Assembly (NCBI GenBank): GCA_043815185.1
Contig: JBDRJF010000024.1
Coordinates: forward strand, 533-64,532
Direction: 5' to 3'
Length of the DNA stretch: 64,000 bases
Source: Candidatus Omnitrophota bacterium
Lineage (GTDB): Bacteria; Omnitrophota; Gorgyraeia; Duberdicusellales; 4484-171
The notes beneath the pieces were generated by a model. The model was not told the origin of the DNA, did no database searches, and saw only the letters and a list, made by a program, of their open reading frames with translations. Below, one piece after another: positions 1 to 64,000 of this stretch. Within the stretch, counting starts at the first letter, position 1; each line of letters opens with the position of its first letter. The translations under genes were made by a program, and so were the position numbers.

Positions 1-253
1 GTTCTAAATTCACCAAATCTCCTTTTTTGAGACGTTTGAGGTTGGTATTCTTAAGGGTTGAGCTTATAACCTCAAATAAAAACAAATCTTTAACTACAGA
101 GGTTACGGTAAGACAAACTCCATTTACCGATATACTATCTGATGTTTTAGCTTCCTTAGAAACAACCGAAGACTTTATCTCTAACTTTAAACAAGAATTA
201 TTTCTTAGAATCCTTTGGACTTTTCCAATTTCTTTTACTATCCCGGTAAACAT
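1..253 (-). CDS. ribE: Riboflavin synthase alpha chain, N-terminal part (gene runs off the left edge)
   Basis: The minus-strand frame is open from ATG at 253..251 to nt 1. It is absent from the ORF track because its stop lies outside the window. The translation MFTGIVKEIGKVQRI...TSDSISVNGVCLTVTS...LKKGDLVNLE matches the canonical riboflavin synthase N-terminus (MFTGI..E.G, GDSI.VNG.CLTV, G..VNLE). An in-frame TGA lies 4 codons upstream of the ATG. Confidence 0.8.
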   Translation of the reverse strand, partial: MFTGIVKEIGKVQRILRNNSCLKLEIKSSVVSKEAKTSDSISVNGVCLTVTSVVKDLFLFEVISSTLKNTNLKRLKKGDLVNLE

Positions 254-259
254 AAAGGG

Positions 260-268
260 ATTATATCA
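260..268 (-). promoter_or_regulatory. Extended -10 element TGATATAAT placed 6 nt upstream of the ribE ATG (predicts a leaderless mRNA)
   Basis: Plus-strand attatatca at 260-268 is TGATATAAT on the minus strand. Only cccttt separates it from the ATG at 253, and there is no SD. Confidence 0.4.
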
Positions 269-373
269 CAGGAGGGATAAAAATCTACTCAAAGATTGCA
301 GCCCTAAAATACAGTGATTTTGCAGATATTGATCTGCTAAGGCCTTGTTATTTAAGGGCTTATATAAGACAAA

Positions 374-394
374 CCCCGCGCTTTTGGCGCGGGG
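374..394 (-). terminator. Rho-independent terminator downstream of the micro-ORF
   Basis: GC-only 8-bp stem ccccgcgc/gcgcgggg with a 5-nt loop. On the minus-strand RNA it is followed by UUUGUCUU. Confidence 0.6.
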
Positions 395-435
395 CTTATG
401 TTCTCAAGGTGTTTTCTTTTACCTTCGTAAAACTT

Positions 436-492
436 TTATTTCTTCTTTGCTTTTTTCGCGGTTGCTTTTTTCTTTGCTTTCTTCTTTGCCAT
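436..492 (-). CDS. Candidate 18-aa lysine/alanine-rich micro-protein (MAKKKAKKKATAKKAKKK)
   Basis: The ATG at 492..490 is preceded by AAGGAGGTG (497-505) at ideal spacing. The TAA stop is at 438..436, and the terminator hairpin lies about 40 nt downstream. It is too short for the ORF track. Confidence 0.4.
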   Translation of the reverse strand: MAKKKAKKKATAKKAKKK

Positions 493-547
493 TGAACACC
501 TCCTTAATTTTTGCTCCTAACCCAATGTCAGGATAACTCTATACATT

Positions 548-576
548 TAATTTAACAAGATTATCCAAAATGTCAA
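548..576 (-). promoter_or_regulatory. Sigma70-like promoter candidate for the micro-ORF
   Basis: Minus-strand TTGACA (576..571) followed after 16-17 nt by TAAATT/AAATTA. Confidence 0.3.
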
Positions 577-620
577 TACTTTTTCGTATTTTTTTTTAAA
601 TTTTTTTAAATTTTGAAAAT

Positions 621-1007
621 TTAAATTTTAAGCTGGAGTTTGGGGAAATTTTTTATCTTTACTTTCTTAGCTGAACTCCATAGATACTCAAGGTCGTAAA
701 ACTTTCTTGCTTCTTCAAAAAATATATGCAGAATAACATCAGAAAGATCAACGAGAATCCAACGGCAGGATTGATCATCTTGGTGAGAACGAACTTTTAT
801 TTTATTTTTTTTACATAACTTTACAGTCTCTTCATAAATTGCCTTTACCTGCCGCATTGACTCGCCGGAACAAATAATAAAATAATCACAAAACCCACTG
901 GTTTCTCTTAGGTCTAAAACAACTATATCCTTAGCCTTTCTATCCAAGATAAATTCAATTATCTTTAAGATTTTTGCCTTACTGGTTATAGGTTTTTTAG
1001 CTGCCAT
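621..1007 (-). CDS. rsfS: Ribosomal silencing factor RsfS (iojap family)
   Basis: 128 aa. The pattern DIVVLDLRE..SGFCDYFIICSG.S.RQVKAI....W.L.D..DVI.HIF....R.FY.LE.LW is typical of RsfS. Confidence 0.85.
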   Translation of the reverse strand: MAAKKPITSKAKILKIIEFILDRKAKDIVVLDLRETSGFCDYFIICSGESMRQVKAIYEETVKLCKKNKIKVRSHQDDQSCRWILVDLSDVILHIFFEEARKFYDLEYLWSSAKKVKIKNFPKLQLKI

Positions 1008-2268
1008 GGTTTTTTAATATTTTGCGTATTCTTTTTTCGGCTCTATCGCCAATATTACCGACGTATGAAATAGACATATTTTCAAACCGAAATATACTTT
1101 GAGCAAAATCTCTTATTCTCTGCACATCAACAGCCATAACTTCCTTTTTAATCTCGCTAAGGCTATAAATTTTACCTAAAGTAAGGAGGCTCTGGCCAAG
1201 ATAAAACATCCGGCCCTGAGGCTGTTCTAAGCTCATTGTGACCTGGCCAAGAAAGTAATCCTTTGCCCGGGATAGCTCTGTAGCCGATACTTTCTTTTTC
1301 TTTATCTTTTCTAACTCCCTGAGTACAGAAGTAAGGGCTATCGCTAGTTTGCTCTTATCTAATCCCAGATGCACCGAGAAGGCGCCACTGTCTCGATATT
1401 TCCTTACTTCGGTAGAAATATCATAACATAAAAATCTCTTTTCCCTTAATTCTTCAAATAACCGGCTACTCATATTGGCGCCTAAAATTATATTTATTAA
1501 TTGTGCTGTTAAACGTTTCTGGCTCAAATAAGAAACACTTCTAAAACCTAAACAAAGATGTGCCTGCTCAAGACTCTTTTGTTCACAGACAACTCGCAAA
1601 CCCCGGCAGGCAGAAGGAGGGAAATAGTTAAGATTGACTCTGTGCTTGGCCTTGCTTATCTTCTTTGACAACAAATTAACTATTTTCTGCTTAGAGTATG
1701 CACCGTTAAAACAAATAATCATATTGGAAGGCGCGTAGTATTTTCTTCGGAAATTATCTAAATCCGAGCGGCTTATTTTTTTAACTGTTGCTGTCTGTCC
1801 AATAATCTCCTCACCTAAAGGATGATTTCTCCAAAGAAGCCCGTCCAAAAGTGCAGCGGCCCGGGAAGAAGGAAGATCATTATACATCTTTATTTCTTCT
1901 AAAATCACATTCCTTTCCTTGTCTATTTCTCGACTCTTGAGCAGGGGGTTGACTACCATATCCAGAAGAATATCTAAGGTGAGTGAAAGATTTCTATTTA
2001 AAAAATGTGCATAGTAAACACTCATCTCCTGCGTTGTAAAAGCATTTAGTGAACCACCCCTTCCTTCAATCTCTCTTTTTATTTGTCGATGGGAATAATT
2101 TTGACTACCTTTAAAAAGCATATGCTCTAGAAAGTGGGCAACGCCTTTTAAGCTTGTGTTCTCAATCCGGGCTCCAGCCCGCAAAAATATACCTAAAGAA
2201 GCAGTTTCCAGGTTTTGGAAGGGAGAAAATATAAAATCTACACCGTTTATGCTTATTAATTCATGCAT
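997..2268 (-). CDS. M16 family zinc peptidase (pitrilysin-like)
   Basis: 423 aa with the inverted zinc motif HFLEHMLFKG (HxxEH) near the N-terminus. It has the two-domain M16 length. Confidence 0.85.
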   Translation of the reverse strand: MHELISINGVDFIFSPFQNLETASLGIFLRAGARIENTSLKGVAHFLEHMLFKGSQNYSHRQIKREIEGRGGSLNAFTTQEMSVYYAHFLNRNLSLTLDILLDMVVNPLLKSREIDKERNVILEEIKMYNDLPSSRAAALLDGLLWRNHPLGEEIIGQTATVKKISRSDLDNFRRKYYAPSNMIICFNGAYSKQKIVNLLSKKISKAKHRVNLNYFPPSACRGLRVVCEQKSLEQAHLCLGFRSVSYLSQKRLTAQLINIILGANMSSRLFEELREKRFLCYDISTEVRKYRDSGAFSVHLGLDKSKLAIALTSVLRELEKIKKKKVSATELSRAKDYFLGQVTMSLEQPQGRMFYLGQSLLTLGKIYSLSEIKKEVMAVDVQRIRDFAQSIFRFENMSISYVGNIGDRAEKRIRKILKNHGS

Positions 2269-2307
2269 AGCTTATCAGGTAGGAATTAAAAAGGTGAGTA
2301 ATCGCTA

Positions 2308-3096
2308 TCATTTACCCTTTAATGACCTTATGTAGTTCTTAAGCCGCTTTAAAAAGTCTTTTTGGTGATGATTATTTTCGATAAACTTTACCACACTACT
2401 GCCGACAATTACTCCATCACTAAAGGTATTAATCTTGGTAACCTGACTCCGGTTATGAATGCCAAAACCTACACACACCGGAACTTTAGTTACTTTTTTT
2501 ATCCTCCTAAGATGCCTCGCTAACGCAGCATACTTTAATTCCCTGGGACCGGTTATGCCGGTGACCGAGATATAGTAGATAAACCCTTTAGATTGTTTGG
2601 CTATTTTCTTAATTCGCTTTAGCTTTGTAACAGGAGTAACAAAGAAAATAGTCTCAATATTAAACCTTCTGGCTTCCTTGATGTAACTAGCTCCCTCTTC
2701 CAAGGGTAAATCAACAACCATTAAAGCACTAATTTCCATCTGCTTCATGCTGCTTAAAAACTTTACCAACCCAAACTTAAAAATAGGGTTATAATAAGAC
2801 ATAATTACTACCGGTATCTTTAAAGAATCTTTTAACTGTGAAAACTGTTTAAAGAAATTATCCGGGTTTGCTCCTTTCTTAAGGGCAATTGAAGTTGCTT
2901 TCTGGATAATCGGTCCATCAGCCAAGGGGTCTGAAAAAGGAATACCTAATTCGATTGCATCTACCCCGGCCTCTTCTAAACTTAAACAAATATCCTTAGT
3001 AGACTTAATACTGGGAAACCCAAAAGGAACATAAACTATAAAAGCTTTTTTTTTCTTCTTCCTTAACTCTTTGAATTTATCTTTTAACCTCATCAT
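2308..3096 (-). CDS. trpA: Tryptophan synthase alpha chain
   Basis: 262 aa with IELGIPFSDPLADGPIIQ and YISVTGITG motifs, adjacent to trpB. Confidence 0.93.
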   Translation of the reverse strand: MMRLKDKFKELRKKKKKAFIVYVPFGFPSIKSTKDICLSLEEAGVDAIELGIPFSDPLADGPIIQKATSIALKKGANPDNFFKQFSQLKDSLKIPVVIMSYYNPIFKFGLVKFLSSMKQMEISALMVVDLPLEEGASYIKEARRFNIETIFFVTPVTKLKRIKKIAKQSKGFIYYISVTGITGPRELKYAALARHLRRIKKVTKVPVCVGFGIHNRSQVTKINTFSDGVIVGSSVVKFIENNHHQKDFLKRLKNYIRSLKGK

Positions 3097-3110
3097 TTTC
3101 TTATCTATTT

Positions 3111-3209
3111 TATTAAATTCGAAATTCTAAATCCGAAATTCGAAACAAATTCTAATTTTCTAAATTCGAAAACTATTTCGGATTTCGATATTCGGATTTC
3201 GGATTTTTT
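3111..3209. repeat. Low-complexity TTCGAAAT/TCCGAAAT-type repeat tract spanning the trpB 3' end and the trpB-trpA spacer
   Basis: aaattcgaaattc, aaatccgaaattcgaaac and aaattcgaaaac lie in the spacer. tttcggatttcgatattcggatttcggatttttt encodes the trpB tail [11 protein letters not shown]. The two halves are mutually complementary (aaatccgaaat / atttcggattt). Confidence 0.7.
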
Positions 3210-4378
3210 GCCAAATAATCACCAACTATTTCTAAATCCTTATCTCCTCTTCCGGAAAGACAAACTAAAACTATCTTACCCTTAGCCTTTTTAGCTAACT
3301 TCTTTAAATAATAGATGGCATGCGAGGTCTCAAGAGCAGGAATTATTCCCTCAAGCTCAGATAGCAGCTTAAAACCTTCTATTGCCTGCTTATCTTCTAC
3401 AGCTTTATATTCAGCCCTCTTGGTTACTTTATAGAAAGAGTGTTCTGGGCCTACACCGGGGTAATCCAGGCCGGCAGCTATTGAATGGGCATTCTTGATT
3501 TGGCCGAATTTATCCTGGAGAACATAGGACTTTGAACCTTGGAATACTCCTGGTTTACCTTTAAGCAACGAAGCAGCATTATAAGTATCTAACCCGAACC
3601 CGGCAGCCTCTACGCCAATAAATTTAACTTTTCTCTCCCGATAGAAGGAGTAAAAAAGTCCTAAAGAGTTACTCCCTCCACCGACACAAGCCACTAAATA
3701 ATGGGGAAGCTTTCCTTCTTTAGCTAAAATCTGAACCTTTGCTTCTTGGCCGATAACCGCTTGAAAATCCCGAACAATCATTGGATAAGGGTGGGGGCCG
3801 ACAACTGAACCGAGAAGATAATAGGTATCCCCTACATTGGTTACCCAATCTCTAAAAGCCTCGTTGCAGGCATCTTTTAAGGTCTGGGAGCCGCTGGTAA
3901 CCGGAATCACCTTTGCTCCTAATACCTTCATTTTAAATACATTCATATTCTGTCTTCTTACATCCTCTTGGCCCATGTAAATATCGCACTTAAGGCCTAA
4001 GAGGCTGGCAATGGTAGCTACAGCTACTCCATGTTGACCAGCGCCGGTTTCAGCAATTATTCTCTTCTTACCCATAAATTCGGCTAAAAATCCCTGGCCC
4101 AAAGAATTGTTGATCTTATGAGCACCGGTATGAAGAAGATCTTCTCGTTTAAAATAAACTCTCATCCCTAAAAATTTACTTAAATTAACTGCAAAATAAA
4201 GTGGTGTGGGCCGGCCGGCATACTCTTTAAGATAAAAGTCTAATCTCTTTTTAAACTTTTTATTCTTCCTGGCCTTAAGGTAAGCCTTCTCCAATTCCTC
4301 AAGACATGAGAAAATAGTCTCAGGAATAAACTTTCCGCCGAATTCTCCAAAATATCCTTTTTTATTAGGTAACTTCAT
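3173..4378 (-). CDS. trpB: Tryptophan synthase beta chain
   Basis: 401 aa with a PLP-lysine context HTGAHKINN and GGGSN motif. It has the full-length TrpB pattern. Confidence 0.95.
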
Positions 4379-4994
4379 ATTTTACCTTCTTTATAAATGC
4401 TTTTATTAACTGTTCATCTTTCTTACCCACCATTCTCTCTACCCCGCTAGCTACGTCTAATGCATATGGTTTAAGTCTTTTCAGCTTGGAGATATTCTTA
4501 GGATTAAGCCCGCCGGAAATGATTACCCGTCTTCCTTTTTTTATAAGACATCCCACTTCTTTTAAGGAATTAGCTGACAGAGTCCCATTGCCTTTAATTT
4601 TTTGGTCATACTTTATGTCAAACATAAAAGCATCGACTTTATACCGCAAAATCTTCCCTTCGTAAGGACTATCTTCGGGAAAAAATACCTTTATAACCTT
4701 AAATCTTGGTTTAAAGTAGTGACAATACCCGGGATTTTCCTTCCCGTGAAATTGCAAAACATCGAGATCAAGAGAAGAAGCTATATCCAAAACCTCTCGC
4801 TTCTCCTGATCCAGGAAAACCCCCACTTTAATCAAAAAAGGATCTAATTGCCGGATTATTTCAGAGGCTCTTTTTCCGCTGATGTAGCGTGGGCTTTTTT
4901 TTGAAAAAATAAACCCGATTGCATCAGCTCCGGCAAAAGAAGCAAAGAAGGCATCTTCTAAATTAGTAATCCCGCAAATCTTTACCTTTACCAT
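4365..4994 (-). CDS. trpF: Phosphoribosylanthranilate isomerase
   Basis: 209 aa. It starts [10 protein letters not shown], has the GADAIGFIF motif, and sits in the trp operon. Confidence 0.9.
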
Positions 4995-5011
4995 TCCTTA
5001 ACAGCGCTTAA

Positions 5012-5797
5012 TTATTTTTCAGCGTCAATATTTAGCTCTTTTAATTTCGCCTCAATATTACTTGCCCGCATCAAAGTTTCTCCGACAAGCACAGCATCGG
5101 CGCCCAAGCCTTTCAACAACAAAACATCTTTTAAACTTTCTATACCACTCTCACTAACTTTTACAACATTTTCGGGTATAAACGGCAAAAGCTTCTTTAT
5201 GCGTTCCAGATTAACTTGAAATGTTTGTAGATTGCGGCTATTTACGCCGATAATATCTACGCCCATCTTAAGAACTTTTTTTAATTCTTTCTCAGTATGC
5301 ACCTCAACTAACACATCCATACCCAGGTCTTTAGCAAAATCAGAAAGGTTTTTAAGCTCTTCTTCGCCTAAAACGCCCATAATAAGTAAGACAGCATCAG
5401 CGCCTACTGCTCTTGACTCTAAAATCTGGACTTGCTCTAATATAAAATCTTTACGCAGAATCGGCAAATTCACTTGTTTCTTAATGTCTTCAATATAATT
5501 GATCTTTCCTAAGAAGAAATCTTCTTCAGTAACTACCGATATCGCGCTTACTTTCAATTTCTTAAAAGTTAAGGCAAGCTCAAGGTGTGAAAAATTCTTA
5601 CGCACTGTTCCTGCTGAAGGAGAGGCTTGTTTTATTTCGGCAATGAGAGAAATCTTGCCCTCCCGTTTTATCGCATTTTTAAAAGATATTGGAGCCGGAG
5701 CTTTTTTTATTAGCGAAATAAAAGCCTGGCGATTTTTCCTTAAAACCTTAATTCTTTCTTTTTTTACCTCAAGAATACGTGAAAGTACCTTATGCAT
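5012..5797 (-). CDS. trpC: Indole-3-glycerol phosphate synthase
   Basis: 261 aa with IAEIKQASPS, ILRKDF and IGVNSRNL motifs. Confidence 0.92.
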   Translation of the reverse strand: MHKVLSRILEVKKERIKVLRKNRQAFISLIKKAPAPISFKNAIKREGKISLIAEIKQASPSAGTVRKNFSHLELALTFKKLKVSAISVVTEEDFFLGKINYIEDIKKQVNLPILRKDFILEQVQILESRAVGADAVLLIMGVLGEEELKNLSDFAKDLGMDVLVEVHTEKELKKVLKMGVDIIGVNSRNLQTFQVNLERIKKLLPFIPENVVKVSESGIESLKDVLLLKGLGADAVLVGETLMRASNIEAKLKELNIDAEK

Positions 5798-6833
5798 TTG
5801 CTTTTAAAAACTTTTTAAATTCCAAAAACTTAACCTTAGCTTTACCGCTGTCTATTAACTCTGCCCCCTTTCTGACTCCCTGTTTGAAGTTAGTCACCTT
5901 TCCTAAAATATAAAAACAGGCGCTCACATTAGCTAAGACAATATCCCGGGGAGCTCCGGATTTTCCATCTAATACAGCTTGTATAGTTTTAGCGCTCATT
6001 TTTACATCTTTAACTAGTAAATCCCCTAGTTTAATCCTTTTTAAACCAAAACTCGCAGGACTTAAAGTTAAATTACTTATTTTCTTATTATTCAAAAACG
6101 CTACTCGGGTTGGCCCGGTGAGTGAAATTTCATCCAAAACATCTTTGCCGCAAACGACAAAAGCCTTTTTTACTCCCAATCGCTTTAAAACTCGAGCTAA
6201 CAATGTAGTCAGATTCGGGGAGTAAACCCCTAAAAGCTGGTAGTTAGCAAGAGCTGGATTGCAAAGTGGGCCCAAGATGTTAAAGATTGTCCTTACTCCC
6301 ATCTCTTTTCTTATCTTAGCTACTTTGCCTAAAGCTGGATGGTATAAAGGCGCATAAAGAAACCCGATACCTACTTTCTTTATTGCTTCTTCCATAACTG
6401 AGGCTGGAACCTCAATATTTACCCCCAAAGCCTCGAGAACATCAGCACTTCCGCAATTTGATGACATCGCCCGATTCCCATGTTTAGCTACCTTTAGGCC
6501 AGCGGCACTGATAATAAAAGCAGTAGCAGTAGAAACATTAAATTTATTTAACCCTGAACCGCCGGTACCGCAGGTATCGATAATTGGCTCACTCATATCT
6601 TTTATCCCTAAAAACCCTCCTCTTACATTTAACTTCTTTGCTTGAGCCCTAACTACAATAGCGGCAGCTGAAATTTCATCCTCGCTTTCACCTTTCATTT
6701 TTAAAGCAGTTAGAAAAGCTGCGATTTGTGAAGGGGTAGCCTGGGAGTCAAAAATCTCTTCAAAAGCCGCTTTCATCTGGTTAAAAGAAATATTCTCACC
6801 CCTAGTCAATTTAATGATAGCTTCTCTAATCAT
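5790..6833 (-). CDS. trpD: Anthranilate phosphoribosyltransferase
   Basis: 347 aa with DTCGTGGSG and KHGNRA motifs. Confidence 0.95.
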   Translation of the reverse strand: MIREAIIKLTRGENISFNQMKAAFEEIFDSQATPSQIAAFLTALKMKGESEDEISAAAIVVRAQAKKLNVRGGFLGIKDMSEPIIDTCGTGGSGLNKFNVSTATAFIISAAGLKVAKHGNRAMSSNCGSADVLEALGVNIEVPASVMEEAIKKVGIGFLYAPLYHPALGKVAKIRKEMGVRTIFNILGPLCNPALANYQLLGVYSPNLTTLLARVLKRLGVKKAFVVCGKDVLDEISLTGPTRVAFLNNKKISNLTLSPASFGLKRIKLGDLLVKDVKMSAKTIQAVLDGKSGAPRDIVLANVSACFYILGKVTNFKQGVRKGAELIDSGKAKVKFLEFKKFLKANA

Positions 6834-7396
6834 ATTTTTAGAAAGTTTTTTAGAATTTTTTTGCCCTCAAGGGTTAAAATAGACTCGGGGTGAAATTGTA
6901 CCCCATATAGGGGGAAATTTTTCTCTTTTACCCCCATTATTATACCATCTTGGGTATCGGCGGTAATAACTAAATTTTTAGGCAAACTCTTTCTTTCGAT
7001 AACTAAAGAATGATATCTTGTCGCTGAAAAAGGGTTTTTAACTCCCTTAAATATGCCGCGACGGTTATGACGAATAAGAGAAACTTTACCATGCATAATT
7101 TCATTTGCCTTGACAATCCGGCCTCCAAACAAAGAACCGATACATTGATGGCCGAGACAGACTCCTAATATCGGTATTTTCTTATAAACCTTATTGATTA
7201 AAGAACAGCTTATTCCCGCATTCTTTGGCCTTCCCGGACCGGGAGAAATAACAACTTTGTTAAACCTTAATTCTTGTATCTTTTCCAAACTAATCTTATC
7301 ATTACGAAAAACAAAGGTGTAGGCTCCTAACTCCTGCAGGTATTGAACCAGATTATAGGTAAAAGAATCATAATTATCTATAACTAATACTCGCAT
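6830..7396 (-). CDS. trpG: Anthranilate synthase component II / aminodeoxychorismate synthase glutamine amidotransferase
   Basis: 188 aa class-I GATase with GVCLGHQ (catalytic Cys) and FHPES (His). It is the first gene of the trp block. Confidence 0.9.
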   Translation of the reverse strand: MRVLVIDNYDSFTYNLVQYLQELGAYTFVFRNDKISLEKIQELRFNKVVISPGPGRPKNAGISCSLINKVYKKIPILGVCLGHQCIGSLFGGRIVKANEIMHGKVSLIRHNRRGIFKGVKNPFSATRYHSLVIERKSLPKNLVITADTQDGIIMGVKEKNFPLYGVQFHPESILTLEGKKILKNFLKI

Positions 7397-7497
7397 AACT
7401 TATTATAAGTTAGTTGATGAGCATATGGGTGAATGAGCAAATGAGGAAGAATATTTATCCCCATTCACTCATTTACACATTTCCTCATATACTCTGA

Positions 7498-8760
7498 TTA
7501 TTGTTTTTCCCTTCTTATCTTTGCCCCTATCTTTCTAAACTTATTCTCTATTTTTTCATACCCGCGATCAATATGGTAGACTCTTAAAATCTGGCTCTTA
7601 CCCCGAGCAGCCAAACCAGCAATCACTAAGGCTGCTGACGCTCTTAAATCCGAAGCCATAATCTCTGCACCATATAACCTTTTTTTTCCTTCAATTATAG
7701 CATAGGGGCCATTTCTTTGAATAGAGGCACCCATACGATTTAATTCAGCTACATGCATAAACCGGTCGGGGTAAATCTTCTCGGTAATCAAAGAGATACC
7801 GGAAGCCAGACAAAGACAAGCCATGAATTGAGCTTGCAAATCACTAGGAAAACCAGGATAAGGCAAGGTTGTTATATTAACTGGTTTTAAGCTCTTTGCT
7901 GGTTTTATGGAAATAGATGAATCATTGCCGATCTTAATCTGAGCCCCTATCTTTTTCGCAGTCTCGATTACTGACGTAAGCTGTCGGGGATTAGCCCCCT
8001 TGATTAAAAGAGGCGACTTAGTCGCTAAACTGGCAGCGATAAATGTCCCAGCTTCAATTCTGTCCGGTATAACCTTAAATTCACAACCAGAAAGTGTTTT
8101 TACACCTTTTATTCGCAATAAAGGAGTGCCCTCCCCGGCTATTTTTGCTCCCATCTGCTTCAAAAATTTAGCTAAGCACTCCACTTCCGGCTCACAAGCC
8201 GCATATTCAATGACACTCTCACCTTCTGCTAAAACAGCTGCCATTAGAACATTGGCAGTGGCAAGGACTGAAGAACCAAAAGTCCCGCCTAAATAAATAT
8301 GTGCCCCTCTTAATTTTTTTGCTTTGGCCCAACAATACCCCTTTTCAATAGCAATATTGGCTCCTAAATCGCTTAAACCTTTAATGTGTAAATCTACTGG
8401 CCGGGGGCCAATAATACAGCCGCCCGGTAAGGCAACTTTAGCTTTTTTTCGTTTTGCCAGAAGTGGGCCAAGACAACAAAAAGATGCCCGCATTGTCCTT
8501 ACTAACTTATAAGGAGCAACAAAACTTTTATTCTTTCTGCTGCTTACAATAAGAGTCCTATTGTTAAACTTAATTTTTTTACCCAAACACTCTAGAATCC
8601 CGATCATTGTCTTGATGTCTTTTAAACAGGGAACATTACTAATCCGGCACTCCTCATCGGTAAGCAGGGTTGCAGCCATAATCGGGAGAGCGGCATTCTT
8701 TGAACCGCTTATAGTTACTGTACCTGATAATTGAGATTGAGAAACAATAAAATTATCCAT
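7498..8760 (-). CDS. murA: UDP-N-acetylglucosamine 1-carboxyvinyltransferase
   Basis: 420 aa with the GSKNAALPI N-terminal motif and an EPSP-synthase-like fold pattern throughout. Confidence 0.95.
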   Translation of the reverse strand: MDNFIVSQSQLSGTVTISGSKNAALPIMAATLLTDEECRISNVPCLKDIKTMIGILECLGKKIKFNNRTLIVSSRKNKSFVAPYKLVRTMRASFCCLGPLLAKRKKAKVALPGGCIIGPRPVDLHIKGLSDLGANIAIEKGYCWAKAKKLRGAHIYLGGTFGSSVLATANVLMAAVLAEGESVIEYAACEPEVECLAKFLKQMGAKIAGEGTPLLRIKGVKTLSGCEFKVIPDRIEAGTFIAASLATKSPLLIKGANPRQLTSVIETAKKIGAQIKIGNDSSISIKPAKSLKPVNITTLPYPGFPSDLQAQFMACLCLASGISLITEKIYPDRFMHVAELNRMGASIQRNGPYAIIEGKKRLYGAEIMASDLRASAALVIAGLAARGKSQILRVYHIDRGYEKIENKFRKIGAKIRREKQ

Positions 8761-9565
8761 TCTTGGTTAATATAACTCCTCTAAAGTAACCGGAATAATC
8801 TTTAATCCATTCGACTATTTTATAAGAATCACTGTTGTGTATAAAATTATCTACCGGCCCCCTATGCTTATACCCTATTTCCATGATAAAGTATCCGCCG
8901 CTCTTTAAATAATCTTTAGCCTGTTTTAATATCTTATCAATAAAATATAAACCGTTTTTCCCAGCACTTAAAGCTACCTTGGGCTCAAAGGCCAAAGAAC
9001 CCTTAATATTTGCCTCCTCTACGTAAGGCGGATTAGAAATTATTAAATCAAAACTCTCCTGTTTAAATGCCCCCAGTAAATCTGCATTAACCAGCCGGAT
9101 ACTGGCATTGTTGAATTCGGCATTGCCTCTGGCCATTTTTGTGGCCGAGAAACTTATATCTGAGGCAAAAACAGATGTTTCTTGAAAAATCCTCTTTTTA
9201 ATACTTATCGCGATATTGCCTGAACCACACCCCAAATCTAAGATAGATTGCAAATTATTTTGATTAATAATATCGATTGCTTTTTCAACGATCAGTTCGG
9301 TTTCCGGCCGGGGAATTAAAACGTCGCTGTTCACTTTAAACTCTAAACCAAAAAACTCTTCCTTTCCTAGAATATAAGCTAAAGGCATACCGGTATCACA
9401 AAGCTCTTTTATTTCATTTAAATACTTTAAGCTCTGTGAATCTAGATAAATCTCCCTTTCGATTGCTGGCCAAGAATTTACTTTAAACACATTTTTAATA
9501 AGAAAACGTAAATCACACTCCCCAAACGTTTTCTTATTTACTTCAACCCAATCCTTTAGCTTCAT
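8753..9565 (-). CDS. prmC: Release-factor glutamine N5-methyltransferase
   Basis: 270 aa with LDLGCGSG (SAM motif I) and NPPY. It lies immediately downstream of prfA. Confidence 0.9.
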   Translation of the reverse strand: MKLKDWVEVNKKTFGECDLRFLIKNVFKVNSWPAIEREIYLDSQSLKYLNEIKELCDTGMPLAYILGKEEFFGLEFKVNSDVLIPRPETELIVEKAIDIINQNNLQSILDLGCGSGNIAISIKKRIFQETSVFASDISFSATKMARGNAEFNNASIRLVNADLLGAFKQESFDLIISNPPYVEEANIKGSLAFEPKVALSAGKNGLYFIDKILKQAKDYLKSGGYFIMEIGYKHRGPVDNFIHNSDSYKIVEWIKDYSGYFRGVILTKNG

Positions 9566-10613
9566 AATTTTTTTTTCTCTCTTCCTTGATAAGTTTGTCT
9601 ACGACTTCGTCGATATCTCCTTCCAAGATATCTTCTAAACGGTAGATAGTAAAATTTATTCTATGATCTGTAACCCTTCTCTCTGAGAAGTTATATGTCC
9701 TTATCTTCTCGCTCCGGTCTCCGGTTCCTACTTGAATACGCCGCTTTTGACTAATTTTATTAGCCTCATTTTCTAAAATCTTCTCCATAATCTTAGCTTT
9801 AATAACCCTCAAAGCTTTAGCTCTGTTTTTGATCTGGGAGCGCTCATCCTGACAGGTAACAACAGCACCTGTAGGCAAATGAGTCATCCTTACTGCAGAA
9901 TCAGTAACATTCACATGCTGGCCTCCCGCCCCTGAAGAACGAAAAGTGTCAACCTTTAAATCGTCAGGGTTAATATTTAACTCTACCTCTTTAGGCTCAA
10001 TCAACACGGCTACGGTAACTGTGGAGGTATGGATTCGGCCTCCAGACTCAGTAACCGGAACCCGTTGTACGCGATGCACGCCGCTTTCAAACTTCAAGTG
10101 TCCGTAAGCTCCTTTACCTCTTACCGAGAATACAACTTCTTTAAAACCGCCTACCTCTGTGGGGCTTGAGCTTAATACTTCTATTTTCCAGCTATTTCGT
10201 TCAGCATATTTAGAATACATTTTAAATAAAGTTGCTGCAAAAAGGGTAGATTCATCTCCGCCAGCTGCCGAACGTATTTCGATAATGATATCATGCTCGG
10301 GTTCATTCTCAGCAAAAACCTTATTTTCTATCTGCTGATTAATCGCCTCTATCTTAGTTTTCAGCGCACTTAATTCTTCCCCGGCTAAATTTCTCATCTC
10401 CTGGTCTTCGCTTAAATCAGAGATAACACTTCTCAATTGCTCTTGCGCTTTAAGGTATTCATCTTTTTGATCCAAAAGTTTAATTATCTTCTCAAGGTAA
10501 GCGAATCTCTTAGCAAGCTTTGCATACTTGTTTCGATCATTGAGAACCCCTTCCGAGGATAGTTGCTGGGAAATCTTAGCGTATTCTTCTTTAAGTTTTT
10601 CAGAATTAATCAT
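9543..10613 (-). CDS. prfA: Peptide chain release factor 1
   Basis: 356 aa with SGAGGQHVN (GGQ motif). The length and layout match RF1. Confidence 0.95.
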   Translation of the reverse strand: MINSEKLKEEYAKISQQLSSEGVLNDRNKYAKLAKRFAYLEKIIKLLDQKDEYLKAQEQLRSVISDLSEDQEMRNLAGEELSALKTKIEAINQQIENKVFAENEPEHDIIIEIRSAAGGDESTLFAATLFKMYSKYAERNSWKIEVLSSSPTEVGGFKEVVFSVRGKGAYGHLKFESGVHRVQRVPVTESGGRIHTSTVTVAVLIEPKEVELNINPDDLKVDTFRSSGAGGQHVNVTDSAVRMTHLPTGAVVTCQDERSQIKNRAKALRVIKAKIMEKILENEANKISQKRRIQVGTGDRSEKIRTYNFSERRVTDHRINFTIYRLEDILEGDIDEVVDKLIKEERKKNYEAKGLG

Positions 10614-10706
10614 AGTTCTTTTAGAACTTGATTACACAGATTTTGAAAAGATTGCACAGATTATTTTATTTTAATCGATGTAATCTTGTTTTAATCTAAG
10701 TAATCA

Positions 10707-10725
10707 AAGTTTCCGTAGGAAACTT
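10707..10725 (-). terminator. Weak hairpin overlapping the rpmE stop codon (possible terminator)
   Basis: 8-bp stem aagtttcc/ggaaactt with a 3-nt loop. The downstream U-tract is poor (uugauuacuu). Confidence 0.25.
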
Positions 10726-10927
10726 AGCTTTTTTTACTGTATTTCTTTAAAAACTTATCCACTCTTCCTTCAGAATCAACAAACTTCTGTTTTCCGGTGA
10801 AAAAAGGATGGCATTTAGAGCAGATTTCTACATTAATTGTCTTTTTTGTGGAACGTGTATGAACTACATTTCCACAAGCACACATAATTGTGGCTGCTTC
10901 ATACTTAGGATGTCCTTTCTTTTTCAT
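10724..10927 (-). CDS. rpmE: 50S ribosomal protein L31 (Cys-containing, Zn-ribbon type)
   Basis: 67 aa, MKKKGHPKY....C.CG........[12 protein letters not shown], which is the classic L31 pattern. Confidence 0.95.
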
Positions 10928-11032
10928 CTCTTACCTCCTTATAGGATGTCTATAGTTTGTTATACTATCTTACCGCTTATTTCTTTTTTAAATCTTTATT
11001 ACTTAGCAATCCCAATAATTGATACACCCTTG

Positions 11033-11097
11033 CTGTTTAGGATTCGCCTAAACAGTAGCTTCTTCCGGGTTTTTTCTGTTTAGGCGAATCCTAAACA
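11033..11097. promoter_or_regulatory. Pair of self-complementary 22-23-bp palindromes that are also reverse complements of each other (rho-rpmE spacer)
   Basis: ctgtttagg-attcg-cctaaacag lies at 11033-11055 and ctgtttagg-cgaat-cctaaaca at 11076-11097. Each forms a 9-bp hairpin. The two arms can alternatively pair with each other over about 22 bp. Confidence 0.6.
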
Positions 11098-11152
11098 CAG
11101 TTTTCTTCGTTGCCAAGATTATATAGATGAAGAAACCTACCTAAATGTATTT

Positions 11153-11161
11153 ATTATATCA
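11153..11161 (-). promoter_or_regulatory. Extended -10 element TGATATAAT directly after the rho stop codon (candidate rpmE promoter)
   Basis: Plus-strand attatatca at 11153-11161. It would give a 5' UTR of about 220 nt containing the nested palindromes. Confidence 0.35.
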
Positions 11162-12463
11162 CTACTTATTAAGGGTAAGGAGAAATTCTACGTTGTTCTT
11201 AGTCTTGGATAATTTATCAATTAAAAGCTCTAAGGCCTCAGATGAGCTTAACTCATTTAAGGCTTTTCTCAATACCCATATCCGCTGAAGTTCGTCAGGA
11301 TGAATAAGCAGCTCTTCTCTGCGGGTGTTGGAGCGCTTTATATCAATAGAAGGATAGATCCGCTTCTGGAAAATACTCCGGTCAAGAGTAATTTCCATAT
11401 TACCGGTTCCCTTAAACTCCTCAAAAATAACATCATCCATGCGGGAACCAGTATCAACTAAACCAGTAGCAATTATAGTCAAAGAACCGCCTTCCTCTTG
11501 AGCCCTAGCTGCGCCAAAAAACCGTTTCGGTTTATGGAGAGCATTGGAGTCGATTCCTCCGGAAAGAATTCTTCCCGAATGAGGTTCGACAAGGTTATAG
11601 GCGCGGGCTAAACGAGTAATACTATCTAAGAGTATAACTACATCTTTCTTATGTTCTACTAACTTCTTAGCCTTTTCCAAAACCATCTCCGCTACCTGAA
11701 CATGGCGTTGAGCCGGCTCATCAAAGGTAGAACTAATTACCTCTCCTCTCACCGTATTTTTCATCTCGGTAACTTCTTCAGGCCGCTCGTCAATAAGTAA
11801 AACCATGAAGATAACTTCCGGATAGTTGGTTGTTATGGCATTAGCCACCTTTTGCAAAAGCACTGTCTTGCCGCTATAAGGCGGAGCAACTATCAAACCG
11901 CGCTGCCCTTTACCAATCGGGCAAAGAAGATCAAGTATCCGCGTAGATGGCTCATCAGTAATGGTTTCCAAGATAAACCGCTCTTTAGGATAAATAGGGG
12001 TTAAGTTATCAAAAAGAATCCTATTTCTTGACTCCTCGGGATGTTCAAAATTAACCGCCTCGACCTTAAGTAACGCAAAATACTTCTCATTGTCCTTAGG
12101 CGGCCTTATCTGACCGCTAACCGTATCTCCGGTACGCAGAGAAAATTTTCGAATCTGAGATGGAGAAACGTAAATATCATCAGGTGAGGGTAAGTAATTA
12201 TAATTACTTGACCTCAAAAATCCAAACCCTTCAGAAAGAACTTCCAAGACACCGTCGCCGAACATAAACCCTTTTTTTTCAGCCTGGGCTTGTAAAATCT
12301 TAAAAATAAGGTCTTGTTTCTTTAATCCACTCACCCCATTAATTTTAAGGTCCCGAGACATCCTGTTCAGCTCTGATATCTTCATCCCCTTCAGGGTTCC
12401 GATATCAACGCTATCATCCAGCACTACCGGCTTACTTTTTGATTTTACTTTATTCTTTTCCAT
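11162..12463 (-). CDS. rho: Transcription termination factor Rho
   Basis: 433 aa with Rho_N ([11 protein letters not shown]), an RNA-binding CSD-like region, Walker A (PPYSGKT) and RecA-like core motifs. Confidence 0.95.
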
Positions 12464-13029
12464 AATAAATCAACCTCCTTTTTTAATCGTTTTAAATTTG
12501 AACTGTTATCAATAACAAAATCTGATCCTTTTATTTTTTCTCTAATAGGCCTATATAAAGACAGTCTATCGATGGTTTCTTTCTTGCTAAAACCGTATTT
12601 TTTGATAATCCGCTGGATTAAGACCGGACGTTTTACTGCCACTAAAATTATCTTTTCAAAATAACCGGTTATTTTTTTCTCAAAAAGAAGTGGAATTTCA
12701 GCAACATAAATTTTACCCTCTACCCGGTTAAGCTTTGCCCAGCTTAATAAATCTTTGATCACTACCGGGTGGACTATTTGTTCCAGCTTCTTTAGTTTAA
12801 ACTTATCGGAGAAAACAACAGCTGCAAGTATTTTGCGTGAAATCACACCAGCCTTAAGGCATTCAGGAAATGCAGCTGCTATTTTTCTATAAACTAAACT
12901 CCTTTTATTCCGATAGTAGTAATGAATTTCCTTGTCCGTATCAAATACTATAGCTCCCTTGTTCTTAAAAAACCTAAGGATTGTGCTCTTACCGCTAGCT
13001 AAATTACCAGTTAAGGCTATCAATGGCAT
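12445..13029 (-). CDS. coaE: Dephospho-CoA kinase
   Basis: 194 aa with P-loop GNLASGKST at the N-terminus. Length and pattern match CoaE. Confidence 0.88.
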
Positions 13030-13031
13030 GT

Positions 13032-14414
13032 TTACTTCCTTATTAAGTCTTTATATGCCTCGATATATTTCGCAGCCGCTGCTTGCCAGGAAAAGTTATA
13101 TTGAGTTACTTTCTTGGCAATACCCTTCCAGGCCTTTCTTTGATTAAACAACTTTTGCACTTTTTCTACTGCTAATATTAAATCTAAAGCTCGATACTTA
13201 TTAAATACGAATCCTCCACCGCCGGCAGAAATATCAATAACTGTATCCACTAATCCTCCGGTATGATGGACTAAGGGCAAGGTAGCATACTTATAGCTAA
13301 TCATCTGAGAAAGTCCGCAAGGCTCAAACCTTGAAGGTAACAAAAATACATCTACTCCGGCATATATCTTGTGGGCCAAAGCCTCATCAAATTTCAGTTC
13401 TAGGAAAAAAGAACCTTTAAACTTAATTGCCTTTTTCTTTAAAATCTGATGATATCTCGGCTCACCCACGCCTAAGATAACTACTTGGTATTTCTCTAAA
13501 ATGCTATCTAAAGCTTTTGATAGGATATCAATGCCTTTTTGCTCAGCTAAACGGCTAACCATCCCCATAAGCAGAATATTTTTATCCTCTTTCAAGCCTA
13601 GCTCTTTCTGTAAATTAATTTTATTTACCGCTTTGGCTTCAAAGGTGCTTGCTGAATATTGCTTATATATAAATTCATCTGTCTCAGGGTTCCAAATAGT
13701 ATAATCAATGGCATTAAGAATTCCGCGTAAATTCTCTCCTTTTGCTTTCAAGATTCCCTCCAGGCCGCAACCATATTGAGAAGTTTTTATTTGTTTAGCA
13801 TAAGTAGGGCTTACTGTGGTTACCAAGTCCGAAAAAACAATACCCCCTTTAAGCAGATTTATCTTGCCATGAAATTCAAGATAATCCTTATGGAAAAAAG
13901 CTTGAGAAATACCCAAAGAAGAAAACTTGCCTTTAGGAGATAGCCCCTGATAAGCAAGATTATGAATGGTTAAGATACACTTTGTGTCTTTGAAAAAAAC
14001 GTCACCCTTATAAAACGTTTTAAGATAAACGTTTATCAGGGATGTCTGCCAATCATTACAGTGGATAATATCGGGGCAAAAATCTATTCTTTTCAAAACT
14101 TCCAGTACCTGCTTGCTAAAGAAAGAAAACCGTTCTAAGCTATCGGGATAATCATGCCCGTCTTCAGCAACATAGATGGAATCGCGTAAGAAGTACTGGT
14201 CACCTTTAATGAAAAAAGTTTCAATCTGGTTTTGCTTAGTAACCCCAAAACCTTCATGCATCTCTTTAGGCTCTATACCCTTATAAAGCGGCATAAACAC
14301 CTTTACCTGAACTCCGGCTTTAACTAATGCCTGGGGAAGGGCAGCGCTTACATCACCAAGTCCACCGGTTTTAGCATAGGGAAATACTTCTGAAGAACAA
14401 AAGGCTACTTTCAT
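13032..14414 (-). CDS. glgA: Glycogen/starch synthase (GT5)
   Basis: MKVAFCSSEVFPYAKTGGLGDV is the canonical GlgA N-terminus. I place the start at ATG 14414..14412, preceded by GGGGAGGT, not at the track's upstream start. This ATG overlaps the polA TGA as ATGA. Confidence 0.9.
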   Translation of the reverse strand: MKVAFCSSEVFPYAKTGGLGDVSAALPQALVKAGVQVKVFMPLYKGIEPKEMHEGFGVTKQNQIETFFIKGDQYFLRDSIYVAEDGHDYPDSLERFSFFSKQVLEVLKRIDFCPDIIHCNDWQTSLINVYLKTFYKGDVFFKDTKCILTIHNLAYQGLSPKGKFSSLGISQAFFHKDYLEFHGKINLLKGGIVFSDLVTTVSPTYAKQIKTSQYGCGLEGILKAKGENLRGILNAIDYTIWNPETDEFIYKQYSASTFEAKAVNKINLQKELGLKEDKNILLMGMVSRLAEQKGIDILSKALDSILEKYQVVILGVGEPRYHQILKKKAIKFKGSFFLELKFDEALAHKIYAGVDVFLLPSRFEPCGLSQMISYKYATLPLVHHTGGLVDTVIDISAGGGGFVFNKYRALDLILAVEKVQKLFNQRKAWKGIAKKVTQYNFSWQAAAAKYIEAYKDLIRK

Positions 14415-16948
14415 TTTACCTCCCCGGTGGGGGGTAGACAGGACAAAGCAGGTTTCATCTGGCCCCAATTTTCGCCGGCCTTTAAATTGACCTTGATTGG
14501 AACCATTAAACTCAAAGCCTCCTCCATGTGTTTTTTAATAAAAACCTTCACTATCTCTAACTCATCACCAGCTACGTCAAAGATAAGCTCGTCGTGGATT
14601 TGCATTATCAACTTTGTCTTTAGGCCTCTTTTGGCCAGTTCCTTATCTATTCGCACCATAGCAACTTTAATCAGGTCAGCACATGACCCCTGGATCGGAG
14701 CATTTACCGCCTGACGCCGAGCGAATTCTCTTAATTGAAGATTGGAACTATTTATATCGGGAAGTTTTCTTCTCCGGCCTAAGATTGTAGTAACAAATTC
14801 CTTCTTTTCTACCTGAGCATAGATTTTATTTATATACTCTTTGACTTTAGGATAACGTTTAAAGTAATCATCAATAAAGTTCTGGGCTTCAACAGCTGTA
14901 ATATTTAACTCTTTAGAAAGTCCGTATGAACTCATCCCGTAAACAATACCAAAATTCACTCTTTTGGCTATATTGCGTTGAAAGTCACTTACCTCTTCCG
15001 TTTCTACCCCGAAAAGGAGCGAAGCAGTAAAGTTATGAATATCTAGATTCTGCTTAAAAGCGCGAATTAAGTTTTCATCACCGGATAAAGAGGCTAAAAT
15101 TCTTAATTCAATCTGGGAGTAATCTCCGGAAAGAATACACCCCTCTTGAGAAGAAGGAACAAAAGCCTTTCTTAAACTCTGTGCGAATTCACCCTTGACG
15201 GGAATGCTTTGCAAATTAGGAGCAGAATTTGAGAGCCTGCCGGTTTGCGTTCCAGTCTGATTAAATTGAGCATGTAAGAAACCTTTATTTTCCGCTACCT
15301 GTTGGCTTAAAGGAATAATATATGTAGTTCTTAATTTATTTAGGTACCGGTATTCCAAAAGCAATCCAGCTATAGGATATTGGACGGATAATTTATCCAA
15401 AACCTCCTCATTAGTAGAATACCCTGTCTTTGTCTTCTTCAGGGGCGGTATTTTCAGCTGATCAAAGAGTATGGCTGAAAGTTGTTTGGGAGAATTCAAA
15501 TTAAACTCTTTGCCGGCGGCCTTGAAAATTTCGCTCTTAAGACCATCTCCTTTACTATCTACTGCCGTTAGTAAATCATCCAGAGTCTTGGCATTAATCT
15601 TTACTCCTTGATTTTGCATTTTGCTGAGTATAGAAACTATGGGCATCTCAACCTCAAAGAAAAGCTTGTCAAGACCTTGTTCTTTTAATTGAACCGATAA
15701 CAACCGATAAAGCTGATAAACAAAGTAAGGCGTAACCTCTGCCGGTATTTCTGCAAAGTGCTCACCAAGATAATGTGAGACTAAAGTAGAGAGGCTGTAG
15801 TCAGGGAGCGCTGAATCAAGCAGGTAGGCTGCAATCTTCACATCAAACCAGACCCCTTTTATTTCTAAACCCGGGGCCTCTGAAAACTGACTCTTGAAAT
15901 CATAAGATATCTTCTCTATTAACTCATCCTCCAATATCGTTTTTAATGCTGAATTCGCGACTCTATATATCTCTTTCTTAGGCTTACTAAAAAGATAAAA
16001 CTCTTCAGCTTGACTAAATAATACCAGGTTTTCTTTAGCTAAAGACTCCAAACCCTTCTTGGTAATACCGGTTTTTACCTTTAAATCTAAATTTAAAGAG
16101 GAAGTTGGTAGATCCTTAGGAAAAATCTTAAATTCCAGCTTCCGAAACATCTCGTATAGCTTTCCCAAATCCGGGTCTTTCTTCTTTAAATCCTGACAGT
16201 TTAAATCTACCTGGGGTTGAGCTAATTCTACTAGCTCTCTGCTCAAAAGAATAGCAGCTTTGCTCTCAATTAATATATGCTGGACCTTCTGAGGTAATTT
16301 GTTCAAATTTTTGAAAATGTTTTTTATTTTACCAAACTCTTTTATTAGTTTAGCGGCACCTACCTTACCTATTCCCCTTGCACCAGGGATATTATCGGTA
16401 CTATCCCCGGCTAAAGAAAGATAATCAATCATAAGTTTAGGTTCAAAACCATACTCTTTTAAAAAATCATCTTTGCCGATAAACTTATCCTTATTGTAGT
16501 TATAAACCTGAACCCTATCTGAATCTATGAGTTGATAAAAATCTTTATCCGAGCTGGCTATAACCACTGATAAATGATTCTTTAATGCTTTATTACACAA
16601 AGAAGCAATTAAATCATCAGCCTCGAATCCCTCTTGCTCTATTATTCTTATCCCTAGGAACGAAATCATCTTTTTAACCAAGGGAATTTGAGCTTTCAAC
16701 TCATCAGGTAATGCCGGCCGATTAATCTTATACTCTTTAAACTTCTCCTGTCGAAAAGTCTTACGTGAAACATCAAAACACACCCCCATATAAAAAGGGT
16801 TATGCTTTGTAATAAGCTTCTTCAGCGTCAAATAAACTCCATACACCGCTCCGGTAGGTATACCGGATGATGTAGAAAGTTTTAAGGCAAAGAAAGAACG
16901 GTAGCAGAGGGAAGTACCATCAATCAAATATACTATTTTTTTGGACAT
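14411..16948 (-). CDS. polA: DNA polymerase I
   Basis: 845 aa with a 5'-nuclease N-terminus (IDGTSLCYRSFFA). Pol motifs are A DYSQIELRILA, B RNIAKRVNFGIVYG and C QIHDELIF. Confidence 0.95.
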   Translation of the reverse strand: MSKKIVYLIDGTSLCYRSFFALKLSTSSGIPTGAVYGVYLTLKKLITKHNPFYMGVCFDVSRKTFRQEKFKEYKINRPALPDELKAQIPLVKKMISFLGIRIIEQEGFEADDLIASLCNKALKNHLSVVIASSDKDFYQLIDSDRVQVYNYNKDKFIGKDDFLKEYGFEPKLMIDYLSLAGDSTDNIPGARGIGKVGAAKLIKEFGKIKNIFKNLNKLPQKVQHILIESKAAILLSRELVELAQPQVDLNCQDLKKKDPDLGKLYEMFRKLEFKIFPKDLPTSSLNLDLKVKTGITKKGLESLAKENLVLFSQAEEFYLFSKPKKEIYRVANSALKTILEDELIEKISYDFKSQFSEAPGLEIKGVWFDVKIAAYLLDSALPDYSLSTLVSHYLGEHFAEIPAEVTPYFVYQLYRLLSVQLKEQGLDKLFFEVEMPIVSILSKMQNQGVKINAKTLDDLLTAVDSKGDGLKSEIFKAAGKEFNLNSPKQLSAILFDQLKIPPLKKTKTGYSTNEEVLDKLSVQYPIAGLLLEYRYLNKLRTTYIIPLSQQVAENKGFLHAQFNQTGTQTGRLSNSAPNLQSIPVKGEFAQSLRKAFVPSSQEGCILSGDYSQIELRILASLSGDENLIRAFKQNLDIHNFTASLLFGVETEEVSDFQRNIAKRVNFGIVYGMSSYGLSKELNITAVEAQNFIDDYFKRYPKVKEYINKIYAQVEKKEFVTTILGRRRKLPDINSSNLQLREFARRQAVNAPIQGSCADLIKVAMVRIDKELAKRGLKTKLIMQIHDELIFDVAGDELEIVKVFIKKHMEEALSLMVPIKVNLKAGENWGQMKPALSCLPPTGEVK

Positions 16949-16991
16949 AGAGATTTAGAAAATTATAGGTTAAATGGCTGGTAAAAATACC

Positions 16992-17828
16992 TTATTTTTC
17001 TTGGGTAATAAGCGAAATAGCTTTCAGAGCGTCTCCGAGTTTGTTTTGTGCAGATAAATAATCTTCTTTATCTATGTAATCTAAAGCATTTTTGGCGCTG
17101 GTAAAGGTCTGTTGCCTTAAAAAGAGTCTTCTTGCTTGTTTATAAAGACTTAGAGTTTTGTTTAACAACTGATCATCAGAAGGATTTATTAAAAATACTG
17201 TTCCAAACTCCTTTACCGCGGCTTTATAATCTTTTTCTCTAAAGGCCTTATTGCCAATACGAAAATGAAGCTTTGCGTCTTTTATTGACTTTAAGCTTTC
17301 CTCTTTATTCTTTCTAATAATCTCATTAGACAATATTGCTGCTTTTTTCTCTATTATTCTCTTCCTAACTTCAGGAAAGGTCCCTAATTTGAGAAGATGT
17401 TGACTTGAAACCTCCCGCCAGTAATCCCCTTCTCGGCCTAATTCATATCGTTTCTGCCAATAACGAGTAGCGTTATCTATATCGCCTCTCTTCTCGTAGA
17501 TAAATGCTACATTAGTGTATGCCGGTAAATATTCCGGGTCTACCTTTAAGGCTTTTTGATATGCTTCTAAGGCCTTATCATTTTCACCAAGAGTCTCATA
17601 AATAACTCCTATATCATTATAGGCTTGAGCAAATTTAGGGTCTAGCTGAACAGCCTTCTGATAGTAACTTAAAGCACCCTTTAGGTCACCTATAGACTGA
17701 GCCCTCTGGCCTTCTTCCCGATAGTCTACAGCAGTCTCTTTAGTGAGAGGTTCGGCTAGGGAAAAAAGCAAGGGAAAGACGCACAGGAAGATTACAAGGA
17801 AGATCCTCATCGACTTTAACGATATCAT
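16992..17828 (-). CDS. Secreted TPR-repeat protein
   Basis: 278 aa with an N-terminal signal-like hydrophobic segment and several A..Y..AL..DP TPR units. Confidence 0.8.
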   Translation of the reverse strand: MISLKSMRIFLVIFLCVFPLLFSLAEPLTKETAVDYREEGQRAQSIGDLKGALSYYQKAVQLDPKFAQAYNDIGVIYETLGENDKALEAYQKALKVDPEYLPAYTNVAFIYEKRGDIDNATRYWQKRYELGREGDYWREVSSQHLLKLGTFPEVRKRIIEKKAAILSNEIIRKNKEESLKSIKDAKLHFRIGNKAFREKDYKAAVKEFGTVFLINPSDDQLLNKTLSLYKQARRLFLRQQTFTSAKNALDYIDKEDYLSAQNKLGDALKAISLITQEK

Positions 17829-17926
17829 AAATAAGCAGTTATGTCAAGAAAATTCCCTTATTCCTTGAGGTAAATATGCTCTATTTCCGAAAAAGCACCG
17901 CCGTAAATAGCCGGGTAAAGATTGCC
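17796..17926. repeat. Direct repeat copy A (about 131 bp) flanking the radical SAM insertion
   Basis: It aligns by eye to 19732-19861 with about 9 mismatches and 1 indel. It contains the real 5' end of the TPR gene plus a dead copy of the last 22 codons of the binding-protein gene. Confidence 0.85.
17858..17926 (-). pseudogene. Orphan 3'-terminal fragment of the ABC substrate-binding protein gene
   Basis: It encodes GNLYPAIYGGAFSEIEHIYLKE*, compared with the intact C-terminus GNLYPTIYGGAFSEIEHIYLKE* at 19793-19861. No upstream coding continuation exists. Confidence 0.8.
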
Positions 17927-18044
17927 AAAAAGATGAAACTCTATTATGGGAGATGTGTCTAATTTCTTAAATTTAGTGATACGGTCGGCTAGCTGTTCAC
18001 GACGCAGTGGCGCCGCCTTCATTCCTTATTTGAATACTTTCTTA

Positions 18045-19619
18045 TTATTTCTTTCCATTATTTTTTTTCACTTTGATTATGAAGCCCAACGGCCCTCCAT
18101 CATGGAGGCTGCTTTTATAACGAAGCATTGAAACAATTTTAGACACCACGGCCTTTTCCATGCGAGGATTTAGCTCATATGCCAGGTGTGAAAACTTGCA
18201 TAAAACGTATATTACCCACCTTTTAATTGGCGAACGATGAAGAGAGAGAAGATTTCTTTTTCCGATTAAAAAAGCCATTTCTTTTACCTTTTTTTTGTAG
18301 CTCTTTTTATACTTGAAAAAGATATCTTCCCAAACATATGTGTCATCATATAGATGGCGTTGGTAAAAAGTACTATGCTTATATGGATCTTTAGCGTTTT
18401 GATGAATTTGTATTCCGTAATCTTGGCACTCATCCCTTAACCACCATTCATTAAAACCGTATTCGTCTTTATACATTCTATAAATGTCGCTACCCGGATA
18501 TGGCACAAGTGAACCCGAACCTTGGTAGATATGAACTTGGTTGAAATGTTTGCGGATATATTTAATATTGTTATTGACTGCGGACTCGTTTTCCCACGGA
18601 AACCCCGTCATCAAATTAACATAAACGCGAAAACCGGCATCCCGCGCATAATCAACTGCCTTATGGGCCTGTTCTAACGTAATACCTTTACGGACCCTTT
18701 TAAGCGTTTCGGGATCGGCGCTTTCAATTCCGTAGCCCATCATGTAACAACCGGCTTTTTTCATCAGCGCAAATAATTTAGGATCCGCCATATTGGCGCG
18801 CGTAGCACAATTCCATATTATGTTAAGCTTACTTTCTATTAAGGCTTCACAAAAATCTTGGACATACTTTTTACTGGCGGTGAATGTATCGTCTGCGATT
18901 ACGAAAGATCCTACATTATACTTTTCTTTACGTTTTTTTATTTCTCTGATAATGTTTTCGATCGGTACATATCTGATTCTCTGCCCGAAAATTGCGCGAT
19001 CGCAAAAAGTGCAGCTCGCAGGACATCCTCTAGAACAATAAATCCTATGAAGGCCCTTTAACAAGCCGCTGGAAAGACGGAAGCGTTCGTGATCAAAACA
19101 CGTAAAATCAGGTTCGGGTAAATGTGCGAGGTCCGATATATATTCCCGTCCGCTATTATGATATATTTTCCCGTCCGGGCCCCTAAAACTAATCCCTTTG
19201 ATTGATTCTAAGGATAGATCTTTTTTACCATTCCAGTAATCGCATAATTCTGCGAGCGTTAACTCGCCTTCGTTGCGGACTATAATATCAACTCCATTTT
19301 CCAATACCTCTTCTGGATATGAGGTGGGATGTGCTCCTCCTGCAATTATTTTTATGCCTAATTTTTTAATTTTAGCGATTGTTTCATAAATACTCTGAAT
19401 GTGAAAAGTTGTAATATTAAAACCAACAAACGACGGTTTGTAGTCTTCTGCGATTCTTACAAAATCGTTGCTTTCTAAAAAATTATTAAATGTGTTGACC
19501 ACTGCCTTTACATCGTATCCCTTCTGTCTGAGAACAGCAGAAAGATATGCAAACGCTATTGGCATTTCAGATATAGGGTTAGGAAAAATTAAAAGGCCTT
19601 TTTTATCTGCTTTCAGCAC
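18045..19619 (-). CDS. B12-binding-domain radical SAM protein (class B-like)
   Basis: 524 aa with GTG start and AAGGAG SD. It has an N-terminal Rossmann-like B12-binding region and the CPASCTFC CX3CX2C motif. Confidence 0.85.
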   Translation of the reverse strand: MLKADKKGLLIFPNPISEMPIAFAYLSAVLRQKGYDVKAVVNTFNNFLESNDFVRIAEDYKPSFVGFNITTFHIQSIYETIAKIKKLGIKIIAGGAHPTSYPEEVLENGVDIIVRNEGELTLAELCDYWNGKKDLSLESIKGISFRGPDGKIYHNSGREYISDLAHLPEPDFTCFDHERFRLSSGLLKGLHRIYCSRGCPASCTFCDRAIFGQRIRYVPIENIIREIKKRKEKYNVGSFVIADDTFTASKKYVQDFCEALIESKLNIIWNCATRANMADPKLFALMKKAGCYMMGYGIESADPETLKRVRKGITLEQAHKAVDYARDAGFRVYVNLMTGFPWENESAVNNNIKYIRKHFNQVHIYQGSGSLVPYPGSDIYRMYKDEYGFNEWWLRDECQDYGIQIHQNAKDPYKHSTFYQRHLYDDTYVWEDIFFKYKKSYKKKVKEMAFLIGKRNLLSLHRSPIKRWVIYVLCKFSHLAYELNPRMEKAVVSKIVSMLRYKSSLHDGGPLGFIIKVKKNNGKK

Positions 19620-19731
19620 AGAGATACTCCTTCTTTTCGATGGTTAAACCTTTTTCTAAGAAAATCTATGTTTTTCTGTTCGTTCTCCGTCAACTTTTTT
19701 TCAGGATGACTCAATGCTTTTTCAATGGGCA

Positions 19732-19861
19732 AAGGAAGATCTTCATCGATTTTAACTTTAGCATAAATAAACAATTATGTCAAAAAATTCCCTTATTCCT
19801 TGAGATAAATATGCTCTATTTCCGAAAAAGCACCGCCGTAAATAGTCGGGTAAAGATTGCC
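19732..19861. repeat. Direct repeat copy B (about 130 bp)
   Basis: It contains the real 3' end of the binding-protein gene plus a dead 17-codon remnant of the TPR gene start (MLKLKSMKIFLCPLKKH*). Confidence 0.85.
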
Positions 19862-21529
19862 GAACTTGTTTCGCACCGCATATATCGAATAAGGAATCGC
19901 AGTATAAACAAGCGGTAACTCTTGGGATGCAATTTCCTGCCAACGGGCAAATAAAACCTTTCTTTCCTCTTCATCCATAATCCGGGCAGTTTGATTAAAA
20001 ATATTCTCGATTTCTATCTCATATTGATCTAAAGGTTCCTTGCTAAGATTCCACATATGTAGATTTCCCTTATAAGACCAGACATTCTTGCCAAAGTAAG
20101 GCTCAACCCCGCCGGTAAGCCCGATTAGAATCATTTCCCAATCAAGAGTAGCTGTCAATTTACTCACCAAATTATTAAAGTCAAGAGGCAGAAAGTGTAT
20201 TTTTACCCCAATCGTCTCTAAATCCTTCTTTACCAGGGTGGCAATTTGAACCCGTTGGGTATCATTGGCGTTAGTAAAAAAGATAATCTCTAAGGCCTTG
20301 CCCGCTTCATCTTCCAGGACCCCATCCCCGTCTCGATCAATAAAACCTATTTCGGATAAAAGATGTTTTGCTTCTAGGGGGTTATAAGAATGCTGCTTAA
20401 CTTTATCGTTATAATAATAGGTGTTGGCCGGGCTCAGTGGAGAATACTGCGGTATTCCCAACCCATTCATTAGAATATCGATGATTTTCTCCCGGTTTAT
20501 AGCGTAAGCTATTGCTTTTCGGAAATTCCTGTTCTTAAACCAGGCTAACTTATAAGGTTCGATAAACGGTTTTTTGGTATGCGGGTTGGTGCCTGGGTTT
20601 TGGTTAAAAACTACAAAGTTTGAACCCAAAGAGGGGCCAGCATTATAAATTGAAAAATTACCTTTATCTTGGTCCGGACCTAAAATACCTAAATCTTGAG
20701 GTCTTACAGAGTAGTAGTCGACTTCTTTCTCTAAAAATTTTAAAAGAGCGGTGTCAGGGTTAGGCACTACTTTAAAAATTACCGCTTCTAAATATGGTAA
20801 ACTCCTGCCGCAGGTATCTTTCTTCCAGTAAAAAGGATTTTTTTCTAAAACTACTCTTTCACCAGGAAAGTAACTTTTGAGCCTAAACGCTCCGGTTCCG
20901 ACAATATCTTGAGGTTTTGAATCAAGCCCCAAAGCAAAAGAAAATTTTCCCCTTTCAACTAAACTAGCATATTTATGTCGGGGGAGAATATCGTGGGAAA
21001 GAGCCCGGAGAAAAGGAGCAAAGGTAAAGGGGAGGGTAAATTTTACTGTATGGCTGTCAATTTCTTCAACTACTATCTCTTTTCCATCAATAGTAAAAAT
21101 ATCTCTACTGCTGGTAGGAATATCGGGGTTGTAAATTAAATCTTCAAAGGTAAAAACCACATCCTTAGCAGTGAACTCCTCTCCATCATTCCAAAGAATA
21201 CCCTTACCTAAGTGAAAAATCCACTCCTTACCATCAGAAGTTTCCCATTCTTTGGCTAAATTGGGCATAACTTCTAAGGTTATCGGGTGGGTACGGGTCA
21301 AACCTTCAAAAATATAGCCGGTAATCTGGGTAGTTGAGGTCTCTTGAGCAACTATCGGATTGAATGACTTGGGGTCTGAAATAGCCGGAAGAATTAATTC
21401 CCCTCCGGCTTTCCCGCAACTTATTTGATAATCATTATAAAGATTTTTAAAAAGGCCCTTGGCCTCAACGGGAAAGCTCAAAGTCAAGCTACTGATTATT
21501 GTAATTAAAAATAAACTACTTTTCTTCAT
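19793..21529 (-). CDS. ABC transporter substrate-binding protein, family 5 (peptide/nickel type)
   Basis: 578 aa with a signal peptide. The SBP_bac_5-like pattern includes LTR, W.DG..FTA.DV.F and NP.YW. Confidence 0.85.
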   Translation of the reverse strand: MKKSSLFLITIISSLTLSFPVEAKGLFKNLYNDYQISCGKAGGELILPAISDPKSFNPIVAQETSTTQITGYIFEGLTRTHPITLEVMPNLAKEWETSDGKEWIFHLGKGILWNDGEEFTAKDVVFTFEDLIYNPDIPTSSRDIFTIDGKEIVVEEIDSHTVKFTLPFTFAPFLRALSHDILPRHKYASLVERGKFSFALGLDSKPQDIVGTGAFRLKSYFPGERVVLEKNPFYWKKDTCGRSLPYLEAVIFKVVPNPDTALLKFLEKEVDYYSVRPQDLGILGPDQDKGNFSIYNAGPSLGSNFVVFNQNPGTNPHTKKPFIEPYKLAWFKNRNFRKAIAYAINREKIIDILMNGLGIPQYSPLSPANTYYYNDKVKQHSYNPLEAKHLLSEIGFIDRDGDGVLEDEAGKALEIIFFTNANDTQRVQIATLVKKDLETIGVKIHFLPLDFNNLVSKLTATLDWEMILIGLTGGVEPYFGKNVWSYKGNLHMWNLSKEPLDQYEIEIENIFNQTARIMDEEERKVLFARWQEIASQELPLVYTAIPYSIYAVRNKFGNLYPTIYGGAFSEIEHIYLKE

Positions 21530-21866
21530 CCTCTAGGAGTGGGGATTCCTGGGCTGGTATCTCTTCCTGGGGAGTAGCTGGTTCGTGAATAATATCATTA
21601 CTTTCAATACTTATAGTTTCATATTTACCCATTAAAGACTTACCTTTTTCTTTAGATAGATAAGCTAAAGATATAGAAGTAAGAAAAAAACTAATGGCTA
21701 GAATTACTGTTGCCTTTACTAGAAAAGAACTGGTTTTGGTACCGAAAATAGACTCAACTCCGCCTAAGGCCTCGACCAGGCCTCCGCTTCTGCCTCTTTG
21801 AATAAGAATCATTCCAATCAGGCTTAAGGCAACGATAATATGAATAGATAAGACAACATTATACAT
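21516..21866 (-). CDS. secG: Preprotein translocase subunit SecG
   Basis: 116 aa. The N-terminal TM segment plus LIQRGRSGGL is the SecG signature. Confidence 0.85.
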   Translation of the reverse strand: MYNVVLSIHIIVALSLIGMILIQRGRSGGLVEALGGVESIFGTKTSSFLVKATVILAISFFLTSISLAYLSKEKGKSLMGKYETISIESNDIIHEPATPQEEIPAQESPLLEDEEK

Positions 21867-21890
21867 AATTGTTTCACTCCTTATTAAAAA

Positions 21891-22649
21891 TTATCCTAGC
21901 GAATTCTTAACTATTTCCACAAAAGAAGCACTATCTAGCGAGGCCCCCCCTACTAATGCTCCGTCGATGTCGCTCTCTTTCATTAATTCTCTTGTGTTGT
22001 CTGGTTTAACACTGCCGCCATAAAGAATACACAGACTATCAGCTACTTCTTGCGAATAACAATCTTTAAGCCAATCACGAATAAACTTATGAACTTCCTG
22101 AGCTTGTTTCGGTGTTGCGGTTTTACCGGTGCCAATCGCCCAAACTGGTTCATAAGCAATAATTAATTTTAGGAAGTCGTCACTCACTAAACTTTCTAGG
22201 CCTCCTTTTAGTTGCCTGGTGATAACATCAATAGTCTTACTTGTTTCACGTTCCTCAAGAGTTTCTCCGACACAAAAAATAGGAATTAAATCTGCTGCCT
22301 GGGCTGCTGTTATTCTTTTATTTACTGTCTGATCGGTTTCAGCAAAGTATTTTCTTCTCTCCGAGTGCCCGATAATTACAAATTTGCAGCCGGCATCCTT
22401 AAGCATCAAAGGAGAAATCTCGCCGGTAAAGGCTCCTGATGCTTCCCAATAAACATTTTGAGCCCCCAAAGAAATATTAGAATCTATTAAGAGGTCTGAT
22501 ATCTCAGAAAGCGCCGTATAAACCGGACAAACAATAATATCTGCACCTTGAATATCAACCAGTTCTCTTTTTAAGCTATTGACCAGTAAAATTGCTTCGT
22601 TAATAGTTTTATTCATCTTCCAATTACCGGCAATGACGGGTTTCCTCAT
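21891..22649 (-). CDS. tpiA: Triosephosphate isomerase
   Basis: It has AGNWKMN, IIGHSERR and AYEPVWAIGTG motifs. The start is set at the second ATG (22649), which has AAGGAG 6 nt upstream. The track start at 22664 is the alternative. Confidence 0.93.
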   Translation of the reverse strand: MRKPVIAGNWKMNKTINEAILLVNSLKRELVDIQGADIIVCPVYTALSEISDLLIDSNISLGAQNVYWEASGAFTGEISPLMLKDAGCKFVIIGHSERRKYFAETDQTVNKRITAAQAADLIPIFCVGETLEERETSKTIDVITRQLKGGLESLVSDDFLKLIIAYEPVWAIGTGKTATPKQAQEVHKFIRDWLKDCYSQEVADSLCILYGGSVKPDNTRELMKESDIDGALVGGASLDSASFVEIVKNSLG

Positions 22650-22745
22650 TCTTGACTCCTTCATAATTTATAACTTATAATTGATAACTGATAATTGAGG
22701 TTTAAAAACAAAAAAATCTCACCTTTAATTATCATTTATCATTTA

Positions 22746-23930
22746 TTATTTATCAGTTAGAGCAGCAATCCCTGGTAATACCTTACCTTCTAAATACTCT
22801 AAAGATGCCCCGCCGCCAGTAGAAATATGGGACATCTTATCGGCCAAAGAAAACTTTGCTACTGCCGCTGCAGTATCTCCTCCGCCAATAACTGATGTTG
22901 CCTCTGATTCAGCAATAGCCAAAGCCAGGGACAATGAACCTTTACTAAATTCATCTTTTTCAAAGATTCCCACCGGACCATTCCAAACAATAGTCTTTGC
23001 TTCTTTTATCTTATCACAGAAAAGCTGCCTTGTCTTGGGACCAATATCAACACCGATCCAACCTTGATCAATCGAAGCACCTCCGGTAGTCTTAACATTA
23101 ACAGCCGCATTCAAATCATCGGTAATTATATGATCGACTGGCAAGAGTATTTCAACCTTCTGTTCTTTGGCTTTCTTAAATATATTTTCTACTATCTCTT
23201 GAGAACCTTTTTCAAAACGTGAAGAACCGATATCGACTCCCTTAACCTTCATAAAAGTATAAGCCATAGCCCCGCCGATTAATAAGCAATCGGCTTTATC
23301 AATCATATTCTCAATAACCGGGATTTTATCTGACACTTTTGCTCCCCCCAGTATGAAGATAAAAGGTTTTAGGCTTCCAGTTAAAATCTTCTCAAAATAT
23401 TCTATTTCTTTTTGAACTAAAAATCCCGATACTGCCTCAAGATAATGAGTTACCCCTTCTGTAGAAGCATGAGCACGATGTGAAGTTCCAAATGCATCGT
23501 TTACAAAAACATCCCCCAAGGCTGCTAACTCCCTGGCAAACTGGGAATCATTATTAGTCTCGGCCTTATGGAATCTTAAGTTCTCAAGAAGTACTACATC
23601 CCCTTCATTCATTTCAGCTACGACAGCCTTAACTGCATCACCGATACAATCATCTAACATTAAGACCGATTGGCCCAATAATTCGCTTAAGTGTTTAGCT
23701 ACCGGCTTTAAACTGAACTCCGGTAATCTTTGCCCTTTAGGCCGGCCTAAGTGACTGATCAGAATCAGCTTCCCGCCGGCCTGAATGATATATTTTATCG
23801 TTTCTAAGGCCTTCTTGATTCTGTTATCATCGGTGATATTTAACTCCTTATCTAAGGGGACGTTAAAATCAACCCGCATCAGTATTCGTTTACCTTTAAG
23901 GTCAATATCTTTTACTGATTTTTTACTCAT
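22746..23930 (-). CDS. pgk: Phosphoglycerate kinase
   Basis: MSKKSVKDIDLKGKRILMRVDFNVP is the canonical PGK N-terminus, so the track's 7-codon upstream extension is rejected. GGGASLEYLEGK lies at the C-terminus. Confidence 0.95.
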   Translation of the reverse strand: MSKKSVKDIDLKGKRILMRVDFNVPLDKELNITDDNRIKKALETIKYIIQAGGKLILISHLGRPKGQRLPEFSLKPVAKHLSELLGQSVLMLDDCIGDAVKAVVAEMNEGDVVLLENLRFHKAETNNDSQFARELAALGDVFVNDAFGTSHRAHASTEGVTHYLEAVSGFLVQKEIEYFEKILTGSLKPFIFILGGAKVSDKIPVIENMIDKADCLLIGGAMAYTFMKVKGVDIGSSRFEKGSQEIVENIFKKAKEQKVEILLPVDHIITDDLNAAVNVKTTGGASIDQGWIGVDIGPKTRQLFCDKIKEAKTIVWNGPVGIFEKDEFSKGSLSLALAIAESEATSVIGGGDTAAAVAKFSLADKMSHISTGGGASLEYLEGKVLPGIAALTDK

Positions 23931-23972
23931 AAAAGTATCGGGTCGGCACAAGGCCGGCCCCTACACATTCGG

Positions 23973-24974
23973 TTATTTAACCATGTACTTAATTAGATCT
24001 ACAACCCGGCAGGAGTAACCCCACTCGTTGTCATACCAAGACAAAACCTTAACCATGTCACCGAAACAGAATGTTTGTTGGGCATCTACTATCGAAGAAA
24101 GGGAATTCTTTTTAAAATCTATTGAGACTAATGGCTCCTTACTTACACCAAGAATGCCCTTTAAATTACCCTCTGCAGCCTGTTCTAGAACCTTGTTAAC
24201 CTCTTCGACAGTTGTTTCCTTCTCGGTTTGCAGCACCACATCTACAATCGAAACAGTTGGTGTGGGAACCCGTATTGCTAAACCGTCTAATTTACCTTTT
24301 AGTTCAGGAATAACCAAACCTACTGCTTTAGCTGCTCCGGTAGTAGTGGGTATCATCGAAAGAGCTGCTGCTCTGGCTCGCCGCAAATCGGCATGAGGAT
24401 AATCTAATATCCGTTGATCATTGGTATAAGAGTGAATTGTAGTCATCAGGCCTTTTTTTACGCCAAAAACATCCTTGATTACCTTTACAACCGGGGCAAT
24501 GCAATTAGTGGTGCAAGAAGCATTGGATACGATATGGTCTTTCCCAGGGTCATATTTTTCCTCATTTACCCCTAAAACAAAGGTTGCAATATCACCTTTA
24601 GCTGGTGCAGATATTATGACCTTTTTTGCTCCGGCTTTAAGATGCCCTCCAGCTCCCTCAGCATTACGGAAAAATCCGGTTGACTCAACAACTACCTCTA
24701 CTCCTAAATCAGCCCAAGGAAGTTTAGCAGGATCTCTTTCGGATAAGACTTTAACCGGCTTTCCGTCAATTACAAAAGAATTTCCTTCGGCTTTTACTTC
24801 CTTAGAAAGAATACCAAAATTTGAATCATACTTAAGAAGATAAGCTAAGGTAGCAGCATCAGTAAGGTCATTAACTGCTACAAAATCAAGATCAGACTCA
24901 CCCCTTTCTAGAGCTGACCTTAAGACTAATCTTCCAATTCTACCAAAACCATTAATACCTACTTTTACTCCCAT
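23973..24974 (-). CDS. gap: Glyceraldehyde-3-phosphate dehydrogenase
   Basis: 333 aa with INGFGRIGR and the SNASCTTNC active site. Confidence 0.95.
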
Positions 24975-25992
24975 TTTTCCTCCTTTGCTTATGAATATTC
25001 ACTTCTTTTAAATACTTGCTAGCTAACTCCGGGGGTGTAGAATTTATATAAAAACCTGTTCCCCATTCAAATCCGGCAATTTTGCTCAATTTTGGCATAA
25101 CTTCAGCATGCCAATGGTAAATATCGTTACCATTATCATTAAGGGGGCTAGTATGAATAATGAAATTATAGGGCGGATCATCTAATAATATTTTTACTCT
25201 GGTAAGAATATCCTTTAATATTTGTGCGAAATTATCAACTTCGCCTTGGTTAATATCAGTAAATGCTGCTTTATGCTTTTTGGGAACAATAGTTACCTCA
25301 AACGGAGAACGGGAAGCAAAAGGACAAAAAGCATAAAAATCTTCATTTTCACCGACCTCTCGGAGCTTTTCCTCCATCTCCTGCTTAACCACATCACAAA
25401 ACAAACAACTCTTTTTATCCACAAAATACCGGTGTATACATTCCAGTTCTTCGCTGACTCTCCGGGGAACTATCGGCAAAGATATCAATTGGGTGTGACT
25501 ATGCTCAAGCGAGGCTCCGGCGGCTAAACCATAATTTTTAAATATTAATACATATTTAAAACGGCTATCCTGACCTAATTTAATGCTTCTCCGCTTACAA
25601 ACTAAAATTACTTTCTTGATTTCCTCAAGGCTAAGGTCAGCAAGCTGTTTGTTATGATCGGGGTTTTCGATAACAACTTCATGTTCTCCTACTCCCTTAC
25701 ACTTCTCAAATACCCCGACAATCTGCTTTGCTACTTCTGGTTCATTGGTTAAAGCCGGATATTTATTAGGAACTGTTCTGGTCAGCCAGCCAGGGGTATC
25801 TTTAGCTGTATCAACTGGCCTATCAGCATCAACCTCAGGAGGAGTCAATTTTTCATTCCCCTCACAGAAAGGACAGGGTTGATTATTGGCCGTACCATTC
25901 TGATCAAGCTTAAAGTCATTGGGTCTTCTGGCCCGTTCTGTAGCAATAATAACCCAACGTCCGATAATAGGGTCTTTTCTTAACTCTGGCAT
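24952..25992 (-). CDS. galT: Galactose-1-phosphate uridylyltransferase-family (HIT superfamily) enzyme
   Basis: 346 aa with an N-terminal CPFCEGNE zinc motif and the LEHSHTQL H-x-H-x-Q active site. Confidence 0.78.
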
Positions 25993-26000
25993 TTTAATGA

Positions 26001-26165
26001 GACTTACGTTTTCTTGTCAAGAAAACGTGTAGTCGAATTGATCCCGCCGAAGGTTGGAAAATTGTCGAAGAGAATTTTCCAACATCTCCTCCCCTCTGGA
26101 ATTTTTTATAAAAAATTCCGAGGACTCAGTCCCTGAAATTACTCCGTAATTTCTAGGGGTGAGTC
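26001..26165 (-). promoter_or_regulatory. Four consecutive stem-loops in the tyrS-galT spacer (candidate structured 5' leader or uncharacterised RNA element)
   Basis: H1 is 26001-26034 (gact-acgttttct / agaaaacgt-agtc). H2 is 26053-26083 (an 11-bp perfect stem gttggaaaatt/aattttccaac). H3 is 26093-26123 (ggaatttttt/aaaaaattcc plus outer pairs). H4 is about 26123-26165 (an imperfect stem of roughly 18 bp). Confidence 0.5.
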
Positions 26166-26233
26166 GGGATATATTTAGGTTAATATTATTTGTCATTTTA
26201 TTAAAGAATATTTAGCCAAGCTTAACCTTTTTT

Positions 26234-27451
26234 CTATGTTGTCTCAGGGGGTATAAATTTCCTAAATCTTTTTTTACCCACTTTAACTATTTCTCCCTCT
26301 GGGGGTATCTTTTCCATCATTTTATTAATTATCTTAAACGTTACCTCTGCAAGTGATACTGAACTTGCAGTAGATATGCTCCCCTGAGATAATAAACGAC
26401 GGGCTTCATTCTTAGAAGATGCCAGTCCGGCATCAAGTAAAGCTTCGATTATGTTTACCGGATTAGTTTTCACTTTATATACCGGAATATCTTTTGGTAA
26501 TCTTCCTTTGGAAAAGACATTTTCAAATTCTTCCCTTTCTTGTTTAGCCTTCTCTTTAGAGTGGTAAAAAGAAACGATGCTTTCGGCCAAGCTCAGTTTA
26601 ACCTCTTTAGGGTGCTTCTTCTTTAGCTCTGCAGGGTTAAAATCGCTAAGTAATCTTATATATTCCCACATAACAGAATCGGAAATACTCATTATCTTGC
26701 CAAACATAGATTTAGGGTTTTCAGTTACACCGATATAATTACCCAAAGATTTTGACATTTTATTCTTCCCATCCAAACCTACCAAAATCGGCATAGTAAC
26801 AACTACCTGAGGAACTTGTCCGAAGTTCTGCTGCAGGTGTCTACCGACAATTAGATTAAACTTCTGATCGGTTCCGCCAAACTCAATGTCAGCTTTTATC
26901 TTACAAGAGTCATAACCCTGTATTAAAGGATAAATTATCTCTAAAACAGTAAGTGGTTTGCCTTCCTTTATTCTCTGGGAAAAATCATCCCGCTCAAGTA
27001 TTCTGGTTATAGTATAAGAAGAAAGAAGTGAAAGAAATTTAGGCAAACCTATTTTTTTATACCAAATACTGTTATAAATTACTTTAGTCTTCTTCCGCTC
27101 CAGAATTTTGAATACTTGCTGAGTATAAGTAGCCGCGTTAGTTTTAATCTCTCTATCGCTTAAAAGGGGGCGCAAGAGGCTTTTCGTTGAAGGATCTCCT
27201 ATTTTAGCGGTAAAATCGCCGATAATAAGATAAACCTGATGGCCTAAATCCTGCAATTTACGCAGTTTCTTAAGCAGCACGGTATGTCCTAAATGAATAT
27301 CTTTTGCGGTAGGGTCAAAACCGATTTTTAATTTAAGCGGTCGGTTTTTCTTAAAAGAATCCTCTAGCTTAAGGATTAACTCCTCTTCGGCAATTAAGTC
27401 AATGCTGTTTTCTTTTATAAGTTCAAGATGTTGGACTATCTTGCTCTTCAT
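26234..27451 (-). CDS. tyrS: Tyrosine--tRNA ligase
   Basis: 405 aa with a HIGH variant (DIHLGH), KMSKS, and a C-terminal S4-like domain. Confidence 0.93.
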   Translation of the reverse strand: MKSKIVQHLELIKENSIDLIAEEELILKLEDSFKKNRPLKLKIGFDPTAKDIHLGHTVLLKKLRKLQDLGHQVYLIIGDFTAKIGDPSTKSLLRPLLSDREIKTNAATYTQQVFKILERKKTKVIYNSIWYKKIGLPKFLSLLSSYTITRILERDDFSQRIKEGKPLTVLEIIYPLIQGYDSCKIKADIEFGGTDQKFNLIVGRHLQQNFGQVPQVVVTMPILVGLDGKNKMSKSLGNYIGVTENPKSMFGKIMSISDSVMWEYIRLLSDFNPAELKKKHPKEVKLSLAESIVSFYHSKEKAKQEREEFENVFSKGRLPKDIPVYKVKTNPVNIIEALLDAGLASSKNEARRLLSQGSISTASSVSLAEVTFKIINKMMEKIPPEGEIVKVGKKRFRKFIPPETT

Positions 27452-28991
27452 CTATTTTAGCTGAAAGGCCGATTTTTGCTGAACCAGGGTCAATCTTTAT
27501 TACCTTTACCTTTAGTTTTTCCCCGGGTTTGAGTTTATCCACAACATCTTTTTCTATCTCCCCGGAAAAAACTAACCCCTCTAAGGCTTCACCTATCTCC
27601 ACAAATACCCCAAAGTTAGTAATCTTAATTACTTCTCCTTCTACAACTTTCCCTACAGGAAATTGCTCTAAGATTTGAGACCAAGGATCTTCTTTCAATT
27701 GTTTGATTCCGAGAATGATCTTCTTGTTGCTTCGATCTAACCCTAAGATCTTCCACTCATAACCGTGTCCTCTTTTCAAAACTTCTTGAGCCCGGGTAAG
27801 TCTCTTGGTCCAAGAGATATCTTCATTATAAACTATACCTTCTAAGCCATTAGCCAATTCGATATAAGCACAACCATCACCGAACCCGCTAACCTTGCCG
27901 GCAATTGTATTGTCAATCGTAATCAAACTATCTACGTCTTCCCAAGGGTCTTTCTCTAACTGCTTTATGCTCAATGAAATCTTTCTCTCACGGGGATCAA
28001 CGCTAATTACTTTTGCCTCTACAGCATCGCCAATAGCAAATGTCTCTTGCAAATTAATAAATCGCTTCGTCCAGGAAACTTCACTTATATGAACTAAACC
28101 TTCTATCCCTTTCTCCAGTTCTACGAATATTCCGTAATTCTGGATATTAGTAATTCTTCCTTTGATTATTGAACCGGCCGGGAACTTCTCCTCTATCTCA
28201 TCCCAAGGATCAGGTGTAGTTTGTTTTAGGCCAAGTGAAATTTTACCTTTCTCTTTATCAAATTTTAGAACCATTACTTGGATTTCATCTCCTACAGCAA
28301 CAATTTCCGAAGGGTGAGTAATTTTTTTCCAGCTCATATCCGCTATATGAAGAAGGCCGTCTATTCCGCCCAAGTCAATGAAAGCACCAAAATTGGTGAT
28401 ACTTTTTACACGCCCCTTCCTTATCGTATTTTCTTCAACTTCCTCCCAAATCTTCTTACGCAGGACTTCTCTCTCTGCTCTTATCGCATCTTTACGAGAA
28501 ACAATAAAGCTTCTTTTGACTTTATTCATCTTTATAATTTGAAACTTGAATGACTTACCGACTATCTCTTCACTATCGAAAGACCTAAACGAAGATAGAC
28601 TCTGAGGAAGGAATCCATCGACGCCAAAAACGTTGACTATGTATCCGCCCTTGACTTTACGCGAAACTATACCTTCAACTAAATCCCCCTCCTTATAACT
28701 ATCAGCCAGAGTTAACCACCCTTTTGCTTCTCTGGCCCGCTTAAAAGAAAGAACGATTTTCCCTTCCTCATCCTCAACATTTTCGATATAAACATCAATT
28801 TCTTTCAAGTTGTCGATATCGACTCCTTTAAACTCTTCACGAAGGATTATCCCCTCAGACTTGTAGCCAACATCAATTACCGCCTCAGTAGGATTTACTG
28901 CAACAACCTTGCCGGTTATGATTTCTCCCTCATTCAATTCCTTAATCGAATCATAGTAGGCTTTTGCTAATTCTGTAGATACATTTTCCAT
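27423..28991 (-). CDS. rpsA: 30S ribosomal protein S1
   Basis: 522 aa with six recognisable S1 repeats (G.I..G.V......G.FV.L). Confidence 0.9.
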   Translation of the reverse strand: MENVSTELAKAYYDSIKELNEGEIITGKVVAVNPTEAVIDVGYKSEGIILREEFKGVDIDNLKEIDVYIENVEDEEGKIVLSFKRAREAKGWLTLADSYKEGDLVEGIVSRKVKGGYIVNVFGVDGFLPQSLSSFRSFDSEEIVGKSFKFQIIKMNKVKRSFIVSRKDAIRAEREVLRKKIWEEVEENTIRKGRVKSITNFGAFIDLGGIDGLLHIADMSWKKITHPSEIVAVGDEIQVMVLKFDKEKGKISLGLKQTTPDPWDEIEEKFPAGSIIKGRITNIQNYGIFVELEKGIEGLVHISEVSWTKRFINLQETFAIGDAVEAKVISVDPRERKISLSIKQLEKDPWEDVDSLITIDNTIAGKVSGFGDGCAYIELANGLEGIVYNEDISWTKRLTRAQEVLKRGHGYEWKILGLDRSNKKIILGIKQLKEDPWSQILEQFPVGKVVEGEVIKITNFGVFVEIGEALEGLVFSGEIEKDVVDKLKPGEKLKVKVIKIDPGSAKIGLSAKIDEEQDSPTS

Positions 28992-29024
28992 TTTCCGCTA
29001 GTCCTCCTTCAAAAAATTTTTACA

Positions 29025-29053
29025 ATTATCTCCTAAATTATTACCTTTGTCAA
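29025..29053 (-). promoter_or_regulatory. Sigma70-type promoter candidate for rpsA
   Basis: Minus-strand TTGACA (29053..29048), then a 17-nt spacer, then GATAAT (29030..29025). It lies about 30 nt upstream of the GAAGGAGG SD and the ATG. Confidence 0.45.
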
Positions 29054-29098
29054 TGATAAAGATGGGATACCAAAAGAGCAAAAATGCTCCCTTTTTCC

Positions 29099-29126
29099 TT
29101 GACTTTTCTCCTATTTAGGTTAAGTT
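29099..29126 (+). promoter_or_regulatory. Promoter candidate for the O-antigen-ligase-family gene
   Basis: TTGACT (29099-29104), then a 16-nt spacer, then TAAGTT (29121-29126). Confidence 0.3.
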
Positions 29127-29161
29127 AATAACAACATAAGCTAGTTATTATCTTTAAAAGA

Positions 29162-30370
29162 ATGCCTCTGCCCACAATCCAATCTATTGCCTGGGGAATA
29201 ATCTTAAGTTATGTTTTCTTCCGCCCATTCATAGCTGAATCCACTTTCAGTAAACTAGATATAACGCTTAACGGATTGCTGCTACTGGCTTGGGCCGGCT
29301 ATAGTTTAAAAAGGCAGATAAAAATAAGGCTAATTGACAAAACAATTCTTATCTTTTTCTTAAGCCTGCTCTTATCAACCATAAATTCTAATAACATAGT
29401 TGTTAATTTAGCTCAGATATACAAATATCTGTCACTGATAGCTGTATTTTATATTATCCGGCTCTCTAATCAAGAAGAGCAAAAGCAAATATTCTATGCT
29501 TTAGTAATTAGTGCTTCATTGGTTGCTTTATATAGCCTGCATTTTCTTTTTAATATCTCAGGATTTACCCTAGAATACCTTTCAGAACATAATATACGTT
29601 ACCCCTTCGCAAAAGAATTCTTAGCATCTAAAAGAGCTTTTGCCCCTTTCTTTTCTCCCAATCTTCTTGCCGGATATCTCATTGCAATAATAATGATTTG
29701 CCTGAACACAATCGTTAAAAGAAAAGAAGAAAAAGACTGGCTGTTCTTCCTAAGCACATTTTGTTTACTTATGAGTTCACTGGCATTATTTTTCACCAAA
29801 TCTGTGGGAGGCTGGTTTATTTTTATTATTACTTTCTCCCTATTTATACTCTTGGGAAAATTACTGAATAAGAAGAGCCTTATGATAGCATTTTCTTTAA
29901 TTGTACTCTTAGGCGCCATCGCCGTGAATAGAACACTGACTGAGGTTCACTTCAAAAACCCTTTATTTTCGTTGAATCAAAGAATATCTTATTGGAAGGA
30001 AACAATAAAAATTATCGCAGACCACCCCATAATCGGCGTAGGAGTGGGCAATTTTTCCCTGAAGGAAGCCCGGGCTGCCCATAACTCCTATCTTCAGATA
30101 TGGGCAGAAATGGGCATCTTGGGAATAGTGAGCTGGCTGGTAATTGTTTTTGTATTTATTAAACAGGGGGTAAAAAATCTTTATTCCCGAAGCGGTTATT
30201 GCTGCCTAGGAATCCTGACTGCAGGGCTATCTTTTCTCTGTTATAATCTGATTGATTTCAGCTTTTTTATATCGCAAGTTGCTTTCCTATTCTGGCTACT
30301 TCTGGGACTCACCGTAAAATATGCGGATACCGCTGATTGTTTAAGAAGAGCCCCGAGCGATAAAAACTAA
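29162..30370 (+). CDS. O-antigen ligase / O-antigen polymerase family (Wzy_C) membrane protein
   Basis: 402 aa, polytopic, with a periplasmic loop motif AHNSYLQIWAEMGILG typical of WaaL/Wzy_C proteins. It is the only convincing plus-strand gene. Confidence 0.8.
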   Translation: MPLPTIQSIAWGIILSYVFFRPFIAESTFSKLDITLNGLLLLAWAGYSLKRQIKIRLIDKTILIFFLSLLLSTINSNNIVVNLAQIYKYLSLIAVFYIIRLSNQEEQKQIFYALVISASLVALYSLHFLFNISGFTLEYLSEHNIRYPFAKEFLASKRAFAPFFSPNLLAGYLIAIIMICLNTIVKRKEEKDWLFFLSTFCLLMSSLALFFTKSVGGWFIFIITFSLFILLGKLLNKKSLMIAFSLIVLLGAIAVNRTLTEVHFKNPLFSLNQRISYWKETIKIIADHPIIGVGVGNFSLKEARAAHNSYLQIWAEMGILGIVSWLVIVFVFIKQGVKNLYSRSGYCCLGILTAGLSFLCYNLIDFSFFISQVAFLFWLLLGLTVKYADTADCLRRAPSDKN

Positions 30371-31321
30371 CCTTACTGAAAATAAAACCGCTAAGAAAAC
30401 AAAAGTCAAAAATAAAATATTCATACCAAAAACAAGAAAAACTCCGCTTACTCCCCATAACAAAGTCACAAAATAGACACTGAATAAAGCCGATTTAATA
30501 TTTTTACCGGAGAAAAGCAAATGGAGAAGAATGTGGTCATTACTTTTTCTCAAAGGCACTATGCCTTTTTTGATACGGATAATAATAAGATAGGCGGTGT
30601 CGATCAGCGGAAAAGCTAAAATAAATAACGGCACAAAAAGAACCAATGGATTCTCCAAGGTGGCATGGTCCCCGTACATACTTAGTGTGGCAAATAAAAA
30701 ACCCAAGAAGTGACTTCCAGCGTTACCCATTAATATTCGTGCCGGAGGAAGGTTAAAAAACAAAAAAGATAAAAGAGCCCCGCAGAGGCTGGCAAATAAT
30801 CCCGCTAATATATAGTCGCCGCTGGCTATTGATATGATAAAAAACGATACTGCCACAATAAAAGATACCCCGCCACACAAACCATCACCAATGTCTAAGA
30901 GATTAAATACATTTGTTACACCCACTATCCAGAGAAAAGAAATAATATAATTTATCCAGCAAGGAAAATAATAGATGTCGACTTTTTTACCCTTAATGAG
31001 AAATACTGCCACAATAAGCACCTGAAGAAATATTTTGGTAAAAAGAGTTAACTCCCGTAAATCATCCAAAAACCCAAAAATCCATACCACAGATGAAAAA
31101 ATAAGTATATGCATTAAAGGGCCGGGGATTACACCGTTCCTGTACTTAGAAAAAACCAAAAAGATGAGCATAAATGAGAAAAATAAACTAACTCCTCCGA
31201 GAACAGATTTATTTTCGTTATTGCGGAAAAAAGAACTCTTAAGGCGCTTATTGGTTAATATCCCTAAAAGAAGAAATCCTACGATAAAAGATAATGGAAA
31301 AAAAGTTAGGTATGGTTTCAT
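30341..31321 (-). CDS. Polyprenyl-phosphate N-acetylhexosamine-1-phosphate transferase (WecA/MraY, GT4-family initiating enzyme)
   Basis: It is polytopic, with NVFNLLDIGDGL and NAGSHFLGF motifs. I place the start at ATG 31321..31319, which overlaps the upstream TGA as TGATG. The track start at 31378 is a likely over-extension. Confidence 0.85.
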   Translation of the reverse strand: MKPYLTFFPLSFIVGFLLLGILTNKRLKSSFFRNNENKSVLGGVSLFFSFMLIFLVFSKYRNGVIPGPLMHILIFSSVVWIFGFLDDLRELTLFTKIFLQVLIVAVFLIKGKKVDIYYFPCWINYIISFLWIVGVTNVFNLLDIGDGLCGGVSFIVAVSFFIISIASGDYILAGLFASLCGALLSFLFFNLPPARILMGNAGSHFLGFLFATLSMYGDHATLENPLVLFVPLFILAFPLIDTAYLIIIRIKKGIVPLRKSNDHILLHLLFSGKNIKSALFSVYFVTLLWGVSGVFLVFGMNILFLTFVFLAVLFSVRLVFIARGSS

Positions 31322-32442
31322 CAGTTTAGCGACTGGTAAAGTTTTTCTGTTTCTTGAATCATTCTCGCCTGAGACCAATAACTCATGTTGATATTTTCCC
31401 TCTCTTGTTTAACTATTTTATTCCAATGCTTATAGTTACGCAACAAATCTTTACAAATTACCGGCATTCTTTCTAAATCATCCAGTTCGACTACTTTTCC
31501 CTGTTTATTATTCTCTACGATATCTAAAACACCCCTCGTGTTGGTTATAACCACAGGAATCCCGCTTATTACCGCCTCAATCAGGGCGACTGGCAATCCC
31601 TCCCATAACGAGGTCAGCACAAACAAAGAAGCCTTATGATAAAATGGGTAGACATCTTTATTCCAACCGGTTAGGATTACTTTCTGCTCCAGCCCCAGGG
31701 CTTTTATTCTCTTCTTAAGCTGTTCCCGTAACGGGCCATCACCAATTATATAAAATTTTGTCCGAGGTAATTCTCCACTCAGACAACTAGCAATCTGTAA
31801 GAAATGATTCAACCCCTTTTGGGCTTTCAATGCTGAGACAGTAATCACTGAAGTCTCTCTAGCAGAGAAGTTTTTTCTTTCTTCATATATCTTCTTAAAA
31901 GATTCCACATCGACACCGTAGTGGATCAAAGTTAATTTCCTTATGGAAGCCACTTTCTTTACCACAGCTACTGTAAAATCAGCTTGAGACACAACAATAA
32001 TTTTCTTGGTAATTAAAGAACTTACTTTCTCTAAGATAAAATATAACCGATATACTAACCGGTTCATGAAACGGTGGAAAGGCCACCCATGAACTGTATA
32101 TATAATATTGCGTGAACCAGCAAAGAATGCGGCCCACCGGCCTAAAACAGAAGCTTTGGGAGAATGGGTATGAATAAGGTCAAATTTATTTCTCCGGATA
32201 TAAAAATATAGTTTGGCAAAAGCAATAAAGTCATAAATTGGGTTTATTCTTCGTGTCAGTTCCGGTATTAATTTTAGATTTAAACGGGAAAAATTCACAA
32301 ATTCTTCTTTAAGATAACCGCAATCCCCGGCACATAGGTATAAAGAATACTCATCGGGGTCGAGTTTCTTTATAAGGGAAAGTAACTGCTTCTGAGCCCC
32401 ACCCAATTCTAAATGAGTGATTACAAAAAGGACCTTCTTCAT
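31321..32442 (-). CDS. Glycosyltransferase, GT4 family (GT-B fold)
   Basis: 373 aa with the N-terminal LGGAQ motif and the C-terminal EGLPVALIEAVISGIPVV (E-x7-E) motif. Confidence 0.85.
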   Translation of the reverse strand: MKKVLFVITHLELGGAQKQLLSLIKKLDPDEYSLYLCAGDCGYLKEEFVNFSRLNLKLIPELTRRINPIYDFIAFAKLYFYIRRNKFDLIHTHSPKASVLGRWAAFFAGSRNIIYTVHGWPFHRFMNRLVYRLYFILEKVSSLITKKIIVVSQADFTVAVVKKVASIRKLTLIHYGVDVESFKKIYEERKNFSARETSVITVSALKAQKGLNHFLQIASCLSGELPRTKFYIIGDGPLREQLKKRIKALGLEQKVILTGWNKDVYPFYHKASLFVLTSLWEGLPVALIEAVISGIPVVITNTRGVLDIVENNKQGKVVELDDLERMPVICKDLLRNYKHWNKIVKQERENINMSYWSQARMIQETEKLYQSLN

Positions 32443-33551
32443 TATCCGACGATATCAACGATTTTATCTTGATAGATCTTAAAACATAGGCTATCAGGAA
32501 TATAAAGTTTACTTACGCGATTGGCTGCTAGTCTGTCTCTTGGCTCAAAAAGCGCTTTTGATACTTCCTCGATAGTATAATCAGATCCTGAACCGAATAT
32601 TTTGTAAACTTCCTTCAACCCGCCGCTCTTAGGATAAAAAGTCTTCTTACCAAAAGCAAGCGCTTCTGCTACGGCTATACCAAAGGGCTCTTCCCTTCGG
32701 AAAGGAAATACGCAGATGTCACTTAAAGACAATATCTTATCAACATCTTCTCTGAATCCTAAAAGAAAAACATTTTTGAGATTATTTTTTTTGATTATTT
32801 CCTCAATTTTTCTTTTATAACAACAGCTTTTTGTGGTTAAGAAAGAAATATCCCCCACAATAAGCAAAAATAAATCTTGCGAACTAGCTAAAACATCCAG
32901 AAAGTCTTCAATGAACTCATATTGCCCTTTTAGGGGGTGAATACGAGAGACAATTGTAACAACCGTCGCTTCAACAGGAAGATTAAACTCCTTTCTGGCT
33001 AATAAATAATCATGTATTGTATAGTCATCGGGGCTTAAAGGCTCATAAACTATACTGGCTCCATTTTTGATGGAAAACTTATCGCTGATTGCTTTCGACT
33101 GACAGATTATTTTACTTGCGAACATTTTAACAAATAATCCTGAGATTTTATTTAATAGATTCTGTAAAAAAAACTCCCTTAGATACCAGATATGTTCCTT
33201 GTTTGTAATTTTTGCAATAATTCCCGGAGAAAACAAAAGCAGACTATTGGTGCAGATTATATCTGTTTTGCTGAAGCTAACATAAAAAACAAAATAGATG
33301 ACGTTTAAGATAAAAAGCAAGACAGTTTTAATAAGATAAACCGGTGACCAAGAAGCAGTTAATATCGGCAGTGGAAATATTTTTATCTTGATATCGGCGG
33401 AAATATTTTTTAATCTTTCCGCCAAAAGGCCTCTTTTGGGTAAAACTACGGTAACAGAGAATTTGTCTTTTATCGCTTTAACAAAATTTATTACTCCTCT
33501 TTCTGCTCCGTATAGGGAAGACCCGGCATTGAAAATAATAATTCTTTTCAT
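32442..33551 (-). CDS. Glycosyltransferase, GT4-like (GT-B fold)
   Basis: 369 aa with the EPFGIAVAEALAFG E-x7-E-type motif. Confidence 0.7.
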   Translation of the reverse strand: MKRIIIFNAGSSLYGAERGVINFVKAIKDKFSVTVVLPKRGLLAERLKNISADIKIKIFPLPILTASWSPVYLIKTVLLFILNVIYFVFYVSFSKTDIICTNSLLLFSPGIIAKITNKEHIWYLREFFLQNLLNKISGLFVKMFASKIICQSKAISDKFSIKNGASIVYEPLSPDDYTIHDYLLARKEFNLPVEATVVTIVSRIHPLKGQYEFIEDFLDVLASSQDLFLLIVGDISFLTTKSCCYKRKIEEIIKKNNLKNVFLLGFREDVDKILSLSDICVFPFRREEPFGIAVAEALAFGKKTFYPKSGGLKEVYKIFGSGSDYTIEEVSKALFEPRDRLAANRVSKLYIPDSLCFKIYQDKIVDIVG

Positions 33552-33553
33552 TA

Positions 33554-34297
33554 TTAGTTTTTGCTCAATTTCTTCCTAAATAATCCGTACATTCTGCCAA
33601 AACATAAAATAATTACCCGAAAAAAAGCCTCGATAATTATCCCTAATGACATCTTGGATTTTTCATGCCTTCGGCCTTTAAATATTATCGGATACTCTAT
33701 TATTTTAAACCCTTTTAAAAAGGTGCGATAGACCATCTCAACCTGGAAAGCATAACCCTTAGAAATAATATTATTGATACCAATTTCCTCAAGCACATTG
33801 CGTTTCATGCATTTGAATCCACTGGTTAAATCATTCACAGGCACTCTCAGTAATATCCGGGAAAATATATTAGCGAATCTGCTCAATAAAATTCTGGTAA
33901 GCGGCCAGCTAGACACTCCGCCACCCTTAATATACCTGCTTCCTAAAACTAAACTACAATCAGAAAGCAGGTTAATTATTCCGGGGATAGACCGGAAATC
34001 ATGAGATGAATCAGCATCCATCTGAATTATTACATTATATTCGCTGTCTAGAGCATACTTAAACCCTTCGACATAAGCACCACCCATCCCTAAGCGGCGT
34101 TGTCTTGTTAATAAAAATAACCTCGAGTATTTTTTTTGTAACCCGGCCACTCTCTGCGATGTCCCATCGGGTGAGTTATCATCCACGACCAGTATAGATA
34201 AATTAAGTCCTAAAGAAAAAATATTTTCAATAAGAAAGGTAACATTGCCCACTTCATTGTAGGTAGGTATAATAACTATTATCTCTTTTCCGGGCAT
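33554..34297 (-). CDS. Polyprenyl-phosphate sugar synthase (Dpm1/GtrB-like GT2)
   Basis: 247 aa with IIPTYNE..N, VVDDNSPDGT and a DAD..H motif. It has a C-terminal hydrophobic tail as in GtrB/Dpm1-type enzymes. Confidence 0.85.
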   Translation of the reverse strand: MPGKEIIVIIPTYNEVGNVTFLIENIFSLGLNLSILVVDDNSPDGTSQRVAGLQKKYSRLFLLTRQRRLGMGGAYVEGFKYALDSEYNVIIQMDADSSHDFRSIPGIINLLSDCSLVLGSRYIKGGGVSSWPLTRILLSRFANIFSRILLRVPVNDLTSGFKCMKRNVLEEIGINNIISKGYAFQVEMVYRTFLKGFKIIEYPIIFKGRRHEKSKMSLGIIIEAFFRVIILCFGRMYGLFRKKLSKN

Positions 34298-34425
34298 ATT
34301 GTATTAAGCTTATATCCTAATCTGCGTGTTTTGTGATATTAGCTTGATAATTTAAGGGCTGGCATTTCAAACATTCACTCTATTTTATAATATCGCAAAA
34401 AACTATTAGCCCGCTGTCTTAAGAA

Positions 34426-34434
34426 ATTATATCA
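34426..34434 (-). promoter_or_regulatory. Extended -10 element TGATATAAT upstream of the Dpm1-like/GT/WecA sub-operon
   Basis: Plus-strand attatatca at 34426-34434, inside a 360-bp AT-rich spacer. Confidence 0.3.
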
Positions 34435-34657
34435 TAATCTGGATAAATCAATAAAGTCTTTAAATATTCGATAAATTGATTCATTTTACTATTCATATAG
34501 TATCTCTTTTCCGGTATCCAATGCGCAAACTATTTAGCTCTTCGAGAATGCCCGAATAGTCCACACTCCACCTCCTATCCCATAATCGGAAATCCCCCTA
34601 TAAAAACCACTGTTTTTTTGGGGCTCATGTGCTAGGGCCATCGGCGGATAGAGTAAT

Positions 34658-35392
34658 TTAACTCGCATTACCACTCCTTGATACTATGGCCCCGTCTTTA
34701 AGACTGAACTTATTCAAAAAATAGTCTTTAGAAATTACGAATTCCTTCCCCAAAATCTTAACATACAATATAAATTCCCTCATATTAAAACTGAAATTGG
34801 CCATGAGTACTTTCAAAGCCTTCCTGTTAAAAGTATTCACACCGACAACAGCGCGCTTACATCCCATGTCCTTAATATACCTTAACCTTTTATAAACTAC
34901 CGCCGTGTGAATCTTTTGTTTTCTAAAGCGGGGGAATGTGTATGAGTTAAAAAGATATATCTCATCATCAGCAACCGCAACAAATCTCGCTCCTTGCCTT
35001 CTTAACCACGAATAATGCCCAATTATTCCGTCTTTACGATAAAGAAAACAAACATTCCCAATATTGAACCTATCCTTGAATTTTTTAAGCGTTAACGGCC
35101 CAAAATATCTATCCAGCTTTCCTTTATCGAATCTCTCTAAAACTTCTATATTGCCGTTTAAGCCGGTATCGGGGAAAGAAATTTTGTCTATGTCCTTGGT
35201 TAAGACAAAAAAGGCATTACACCATACGGCTCTAAAACAGATGCCCCGCACAACATAAGCTACCGCAGACCATACCCCATCAATTCGTGCTCTCTTTTTA
35301 ACTTCAAGAAAGAGATTGATATACCATTGTCTTATCGCGCTTATGCTGCAACCAGATTCTACTCTATCCGCCACTAATTTCATATAACGCAA
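34658..35392 (-). CDS. Atypical GNAT-fold acyltransferase-like protein
   Basis: 244 aa and a clear paralog of 41837..42403 (GHYSWL vs GYSWL). The segment FPRFRKQKIHTAVVYKRLRYIKDMGCKRAVVGVNTFNRKALKVL aligns with LPNFRGKEIHAALTVERLRFIEKSKYQRVAALVSVNNTSARRAF. The start is ambiguous (TTG 35392 or ATG 35383). Confidence 0.55.
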   Translation of the reverse strand: MRYMKLVADRVESGCSISAIRQWYINLFLEVKKRARIDGVWSAVAYVVRGICFRAVWCNAFFVLTKDIDKISFPDTGLNGNIEVLERFDKGKLDRYFGPLTLKKFKDRFNIGNVCFLYRKDGIIGHYSWLRRQGARFVAVADDEIYLFNSYTFPRFRKQKIHTAVVYKRLRYIKDMGCKRAVVGVNTFNRKALKVLMANFSFNMREFILYVKILGKEFVISKDYFLNKFSLKDGAIVSRSGNAS

Positions 35393-35399
35393 AACATTC

Positions 35400-36488
35400 T
35401 TACCGGGAAAAACATTTTTTAAATCTCTTAAGTTTTTCTGTTAAGCTTTCTTTATAACAGCCTCTAATTACCAAACATTCAATCTCTTTACAGCCGGCCA
35501 TTTCACTCTTTTTCTTTTTTGCTTTTGACAAATTCCATATATCGCGCAAAGAACGTTCGGCAACATTACCAATACTTCCAATATGTGAACTATTATAACT
35601 ACAAAGATAAACATTCCCTTGATCCTTAATCATTAGCTGCCTTCCGATTGCTTCGCACCTTTTCTTTGTTAATTCTGGAGATCGATGAAAATACATCTTA
35701 AGCCGTCTTAGATTGTCATAAGAATTCATTATCGATTCGTTATTTTTCTTCATATTTATGAGAGAATCAATGATGTAATCGAGCTTCTGAGAATCTCTAG
35801 GAAACATACTTCTTACTACTTTATTGTTACCATGCTGCGCCTTATAAACAGTATCACTTACTCCCTGCAATGAAATGTAAAGTTTATTTTTATGTGCAAA
35901 TTCTGCAAGCGGTAAAATTGCATCAATATTGTAATCCATAATTGTCGTATTGATACATACAGACACTTTGCCTTTCAAGAATTCTATCGCTTGGATGACC
36001 CGCTTATAAGTACCCGGCATTCCCCGAAGCCGATCGTGAATTTCTGGCTTGTGCCCATCGAGTGAAATATTAACCGATAATACGTTAAACTGGGCCAGTT
36101 TCTGGGCTACCGAACGGTCAATACAGGTTCCGTTTGTTGTAATAAAAGCAGGGAGGCCGTTAATATCGCAAAACTCTAATAATTCCAAAAGATCTTTTCG
36201 GCAAAACGGCTCTCCCCCATAAAATCTAATAAAATAAGGGCCGATGTATTTTTTAACATCAAGAATAATCCGCTTCCATTGCTCAGTAGATAGTTCTGGC
36301 CGAGGCTTAGTTTTCCATACTTCGCACTGCAGGCATTTTAAATTACACCGCCTTGTCAATTTCATATTGATATAATTGGGAGGTAATGAGACTCGAGCAG
36401 CTATCGACGGACAAACACCTTGGATAACTTCATTGAAAACAGCTCGTATACCTGCAGGGACTATCCTATTAAATTTTACTTTTACCAT
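35400..36488 (-). CDS. Radical SAM protein with SPASM/twitch-like C-terminal Cys cluster
   Basis: 362 aa with CNLKCLQC (CX3CX2C), GGEP and a TTNG motif. The C-terminal Cys pattern is C..G....YLC ... GCKEIECLVIRGC. Confidence 0.85.
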   Translation of the reverse strand: MVKVKFNRIVPAGIRAVFNEVIQGVCPSIAARVSLPPNYINMKLTRRCNLKCLQCEVWKTKPRPELSTEQWKRIILDVKKYIGPYFIRFYGGEPFCRKDLLELLEFCDINGLPAFITTNGTCIDRSVAQKLAQFNVLSVNISLDGHKPEIHDRLRGMPGTYKRVIQAIEFLKGKVSVCINTTIMDYNIDAILPLAEFAHKNKLYISLQGVSDTVYKAQHGNNKVVRSMFPRDSQKLDYIIDSLINMKKNNESIMNSYDNLRRLKMYFHRSPELTKKRCEAIGRQLMIKDQGNVYLCSYNSSHIGSIGNVAERSLRDIWNLSKAKKKKSEMAGCKEIECLVIRGCYKESLTEKLKRFKKCFSR

Positions 36489-36535
36489 CGTATATTCGTA
36501 TTTATATTGTAGTAAAATTATGTGCCAATATTATA

Positions 36536-37354
36536 CTACCTTTCAATAAAATTATTGCCTACAACCCTGTCTATGCTAAAGCATAACTTGCCCGGATCCT
36601 GCGTTTGCTTAATAAAATATGCGTTCCCCTTTGTAAATATCTTACGCTTGAAATACCTGTTATATTTAACAGCAAAGGATTCTCTACACTCTTCACTGCA
36701 GGTGCAAGTAGGGCTGTAATACCTTGACCTGTCATGTCCACCGGCAACATTGCAGTACCTTGAAGTTGTTATATACATAAATGGGTGGTAAATATGGGCC
36801 TTAAAACCTCGCTCTTTAATTTGTAGATGAGTAGTTGCTAATTGGTTTAAGCTATTAAACTCAAGCCGAAATATTTTTTCGGCTTTAAGTAAATCTAAGA
36901 ATTGTTCAGGAAATAAACAATAAAAGCGCCGTCGCTTATTGGAGCTAAAATGCCGCATAGCCTCGTTATAATGAAACTTTGAAAGATAACGTGATACCAA
37001 AATTCTCCCTAAAACACGCTGAAAGCTGCTTGCGCGTTTATTAAGCAATTTCAAAAGCCCCCAGTCATTAATGACTATTTCAGCATTAATATTATTTACG
37101 TCGATAAAATCTATGAGCTTTATGAGCCTGGTCATACCCTGATTGGTGAGAAAAGGTGTAACTAAGGTAAGTTTTTTGCTGTACCGTCGGCAAAAATTAA
37201 CGGCCCTATCTACTGAAGCTGCTGAAGGAAGGTACTGTTCGCAAAACTCATCACCCAAATATGCGCAGTCATAATCTATCGGGTCATCAAATTCAATATT
37301 CTTATTGAGGAATATTCCTCTTTCCATTATGCTGCCAATTGCTTTTCTCGGCAT
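36536..37354 (-). CDS. U32-family protein, UbiV-like
   Basis: AYLGDEFCEQ, LTLVTPFLT, IVINDWGLLKLL and YITTSRYCNVAGG line up with the UbiV/YhbV pattern (IYLGEAVCSKR, IVLSTLALV, ASDLG, AYSARCF). It has a Cys-rich C-terminus (CTCSEEC). An alternative start at ATG 37327 overlaps the upstream TAA. Confidence 0.6.
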   Translation of the reverse strand: MPRKAIGSIMERGIFLNKNIEFDDPIDYDCAYLGDEFCEQYLPSAASVDRAVNFCRRYSKKLTLVTPFLTNQGMTRLIKLIDFIDVNNINAEIVINDWGLLKLLNKRASSFQRVLGRILVSRYLSKFHYNEAMRHFSSNKRRRFYCLFPEQFLDLLKAEKIFRLEFNSLNQLATTHLQIKERGFKAHIYHPFMYITTSRYCNVAGGHDRSRYYSPTCTCSEECRESFAVKYNRYFKRKIFTKGNAYFIKQTQDPGKLCFSIDRVVGNNFIER

Positions 37355-38451
37355 CGCCTGCGGCGCACTTCAATATGATGGCACTCTTTCTTTTGGCAAT
37401 CCTCTCCGTACACCTTCTTATATATGCTCTCACCGCGTAAAACAAAATTGTTCTTATCAATTAAACCATTCTTAATTCCGTTTAAATATCTTCGGGCAAA
37501 CAAAACATCATTGACCTTCCTTCTGGCCAGTGAACTGCGGCCGCCTATCTTGCCTATATAGATATCAAACCGATTAAAGAAATATATTGAACAAAGTGTG
37601 CAATATTGCCGTACAAAATCCCTCTCAACCGAGGCATCATTAACCGTTTTTTCTTTCTGATATTCCCCATTTACCCGCTTTAACACTTCTAAGGTGCCCT
37701 TTGCTTTGCAAAAACGGCTAAGATTAAAAATAGCAGGCATGTTAGACGCCCATAAGATCTGGCCAAATTTACTTTTAAGGAAAGGGGGTATTAATTTTGA
37801 TATTTGTCTTAACCAGAATAAAATGAAATTCCATCTCGATCTATAATAAGATTTAATAAATTCGTCAGATCCGAATTTGTGGTATAAACAGTTGGCATTA
37901 ACATTCTTACAAGCGGTATTATTGATAAAAACCTCGACTTCTAAACCCAGGCCCCGGGCATCCTGCGAAATCTCCTTAATTTCTGCCAGTGTTAATTGGC
38001 TTAAAGGAAGGATTACTCTATCAACTCCTAAATCTTTGACATATTCCAGGGCCAGAGAGTTAAAGCAGGCATTTAGGCAACTGAGACTAATTCGGCAATT
38101 GTTGCTCTTATGCCTGATGTAGGGAATCAGAGTTGTGTCGGCGATAATAAATCCGGCTATACCGATATCAATAGCTCTTGATATGTCAGCACAAAGCAAT
38201 TCAAAACCTCCTTGCGGCAGATATTCATTAATACAAAGATAAATCGGGACTTTGTAACCTTGTGTTATTTTTAATGCCTGTTCTAATTCTCTAAAACCAT
38301 GTAAACTGCCATAAAACATGTGGCGATAATTGGGAAACATTTTTCGCTTTCTCCAATCCCGGCTATTGATACCGCAATAAAGTTCGTCTGCCCCGGCTTC
38401 AATAAGAAGCCTTACCTCATTAACTGTATCAAAAGGCGCTATTATTTTCAT
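37327..38451 (-). CDS. U32-family protein, UbiU-like
   Basis: MKIIAPFDTVNEVRLLIEAGADELYCG, VPIYLCIN, GFIIADTTLIPYIR, VDRVILPLSQLTLAEIKEIS and LEVEVFINNTAC follow the peptidase-U32 N-terminal TIM-barrel pattern. There are several downstream Cys pairs. Confidence 0.7.
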   Translation of the reverse strand: MKIIAPFDTVNEVRLLIEAGADELYCGINSRDWRKRKMFPNYRHMFYGSLHGFRELEQALKITQGYKVPIYLCINEYLPQGGFELLCADISRAIDIGIAGFIIADTTLIPYIRHKSNNCRISLSCLNACFNSLALEYVKDLGVDRVILPLSQLTLAEIKEISQDARGLGLEVEVFINNTACKNVNANCLYHKFGSDEFIKSYYRSRWNFILFWLRQISKLIPPFLKSKFGQILWASNMPAIFNLSRFCKAKGTLEVLKRVNGEYQKEKTVNDASVERDFVRQYCTLCSIYFFNRFDIYIGKIGGRSSLARRKVNDVLFARRYLNGIKNGLIDKNNFVLRGESIYKKVYGEDCQKKECHHIEVRRRRCREKQLAA

Positions 38452-38480
38452 GCCGCGTTATTCTCCTTCAATGCCCGCGT

Positions 38481-39965
38481 TTACTGCTTACTGATCAATA
38501 ATCGATTTTTCAGCAATCCCTTTAAACAACTAGAGAATCGTGCCGGATAAAGCCTGAAATAACAACTGTAAATTTCCCAATAAAAATTAGCATAGGTAAA
38601 AAATCGGTTTCGTGCTAATTTTAACAAGAATGCCACGATAAAATAAAGAAACGGAAATCCCACGATTATTGGAAAAAGCTTACCTAGATTAGCAGTGTCT
38701 CGCCGTTGCCGATCTTCCTTGACCGCCGGTTCCCCGACCCGCAAAAAGGAGAGCTTTCGTTTAAAATGCCCCGAGGCACTCACAACAAGCTTATTTAATA
38801 AACCTATAGAAGCCGGGGGATGAAAATCGGCAAATTTCGCATAATTTCCTTCACTTACTCCCGAATCACTGCCGACGTTAGTTCCCGGATACGCCGCCAG
38901 TAATCCAACTTTGGCGTAATCAACCTGGCACTGGATATTTAATTTAAGCGTCTTTAAATCTGACGATAATGAACCACCGGGGATGCCAATTATATTAGTG
39001 CCAATCAATCTTATGCCGTTGGACTTTAAGAGTTTCGCTTTCTTTATAATCTCCTGGCTTGTCATATCGCGACGCAGAATGTCTTTCCGCAAACCATCAT
39101 CACCTGTTTCAATGCCAAATAGTACCGTATGACAACCAGCCCTTGTTAAATAGTGCACAATCTCTTGTGTAATGAGATTAATCCGAACGTAACAAGAAAA
39201 AGGAATATTAACTTCTTTACGATATTTTACCGAAAACTCTTTAAGCCAATCCGGCAGAAGGATAAAGATATCATCTACAAATAAAACAAACTCAACCGCT
39301 ATCTTCTCTTGCGCTTGCTTAATTTCTTTAATCACATTGTCCACGCTGCGGCGCCGGTACTTCCGTGCCACGTCTTTATATAAAAGATCGGTTGCTCTGT
39401 TATGGCAGTAGGGGCAGCTATAATCACAACCTCTGCTTGTCATTACTGTTATCCTGTTGTAAAAAAACGGCGACTTTTGGGTAAAAAGACTTCGGTCAGG
39501 AAACGGTAAAATGTCCAAATTACCGATGAGGGAACGCAAAGGATTTCGATATATCTCTCCGTTTATTTTGATCCATAAATTCTTTACCCGGGTTATATCT
39601 TCGCCGTTATCCAGATGTTCAACCAATTCTACAAGGGGGTATTCTCCTTCCCCTATACACACAGCATCAACCCCTTCTCTCTCAATAATATCAGGACATC
39701 CGGTTGGATGATGCCCTCCGAATATAGAAAACGTATTGCAGTCATTCTTGATTTGTTGATTCAACTCTAAATAATAATCTGCATAAAAAGATGGGGTACT
39801 ATAGGCTAATAGCGTAGGAATATTGTCCTGCAGCTTACTTTTTACTACCTTATATTCTGCCTTCACTAATTCGGTTGTATGCCCCTGCAGTCTAAGCATA
39901 CTCGCCAAGTACATCGCACCCAAATTCTCATCCTCTATTTCTTTAAAAGGGAATAAAACTCTCAT
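38481..39965 (-). CDS. B12-binding-domain radical SAM protein with C-terminal membrane segment
   Basis: 494 aa with an N-terminal B12-binding-like Rossmann region and CDYSCPYC. A hydrophobic stretch PIIVGFPFLYFIVAFLL lies near the C-terminus. Confidence 0.85.
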   Translation of the reverse strand: MRVLFPFKEIEDENLGAMYLASMLRLQGHTTELVKAEYKVVKSKLQDNIPTLLAYSTPSFYADYYLELNQQIKNDCNTFSIFGGHHPTGCPDIIEREGVDAVCIGEGEYPLVELVEHLDNGEDITRVKNLWIKINGEIYRNPLRSLIGNLDILPFPDRSLFTQKSPFFYNRITVMTSRGCDYSCPYCHNRATDLLYKDVARKYRRRSVDNVIKEIKQAQEKIAVEFVLFVDDIFILLPDWLKEFSVKYRKEVNIPFSCYVRINLITQEIVHYLTRAGCHTVLFGIETGDDGLRKDILRRDMTSQEIIKKAKLLKSNGIRLIGTNIIGIPGGSLSSDLKTLKLNIQCQVDYAKVGLLAAYPGTNVGSDSGVSEGNYAKFADFHPPASIGLLNKLVVSASGHFKRKLSFLRVGEPAVKEDRQRRDTANLGKLFPIIVGFPFLYFIVAFLLKLARNRFFTYANFYWEIYSCYFRLYPARFSSCLKGLLKNRLLISKQ

Positions 39966-41005
39966 TGTATTATTTTAACAGGTAATCCTTTATGTTTATC
40001 AGTGTTATCTATAAATTGCTTTCTAAAATACTCGTTAGATATAATACACTCTCCTTTATCTGCTATCCGATACAAAGCATGATTGGTCATTATCTGCCAA
40101 ATATTTCTTAACGGCTCACTACGCACATTGCCAAAGTAAAGAGGAACAAAGATGCAGGGTTGCACCTCCCCATATGGCGATACATAACAAATTTTTTTTA
40201 ATGCACTATTACATTCCATGCCTGTATTTAAAACACCTTCGACAAAAACATATGTAGGATCTAAAAGCGAAGCAACATACAATCTTTCTTCTTTCGACAA
40301 TTGCACCTCCGGGCAGTGTAGCCATTTTCCGACAGGAGTTGCTAAAGTGATCTTAACCCCTTTTGCTCCTAAGGTACGGGCTAAAATGATGATTTTTTCG
40401 ATCTCTTTATTATGTATATTTTCCTTAGTAGCACATACTGAAACAAAAACTGAAATGCCAAATGTACCGCAGGCCTTTATTGCCTTAATAGTTTTATCAA
40501 AACATCCTTCAGCCCGGCGCAGTTGGTGATGATGCTCAGCCTCAGCACCATCAAGGCTAATATTTATAAAAGTAAGGCCTGCTCTCTTTAGCTCAGATAA
40601 CATCGTTGTAGTTAAAAGTAACCCGTTGGTATTAATTGCTATAACAAGCCCCTCGCTGGCAACAAAGTTAACTAATTCACAGATATCCTCCCGAAGGAGC
40701 GGTTCTCCGCCTGAGAAAACAATAAAATATACTCCTAATCGATGAGCTTGGCGAATCACGCCTTTTATTTCTTCCTTAGAGAGTTCTTCTTGACCAGATT
40801 TACGACAATTCTCAATTCCACAATGAGAACAATCTAATTGACACCTGTATGTTACGCCAAGAACAAGCGAACTTGGAAATCTCCGAGAAATAAAATAATT
40901 TTTCAATTTATGATATACCACATGTGTCTTTTTAGCTAAAGCCAGCGGCTTGAGAAATATATTCCAGTAATACTTTTTCTTGGCAAACTGTGTACTAATA
41001 CTCAT
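39962..41005 (-). CDS. Radical SAM protein with SPASM/twitch-like C-terminal domain
   Basis: 347 aa with CQLDCSHC, SGGEPLL, NTNG and the C-terminal C..YVSPYGEVQPC...C motif. Confidence 0.85.
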   Translation of the reverse strand: MSISTQFAKKKYYWNIFLKPLALAKKTHVVYHKLKNYFISRRFPSSLVLGVTYRCQLDCSHCGIENCRKSGQEELSKEEIKGVIRQAHRLGVYFIVFSGGEPLLREDICELVNFVASEGLVIAINTNGLLLTTTMLSELKRAGLTFINISLDGAEAEHHHQLRRAEGCFDKTIKAIKACGTFGISVFVSVCATKENIHNKEIEKIIILARTLGAKGVKITLATPVGKWLHCPEVQLSKEERLYVASLLDPTYVFVEGVLNTGMECNSALKKICYVSPYGEVQPCIFVPLYFGNVRSEPLRNIWQIMTNHALYRIADKGECIISNEYFRKQFIDNTDKHKGLPVKIIQ

Positions 41006-41013
41006 GGTATGAT

Positions 41014-41835
41014 CTATTTAACACACTTTATCGCGATAAACCAGCCGGTTAAGAATTTAATTCTTTGTTTGCTGCCTAACCATTGAGCGAATGATACATA
41101 CCTTTCTGCAAGTTTATCGACAACTTTCGTACTTAAGAACTTTCTCAACAACAATAAAACGTTATTAATCGGGCTCAGGATATGCACAATATAACTTGCA
41201 TCTTTAATAGATAAGTTTATTTCTTTACATATTTTTCTCAGTTGAGCAAGGTTAAAAAATTGCACCGGAAATGGTTTTAATCCTAATATCCGTTCAAGTT
41301 TCAACATCACGAAAAAACTGGGATTACACTTGTTATTAAGTGTCAGAATCATACAACCTGTTGGTTTTATCACTCTTTTGAGTTCGAGCAGAGACTTTTT
41401 AAAATCGCCCTCATTAGTAAAATGGTCAAGGGTTGATGTAGATAATATAAGGTCAAATGCGTTATCCCTAAAAGGCAACTTCCTAACATCAGCATTGATA
41501 TAATCATGCCTAAAGCCTTTATCTACTTGTCTCATACGGGCTTTTTGAACCGTTGCCGTACAAATATCCAAAGCACATATTTGCGAATCAGTAACGGGCA
41601 AAGAAAAGAGTATTTGATCTTCGCCAAAAGCTTCTTCACGAAGGTCAGTTTTAAGTATCCTTTTCCCTTCCAAATTCCCTATCCAGCATGCTACTAAATA
41701 TATAAATTCATCAGCTTTATATCTCCCTAAAGCTAAATCCATAGGAAGTTTCTCTGAACTGTGTACGTAATCATCATTCCATATTTGTTTATCTGCGGGT
41801 TCATTTCGCGCCTTCTTGTAAGGATAGCCTTCCAT
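41014..41835 (-). CDS. Class I SAM-dependent methyltransferase
   Basis: 273 aa with DVRKLPFRDNAFDLILSTSTLDHF and LKRVIKPTGCMILT (Methyltransf_11-like post-I/II/III motifs). Motif I is degenerate. Confidence 0.65.
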   Translation of the reverse strand: MEGYPYKKARNEPADKQIWNDDYVHSSEKLPMDLALGRYKADEFIYLVACWIGNLEGKRILKTDLREEAFGEDQILFSLPVTDSQICALDICTATVQKARMRQVDKGFRHDYINADVRKLPFRDNAFDLILSTSTLDHFTNEGDFKKSLLELKRVIKPTGCMILTLNNKCNPSFFVMLKLERILGLKPFPVQFFNLAQLRKICKEINLSIKDASYIVHILSPINNVLLLLRKFLSTKVVDKLAERYVSFAQWLGSKQRIKFLTGWFIAIKCVK

Positions 41836-41836
41836 T

Positions 41837-42403
41837 TTATATATTATTACTTACCGCCTTTGTGTAACACCAATTTAACCAAGGTATCTTAACATAGACC
41901 ATTTTCCTTTCTTCTGTAAAGCCAATTTTTTCAAATGCCCGTCGGGCGGATGTGTTATTTACAGAAACAAGAGCCGCTACCCGTTGGTACTTGCTCTTTT
42001 CAATAAATCTTAACCGCTCCACAGTTAACGCTGCATGAATTTCTTTGCCGCGAAAATTCGGCAGAATATAATCACCGAAAATAAATGCAGTCTCTTTTGG
42101 CAACTTAATATCCGCATCCGGTTGGAAACTAAGCCATGAATAACCGACAATGTCATCATCCTTTAATGCGATGAAACATCGCTTACCTTGCGCTAAGTTC
42201 CTCTTGAGCTCATTTGCCTTGCGCACACTAATTCGCTCTTGTAACCTCAGCTCATCAATATCTGCAATCTGCTTAACGCCGATATTATTCCTTAGCGAAT
42301 ATCCTGTGGGGATGTTTGATATCGGCCTCCCGATCAAGAAATAGCGTTGATAAAAAAATAATGGCGAGAATAATAAGCTCGCAAAAATCAATAAAAACTG
42401 CAA
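41837..42403 (-). CDS. GNAT-family acyltransferase (minimal call from TTG; real 5' end probably further upstream)
   Basis: 188 aa with NFRGKEIHAAL and NNTSARRAFEKIGF (GNAT motifs A/B). See the entry for 42404..42820. Confidence 0.7.
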   Translation of the reverse strand: MQFLLIFASLLFSPLFFYQRYFLIGRPISNIPTGYSLRNNIGVKQIADIDELRLQERISVRKANELKRNLAQGKRCFIALKDDDIVGYSWLSFQPDADIKLPKETAFIFGDYILPNFRGKEIHAALTVERLRFIEKSKYQRVAALVSVNNTSARRAFEKIGFTEERKMVYVKIPWLNWCYTKAVSNNI

Positions 42404-42820
42404 AAATCCCTCATGCCTGATTGTTACCAGGGCTCCTCTATACAGATATTTGATCTTTCTGAAACTATTGCGTGTGAATGCTATTATTTTGCTATCCCTC
42501 TTCTTCCACCCTTCTCCAAAATCTAAACGGCGATAAAATAGAAACCGGTCGATACAATGTTTACCTATTGTTCTTTTGAAACATCCTCTATTTGGAACAA
42601 TATCCGGCCTATTTAATAACGCACTGCTGTCAATCCTGGGAAGGCAGCCGAAAATTACAACCTTTGTTTCTGCCCTCTTCTTTTTCTGAAAAGTATTGAA
42701 TATGTAATTAATACTCCTGTCTTCTCGGGCTTTGGCTACTCCACGGCTAACAACGACTACATAATCAGCTTCCCTTACCTTTTCGGTAATAAAATATCCG
42801 TTTACTTTAATTTTTGCCTT
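42404..42820 (-). other. 139-codon stop-free frame, contiguous and in frame with the GNAT ORF but lacking any ATG/GTG/TTG
   Basis: I translated it codon by codon as KAKIKVNGYFITEKVREADYVVVVSRGVAKAR...KVVIFGCLPRID...RHEGF, running directly into TTG 42403. The only plausible initiator is ATT at 42811..42809, which overlaps the upstream TAA stop (AATTAAA). That start would give a 324-aa protein beginning MKVNGYF. Confidence 0.4.
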
Positions 42821-44411
42821 TCAATGAGAATAAATCAACGTAAATACCGTCACAATAAAAACTACCTATATTTTTAAATCTTTTATGTGCTCTCTCTCTG
42901 ACAGCATTAGCGTGATCTGATAATTCTCCATCCCGCCGCCAACCAGCTGATATTAGCCACATTCTCGCATCATAATATTCTTCCCTTAAACCAAAGACCT
43001 TTGTTTCATAATAAAATGGGCTCGCCGCAGAACGGCGGGCAACGCTTTTTTTCGAAGGGGTATATATTTTTTTCCAATAATTATCCTGTTGTTCTTCCGG
43101 AATCAGTAAGTATTTTTGATCAATATTTACATCGCGTAAGTAGTACAGGAATGAAGGCAATGTGTTAACGCCAGAATGAGCAATGAAATCTCCGGCTTGC
43201 TTTCTTTCTTTTATATATTTTATTATTGGCTCAAACGGCTTCTTTGGCGATACTCCATAGCAAAAATTTGAAAGAGTAATGTTTACCCCCTGATAATAAT
43301 TAAGCAATGAAAAAACCATCATCGTTACGGCCACTGCTAAAATAAACCAACGGATTATCTTATATGGTATATTAAAAATAGCGGAGCTTAAAATAACATA
43401 AAAGAAAGGAGAAAATATTATTAGGTATCTCACGACATAAATTGGAATATACTGGCTGAAAACAAACATGCCTCCTAAGGGAAATATCGTGCATCCCAGC
43501 AATAAAAGCCTCTCTTTATCCCGTCCATAACGCAAACACCATATGATTATTGCCAGGGAAAAAATAACAGCGGATAAAATTAATTGACAAACACTGCTAT
43601 TATAACCCAAGAGAAAATTACCTAATGTTATAAATATGATATTTAGGTTTGGTTGTTTTACCCAAAAGCCATCCTTAACCTCCAAGATTTGCTGCCAAGC
43701 AATCGAAAATAACGGCAAGCAAAACAGGACCATTAACAACAAAACGCTAACTATCTTTGCTAAATTAACTCTTTTAGATGATAAGTAAAAAATACTTGCC
43801 GGCAGCAATAATAATATTGAAAAGTAGTTAAGGTAAACACTGGTTAAAGAAATGATTAGTATACCAAACAGCCACCAGTGCGGATTCCTCTTTGATTCCG
43901 CAGCCGCAAGGAATACAAAAACCATACCAAGTGAAAAAAACACGGACAAGGCGTATAATCTTACCTCCTGTGCATACCAAATATGAAATGGGGAAACAGC
44001 TAATATTAAGGCGCTAAGCAATCCTACTCGCGAACCGCCGAGCCGTTTACCTATAATAAAAATCAAAGGAATGGAAGCTGTCCCGAAAACCGCGGATAAA
44101 GCTCTTAGCGCGAATTCTCCGTCTCCGAAACAGTTAATCCAAAAATGCAAAATTATGCAATACAAAGGAGGCTGAGAACGCCGTATAATGGTTCCCAAAA
44201 AATGAACTAAATCGGCTGCGGATATCACACTCCAGGCTTCATCAAACCATAAATCAAAATAATCTAAGTGGTAAAACCTTAATACCGCGCCTAAAGCAAT
44301 TAAAGACAAAAGTGTAACCTTGACTAGCCTTTCTCCCCTTATGTCATGAAACAATTTACGCAAAGCAACTTGCATCCTTGAAATACCTCTCATTGAACCA
44401 AAAGCAGCCAC
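42807..44411 (-). CDS. GT-C fold membrane glycosyltransferase (ArnT/PMT, GT39/83-like)
   Basis: 534 aa and polytopic. The first-loop motif WFDEAWS, PPLY, and a soluble C-terminal domain are as in polyprenyl-phosphate-sugar-dependent transferases. Confidence 0.75.
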   Translation of the reverse strand: MAAFGSMRGISRMQVALRKLFHDIRGERLVKVTLLSLIALGAVLRFYHLDYFDLWFDEAWSVISAADLVHFLGTIIRRSQPPLYCIILHFWINCFGDGEFALRALSAVFGTASIPLIFIIGKRLGGSRVGLLSALILAVSPFHIWYAQEVRLYALSVFFSLGMVFVFLAAAESKRNPHWWLFGILIISLTSVYLNYFSILLLLPASIFYLSSKRVNLAKIVSVLLLMVLFCLPLFSIAWQQILEVKDGFWVKQPNLNIIFITLGNFLLGYNSSVCQLILSAVIFSLAIIIWCLRYGRDKERLLLLGCTIFPLGGMFVFSQYIPIYVVRYLIIFSPFFYVILSSAIFNIPYKIIRWFILAVAVTMMVFSLLNYYQGVNITLSNFCYGVSPKKPFEPIIKYIKERKQAGDFIAHSGVNTLPSFLYYLRDVNIDQKYLLIPEEQQDNYWKKIYTPSKKSVARRSAASPFYYETKVFGLREEYYDARMWLISAGWRRDGELSDHANAVRERAHKRFKNIGSFYCDGIYVDLFSLKGKN

Positions 44412-44574
44412 GAATACGGTAATAATCCCATATTTAATAACCCTATTGTTTATATAGTCTATTTTTGTCAGATGTATTATTCTCAGTTTATTTATTCCTA
44501 TTGCAAAACTTCAGCGTTTCTCAAGGTACCAAATACATCTTTAGGCGTTAATACGCAAAAATATTATCGGCTGA

Positions 44575-45753
44575 TTAAACTGTTCTGTTGGTAATTAATG
44601 TTTGTTCATAATACTTTCGCATATTTTTAGCTTCAATATTGGAATCAAACGCGGACACGATTTTTTTTGCCTTTAAACCCAGGCGCTCCCGCATTTCTTT
44701 ATCTCGGAATAATTTAATTATTGCCTCCGCTAATGAATCAGCATCAGCAGGCTTAACTAATAGGCCGCTTTCTTCGTCTATAATCACTTTTCTTGCGCAG
44801 GCAAGGTCACTAAAAATAACAACCTTACCAACAGCCATAGCCTCAAGCAGTGCTAGGGGTAGCCCTTCGTATAAAGATGGTAACACAAAAATATCGCAAA
44901 TTCCTAAAAATTCTTTTATCCTCTGCGGTGCAACAGAACCGGTAAAAATAACCTTACTTTCTAAGTCAAATGTCCTAACTAAATTTTTAATACTTGCTAA
45001 CTCGCCGCAATCAGGGCCCACTATTATCAACTTTAGATTATGTATATTAAAAATATCCTTGATCTTCCTTAAAGCGTATATCAGATGCTTTATGCCTTTC
45101 CTGGGCAATAATCTTACTACAGTAAGCAGCACTATTTCATTAGCTTTTCTATATCTATTTAACAATTCTTTATTGACGGCTATATCTTTATACTTATCTA
45201 TCTGTATACTATTCTCTTGTAATATTAGTTTATCCGCTACATACTTATGGTTAATAATCTTAAGAATCTCGTTTTGTTGAGTTTCCGAAGAAAAAAATAT
45301 TTTATGAGCGGTTTTATACAAAAATCTTCCTATTATTTTATCGTAAATTTTTTTTAATGATTTTAATAATACATTATTCAATTGGTACCCGTAAACGGTA
45401 AGTAAAAAGGGGGTTTTATGTTTTTTTGCATAAAAACAGGCTATATCTGTACTGAATGAACCATATTCAAAAGCATGGATAACGTCAGGTTTTTCTTTCT
45501 TTATGTATGATAAGAACTTAGGGATAATTCGATAAATCTGCAGGGGGTTGCTGGATACTTTAATCGATATCATAGGAAGCGTAATCAACTCATACCCCTC
45601 AATCATGCGCTTCTGCACTTTTCTAGACTTTCCCCCGGCGATAACAACAACTTTATCGGTAAGTGCCAGTTCTGATGCTAAATAGTGGATATGATGCTCG
45701 CGGCCTCCGATGAAATCAGGATAAGCAGTGTGTACTACTAATACTATTTTCAT
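44575..45753 (-). CDS. Glycosyltransferase, GT4 family
   Basis: The MKIVLVVHTAYPDFIGGREHH N-terminus sets the start at the internal ATG 45753. It has the EGLPLALLEAMAVGKVVI E-x7-E motif. Confidence 0.85.
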   Translation of the reverse strand: MKIVLVVHTAYPDFIGGREHHIHYLASELALTDKVVVIAGGKSRKVQKRMIEGYELITLPMISIKVSSNPLQIYRIIPKFLSYIKKEKPDVIHAFEYGSFSTDIACFYAKKHKTPFLLTVYGYQLNNVLLKSLKKIYDKIIGRFLYKTAHKIFFSSETQQNEILKIINHKYVADKLILQENSIQIDKYKDIAVNKELLNRYRKANEIVLLTVVRLLPRKGIKHLIYALRKIKDIFNIHNLKLIIVGPDCGELASIKNLVRTFDLESKVIFTGSVAPQRIKEFLGICDIFVLPSLYEGLPLALLEAMAVGKVVIFSDLACARKVIIDEESGLLVKPADADSLAEAIIKLFRDKEMRERLGLKAKKIVSAFDSNIEAKNMRKYYEQTLITNRTV

Positions 45754-46609
45754 GCATTTTCTGTGCCTTTTTATTAATTGGATAATTATAAACATAAGGA
45801 TTAGTTAACAACAAGAAGAGTATTCGCGGTAAATCGTAAAATAATGCCGGCAATATTTTAACCAAGTATTTCGGAATCCCTTCATTTTTTGCTATAGAAT
45901 AATATCTATTGCGGAAACAGAAAAATTGACGGATTTTTTTGTTAAGTCCACAGCTATCGGAAACATGATAACATTTTAAATTGGGAAACAGGCAAGCTTT
46001 CCAGCCTTTATTGTTAGCTCGCCATGATAAATCGACATCTTCAACCAAGAAAAAGAAACGCTGATCAAAATATCCGGTATTCTCTTTTATATCTTCAAGC
46101 ATTTTACGCCTATAAAAAACGCAGGCGCTGGATGCTCCGAAAATGTGCTTTGGAAAATTATATTTTCCGCAATCAACTTTATTTCTTCCTAGATCACGAA
46201 ACCTTCTAAACCAAGAAAGGTGTAAACCGCAGGAAAAAATTGTTTTTTTATCATATTTTAGGATCTTCGGCTGAAACATGCCTAAATCAGGCTCAGCAAA
46301 ACTAATTATCTTATTGGCCTCAATGAAAAAATTATCTTCTAATATAGTATCGCAATCTAAACATAAAACCCATTCGCTACAGGACAATTCAATCCCTTGA
46401 TTCCTAGCCCGGCATGATCCCAGGTTATCTTCGTTGATGATTAAGCTGGCTTGAGGATAACTTCTTTTAATGATATTTCTGGTATTATCTTGCGAACCAT
46501 TGTCTATAACAATAACCTTAAGCCCGGGGCAGTCTTGCCTGAACACTGAATCCAAGCAGGCTCCGATAAATTTCTCACTGTTAAAGGTGATAACGATTAC
46601 CGAGATCAT
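45716..46609 (-). CDS. Glycosyltransferase, GT2 family
   Basis: 297 aa with ISVIVITFNS and VIVIDNGSQDNT motifs and a DCD (DxD) motif. Confidence 0.85.
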   Translation of the reverse strand: MISVIVITFNSEKFIGACLDSVFRQDCPGLKVIVIDNGSQDNTRNIIKRSYPQASLIINEDNLGSCRARNQGIELSCSEWVLCLDCDTILEDNFFIEANKIISFAEPDLGMFQPKILKYDKKTIFSCGLHLSWFRRFRDLGRNKVDCGKYNFPKHIFGASSACVFYRRKMLEDIKENTGYFDQRFFFLVEDVDLSWRANNKGWKACLFPNLKCYHVSDSCGLNKKIRQFFCFRNRYYSIAKNEGIPKYLVKILPALFYDLPRILFLLLTNPYVYNYPINKKAQKMHENSISSTHCLS

Positions 46610-48210
46610 CCCCTATCCTTTCTAACTTTATAAATATCAAAGTGATACATATCTTTATTTTTATGCTGAATTAGATCTATTTTATCCCATAGCCCAATAT
46701 CTTTTAGATACTGTTTGTAAAACTTTTTACCCTCTACATCTACATTGTCTTTATGCATAAATTGCCCATCACTATAAAATAAGAAAATCCAATCTATCTT
46801 TTCTGATTCCACAATATCATCCAAAAGCAAATCATGGTTAAATAAATTCTGGCCATAATAGATTCTATATCTTGAATCCTTAAGGCTATCTGACAATTTA
46901 TTTAGGTTCTCTAAGTTCTCAGACACCTGCTGAAAATATTGCGGCCCACAAAAATAATATACAAAAATAGGAACAAAATCAGGTTGTTCAATATAAATAA
47001 GCGCTATATCATCTTTGGGTAAAGGGAATTCTGCCATTTGCTTAGACATACGGGCAATTGTAGCCTGCCAGAAATCATGAAAATTCTGTGAATCAACCGA
47101 GGGGGCATCATAGACATAGAGACTTGATAAAGAAACAAGAGACAAAATACCAAAAATGAAATTACCCCTCATTTTACTCGATCGATGGATAATAAAAGCC
47201 GCAAATACAAAAAGGGGAAAGACAAAAGGCAATAAATATCTTATCCTGTAAGGGTCTACTACTTTATAAGTTATAGCATTAATAATAAGAGCCGGAATAA
47301 CAAGAATCAACCAGAGAGCTAAAAGCTCTTTTCTGCTATTACCTTTCTTTTTAAGTAATATAAACAAATGAACAGTTGCCCAAAGCAATAATCCCCCATA
47401 GAGAAGAAGAGGTACTTCATTGCCAAAAAGTCCGTAAGAAAACCTTTCCCAAACAACTTCAAAAATACTATAATTACGATCTGTCTGCAATATTGGTTCA
47501 GCCGCAACATGTTCAAGAAATCTGGGAACCCATGGAATAAATAATAAAAAAGCGCTTAACAGCCAGCCCCATATTTTAAGTAAATTCTTACGTTCAACAA
47601 ATATAGCCGCCAAGATGATTTCTAAAATAATCACAAAAGCGCCAAAATAGAAAGTATATAATATCATTGCGTTGACCAGCAATAATCCTAATAAATATCT
47701 CAAACTAATCCGGTTTAACTTTATCATTCTAAAAAAAAGATAAAAAGATAGCATTGCCAGCATATTCCAGAAAGAATAACAGCGGATCATTTTGGCGTAG
47801 ATGTTGTAACAATTATTCAAAGAAACCAAGAAAACTGTGATTAAAGCCACCTCCCTGCTTAACAAATTTTTGATCAATAAAAACATTAGATACAAACTAG
47901 TGACATGAAAAATTATAGAAAGCAGCCTGGGAAAAAATAAATTCCCTGAAGGATTCCAGAAAAAATGAAGAATAGTCTCATATAAAGGCGGCATTATACT
48001 TAAATAATAATTATGCATATCCGCCTGAGACAGCCAAATTTGCAATAAAGATCTTTGCGCTAAGGTAATACTATAAAATTCATCTACGAACATAGGGCAA
48101 TCTTTCCAACGGTATAAACCTAAGACAAAAGCCATAAATAAAATAGCTCCTAATAGCCAGTTCCTCTTAACTGCATCAAAAAAAATCTGAATATTAATCT
48201 TTTTGATCAT
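46606..48210 (-). CDS. GT-C fold membrane glycosyltransferase (ArnT/PMT-like), paralog of 42807..44411
   Basis: It is also exactly 534 aa, with the first-loop FVDEFYS, PPLY, the same topology and a soluble C-terminal domain. Confidence 0.7.
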   Translation of the reverse strand: MIKKINIQIFFDAVKRNWLLGAILFMAFVLGLYRWKDCPMFVDEFYSITLAQRSLLQIWLSQADMHNYYLSIMPPLYETILHFFWNPSGNLFFPRLLSIIFHVTSLYLMFLLIKNLLSREVALITVFLVSLNNCYNIYAKMIRCYSFWNMLAMLSFYLFFRMIKLNRISLRYLLGLLLVNAMILYTFYFGAFVIILEIILAAIFVERKNLLKIWGWLLSAFLLFIPWVPRFLEHVAAEPILQTDRNYSIFEVVWERFSYGLFGNEVPLLLYGGLLLWATVHLFILLKKKGNSRKELLALWLILVIPALIINAITYKVVDPYRIRYLLPFVFPLFVFAAFIIHRSSKMRGNFIFGILSLVSLSSLYVYDAPSVDSQNFHDFWQATIARMSKQMAEFPLPKDDIALIYIEQPDFVPIFVYYFCGPQYFQQVSENLENLNKLSDSLKDSRYRIYYGQNLFNHDLLLDDIVESEKIDWIFLFYSDGQFMHKDNVDVEGKKFYKQYLKDIGLWDKIDLIQHKNKDMYHFDIYKVRKDRG

Positions 48211-48355
48211 TTTCTAAATTTCAAACCTATTTCATTTTCTCAAAAAATGCAGGCCTTTTCTAATCAAGCTATAAAAATGGTATTTTGTTTTTATCTTTCT
48301 AATATATCCCATTACATAACCTGTATGAATTTTCGGCTATTGTAAGTTAAGCTGG

Positions 48356-49432
48356 CTATTGAAACCATTTTGCAAATATGCTGGTAAATTGTTCTCCTAA
48401 AATAGCTAAAGAGTACCTTTCTTCTATGGTCTTGCGGGCGGCTATTCCTACATTCTTGGATAAAACAGGGTTTTTTATAAGCTGCTCCATACTAGAAATA
48501 AACTCAATCTCGCTGGAGGCTAAAAATCCATTATACCCATTTTCAATTATATAGCTTGCTTCTCCAAGGCAAGATGCGACAACCGGTTTTGCTTTAGCCA
48601 TATATTCAAACAATTTTACCGGGCTTTTTGATAAATTAAAACGCGTTCTATCTAAAAGAGGCACCAAACCACAATCGACATTATCTAAATAAACAGGAAT
48701 ATGATTATAGTTAATCCACCCCTTATAAATTAGATTTGGGCAATTATAACTCCTAACTAACTCACTCAATTTTCTTTCAAATATTCCATCAGCGGCAATA
48801 AAAAGCTTAATAAAAGAATATTTTAGGTAAAGGGTTAAAAAGCACTCTATAATAAATTTTATATAGGCTATCAGTTCAATTCTATTAACTGATCCGTGCC
48901 AGGAGAATACAAAATCGTTTCTTCCTTTACGGGGAGAAGGCTTGAATTTATTTGTATCCACCGCTGTAGGAATATAGTAAACCGCTCTGTTGAATTGCGA
49001 GAGATAATTTTTTAAGTAATTGCTTGCGGCAACACAAAACATACTGTTTTTGGCCAATGAACGGCTAAGATATTCGGCTCTTGACCCTGGAGTTTCTCTT
49101 GCTTCCCAATCATCCATATCAAACACAGAAGGTACCTTTCGGAATTTCGAAACAAACCAGGCTGGCACTACATGGTAATTAAAGCGGTTTATGATGAAAA
49201 CTGAGTTTTTAGCTTCTTTTAAAAGTAACCTAAACCCTTTGTAAGCATATTTTAATTTTTCCCTAAGCGTAAATTCACTATCATCTTTACCTGATTTTGC
49301 TCCTAATCTGTCAACGAAGGAAAAAACAGATGAATCAAAACCTTTTTCTCTAAACTTTTCTGAAAAATCCCAGCAACGTATTCTTGCCCCTGGATTTTTA
49401 TAACCTTCCCGGGTTATAAAAATAAATTTCAT
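48356..49432 (-). CDS. Glycosyltransferase, GT4/GT-B family
   Basis: 358 aa with the C-terminal KLFEYMAKAKPVVAS ... NGYNGFL pattern. Confidence 0.75.
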   Translation of the reverse strand: MKFIFITREGYKNPGARIRCWDFSEKFREKGFDSSVFSFVDRLGAKSGKDDSEFTLREKLKYAYKGFRLLLKEAKNSVFIINRFNYHVVPAWFVSKFRKVPSVFDMDDWEARETPGSRAEYLSRSLAKNSMFCVAASNYLKNYLSQFNRAVYYIPTAVDTNKFKPSPRKGRNDFVFSWHGSVNRIELIAYIKFIIECFLTLYLKYSFIKLFIAADGIFERKLSELVRSYNCPNLIYKGWINYNHIPVYLDNVDCGLVPLLDRTRFNLSKSPVKLFEYMAKAKPVVASCLGEASYIIENGYNGFLASSEIEFISSMEQLIKNPVLSKNVGIAARKTIEERYSLAILGEQFTSIFAKWFQ

Positions 49433-50592
49433 TTTAATATTTTCTCATAGGCGCAAAGTAGGGAATCGGCAGTATAATACCAGTTGTACTTATCCTCAAC
49501 TCTGGCTCTTGCACCCTTAGCTAATCTTTTCCTCAAAATTCTGTCTCCCAGCAGTCTTAAAATGCCCCCGGCTAAAGAATGGAAATTTCCTTCTTCGGTT
49601 AAAACCGCACAGCCGCCGGCCATATTCCTTACCTCTCCTACAAGGCTTACCACGATGGGCTTACCACTTGCTAAATATTCCACAACTTTCAAAGGACTCT
49701 TGCACCGGCTAACTTCGGTTTCCTTAAATGGCGCGACACAGATATCGGCAGCAGCAATATATCTGGGGATATCCTTATGCTCAATTGCCCCGGTAAAAAT
49801 AATCTTTTCCTTCAACCCTAAATCGAAAACAAGCTTCTTTAGCTTATGCTCCAAGAACCCTTCTCCCACAATCATAAAGGAAACATTGTACTGTTTATGG
49901 AGAACTATATTGGCGGCCTTAATAAATAAGTCGGCATATTGAGCGCCGTGAAGCTGACCGACATATAAAACTAAATCCTCTTTTATGTTGTACTTCTTTT
50001 TAACTTCGCTTCCATCTAAACCAGGTTTAAATTTCTCTAAATCAGCACCTACCGGTGTATTAAAAATAAACTCTTTTTTTACTCCGAATTTATGGGTTAA
50101 TTCTTGCAAATAGCTGCTGGCACAAGAAACAGAGTCGGCTAGAACAGGAAGCCACCTCTCTAAAATCTTAAAAGAAACTCCGATAAATCTTGCATGCAGA
50201 CCTTTTCCGCAGGACTCATACCATATTTTTTCTTCCCAGTCGTCCCAATCATAATGAAGCGGCTTCTGAGTAATATAGGCGGCAATTACCGCCGGGATAG
50301 CCGCATAATGATGACACTTTTGAAAATGAACCACATCTGTCCACCTGGATAATTCAATAAGCTTTTTTGTATTTTTAATAAATACACTAGGTGACGGTGT
50401 TCTGTCTAGAGGAATTAATTCTAGGGAATTGACACTTTCAGGTATATTCTCGTATTTTAAGGTTAAAGGGAAATAGCATAATTTTACCTTATGATTCCGC
50501 TCTGTAAGTTTTCTGGCAATATTGCTAATCCTTGTTGTCCAGGGTTCGGATTTATCAAATAAATCATGAGGATGAATCATTAATATATTCAT
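49429..50592 (-). CDS. Glycosyltransferase, GT4/GT-B family
   Basis: 387 aa with PLKVVEYLASGKPIV and typical Glycos_transf_1 spacing. Confidence 0.8.
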   Translation of the reverse strand: MNILMIHPHDLFDKSEPWTTRISNIARKLTERNHKVKLCYFPLTLKYENIPESVNSLELIPLDRTPSPSVFIKNTKKLIELSRWTDVVHFQKCHHYAAIPAVIAAYITQKPLHYDWDDWEEKIWYESCGKGLHARFIGVSFKILERWLPVLADSVSCASSYLQELTHKFGVKKEFIFNTPVGADLEKFKPGLDGSEVKKKYNIKEDLVLYVGQLHGAQYADLFIKAANIVLHKQYNVSFMIVGEGFLEHKLKKLVFDLGLKEKIIFTGAIEHKDIPRYIAAADICVAPFKETEVSRCKSPLKVVEYLASGKPIVVSLVGEVRNMAGGCAVLTEEGNFHSLAGGILRLLGDRILRKRLAKGARARVEDKYNWYYTADSLLCAYEKILK

Positions 50593-50935
50593 TCTGCCAC
50601 AACCTCTTTATTCTTAACTAGGCCTGATTATTCACTTCTGGATCTTAAATTCCCTGATCACAACTGATATAATCACAGCCGAAAAAGCCTGTAGACAAAA
50701 TTATCTACTTTCTAAAATCAACGATATACTCCAAAGTAAAGTTTATCCACTCAGCAATTATGTTCGTTGCTCAACACCTAACCATAAATAAAGAGTCGAT
50801 TACCTAGATTTAATTCTCTTTTTGTAAAAAAAGAATTAAAGTTGACACCTACGACGAGACAAATCTATTCTTAATTAAAACAACTGTGTTACTGAGATTT
50901 TTTATAGCTTCCTCTCTAAAAAAATGTCTACTGGT

Positions 50936-51304
50936 CTACTCACCCAATAACCCTTTTACTTCGTTGATAATCTTTTCTTGCCCAGGCAACAATATATTTT
51001 CAACATTAGAAGGAAGAGCAGCTAATACTTCAGTAACTCCTATATCAATTTCGGTTTTCTTATAAACACAGACAATTGTATCCTTAAAAACCTTCGAAGC
51101 AATAGGCACCAACAGTTCCTGAATTTCAGTGTCGTTTAAATCCAATAAACCTCTTTCGTTGGGATATAATGCTGTATTGAGCCCGGCTTGAAAACATTCC
51201 ATAATTACTCCCTCATCCACGTCCTGACTGTAAACCTGCGGTTCCCAAGCAGAAAACGAAAATAGTACTATTAACACCGAGACTCCTAATGCTAATTTAA
51301 ACAT
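50936..51304 (-). CDS. Small secreted protein of unknown function
   Basis: ATG 51304 is preceded by GGAGGAGGTG. It has a signal-like N-terminus MFKLALGVSVLIVLFSFSA followed by an acidic mature part. It is the last gene of the radical SAM sub-operon. Confidence 0.5.
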   Translation of the reverse strand: MFKLALGVSVLIVLFSFSAWEPQVYSQDVDEGVIMECFQAGLNTALYPNERGLLDLNDTEIQELLVPIASKVFKDTIVCVYKKTEIDIGVTEVLAALPSNVENILLPGQEKIINEVKGLLGE

Positions 51305-51332
51305 CACGCCACCTCCTCCTGTTTTTTTAAAC

Positions 51333-53864
51333 CTACCGATTCTTTCTCCCTCCTAATAATACTTTATTATATAAAAGCATATAAATCCAGAAATATATTA
51401 TATACCCCAGGGTACATAAACAGATGAATGTCAAACCTATCCATTGTAAAAAGCTTCTTTTTTTCCTCCTGCGAGAAGTATTCATAGCAGTAAAACACTG
51501 CAGGCTGTTTATTTCCTTCTTAAGCATTTCAATAGCTTCTCCTTCAAAGCTAAAAGTTCTCTTGCCTAGCTTACACTCTTTGCCTTCTACGATATTAGCT
51601 TCCATAACCTTAATTCCATATTTAGCGGATAAATCGAGAAGCTTTTGTGCCCTCTCTTTCCTTATATTATAGTTATTACCGTCATAAGTCTCCCACAGAT
51701 AATGCCAATTCTCTTTAGGCAAAGGTTTCATGTTAAATCTATCTACACCTCTTTCATAGACTTCGGTACCGGCTATTAAATGAAGCGTGTTTATCGATTT
51801 GATCGTATTAATATACTTCCTGTTCCGTTTAATAAAGTTGCAGGTTTGCTTAAAGGCCATGGCATCTTCGCCGGGAAAACCGACTATTATAAATATTTCG
51901 GTTTCTATACCTGCTCGTTTTGCATATCGCACTGCGGATTCTGCTACTCTTATATTATAGGTTTTCCCCATGCTCTTTAAAACTTTATCCGAACCGCTTT
52001 CAACACCTATCTGCAGCTTACAGCATCCTGCTTTGTGCATATACTTAAAAAAATCACAATCCATATCTTCCCGTGGTGCAATTTGCCCAGACCACTTTAT
52101 CCCTAACTTTTTCTTAATAATTAATGAACAAATTCCCTGTAATTTTTTGATATCTCCGTTTAAAATAGAATCAACAACTGTAAATTCATCTATCCCATAT
52201 GTCCGCTTGTGATATTCCAATTCAGCTAAAACCCATTCTGGATCCTTAGCCCGGTAATAGGGAAAAATACACCAATTTTTACAAAAAGAACACCGGCTAT
52301 AGCAACCCCGCGACCATTCAACAAGCAATGATTTTCCGTATAAATCCATATTGAACTCTTCATAGGTCGGAAAAGGTATTTTTTCTAACTGATCCGTGGG
52401 ATAAGGAGAGCTCTCAGTCCATTTTCCGTTACTGAACAAGACTGTGCCGGGAATATTGGACAACTTCCCTCCTTCACCTATCCGCTGTAACAACTCAAGG
52501 CTTGCTTCTTCACCTTCCCCCACTACGAAAGCATCGATATGCACTCCAACGGTATCTAGGAATATTTGCCGCTGCTCGGGCGTTGATGTGGCTGGCCCAC
52601 CCAGAATAATCTTTGTCTTGGGCAGCACTTTTTTAATTCTTTTTATAAATTCGATGGTCACCCGCTCTTTAGGGTCAACTACAGAAAACCCAATTGTTAC
52701 CGGATTTATGCTAACAACGGCTTGAACAGCTTTGGCTATATCTTTCGAAAATATCTTCGATAAAAGCGGGAACGTGTTTACGTTTGACCAAAAATTCTTA
52801 TTCTCAACATGCCAAAGCATCCTATAATCTGGATGGTTGATAAAGAAATCTTTATTTAGATCCAAAACATTTATTTTCTTACCCTTATTGCGTAAATAAG
52901 AACTAAGATATCCTATGCCGACATGAGGATCCTCTTGAGCCCAGGGAGGAAGATTTAGTAACATAATATCAGGACGCTGTAAACTTTGATTTAAAACAGC
53001 TTCCTCACATCTTCTACACAAAAAATCATCTGCCATTTCTTGACGTCCATAGATGCTCTCCCAGATTTGTCTCCTCCTGCCATTCCAAACCTTATAAACA
53101 GTTTCGTTATTTAAGTCGCCCAGAATAACCTCTCTTCGCCAATCCATGCAACACAATATTACTTTTCCATCCTCAACTATATGGATCATTTTTTCTGCCC
53201 ATATCGACCTGCAACCGATAATATCACCCGTATTATGCACTTTCTCAATATCTTTTAGGTTGCCGGCGCGTGAGACTGGGCGATCAAAATAACTTATTCG
53301 CTCTATTCCTTTGTTTCGCCAGAACTGAATCGCTTCCTCTTTTTCATCTTCGCTTAGATACTTATGTTTTAAAAAAGTTATCATGAGATACTCTTTTATG
53401 TTTTTCTTTTTCTTAACCTTATCTATAAAACGAATCACTCTCTCAAGAGTAGATTTATAAGGTATCCCCATAGCCTTCTCTATTGTATCCTTATTGATTC
53501 CCTGAAAACTTATACCTAACCAATCCAAGCGAGATTCCAAAATTCTATCGGCCAGCGTTTCACTCAACAATACCCCATTAGTTAAAAGATGAACGCTCAC
53601 CTCAGGTAATCTCTCTTTAGCATAATTAATTCTTTCAATAAGGTGTTTATCGGTTAGTGGTTCGTTATTCATGTAGAGCATAATCCGTTCTACCTTGTTA
53701 AACTTACTACATTGATCAATTATTCTCTTATATAGCCCCATATCCATAACTCGCTGGGGAAACATATTTTTGGTGTCCGGATAAGGACAGAAAATACAAG
53801 AAGCATTACAGAGTGAAGTTGTTTGTATAGAAAAATGTGTAGGAAAGTCTAAGGAAGATCTCAT
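51333..53864 (-). CDS. Fusion protein: SPASM-type radical SAM module + B12-binding radical SAM module + C-terminal TM anchor
   Basis: 843 aa. Core 1 is CNASCIFC (aa 19-26), with Cys-rich GCRS...LCCMD...CRRCEE behind it. A B12-binding-like region spans aa ~300-460. Core 2 is CYSRCSFC (aa 521-528). A hydrophobic tail WIGLTFICLCTLGYIIYFWIYMLL closes the protein. Confidence 0.85.
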   Translation of the reverse strand: MRSSLDFPTHFSIQTTSLCNASCIFCPYPDTKNMFPQRVMDMGLYKRIIDQCSKFNKVERIMLYMNNEPLTDKHLIERINYAKERLPEVSVHLLTNGVLLSETLADRILESRLDWLGISFQGINKDTIEKAMGIPYKSTLERVIRFIDKVKKKKNIKEYLMITFLKHKYLSEDEKEEAIQFWRNKGIERISYFDRPVSRAGNLKDIEKVHNTGDIIGCRSIWAEKMIHIVEDGKVILCCMDWRREVILGDLNNETVYKVWNGRRRQIWESIYGRQEMADDFLCRRCEEAVLNQSLQRPDIMLLNLPPWAQEDPHVGIGYLSSYLRNKGKKINVLDLNKDFFINHPDYRMLWHVENKNFWSNVNTFPLLSKIFSKDIAKAVQAVVSINPVTIGFSVVDPKERVTIEFIKRIKKVLPKTKIILGGPATSTPEQRQIFLDTVGVHIDAFVVGEGEEASLELLQRIGEGGKLSNIPGTVLFSNGKWTESSPYPTDQLEKIPFPTYEEFNMDLYGKSLLVEWSRGCYSRCSFCKNWCIFPYYRAKDPEWVLAELEYHKRTYGIDEFTVVDSILNGDIKKLQGICSLIIKKKLGIKWSGQIAPREDMDCDFFKYMHKAGCCKLQIGVESGSDKVLKSMGKTYNIRVAESAVRYAKRAGIETEIFIIVGFPGEDAMAFKQTCNFIKRNRKYINTIKSINTLHLIAGTEVYERGVDRFNMKPLPKENWHYLWETYDGNNYNIRKERAQKLLDLSAKYGIKVMEANIVEGKECKLGKRTFSFEGEAIEMLKKEINSLQCFTAMNTSRRRKKRSFLQWIGLTFICLCTLGYIIYFWIYMLLYNKVLLGGRKNR

Positions 53865-53911
53865 AGTATATTAACGCTCCGCAAATTCATACTGTTTGGA
53901 CAAAAGGAAAT

Positions 53912-56900
53912 TTAAGGCTCTCGTTTACCGGCACCTCCACTGGTGATTATTTTATGAGTCGTTTGATTATGCATTAAATTATCACACTCTTTTGCGCAGG
54001 CTATATCGTTAAAATATACGTTGCTTTTCGGTAAGTACTTTGCTTTCGACCGAAATTCATTATATTGATCCGAAAACCATATCTCTTCAAACAGTTTATT
54101 GTTTATATTGCCCATTATCTTTTTTACTCCCCGGCAGCAAGGAACAATATTGCCATCTGCCAATACCCTGGTAAAAGTCCAGCCTGCATAGCAAGGAATT
54201 TGATCAACAGTAAATCGATCATATTGGCCTTTTCTAAAGTCTGCGTCGGATTGAGCCAGCCTGCTTAAAAATCCATCGAAGAACTCTAAGTGGATATTAT
54301 CTTTTTTGCTTCTTTCTTTAATCTCTAAAGAATTATTTAATACATTTTTTCTTTCTTCGTCATTCATAGCCAGTTTATCGGTTTGCCCGGCAAAAACATC
54401 AGCAATAGTAAAATAAAGAGCGTCGGCACCGTATTGCAGGCCAAATTCATACATCCCTTTAAAATCATGATGGTTAGAGCTCATCATCACATTGGCAAAA
54501 GTAATTCGCGGTTTATTCCTCCGCGTTTCTTTTAAATAAAACAAATTTTCTTTTAACTTCTCAAAATAAGCAAATGAAGTTCCCGGATGAACCTGACTGT
54601 AAATCTTAGGTGTGGACGCCCAAATACTTACACACAATTCTTCTAAGTTTAAATCTATAAGCTTTTTTATCTGTTTTTTAGAAACTAATCCAAAATTGGT
54701 AGTTATAGCTACCTGTAATTGCTTTTCCCGGGCAAATTCTATAATTTCCATCAAATCTGCATATATAAAAGGCTCTCCGCCGCCGGTAAACCGGATTTTT
54801 TTTGTGCCTAAAGAAGCCAGATCTTCTATTAACCTGAAAAGCCTGTCTTTCGGTAATTCTTTCCCTAACCACTCTTGAGAAGGCTTATCTTTATTCAACA
54901 ACGGTGAATAAAGCCAGCACGATATACACTTTAAACTGCATCTATTAGTAATGTCAACCACTACCTGTTCTGGGCCCGTAAACGCTCTTCTACCATGAAT
55001 AATACCAGCAATCACAGGATTCTTATCATATTCCATATAGCTCTTTTCTCTTGAAAATATCAGCTTGCGTGCAATCTTTAAGATATTGGCTGTACATCTA
55101 AGCAATACCTTCTCTGAAAAACTTAGCAGCTGCATCCTGTTGTGCATCCAGGTATTTCTGCCGATATCATCACAGCTTTTATAACAACCGGCTTCTTCTA
55201 TCTTAGGATCATTGCCGATAAGCCTAAAAAACGGATCATCCTTTTTATAAGTTAATGTCTTGTTTCTAAAATATTCTTGTTTCTCTGAATTCCATATTTC
55301 AAAGAATCTATTTAGGTATAAAGAACCTGTGGGAATTCGATGGGCTTTAAGACAAGAGTGCACTTGGCCATTGGGGATTACTCTTGCAAAAAGCCAGCCG
55401 ATATAGCAGGGCATATTGTCAATAATATTACGGTCATATTTTGCCTGTTTCGCATCGCTGGACACTGAGATTCTCCTTAAAAACTGGTCAAACTGAAAAA
55501 TTAACACGCCGTTTTTCTTAAATTTATTTTGCTTATCTAACCGGGATTGGATTTCGATACAGGAACCATGCAGTTGTTTAAGCTGTGCTTCATTTAAGGA
55601 AAGAGTATCCGTGGCCCCGGGCATAGTATCAACCACGGTAAATTCCAGAGACTCGGCTTTGATTTCCCCGGCAAACTCAACCATCCCCTGAGCTTCAAAA
55701 TAATTCATATTAAAAATAACATTGTAAAGTTTAATGTAAGGCTTATCTTTTTTGCGGCTGTTAAGATAAATTAAATTTTCTTTTATTTTGTAAAAATCCT
55801 GGCTGCTGCGGCCGGGGTGAGTTTTTACATAAGTGTCTGCCGTTGCCGCCCAGGTGCTTACAGTAAGAAAATCTACCCCTATATTTATAAGACGATCCAG
55901 CCTTTCTTTATTGAGTAGAGTAAAATTGGTATTAACATGACAGATTAAGTTCTTCCTTTTAGTATATTCTAAAACCTCCATAATTTGGGGGTGCATAAAC
56001 GGCTCGCCGCTGCCGGAAAAATATACTTCTGTTGCACCCACACAAGATATCTCATCTAAAAGCTCCTTAACCATCTCTAAGGGTAGATATTGTTCTTTTT
56101 CTTCCTTGGATAATCGCGGTACTTTAAAAAGAGGGGAATTACACCAGCAGGCAATACAGGAATTGTTACAATTATTAGTCAGGTCTATCTGAACATGAAA
56201 CGGGCCCTTATATCCATATTCCTTATCATATATGCCCAACATTTCCAAATACCTATCTTTCAGATAAGACATCTTTAAATTTTTGCGTATTTTCTTCAAG
56301 GCAGTCTTAAACCCCTTTTTTAATATGATTTTTTTTATAAATGAAAAATAACTGCTAGAAACTTCGTTTACGGCAATAGATACTAGCCTCTCCTTTTTAG
56401 TAATTATAAACTTCTCTATATGGGGGATAACATCTCGGGATTGAATCCTTAGAATATGCTCGCCTTTATCTAAAACAATATCCACCTCTTTATTCCACTT
56501 TAAATATTTAGAAGTCCAACCACCAGTCACACAAGCTAATCCATCTTTTTTAATCAATTTATTATCAATATAGATATCAACAGGCCTAAAATCATCACAT
56601 GCATACTTTGCATATAGACTATATTTGCCCATTTTTGCAATCCAAACTCCATACTCGGCATAACTTCCGCCTGTCCCTCCATCTATTACAATACCTTTAC
56701 CAAAACTATGCCGGCAATTAGCATTAAGATTTCCCCTAATAAAATTTTTTGCTTTGATGCCAATAGTATGTGCCGTATTAATACGTCCTGCCTTTGCGCT
56801 TTCTTCCTGCTTAAACCTTTTATGGATTTTTAAATTCATACCCCAGTTGTCACAACTTTTAATGCAATTTAGCTTAGAAAAGTACTTATCGCTTTTTGGC

Positions 56901-58207
56901 AAGCTCTTGGCCTTAGACCTGAATTCCTCATATAAAGGCGAATGCCATATTTTGGGAAAATCAGCCTCGTAAAGATTGCCTAAAGGGAATTTTTCTGCCT
57001 TACAGCAAGGAACAACGCTCCCGTCGGTTAAAATACGTGCATAATACCACCCCATATAACAAGGAATGGTGTTAATTTGTTTTTCATATATACCTTTCTC
57101 TAAATTAGAATAAAATAATCTCCTCAAGAAAGAACCTATTCCTAACATATTCAGTAATTTTATATCTATTTCCATCTTTTTGTCTAAACAGGCATTCCTT
57201 TCTCCACAATCTTTGCAAACTCTACTCTTAAATTTATACCAAAAAACAACAGGCCGGGTATCTGTGGTGGAAGTAGATTCGGATAGGATAATTCTCTTAT
57301 TTGCTATATTACGCCCTTCCTTGCACACTAAAGAATTACAGTACCTATCAACATAAAAACCAGCTTTATGATTTTTCCAGATTTTACCAAAATCAAGAAA
57401 TTCCTCGTCTGCATACTTACTTAAAGCAGTCCCACGGGGCGTATTAAAAGGTATTAGACTATTTTGCTCTCTTATTTCTTTCAATTGTTTTATTGTCCTT
57501 TCCTTATCATCACCCGCAAGAGATAAAGAATCTGTTTCGCCCGGAATAATATCTATAACTTGGAACTCCACTGAATCGCCATCTACCTGTTTAGCAAACT
57601 CAACCATATTTTCTATATTGTTACAATTTTTGCTGCAAATTACATTATATAATTTCAGATGCGGTTTTAAAGAACTCCCCTTTTTCTTATAAAAAGCCAG
57701 TCTTGTTAAATTATTCGTAATTTTTTCAAAATCTATTGCTGTTTTTTCGGGATGAGTTAAAGCGTATACCGCAGAATCACCAGCCCATATACTTGCTGTG
57801 ATTAAATCGACTTTACACTTAACAAGTAGCATGGCTATTTCTTCATTGATTAATGTAGCATTTGTAATTATGTTTAAATACATGCCTTTTGATTTAATTA
57901 TTTTTATCACTTCTTTTATCTCCGGGTATAAGAAGGGTTCGCCTGAACCGGATAAAATTACTTCCCGTATCCTTAAACCGGATAAATCCTTTATTAATTT
58001 TTTAACCTTCCGAAACGGAAGCTGCTTCTCGTTTTTCGCGAAAACCTCTTTCCTGCCAATCAAGGGAGAATGAACCCAACACCCAATACAGGTGCTATTA
58101 CATTTATCAGTTAAGTCTATCTGAACGGTATGCGGCCCACAGAATGCCTTCCTTCCATCTTTAATGCCGGCAGATATTCGCTTCCAAATGTTTATATCTT
58201 CTCTCAT
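53912..58207 (-). CDS. Triple radical SAM/SPASM-like polyprotein with embedded CBM-like beta-sandwich domain
   Basis: 1431 aa with three homologous modules. Their cores are VQIDLTDKCNSTCIGCW (aa 28-44), VQIDLTNNCNNSCIACW (aa 672-688) and VVVDITNRCSLKCISCW (aa 1082-1098). Each is followed by SGSGEPF/TGGGEPF and by a PCY.GW...R....G.V.PC...C..(S/E)CD tail. The region aa ~480-605 has a CBM6/35-like pattern. Confidence 0.85.
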   Translation of the reverse strand: MREDINIWKRISAGIKDGRKAFCGPHTVQIDLTDKCNSTCIGCWVHSPLIGRKEVFAKNEKQLPFRKVKKLIKDLSGLRIREVILSGSGEPFLYPEIKEVIKIIKSKGMYLNIITNATLINEEIAMLLVKCKVDLITASIWAGDSAVYALTHPEKTAIDFEKITNNLTRLAFYKKKGSSLKPHLKLYNVICSKNCNNIENMVEFAKQVDGDSVEFQVIDIIPGETDSLSLAGDDKERTIKQLKEIREQNSLIPFNTPRGTALSKYADEEFLDFGKIWKNHKAGFYVDRYCNSLVCKEGRNIANKRIILSESTSTTDTRPVVFWYKFKSRVCKDCGERNACLDKKMEIDIKLLNMLGIGSFLRRLFYSNLEKGIYEKQINTIPCYMGWYYARILTDGSVVPCCKAEKFPLGNLYEADFPKIWHSPLYEEFRSKAKSLPKSDKYFSKLNCIKSCDNWGMNLKIHKRFKQEESAKAGRINTAHTIGIKAKNFIRGNLNANCRHSFGKGIVIDGGTGGSYAEYGVWIAKMGKYSLYAKYACDDFRPVDIYIDNKLIKKDGLACVTGGWTSKYLKWNKEVDIVLDKGEHILRIQSRDVIPHIEKFIITKKERLVSIAVNEVSSSYFSFIKKIILKKGFKTALKKIRKNLKMSYLKDRYLEMLGIYDKEYGYKGPFHVQIDLTNNCNNSCIACWCNSPLFKVPRLSKEEKEQYLPLEMVKELLDEISCVGATEVYFSGSGEPFMHPQIMEVLEYTKRKNLICHVNTNFTLLNKERLDRLINIGVDFLTVSTWAATADTYVKTHPGRSSQDFYKIKENLIYLNSRKKDKPYIKLYNVIFNMNYFEAQGMVEFAGEIKAESLEFTVVDTMPGATDTLSLNEAQLKQLHGSCIEIQSRLDKQNKFKKNGVLIFQFDQFLRRISVSSDAKQAKYDRNIIDNMPCYIGWLFARVIPNGQVHSCLKAHRIPTGSLYLNRFFEIWNSEKQEYFRNKTLTYKKDDPFFRLIGNDPKIEEAGCYKSCDDIGRNTWMHNRMQLLSFSEKVLLRCTANILKIARKLIFSREKSYMEYDKNPVIAGIIHGRRAFTGPEQVVVDITNRCSLKCISCWLYSPLLNKDKPSQEWLGKELPKDRLFRLIEDLASLGTKKIRFTGGGEPFIYADLMEIIEFAREKQLQVAITTNFGLVSKKQIKKLIDLNLEELCVSIWASTPKIYSQVHPGTSFAYFEKLKENLFYLKETRRNKPRITFANVMMSSNHHDFKGMYEFGLQYGADALYFTIADVFAGQTDKLAMNDEERKNVLNNSLEIKERSKKDNIHLEFFDGFLSRLAQSDADFRKGQYDRFTVDQIPCYAGWTFTRVLADGNIVPCCRGVKKIMGNINNKLFEEIWFSDQYNEFRSKAKYLPKSNVYFNDIACAKECDNLMHNQTTHKIITSGGAGKREP

Positions 58208-60591
58208 AATTTCCCTATAAACTTTCGCCGATCAAATGAAAAATAATTTAAATAATCCCTTGTTTTCTTAAAAGCCGCTCCTAAACTATAATTCTGCCAA
58301 TAATTAAAAAATTTTTTTATATCGCCTACGAGGCCTCTTTTCTTTCTTTGGTGGTCTGCCCATAACCTATAAGCATGTTGTTTAGCTTCTTCTAAATCAG
58401 CGGGAGAAAGATTATCTGGCTGAAAAACACAGCTGTAGTGGCCGTCATACCTAGAGAAATCTTTAGTTAAAATTCTGCCGCTTTTATCTAATGCCTCAAA
58501 GAGCGCTGTCCCTGGAAAAGGCGTGACTATTGAGAACTGTACAGAGTGAGGATCTAATTTTAAAGCGTAATTTATGGTATTTTTGATTGTCGCTTTTGTT
58601 TCTCCGGGAAGGCCAAACGAAAAAGTCAAATGGACATTTATCCCTAATAATTTAGTGTATTTAATTATTTTTTCTGTCCTTTTTAAATCCAAACTTTTCC
58701 CGCAGTTATCTACTAACTCCTGTGAGGCACTCTCTACCCCATATTTTACTGCATGCAAACCAGCCTCTTTCATTTTATCCAGAATTTCTTCGTCCATTAA
58801 ATCTGGTTTTGCCATAATAGCCCAAGGAACACTATGCAAATCTCTCTTGATAATCTCATCACATAATCTTATCATCCTGTCTTTACCTACATTAAAGGTA
58901 TCATCATCGAAATATACAGATTTAAACCCCTGTGTGGAAATTAAGTGTTCCATCTCGTCCACTACATCGTTTACATCTCTTGTTCGATAAACCTTGCCTC
59001 CAAAAAAGACTTGGGGCCATAAACAAAAGCTGCAACTAAAGGGACACCCCCGGGAAGCAATCATTTGAGCCGAAGGGTGAGGAATATCCCCCGGTAAATC
59101 CCAGTATTTTTCCATCGGAATATCTTTTCCACGATAAGGCCAGGGTAATGAATCTAACTCCGTTGGTTCCCGGGAGCAGTTTTTAACTACGGCTCTATTT
59201 TGATCTCGCCAAATAAGGCCTTTTATAAAAGAAAAATCTTTTTTACCCTGAGAAATAGCTTTGACTAATTCAAGCAGAGTAATCTCATACTCACCGAATA
59301 AAACGAAATCAACGAATTCGTTCCCTGCTAAAAATTCTGGTTTGTAAATTTCCGGATGCGGCCCGCAGAGAATTACCGGAATGTTTAAGGGAGATATTTT
59401 TCTTAATATCTCCCTATCATAATAAAAAGAAGGAACGGAAGTTTCTGTGACTAAAATATCGAACTTCATCCGAAATAAATTATCAACGAACTCATCTTCA
59501 GTAGTTGCCTCGGCAATAGCATCTATTACCTTAACTTCAATATTATTTTTTCTCAGAAGAGCGGTGGCGTAAGCCAGAAAAAATGGAAAAGGTAAGTAGT
59601 TATTTTCGCTTTTGTCTTTGATGTGCGGCCAGCGAGAACCGGCTCGCACGCCCCAGTCTCCCTGCCTTTGCCAGGGGAAATTAGCTAATAACACTTTTAG
59701 CCTATTTTTTGAGCTCCTGTTTTCTACCTTTTTCCTTATTGCCGCCCTGAAATGATTTCGCCGTAAAGCTTCTATTTTTTGGTCTAGCAAATTATCGTTT
59801 TCAAATAAATTTATCATCCCAGAAAAAAGATGATAATGTCCCGGGCCATATCTTTTTTTATCATTAAAATTCATATATTTAAAACCCACAAAATAGGCAT
59901 CAATATTTAAAGGCGGGCGTTGGATGAGAGCAAATATTTGCTCTTTACCATTTCGGCACTTTAATGCCAATGGAGGTAAGGACTTGCCTTCTAGAGGAAA
60001 CCTTACCCCTGTTAACGAAGTAGAAAAGTTTTCCAGGCAGATATCTTGCCAATCGTTATTTTGACGCGGAAAATCTTCCTGTCGAGAATTATGAAACCAA
60101 GTCTTATACCCGGAATTGAGCGAGCAAACTACGCGAAACTCATCAATCGACAACCACTCTTCCATTTCAATATCTATATTTAAATAAAGACACTCGTCTA
60201 TTATTTTTACCAGCCAGATTTGGCTTAAAGGTAACTCTCGAAAAGTTACTTTGACCCTAAAATTATATCGCCCTCTATCCAAAATTTGCCAATCGGCTTT
60301 TGTTGAATCTGTCCATAACCCTAAGGTATTAATACTCGCGTTCAGGCCCGGTCCTGTGGTAACTTCAAGGCCATTCCAATAAATATTTATTCCGGAATCA
60401 GAACAAACTACCTTAAGATTTCCTTTGGTGATACTATAATTGACCATTTGCTTAAATTCAGCCTTTTGCCTTTTTACCAAAGGCTTTCCTGCTAAGAAGA
60501 TAAAATATTTAATCCCCCTTCTAAGCGCATAAAATAGGCTATCAGCTTTGAGATGCTGTCTGAATTTTCGATAATTAATTTTAAGGTTCAA
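58204..60591 (-). CDS. B12-binding radical SAM enzyme with N-terminal copy of the Wzt-extension repeat domain
   Basis: 795 aa. aa ~52-270 is homologous to the four repeats in 60581..64000. aa ~297-450 is B12-binding-like, and CPFSCSFC lies at aa 516-523. Confidence 0.85.
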   Translation of the reverse strand: MNLKINYRKFRQHLKADSLFYALRRGIKYFIFLAGKPLVKRQKAEFKQMVNYSITKGNLKVVCSDSGINIYWNGLEVTTGPGLNASINTLGLWTDSTKADWQILDRGRYNFRVKVTFRELPLSQIWLVKIIDECLYLNIDIEMEEWLSIDEFRVVCSLNSGYKTWFHNSRQEDFPRQNNDWQDICLENFSTSLTGVRFPLEGKSLPPLALKCRNGKEQIFALIQRPPLNIDAYFVGFKYMNFNDKKRYGPGHYHLFSGMINLFENDNLLDQKIEALRRNHFRAAIRKKVENRSSKNRLKVLLANFPWQRQGDWGVRAGSRWPHIKDKSENNYLPFPFFLAYATALLRKNNIEVKVIDAIAEATTEDEFVDNLFRMKFDILVTETSVPSFYYDREILRKISPLNIPVILCGPHPEIYKPEFLAGNEFVDFVLFGEYEITLLELVKAISQGKKDFSFIKGLIWRDQNRAVVKNCSREPTELDSLPWPYRGKDIPMEKYWDLPGDIPHPSAQMIASRGCPFSCSFCLWPQVFFGGKVYRTRDVNDVVDEMEHLISTQGFKSVYFDDDTFNVGKDRMIRLCDEIIKRDLHSVPWAIMAKPDLMDEEILDKMKEAGLHAVKYGVESASQELVDNCGKSLDLKRTEKIIKYTKLLGINVHLTFSFGLPGETKATIKNTINYALKLDPHSVQFSIVTPFPGTALFEALDKSGRILTKDFSRYDGHYSCVFQPDNLSPADLEEAKQHAYRLWADHQRKKRGLVGDIKKFFNYWQNYSLGAAFKKTRDYLNYFSFDRRKFIGKL

Positions 60592-63500
60592 TTTTGATTA
60601 TTCCTTTGAAATATGAGTATTTTCCCGGCAGCAGCTTATGGACATTCTCTTTTTGATATTGGAGTAGTCTTGCCTGATATAAATTATCAGTATTTTCTAC
60701 AATCGCCCGCAGCTTCGCCGTCTTCATATCGTTTTTAAAACTAATTCTCGGCAAGGCCTCAGTATCTGCTTTAGCTATAATCTCCTCGCCCTTGCCATAC
60801 CAGAATCTAAATGGCAAAATATCATATCTTTGGGTATACTCATCCAAAAATTTCCCATAACCATAATTAGAAACTACCCAATTTTTATATTGGGGACAAA
60901 GCATAATATTCGTCTGACATATTTCTAAATCAAGCTGTTCTGAAACTTCCATATTTACCTGCCAGAAGATTAAATTATCACCAGCCATTTTAATCTGCCA
61001 AACCTGAAGAATCGCAATCTGCGGCCAATATCCTGTCACTTTTAACTGATTATTTTTCTTCTGATTGACCCGCCAAAAAGCCTGATAAGAATCATACCAG
61101 ACTCCTGAGGAACGTATTGAAGTATAGACCCCTAATCCTGAGGTCAGCTCCTTGCCGCTTAAAGATATCCCTCCTTTACCCTGATTAAAAATAAATTCTA
61201 AATTATTATCAACCAGCTTGACAGAATTAATCTTCCTGGTATTTTTCTTGATATCTAGTTTCTCGCCTAAAACTATCTTCCCTTCAAAACAGGTAGTGTT
61301 ACCAAGCTCTGTCGATTTTTCCTGATCATGAACTATTAACGAAGAATTGACACAGAGCACTTTATCATTCGCCTGCTTATACCTGTGAATACTCATAGTT
61401 CGTCTCTCAGGCTGGGAAAAAACATAAATCACTAGCTTCGGCAGATCAGCTTTATTTCCTGACTTGAATAATATTTCGGTTATCTTATTATCTTTTAATC
61501 GCACCGGAGCAATATCGCCAATATACTGCTCATTTAAAAAATTTCCATGTTCATAAGTACTTTCCCATTTTTCATATCTGCTACACAGATGCAAAAACAT
61601 AAGCTGATTAGATATCAATATAGGCTTGTTAAATTTAGTCCTAATCTTAATCATTAAGGCATTTTTCTGACAAACCAATATCCAAACTTGTGATATAAAT
61701 AAACTTTCGTAATCCACGCTCAAAATAAACTTCTGATCAGAAATCTTTTTCAATTGCCACTGCCCGAAAGATAGATCATACCAATCGGTTTTAATCAGGA
61801 AAGAACTATTTAGGCCCCTTCCTCTGGTAATCTCCTTATCTTTGTAAAAAAGCCTCAGGGACTTTGTTTCCGTATCGGCAAAAAGCCTGAGGCTACCGGA
61901 GGCGATAGTGCGTTGGGCACACAGGCGCGCGCGTTCGGCTTGCTGCTCACGAAGAAGTTTTTGATTTTCTTCCTCTTGTTTTTGAAGAAATAGTTGTCTT
62001 TGTTGTTTAAGATAATCTGAGATTGAACTTTCCTCCTCAAACAGAGTAATTTTGGTAGAGAAGCTTATATTTGATTTAGATAAATTGTTTTTGGAAATAC
62101 TTAATTGTAGAGCGCGGCATTGCGTTTGCCTATCACTGTTTTGGATAATACAAGCGTACCCTTTTTTATTGTCTAAAATAACTGCTGGAAAATCAGCCTG
62201 TTTTCTTAAACCGCAAAGTTCTGCTTGGGGTTCTATCAAAGGCATATCTTGCCAATCAGTAAACTGATCGGGAAAAGAGTCTTGTTGACGGCCGCAGAAG
62301 AAACCTTTATATTGAGAATTAAGAAGTAGGCCGAATTTAAACAGTTTAAGTTTAAGTGTCCCGGAGTTTTGAGAATTAATCTGCCATTGAAGAGCATTAT
62401 CCTTGAGAGAAAATTTCCAGAGTTGCTTAAATTTCCATTGCTCCCAGTAAAGATGTAAGACAAGGGTATTATTTTTTTTCTTCACCTGCCACTGGCAGGA
62501 AGATGAGTCATACCAAACATTCTTAAGTAAAAAAGAACTGTGCAGCCCTAACCCCTTGGTAATCTCTTTTTCTTTGTAATAAAGCCTTAAGGCTTTATTA
62601 GCTACGTCGGCATAAAGACGCAGACCATCCCCGGAGATGGTGCGGAGAACCCGCAGACGAGCACATTCTTTCTGTTGCTCACGAAGAAGTTTTTGATTTT
62701 CTTCCTCTTGTTTCTGGAAAAATAGTTGTTGAGTATTTTTAATATAGTCGGCAAATTTATCTTTTTCAGAAAAAATCTTAATAGAAACAAAAATTTTGTT
62801 CTTCGCCCCTAGGTCCCACTGGACAACACGGCTCTCTTGTTCATAACCTGTGTTGAAAAGTTTCAATAGAATATTCTTATCTTTCTGTTCTAAAATGAGT
62901 CCGGGACAACTTTGCGTTTGCCAATCTCCCGATAAGCCCAATATAGCATCCGGGCAGCTATTTAAACTTAAATTTTGCCAGTTGGATTTAGACCCAAAAA
63001 GCGGAAAATCACTACTTTTATCCAGAGTTTGCCATCTCTTATATTGGGGAATAAGATTCAAATCTATATGCGGTTGTTGTCTGGCCGCATCTTTTGCCTC
63101 TACCTCCCATCGCAGACGATCCTTTTCTATCTGAAGCGTCCAGATTTGTAAAAGGATCCCTTCCTGCGATTTTCCTTCAACGATAATTTTATCGGTCCCG
63201 AACCTCCTAACCTGCCAAGATAGATCGAAAGAAGGAAGCCAACTATTAAGCAAAGGAACAAAAAAGGACACGTATCCACCCGTAGTTTTGGTAAGAGAAA
63301 ATCCATTATAATTAACGGCTACTTTTCCATTGTTAAATACTGCCCTTAACCTTTCTTTCTCTAAAACTGCAATACCCCTTCTATTGCCAACGGTTTCTAA
63401 ATAATAGGGGATAACCTTTGTAGCCAAACCTTCCTGGATAATCTTACCTTTTTCCAGAAGGATTAGCCGGTTACATAATTTGCTTACCATATTAATATCA

Positions 63501-64000
63501 TGGCTGACTAGAATAATAGTCTTACCCATTTGTTTCAACTCAAATATCTTCTTAATGCACTTCCGCTGGGTTCCTTCATCACCTACAGCCAGAATATCAT
63601 CGATTAAAAGTATATCCGGCTCAACGTATATTGCTAAAGCAAAAGCCAGCCGCATATACATGCCTTGAGAATAATATTTAATCGGTGCATCGATGAATTT
63701 TCCCAAATCTGCGAATTCCACGATACCATCCATCCGCTGTTTTAAATCAGCCTCATTTAAGCCGTAAATAGCAGCATTAAGAATTATGTTCTCCCTTCCG
63801 GTAAACTCAGGATTAAACCCAGCTCCCAATTCCATCAAGACCGACACTTTACCCACTACACTAATTTCACCTCTATCAGGAACAAGCATTCCGGCTATCA
63901 GCTTTAATAAAGTCGTTTTACCCGCTCCATTTCTTCCGACAACACCAACCACCTCACCTTTTTCCGCCTCGAAATCAATATCCTCCAGCACCCATGTTTC
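60581..64000 (-). CDS. wzt: Wzt/TagH-type polysaccharide ABC-transporter ATPase (5' end outside window) with a ~930-aa C-terminal extension of four repeat domains
   Basis: The frame is open to nt 64000 (…ETWVLEDIDF), so the track's GTG start is artificial. It has Walker A GRNGAGKTT, signature YSQGMYMRLAFA, Walker B ILLIDDILAVGD and H-loop VSHD, the pattern of Wzt/TagH/KpsT exporters. Repeats R1-R4 and two coiled-coil-like linkers follow. Confidence 0.85.
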   Translation of the reverse strand, partial: ETWVLEDIDFEAEKGEVVGVVGRNGAGKTTLLKLIAGMLVPDRGEISVVGKVSVLMELGAGFNPEFTGRENIILNAAIYGLNEADLKQRMDGIVEFADLGKFIDAPIKYYSQGMYMRLAFALAIYVEPDILLIDDILAVGDEGTQRKCIKKIFELKQMGKTIILVSHDINMVSKLCNRLILLEKGKIIQEGLATKVIPYYLETVGNRRGIAVLEKERLRAVFNNGKVAVNYNGFSLTKTTGGYVSFFVPLLNSWLPSFDLSWQVRRFGTDKIIVEGKSQEGILLQIWTLQIEKDRLRWEVEAKDAARQQPHIDLNLIPQYKRWQTLDKSSDFPLFGSKSNWQNLSLNSCPDAILGLSGDWQTQSCPGLILEQKDKNILLKLFNTGYEQESRVVQWDLGAKNKIFVSIKIFSEKDKFADYIKNTQQLFFQKQEEENQKLLREQQKECARLRVLRTISGDGLRLYADVANKALRLYYKEKEITKGLGLHSSFLLKNVWYDSSSCQWQVKKKNNTLVLHLYWEQWKFKQLWKFSLKDNALQWQINSQNSGTLKLKLFKFGLLLNSQYKGFFCGRQQDSFPDQFTDWQDMPLIEPQAELCGLRKQADFPAVILDNKKGYACIIQNSDRQTQCRALQLSISKNNLSKSNISFSTKITLFEEESSISDYLKQQRQLFLQKQEEENQKLLREQQAERARLCAQRTIASGSLRLFADTETKSLRLFYKDKEITRGRGLNSSFLIKTDWYDLSFGQWQLKKISDQKFILSVDYESLFISQVWILVCQKNALMIKIRTKFNKPILISNQLMFLHLCSRYEKWESTYEHGNFLNEQYIGDIAPVRLKDNKITEILFKSGNKADLPKLVIYVFSQPERRTMSIHRYKQANDKVLCVNSSLIVHDQEKSTELGNTTCFEGKIVLGEKLDIKKNTRKINSVKLVDNNLEFIFNQGKGGISLSGKELTSGLGVYTSIRSSGVWYDSYQAFWRVNQKKNNQLKVTGYWPQIAILQVWQIKMAGDNLIFWQVNMEVSEQLDLEICQTNIMLCPQYKNWVVSNYGYGKFLDEYTQRYDILPFRFWYGKGEEIIAKADTEALPRISFKNDMKTAKLRAIVENTDNLYQARLLQYQKENVHKLLPGKYSYFKGIIKIEP
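61901..62041 (-). repeat. Intragenic linker repeat copy 2 (charged, coiled-coil-like)
   Basis: It encodes FEEESSISDYLKQQRQLFLQKQEEENQKLLREQQAERARLCAQRTIA. It contains a 37-bp stretch (61945-61981) identical to 62677-62713. Confidence 0.85.
62636..62776 (-). repeat. Intragenic linker repeat copy 1
   Basis: It encodes FSEKDKFADYIKNTQQLFFQKQEEENQKLLREQQKECARLRVLRTIS. The repeat period to copy 2 is 732 nt (244 aa). Confidence 0.85.

Follow-up and report, generated by a model that had tools for sequence, protein, structure and literature searches.

How did a gene for a B12-binding radical SAM enzyme come to lie between two housekeeping genes of an Omnitrophota bacterium? In the stretch of DNA analysed here (64,000 nucleotides, hereafter the window), this gene separates the host gene for a family-5 substrate-binding protein (SBP) from that of a probable lipoprotein or secreted TPR protein, and it is bracketed by direct repeats of the SBP-TPR junction (Table 1). 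From the sequence of the window, the original prediction had read this structure as the scar of a horizontal acquisition by Campbell-type integration.

When the 8-kb region around the locus was compared with itself by blastn, the repeat pair was returned as a match of 131 nt at 92.4% identity with 9 mismatches and 1 gap (E=7.5e-49), in agreement with the count first made by eye; the second-best match had an E value of 0.48, and no third copy occurs within the 64-kb window. The pair, 17796-17929 vs 19732-19864, was confirmed by a repeat search and by MAFFT, both of which place one indel that splits it into two blocks. Each copy consists of the last 23 codons of the SBP gene (one more than had been predicted), a spacer of 33 nt and 11 codons from the annotated start of the TPR gene, with the SBP tail reading FGNLYP(T/A)IYGGAFSEIEHIYLKE and stop in both copies. 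The predicted division into live and dead halves holds: in the SBP-side copy (R) the live SBP tail runs on unbroken from the SBP gene and the dead TPR start forms a leader ORF, MLKLKSMKIFLCPLKKH and stop (19764..19711, minus strand), and in the TPR-side copy (L) the TPR start is live and the dead SBP tail is fused to a foreign N-terminal part of 31 aa in orf54 (17858..18022).

Table 1. Features of the SBP-TPR locus, in positions of the window.
Feature	Position	Strand	Evidence or remarks
TPR gene, probable lipoprotein or secreted, host, intact	16992..17828	-	TPR family matches
L, TPR-side repeat copy	17796..17929	-	dead SBP tail 17858-17929, promoter-like spacer, live TPR start
Promoter-like site, L copy	17819..17847	-	TTGACA-17-TATCGT, TG extension
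Foreign inserted segment, 1802 nt	17930..19731	-	empty sites of relatives; 96.4% nt to L121/L002
Downstream remnant with GC-rich patch and 31-aa N-part of orf54	17930..18044	-	not a conserved ORF
B12-binding radical SAM gene, 524 aa, GTG start, intact	18045..19619	-	PF02310, PF04055
NeuB-like gene 3'-end remnant without SAF domain, ending in …IEKALSHPEKKLTENEQKNIDFLRKRFNHRKEGVSLC and stop	19620..19727	-	
R, SBP-side repeat copy	19732..19864	-	live SBP tail 19793-19864, spacer with promoter-like site, dead TPR start
Promoter-like site, R copy	19755..19783	-	TTGACA-17-TAAAGT, TG extension; ~135 nt upstream of radical SAM start
SBP gene, family 5, host, intact	19793..21529	-	PF00496, E=1.5e-80
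Repeat block 1	17849-17929 vs 19784-19864		81 nt, 96%
Repeat block 2	17796-17856 vs 19732-19792		61 nt, 84%

The radical SAM gene, with its GAAGGAG-N8-GTG start, is the only ORF between the copies that matches a protein family; as had been stated, no recombinase-like ORF is found there, and the repeat search gave no inverted repeats bracketing the insert. What had been missed are pieces of the genes that lay next to the radical SAM gene in the donor. The upstream piece is a NeuB-like remnant; it ends in a stop codon that overlaps the start of the radical SAM gene, and it matches the C-terminal end of a PF03102 gene of another genome (L128) with 53% identity (tblastn, E=1e-10); its longer counterpart in the second host lineage (lineage T, see below) gives a weak Pfam NeuB match. 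A 4-nt filler, TGCC (19728-19731), lies between the R copy and the sequence that aligns with the insert of this second lineage, which extends from 19727 downwards. On the other side of the gene, orf54 was rejected as a real gene because a 1-nt deletion breaks its frame in lineage T. The GC-rich flank described earlier is present and narrower than thought, being a patch of 39 nt (17978-18016) with 67% GC, which ranks among the highest 0.12% of 40-nt windows. Downstream of the radical SAM gene the sequence, patch included, folds no better than shuffled sequences (z=+1.6) and contains no convincing terminator, and Rfam gave no match at E<=1 in 17600-20000.

The encoded protein is identical to NCBI MFH1519703.1. 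Matches to PF02310 (74.5 bits, cut-off 32.1) and PF04055 (91.3 bits, cut-off 29.5), together with the cluster motif CPASCTFC (CX3CX2C) in the translation, assign it to the B12-binding (class B) radical SAM superfamily. None of the NCBIfam equivalog cut-offs is reached: the best score, for HpnJ, is 166.9 bits (cut-off 577.6), with, for example, BchE at 150 bits (cut-off 481) and AprD4 at 90 bits (cut-off 500), and these, PhpK and the other named equivalogs were rejected, all scores lying far under the cut-offs. The closest solved structures are AprD4 6fd2, 9ccb and OxsB 5ul2. A common family with the radical SAM proteins of the glycan locus, as originally proposed, stands at the level of the superfamily only, and a recent paralogue of them was rejected at identities of 25.3% and 28.0% (38481..39965 and 58204..60591, respectively). 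At 90% identity the protein clusters with window-type and lineage T-type sequences only. The next homologues, which are 64-69% identical (the nearest at 69%), are found in other genomes in loci with NeuB, CMP-sugar, DegT and flippase genes, which are nonulosonic-acid or polysaccharide loci. Because of these homologues and of the NeuB-like C-terminal remnant, the insert is, to all appearances, a fragment of a nonulosonic-acid-type sugar-biosynthesis operon, in which the enzyme would act on a sugar. The gene is held under purifying selection (dN/dS of 0.17 against the lineage T copy). A metagenome scan with the protein gave one moderately close match (L051, 65%), and a scan of viral contigs gave no close relative. 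The L051 gene has unrelated surroundings (a GT39-like membrane protein, an HTH protein and an SDR).

In relatives, the gene order is tpiA-secG-SBP-TPR-polA-glgA, and the empty site that had been predicted, with the SBP gene followed directly by TPR-polA-glgA, is present in at least seven of them (L001, L003, L006, L008, L020, L025 and L040) and, apart from the second host lineage (see below), in every examined relative that keeps SBP-TPR synteny. Among those with the empty site is the closest relative, L040 (about 91% nt identity; dS of host genes to the window 0.21-0.31). Elsewhere, the junction of L015 holds two unrelated genes without repeats, no repeats were found in L009 or L011, and the junction does not stand out as a general hotspot.

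A second Omnitrophota lineage, lineage T, also carries the insert between its SBP and TPR genes; it is represented by nine contigs from independent samples (L002, L132 and L121-L127). The radical SAM genes of the window and of lineage T share 96.4% of their nucleotides (dS 0.108), and the remnants flanking them within the insert are 92-94% identical, against 72-77% for the SBP, secG-tpiA and TPR genes (SBP dS 1.42). Since an insert about 96% identical thus lies between genes that are about 76% identical, sequence comparison establishes that it was acquired by horizontal transfer, as the original prediction had it. The right junction, between insert and SBP tail, has the same position to the nucleotide in the two hosts (between …CATCT[TC] and TT[TC]GGCAA), from which it follows that this junction was inherited. 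The left, TPR-side junction is different: in the window it lies at TPR codon 5/11, with a NeuB remnant of 107 nt and a repeat of 134 nt, and in lineage T at TPR codon ~100, with a NeuB remnant of 160 nt and repeats of about 400 nt. The two repeat copies of lineage T differ at only 3 positions, all of them new mutations in the dead part; both are purely host-type, and no donor-type tract lies beside the insert on either side. Assemblies of this lineage break at the repeats, contigs L002 and L132 ending inside the repeat, and the 118-nt identical ends of contig L121 are likewise due to it. A donor lineage, a source operon, a circular form or a third host was not found in the collections searched.

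The composition of the repeat copies in the window bears on the way in which the insert arrived. The spacer and TPR start of the L copy are identical to those of the empty site of L040 at 62 of 62 positions, and the corresponding part of the R copy, whose spacer is of the type …TTTTTTGACATAATTGTTTATTTATGCTAAAGTTAAAATCGATGAAG, departs from this host type in 8 columns. In two of these (114 and 123), or three with column 113, the state common to L and L040 is derived and that of R is the one seen in the outgroups, for which drift alone would need two reversions among 7 random substitutions (p=0.007). These two to three sites suggest that the SBP-side spacer of the window does not derive from a host-type spacer, and their polarity is consistent with recombination through a diverged junction copy; with this one exception the repeats appear host-type. 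The uneven divergence between the copies (3/72 in the tail vs 8/62 in the spacer) was dropped as proof of a mosaic, since the difference is not significant (Fisher p=0.11), so that the mosaic argument rests on the polarity of the two to three sites. The dead SBP tail looks host-like, judged at few informative sites. It carries one unique change, compared with 7.6-11.2 expected if the duplication predated the split from L040 (p=0.004-0.0002), and the duplication is therefore not ancient.

We favour, with a probability of about 0.6, a homology-guided insertion-duplication, Campbell-type or equivalent, in which the cassette is accompanied by a copy of its target junction. A piece of a glycan operon, 1.8 kb long and comprising the NeuB-like 3' end, the intact radical SAM gene and a downstream remnant of ~115 nt, was acquired horizontally, and the junction between insert and SBP tail would have formed a single time, in another Omnitrophota genome. 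Since then the cassette, which lacks a recombinase gene, would have passed between lineages, host homologous recombination acting through the junction copy that it carried, either by a single crossover of a circular molecule of junction plus insert (Campbell type) or by an equivalent recombination of linear DNA; we infer both this route and the circular intermediate. The dead parts of the repeats may have been altered later by gene conversion or deletion. As in a Campbell integration, the insert is flanked by repeats of one target segment that is present in single copy at the empty sites of relatives, and since the 134-nt segment (SBP tail, TPR promoter and TPR start) lies on both sides, both host genes are intact. 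The proposed recombination through a diverged junction copy is consistent with the window, of whose two repeat copies R alone shows a hybrid composition. Under the Campbell model, the host-type repeats of lineage T call for a conspecific donor or a complete gene conversion. Because the left junctions differ between the hosts, a secondary deletion of ~340 nt must also be assumed. The same right and a different left junction in lineage T go beyond a simple one-step Campbell event without extra steps, and between sequences of 130-400 nt that are 76-80% identical, recombination should be very inefficient.

The variable left junction would follow directly if each host had received the fragment afresh by a one-sided, replication- or annealing-based insertion, through template switching or homology-facilitated illegitimate recombination (de Vries and Wackernagel, 2002; Prudhomme et al., 2002, both as cited in PMC5361080). 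The short stub of a donor SBP tail at the end of a linear DNA would anneal to the host tail and prime the copying of host sequence, so that the TPR-side copy is host-type and the right junction conserved, and the other end would join illegitimately at a point further down the TPR gene, giving a variable left junction and a host duplication of variable length. In accordance with this, one junction is conserved and homologous and the other is specific to the event, differing in both target and insert; both repeat copies of lineage T and the L copy of the window are fully host-type; and the mechanism is experimentally known, having been invoked for the displaced 3' gene ends of T6SS/Rhs arrays (PMC5361080). 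A fully host-type R copy is also predicted, however, and the R spacer of the window is non-host, so that an extra homologous transfer step would be needed there; moreover, classical events of this kind mostly delete recipient DNA instead of duplicating it (PMC3240628). We regard this course of events as unlikely.

A bolder reading of the same junctions, which we consider quite improbable, is that of a recombinase-less mobile unit inserted repeatedly in divergent Omnitrophota at one exact nucleotide, where the SBP tail begins. Its insert would have one fixed end and one truncated to a variable extent, and the duplication of host DNA would be long and variable (134 to about 400 nt) and take in a promoter. 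If true, it would amount to a directional mechanism, priming-based or trans-acting, undescribed for bacteria, by which promoter-less cargo genes would get a copy of their neighbour's promoter. Related to it is a dedicated cassette inserted by a site-specific enzyme acting in trans (a nickase, a recombinase or target-primed copying) that would recognise the start of the SBP tail, with one end fixed, the other truncated and a long, variable target-site duplication. In hosts ~24% diverged, one insert end and the target position are indeed fixed; at the other end the NeuB remnant measures 107 nt in the window and 160 nt in lineage T and the duplication 134 and about 400 nt, respectively, and the duplicated sequence is host-type. 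Against it, no recombinase, reverse transcriptase or terminal repeats are found in or beside the insert, whose ends lie inside gene fragments, unlike the termini of an element; the R copy of the window is not host-type; and with only two hosts known, a common origin of the junction is the simpler assumption. Such a cassette is very doubtful. A transposon or insertion sequence was rejected (neither transposase nor inverted repeats, duplications of 134 and about 400 nt), as was an integrase/att element (no recombinase gene, a left insert end that shifts by ~50 nt, repeats of 134 vs about 400 nt). Clean pop-out between direct repeats would turn an ancient, vertically inherited insertion into the empty sites observed, and R keeps older spacer states; it is contradicted by the insert dS of 0.108 between hosts, vs 1.42 for SBP, and by the single unique change in the dead tail (p<=0.004), and it would require at least seven independent losses, so that it is extremely improbable. 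An assembly artefact, by chimeric join or duplicated contig end, might be suspected from the single MAG contig of the window and from the T assemblies broken at the repeats (L002, L132, L121), and its probability is negligible, given copies that differ by 8%, SBP and TPR frames that are exactly restored and the same architecture in nine lineage T contigs from independent samples.

The duplicated segment also brings a probable regulatory element inside the repeat, which had been overlooked. The spacer holds a promoter-like site, and its L copy is the putative native TPR promoter; for this reason the second of the two possible live TPR starts (ATG 17828 and ATG 17810) may be the true one. In a promoter scan the R-copy site is among four matches at 10 of 12 positions, and only this site and its L counterpart combine a perfect TTGACA with a TG extension. 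The motif is conserved in at least nine species. With such a conserved site in the spacer, the SBP-side copy puts a copy of the promoter upstream of the radical SAM gene, which would use it and has probably gained its promoter in this way.

The locus, from a phylum that is uncultured and poorly sampled, is a natural case in which a single biosynthetic gene crosses lineages ~24% diverged without transposase, integrase or phage, and lands between two housekeeping genes, harming neither, with a junction duplication that adds a probable promoter. The cargo, a B12-radical SAM enzyme that stems from a sugar locus of the nonulosonic-acid type and remains under purifying selection, hints at surface-glycan diversification. 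With two hosts and relatives with empty sites, the event is dated relative to the divergence of the hosts, and comparison of the hosts shows one junction to be inherited and the other, like the repeats, to be new or altered. Insertion-duplication scars of this kind could be searched for systematically across MAGs as markers of recombination-driven gene gain, and they explain why short-read assemblies break at such loci.

Several known systems share parts of this picture. The cargo resembles the class B radical SAM enzymes of glycan and natural-product pathways in its N-terminal B12-binding domain and CX3CX2C core, and it belongs to none of the named equivalogs. Integrative elements with gene 3' ends as their targets, and the cis-mobilisable elements that derive from them and lack an integrase, restore the gene and displace its old end. 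As in the Omnitrophota insert, the gene 3' end is part of their direct repeats; here, by contrast, no integrase lies in or near the insert, the ends are not constant, and in place of a fixed att core the repeats are host-type and variable in length. The minimal mobile elements of Neisseria are cassettes between conserved flanking genes that are swapped by transformation and homologous recombination. Like them, the Omnitrophota cassette is without mobility genes, lies between housekeeping genes, is present or absent among relatives and has flanking homology as its vehicle; unlike them, it carries its own junction copy, and its hosts are far more diverged (~76% nt). To our knowledge, a duplicated junction has not been described for the Neisseria elements. 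In T6SS effector-immunity/Rhs arrays (PMC5361080), foreign DNA likewise stands beside a conserved anchor, with one conserved and one variable junction and a displaced dead copy of a gene 3' end, whereas in Omnitrophota recipient DNA is duplicated and not deleted, there is no functional displacement and the anchor is downstream. There is a likeness, too, to Campbell-type integration, as of suicide plasmids or in E. coli conjugation experiments (PMC3240628), where repeats of the target segment also flank the insert without an element-encoded recombinase, and where a segment spanning the end of one gene and the start of the next leaves both alive. Single crossovers of circular molecules in E. coli gave duplications of 109-950 bp of the homologous locus (PMC3240628), a range within which the Omnitrophota duplications of 134 to about 400 nt fall. 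These differ from the experiments in that the case is natural, in an uncultured phylum, with a hybrid composition visible in one copy of one host, and in that lineage T has purely host-type repeats and another left junction. The locus represents no new kind of system; it is a clear-cut case, in nature, of a gene transferred with no mobility gene involved.

The segment carrying the B12-radical SAM gene is an insertion at the junction between two host genes, which encode a family-5 substrate-binding protein (SBP) and a TPR-repeat protein (TPR). All genes of the locus lie on the minus strand, in the order gap, pgk, tpiA, secG, SBP, R, radical SAM, orf54, L, TPR, polA, glgA, R and L being the SBP-side and TPR-side copies of a direct repeat. 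By blastn the two copies align over 131 nt at 92.4% identity, with 9 mismatches and 1 gap (E=7.5e-49), while a repeat search splits the match at one indel into two blocks, of 81 nt (96%) and 61 nt (84%); in the MAFFT alignment their homology ends sharply on both sides. Formal alignment therefore bears out the original observation of direct repeats of about 131 nt with some 9 mismatches and one indel. Their expected content, SBP tail, spacer and TPR start, also holds, except that the SBP tail comprises the final 23 codons rather than 22, plus the stop. After a spacer of 33 nt, each copy runs on through the first 11 annotated codons of TPR. No third copy occurs in the window, and the next best self-match in the 8-kb region has E=0.48 (blastn). 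As anticipated of a locus without integrase, transposase or inverted repeats, no recombinase-like ORF lies inside the insert, and no inverted repeats bracket it.

Features of the SBP-TPR junction and its insert (window positions)
Feature	Position	Strand	Remark
SBP gene	19793..21529	-	host gene
R, SBP-side repeat	19732-19864		
Promoter-like site in R	19783..19755	-	promoter scan and conservation
Inserted segment	17930-19731	-	1802 nt
Radical SAM gene	18045..19619	-	inside the insert
GC patch	17978-18016		39 nt, 67% GC
orf54	17858..18022	-	N-part from the insert; remnant
L, TPR-side repeat	17796-17929		
Promoter-like site in L	17847..17819	-	promoter scan and conservation
TPR gene	16992..17828	-	host gene

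A genome-collection scan with SBP recovered 25 loci with Omnitrophota-type tpiA-secG-SBP synteny. In L001, L003, L006, L008, L020, L025 and L040 SBP is followed directly by TPR-polA-glgA, which is the empty site sought as a check on the integration; they include that of the closest relative, L040 (polA 90.9% identical in nucleotides, dS 0.21-0.31 to the window). The assembly of this relative (MAG SRP167671_co1_67) breaks within SBP, between the end of L004 (residue 483) and the start of L040 (residue 466), the two overlapping by 18 aa some 75 codons upstream of where the repeat begins; this break may reflect strain variation at the locus. Many of the relatives' records are labelled 'uncultured Planctomycetia'. 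L006 (JAIWAR010000026.1), labelled 'Methanosarcinales archaeon', is probably a mis-binned contig, because it has the Omnitrophota tpiA-secG-SBP-TPR-polA-glgA synteny and core genes 74-79% identical in amino acids to those of the window (TPR 59%). A more distant species (L015, 7739-9013) has genes for a small lipoprotein and an SPFH/band-7 protein between SBP and TPR, and no repeats were found around these two unrelated genes. The radical SAM protein itself is identical to NCBI MFH1519703.1, from a Candidatus Omnitrophota MAG.

The same insert occupies the same gene junction in a second Omnitrophota host lineage, here lineage T (L002, L132 and seven JGI contigs, L121-L127; samples JGI 3300009431, 3300013120, 3300009311, 3300009127, 3300009105, 3300009326 and 3300013117, and ENA ERZ23499079). 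Between the window and T, the radical SAM gene is 96.4% identical in nucleotides (dS 0.108), the NeuB-like remnant upstream of it 93.5% and the remnant downstream 92.2%, whereas identity is 75.8% for SBP (75.5% codon-aligned; dS 1.42), 76.6% for secG-tpiA and 72% for the TPR start. The insert is thus about 13 times less diverged than its hosts, and less than the window is from L040; T differs from its own empty-site relatives L001 and L003 by dS 0.42-0.53. In a collection of about 15 billion proteins, only window-type and T-type radical SAM proteins fall into the 90% cluster, and the next homologue stands at 69%. The insert moved horizontally, and the acquisition scar proposed from the sequence is upheld by this contrast together with the empty sites. 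A dN/dS of 0.17 indicates purifying selection on the radical SAM gene since the two copies diverged. The two lineage-T MAG assemblies carry a 28-nt frameshifting deletion (L002 about 8690; L132) that splits the gene into 177 + 338 aa, while the seven JGI contigs are intact; some populations, at least, can do without the gene. The deletion adjoins an 18-nt direct repeat with 25-nt spacing within the gene (window 19135-19177).

The radical SAM protein combines PF02310 and PF04055 with a CX3CX2C motif; no NCBIfam equivalog cut-off was reached, and the nearest solved structures are AprD4, 9ccb and OxsB. The supposed link to the radical SAM family of the glycan locus stands at the superfamily level and not as closer kinship, the B12-radical SAM genes of that locus being only 25-28% identical to the inserted one. 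The glycan locus (30341-41835) encodes GT4, GT1 and GT2 glycosyltransferases, two radical SAM-SPASM proteins, one B12-radical SAM protein, a U32 peptidase and a class I methyltransferase, and is unusually rich in radical SAM genes for a sugar locus. The inserted gene is preceded by what remains of the C-terminal part of a NeuB-like gene, with a stop that overlaps the radical SAM start. This remnant aligns to the end of a PF03102 gene in L128 (53% identity, E=1e-10), a locus in another genome where that gene adjoins a 69% radical SAM homologue, and the longer remnant of lineage T weakly matches the last 30 positions of the Pfam NeuB profile. At L128 (5766-8156) the homologue, the closest outside the cassette, is followed by the NeuB-like gene, which lacks a SAF domain and was split by gene calling into 144 + 133 aa; the radical SAM/NeuB pairing thus recurs there, in the opposite order. 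Downstream, 115 nt comprise the GC patch and the N-part of orf54. The patch, which makes good the observation of an unusually GC-rich flank at about 17960-18030, falls in the top 0.12% of 40-nt windows and is kept in lineage T bar a 1-nt deletion; neither a special fold nor an Rfam match was found in this region. Since a 1-nt deletion breaks the frame of orf54 in the other host, orf54 is rejected as a real gene and regarded as a remnant.

Homologues of the radical SAM protein (64-69% identity) have NeuB, CMP-sugar synthetase, DegT aminotransferase, flippase and dTDP-sugar genes as neighbours in their loci. The composition of the insert is that of the host (GC 38%, GC3 37%), and the donor was probably another Omnitrophota-like organism. 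In the source operon one would expect a complete NeuB-like gene that lacks a SAF domain, ends …FLRKRFNHRK.GVS.C and overlaps by its stop the ATGCTGA of the radical SAM gene; a gene further downstream should begin MKAAPLRREQLADRI.

The duplicated segment also carries a putative promoter. In the SBP-TPR spacer at least nine Omnitrophota species keep the motif TTGACA-N17-TAnnGT with a TG extension (homologous spacers in L001, L002, L003, L006, L007, L008, L011, L020 and L040; window 17805-17847), so the 33-nt spacer is predicted to be a conserved extended -10 promoter; the spacer of L025 (about 6623-6735) has ATCAAG-type tandem repeats. Scanning of the 3-kb region gave four 10-of-12 matches, two of which are the R and L sites, the only ones among the four with a perfect TTGACA plus the TG extension (R-copy spacer 45-mer, TTTTTTGACATAATTGTTTATTTATGCTAAAGTTAAAATCGATGAAG). 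The -10 element overlaps the first annotated TPR ATG, while the second ATG (17810) opens a typical signal peptide, MRIFLVIFLC…; the predicted transcription start lies within a few nucleotides of this second ATG, so that the TPR mRNA may lack a leader or carry only a very short one. The conserved motif and its position over the first ATG suggest that SBP tail, TPR promoter and TPR start were duplicated together. R would then give the radical SAM gene, which retains its own GAAGGAG-N8-GTG start, a predicted promoter about 135 nt upstream, and L would leave TPR with its own.

The boundary between insert and SBP tail is identical to the nucleotide in both hosts (…ATAGAG[TC]TTCATCT[TC] followed by TT[TC]GGCAA…). 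At the other junction, the SBP-side copy of T extends as far as TPR codon 100 or so, where it borders on a NeuB remnant of 160 nt; in the window, R ends …ATCTTCCTT, then come 4 nt (TGCC), and the shared insert begins at 19727 with a 107-nt NeuB remnant. The SBP tails of the two hosts are only about 80% identical, so the repeats of each are its own. In T the two copies span about 400 nt each, with three differences between them; at all three the TPR-side copy has the state of L001 and L003 and the SBP-side copy a new mutation, one creating a TAA. The duplication in T is therefore host-type and young (0.9% in its dead part). The repeat interrupts the lineage-T contigs, and in L121 the two ends are identical over 118 nt. 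Of the columns that differ between R and L, 11 in all, 3 fall in the tail and 8 in the spacer and TPR start, a contrast that is not significant (p=0.11). The spacer part of L is identical to L040 at 62 of 62 positions. A derived state is common to L and L040 at columns 114 and 123 (and 113), where R has that of the other species, while at columns 76 and 133 R has the derived state too. This polarity suggests that the R spacer was derived from a lineage sister to the window-L040 group and not from the window's own spacer; the chance of at least two such reversions in seven random substitutions is p=0.007. In L, the dead tail has one unique change, against 7.6-11.2 expected if the duplication predated the L040 split (p=0.004-0.0002). 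Polarity and tail together point to a recent entry of R, at least of its distal part, along with the insert from a related donor.

We favour, at roughly 60%, a homology-guided insertion-duplication. The insert/SBP-tail junction would have formed once, and the cassette would then have spread with a copy of the junction through host homologous recombination, by Campbell-type single crossover of a junction-plus-insert circle or by equivalent recombination of linear DNA. Single crossovers of circles have given 109-950-bp duplications experimentally (PMC3240628). Such spread would account for the direct repeats, for both host genes being intact, for a right junction inherited in common, for the mosaic R and for the absence of mobility genes. 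It calls for further assumptions: that the window's line lost about 340 nt of dead DNA by deletion, and that T either had a conspecific donor or underwent gene conversion. The originally predicted Campbell mechanism itself is plausible but unproven. The main rival, insertion afresh in each host, one-sided with homology anchoring one end and an illegitimate join at the other, or by template switching (a concept described in PMC5361080), is unlikely overall; it fits T and the variable left junction better, but does not by itself explain the non-host R spacer of the window. A dedicated site-specific insertion mechanism is improbable. Ancient vertical inheritance is effectively excluded by the low divergence of the insert and the nearly unchanged dead tail; an assembly artefact is effectively excluded too. 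The locus is a well-documented natural case of homology-guided insertion-duplication, a process already known, with two unusual features: the probable capture of a promoter by duplication, and a junction common to two divergent hosts.
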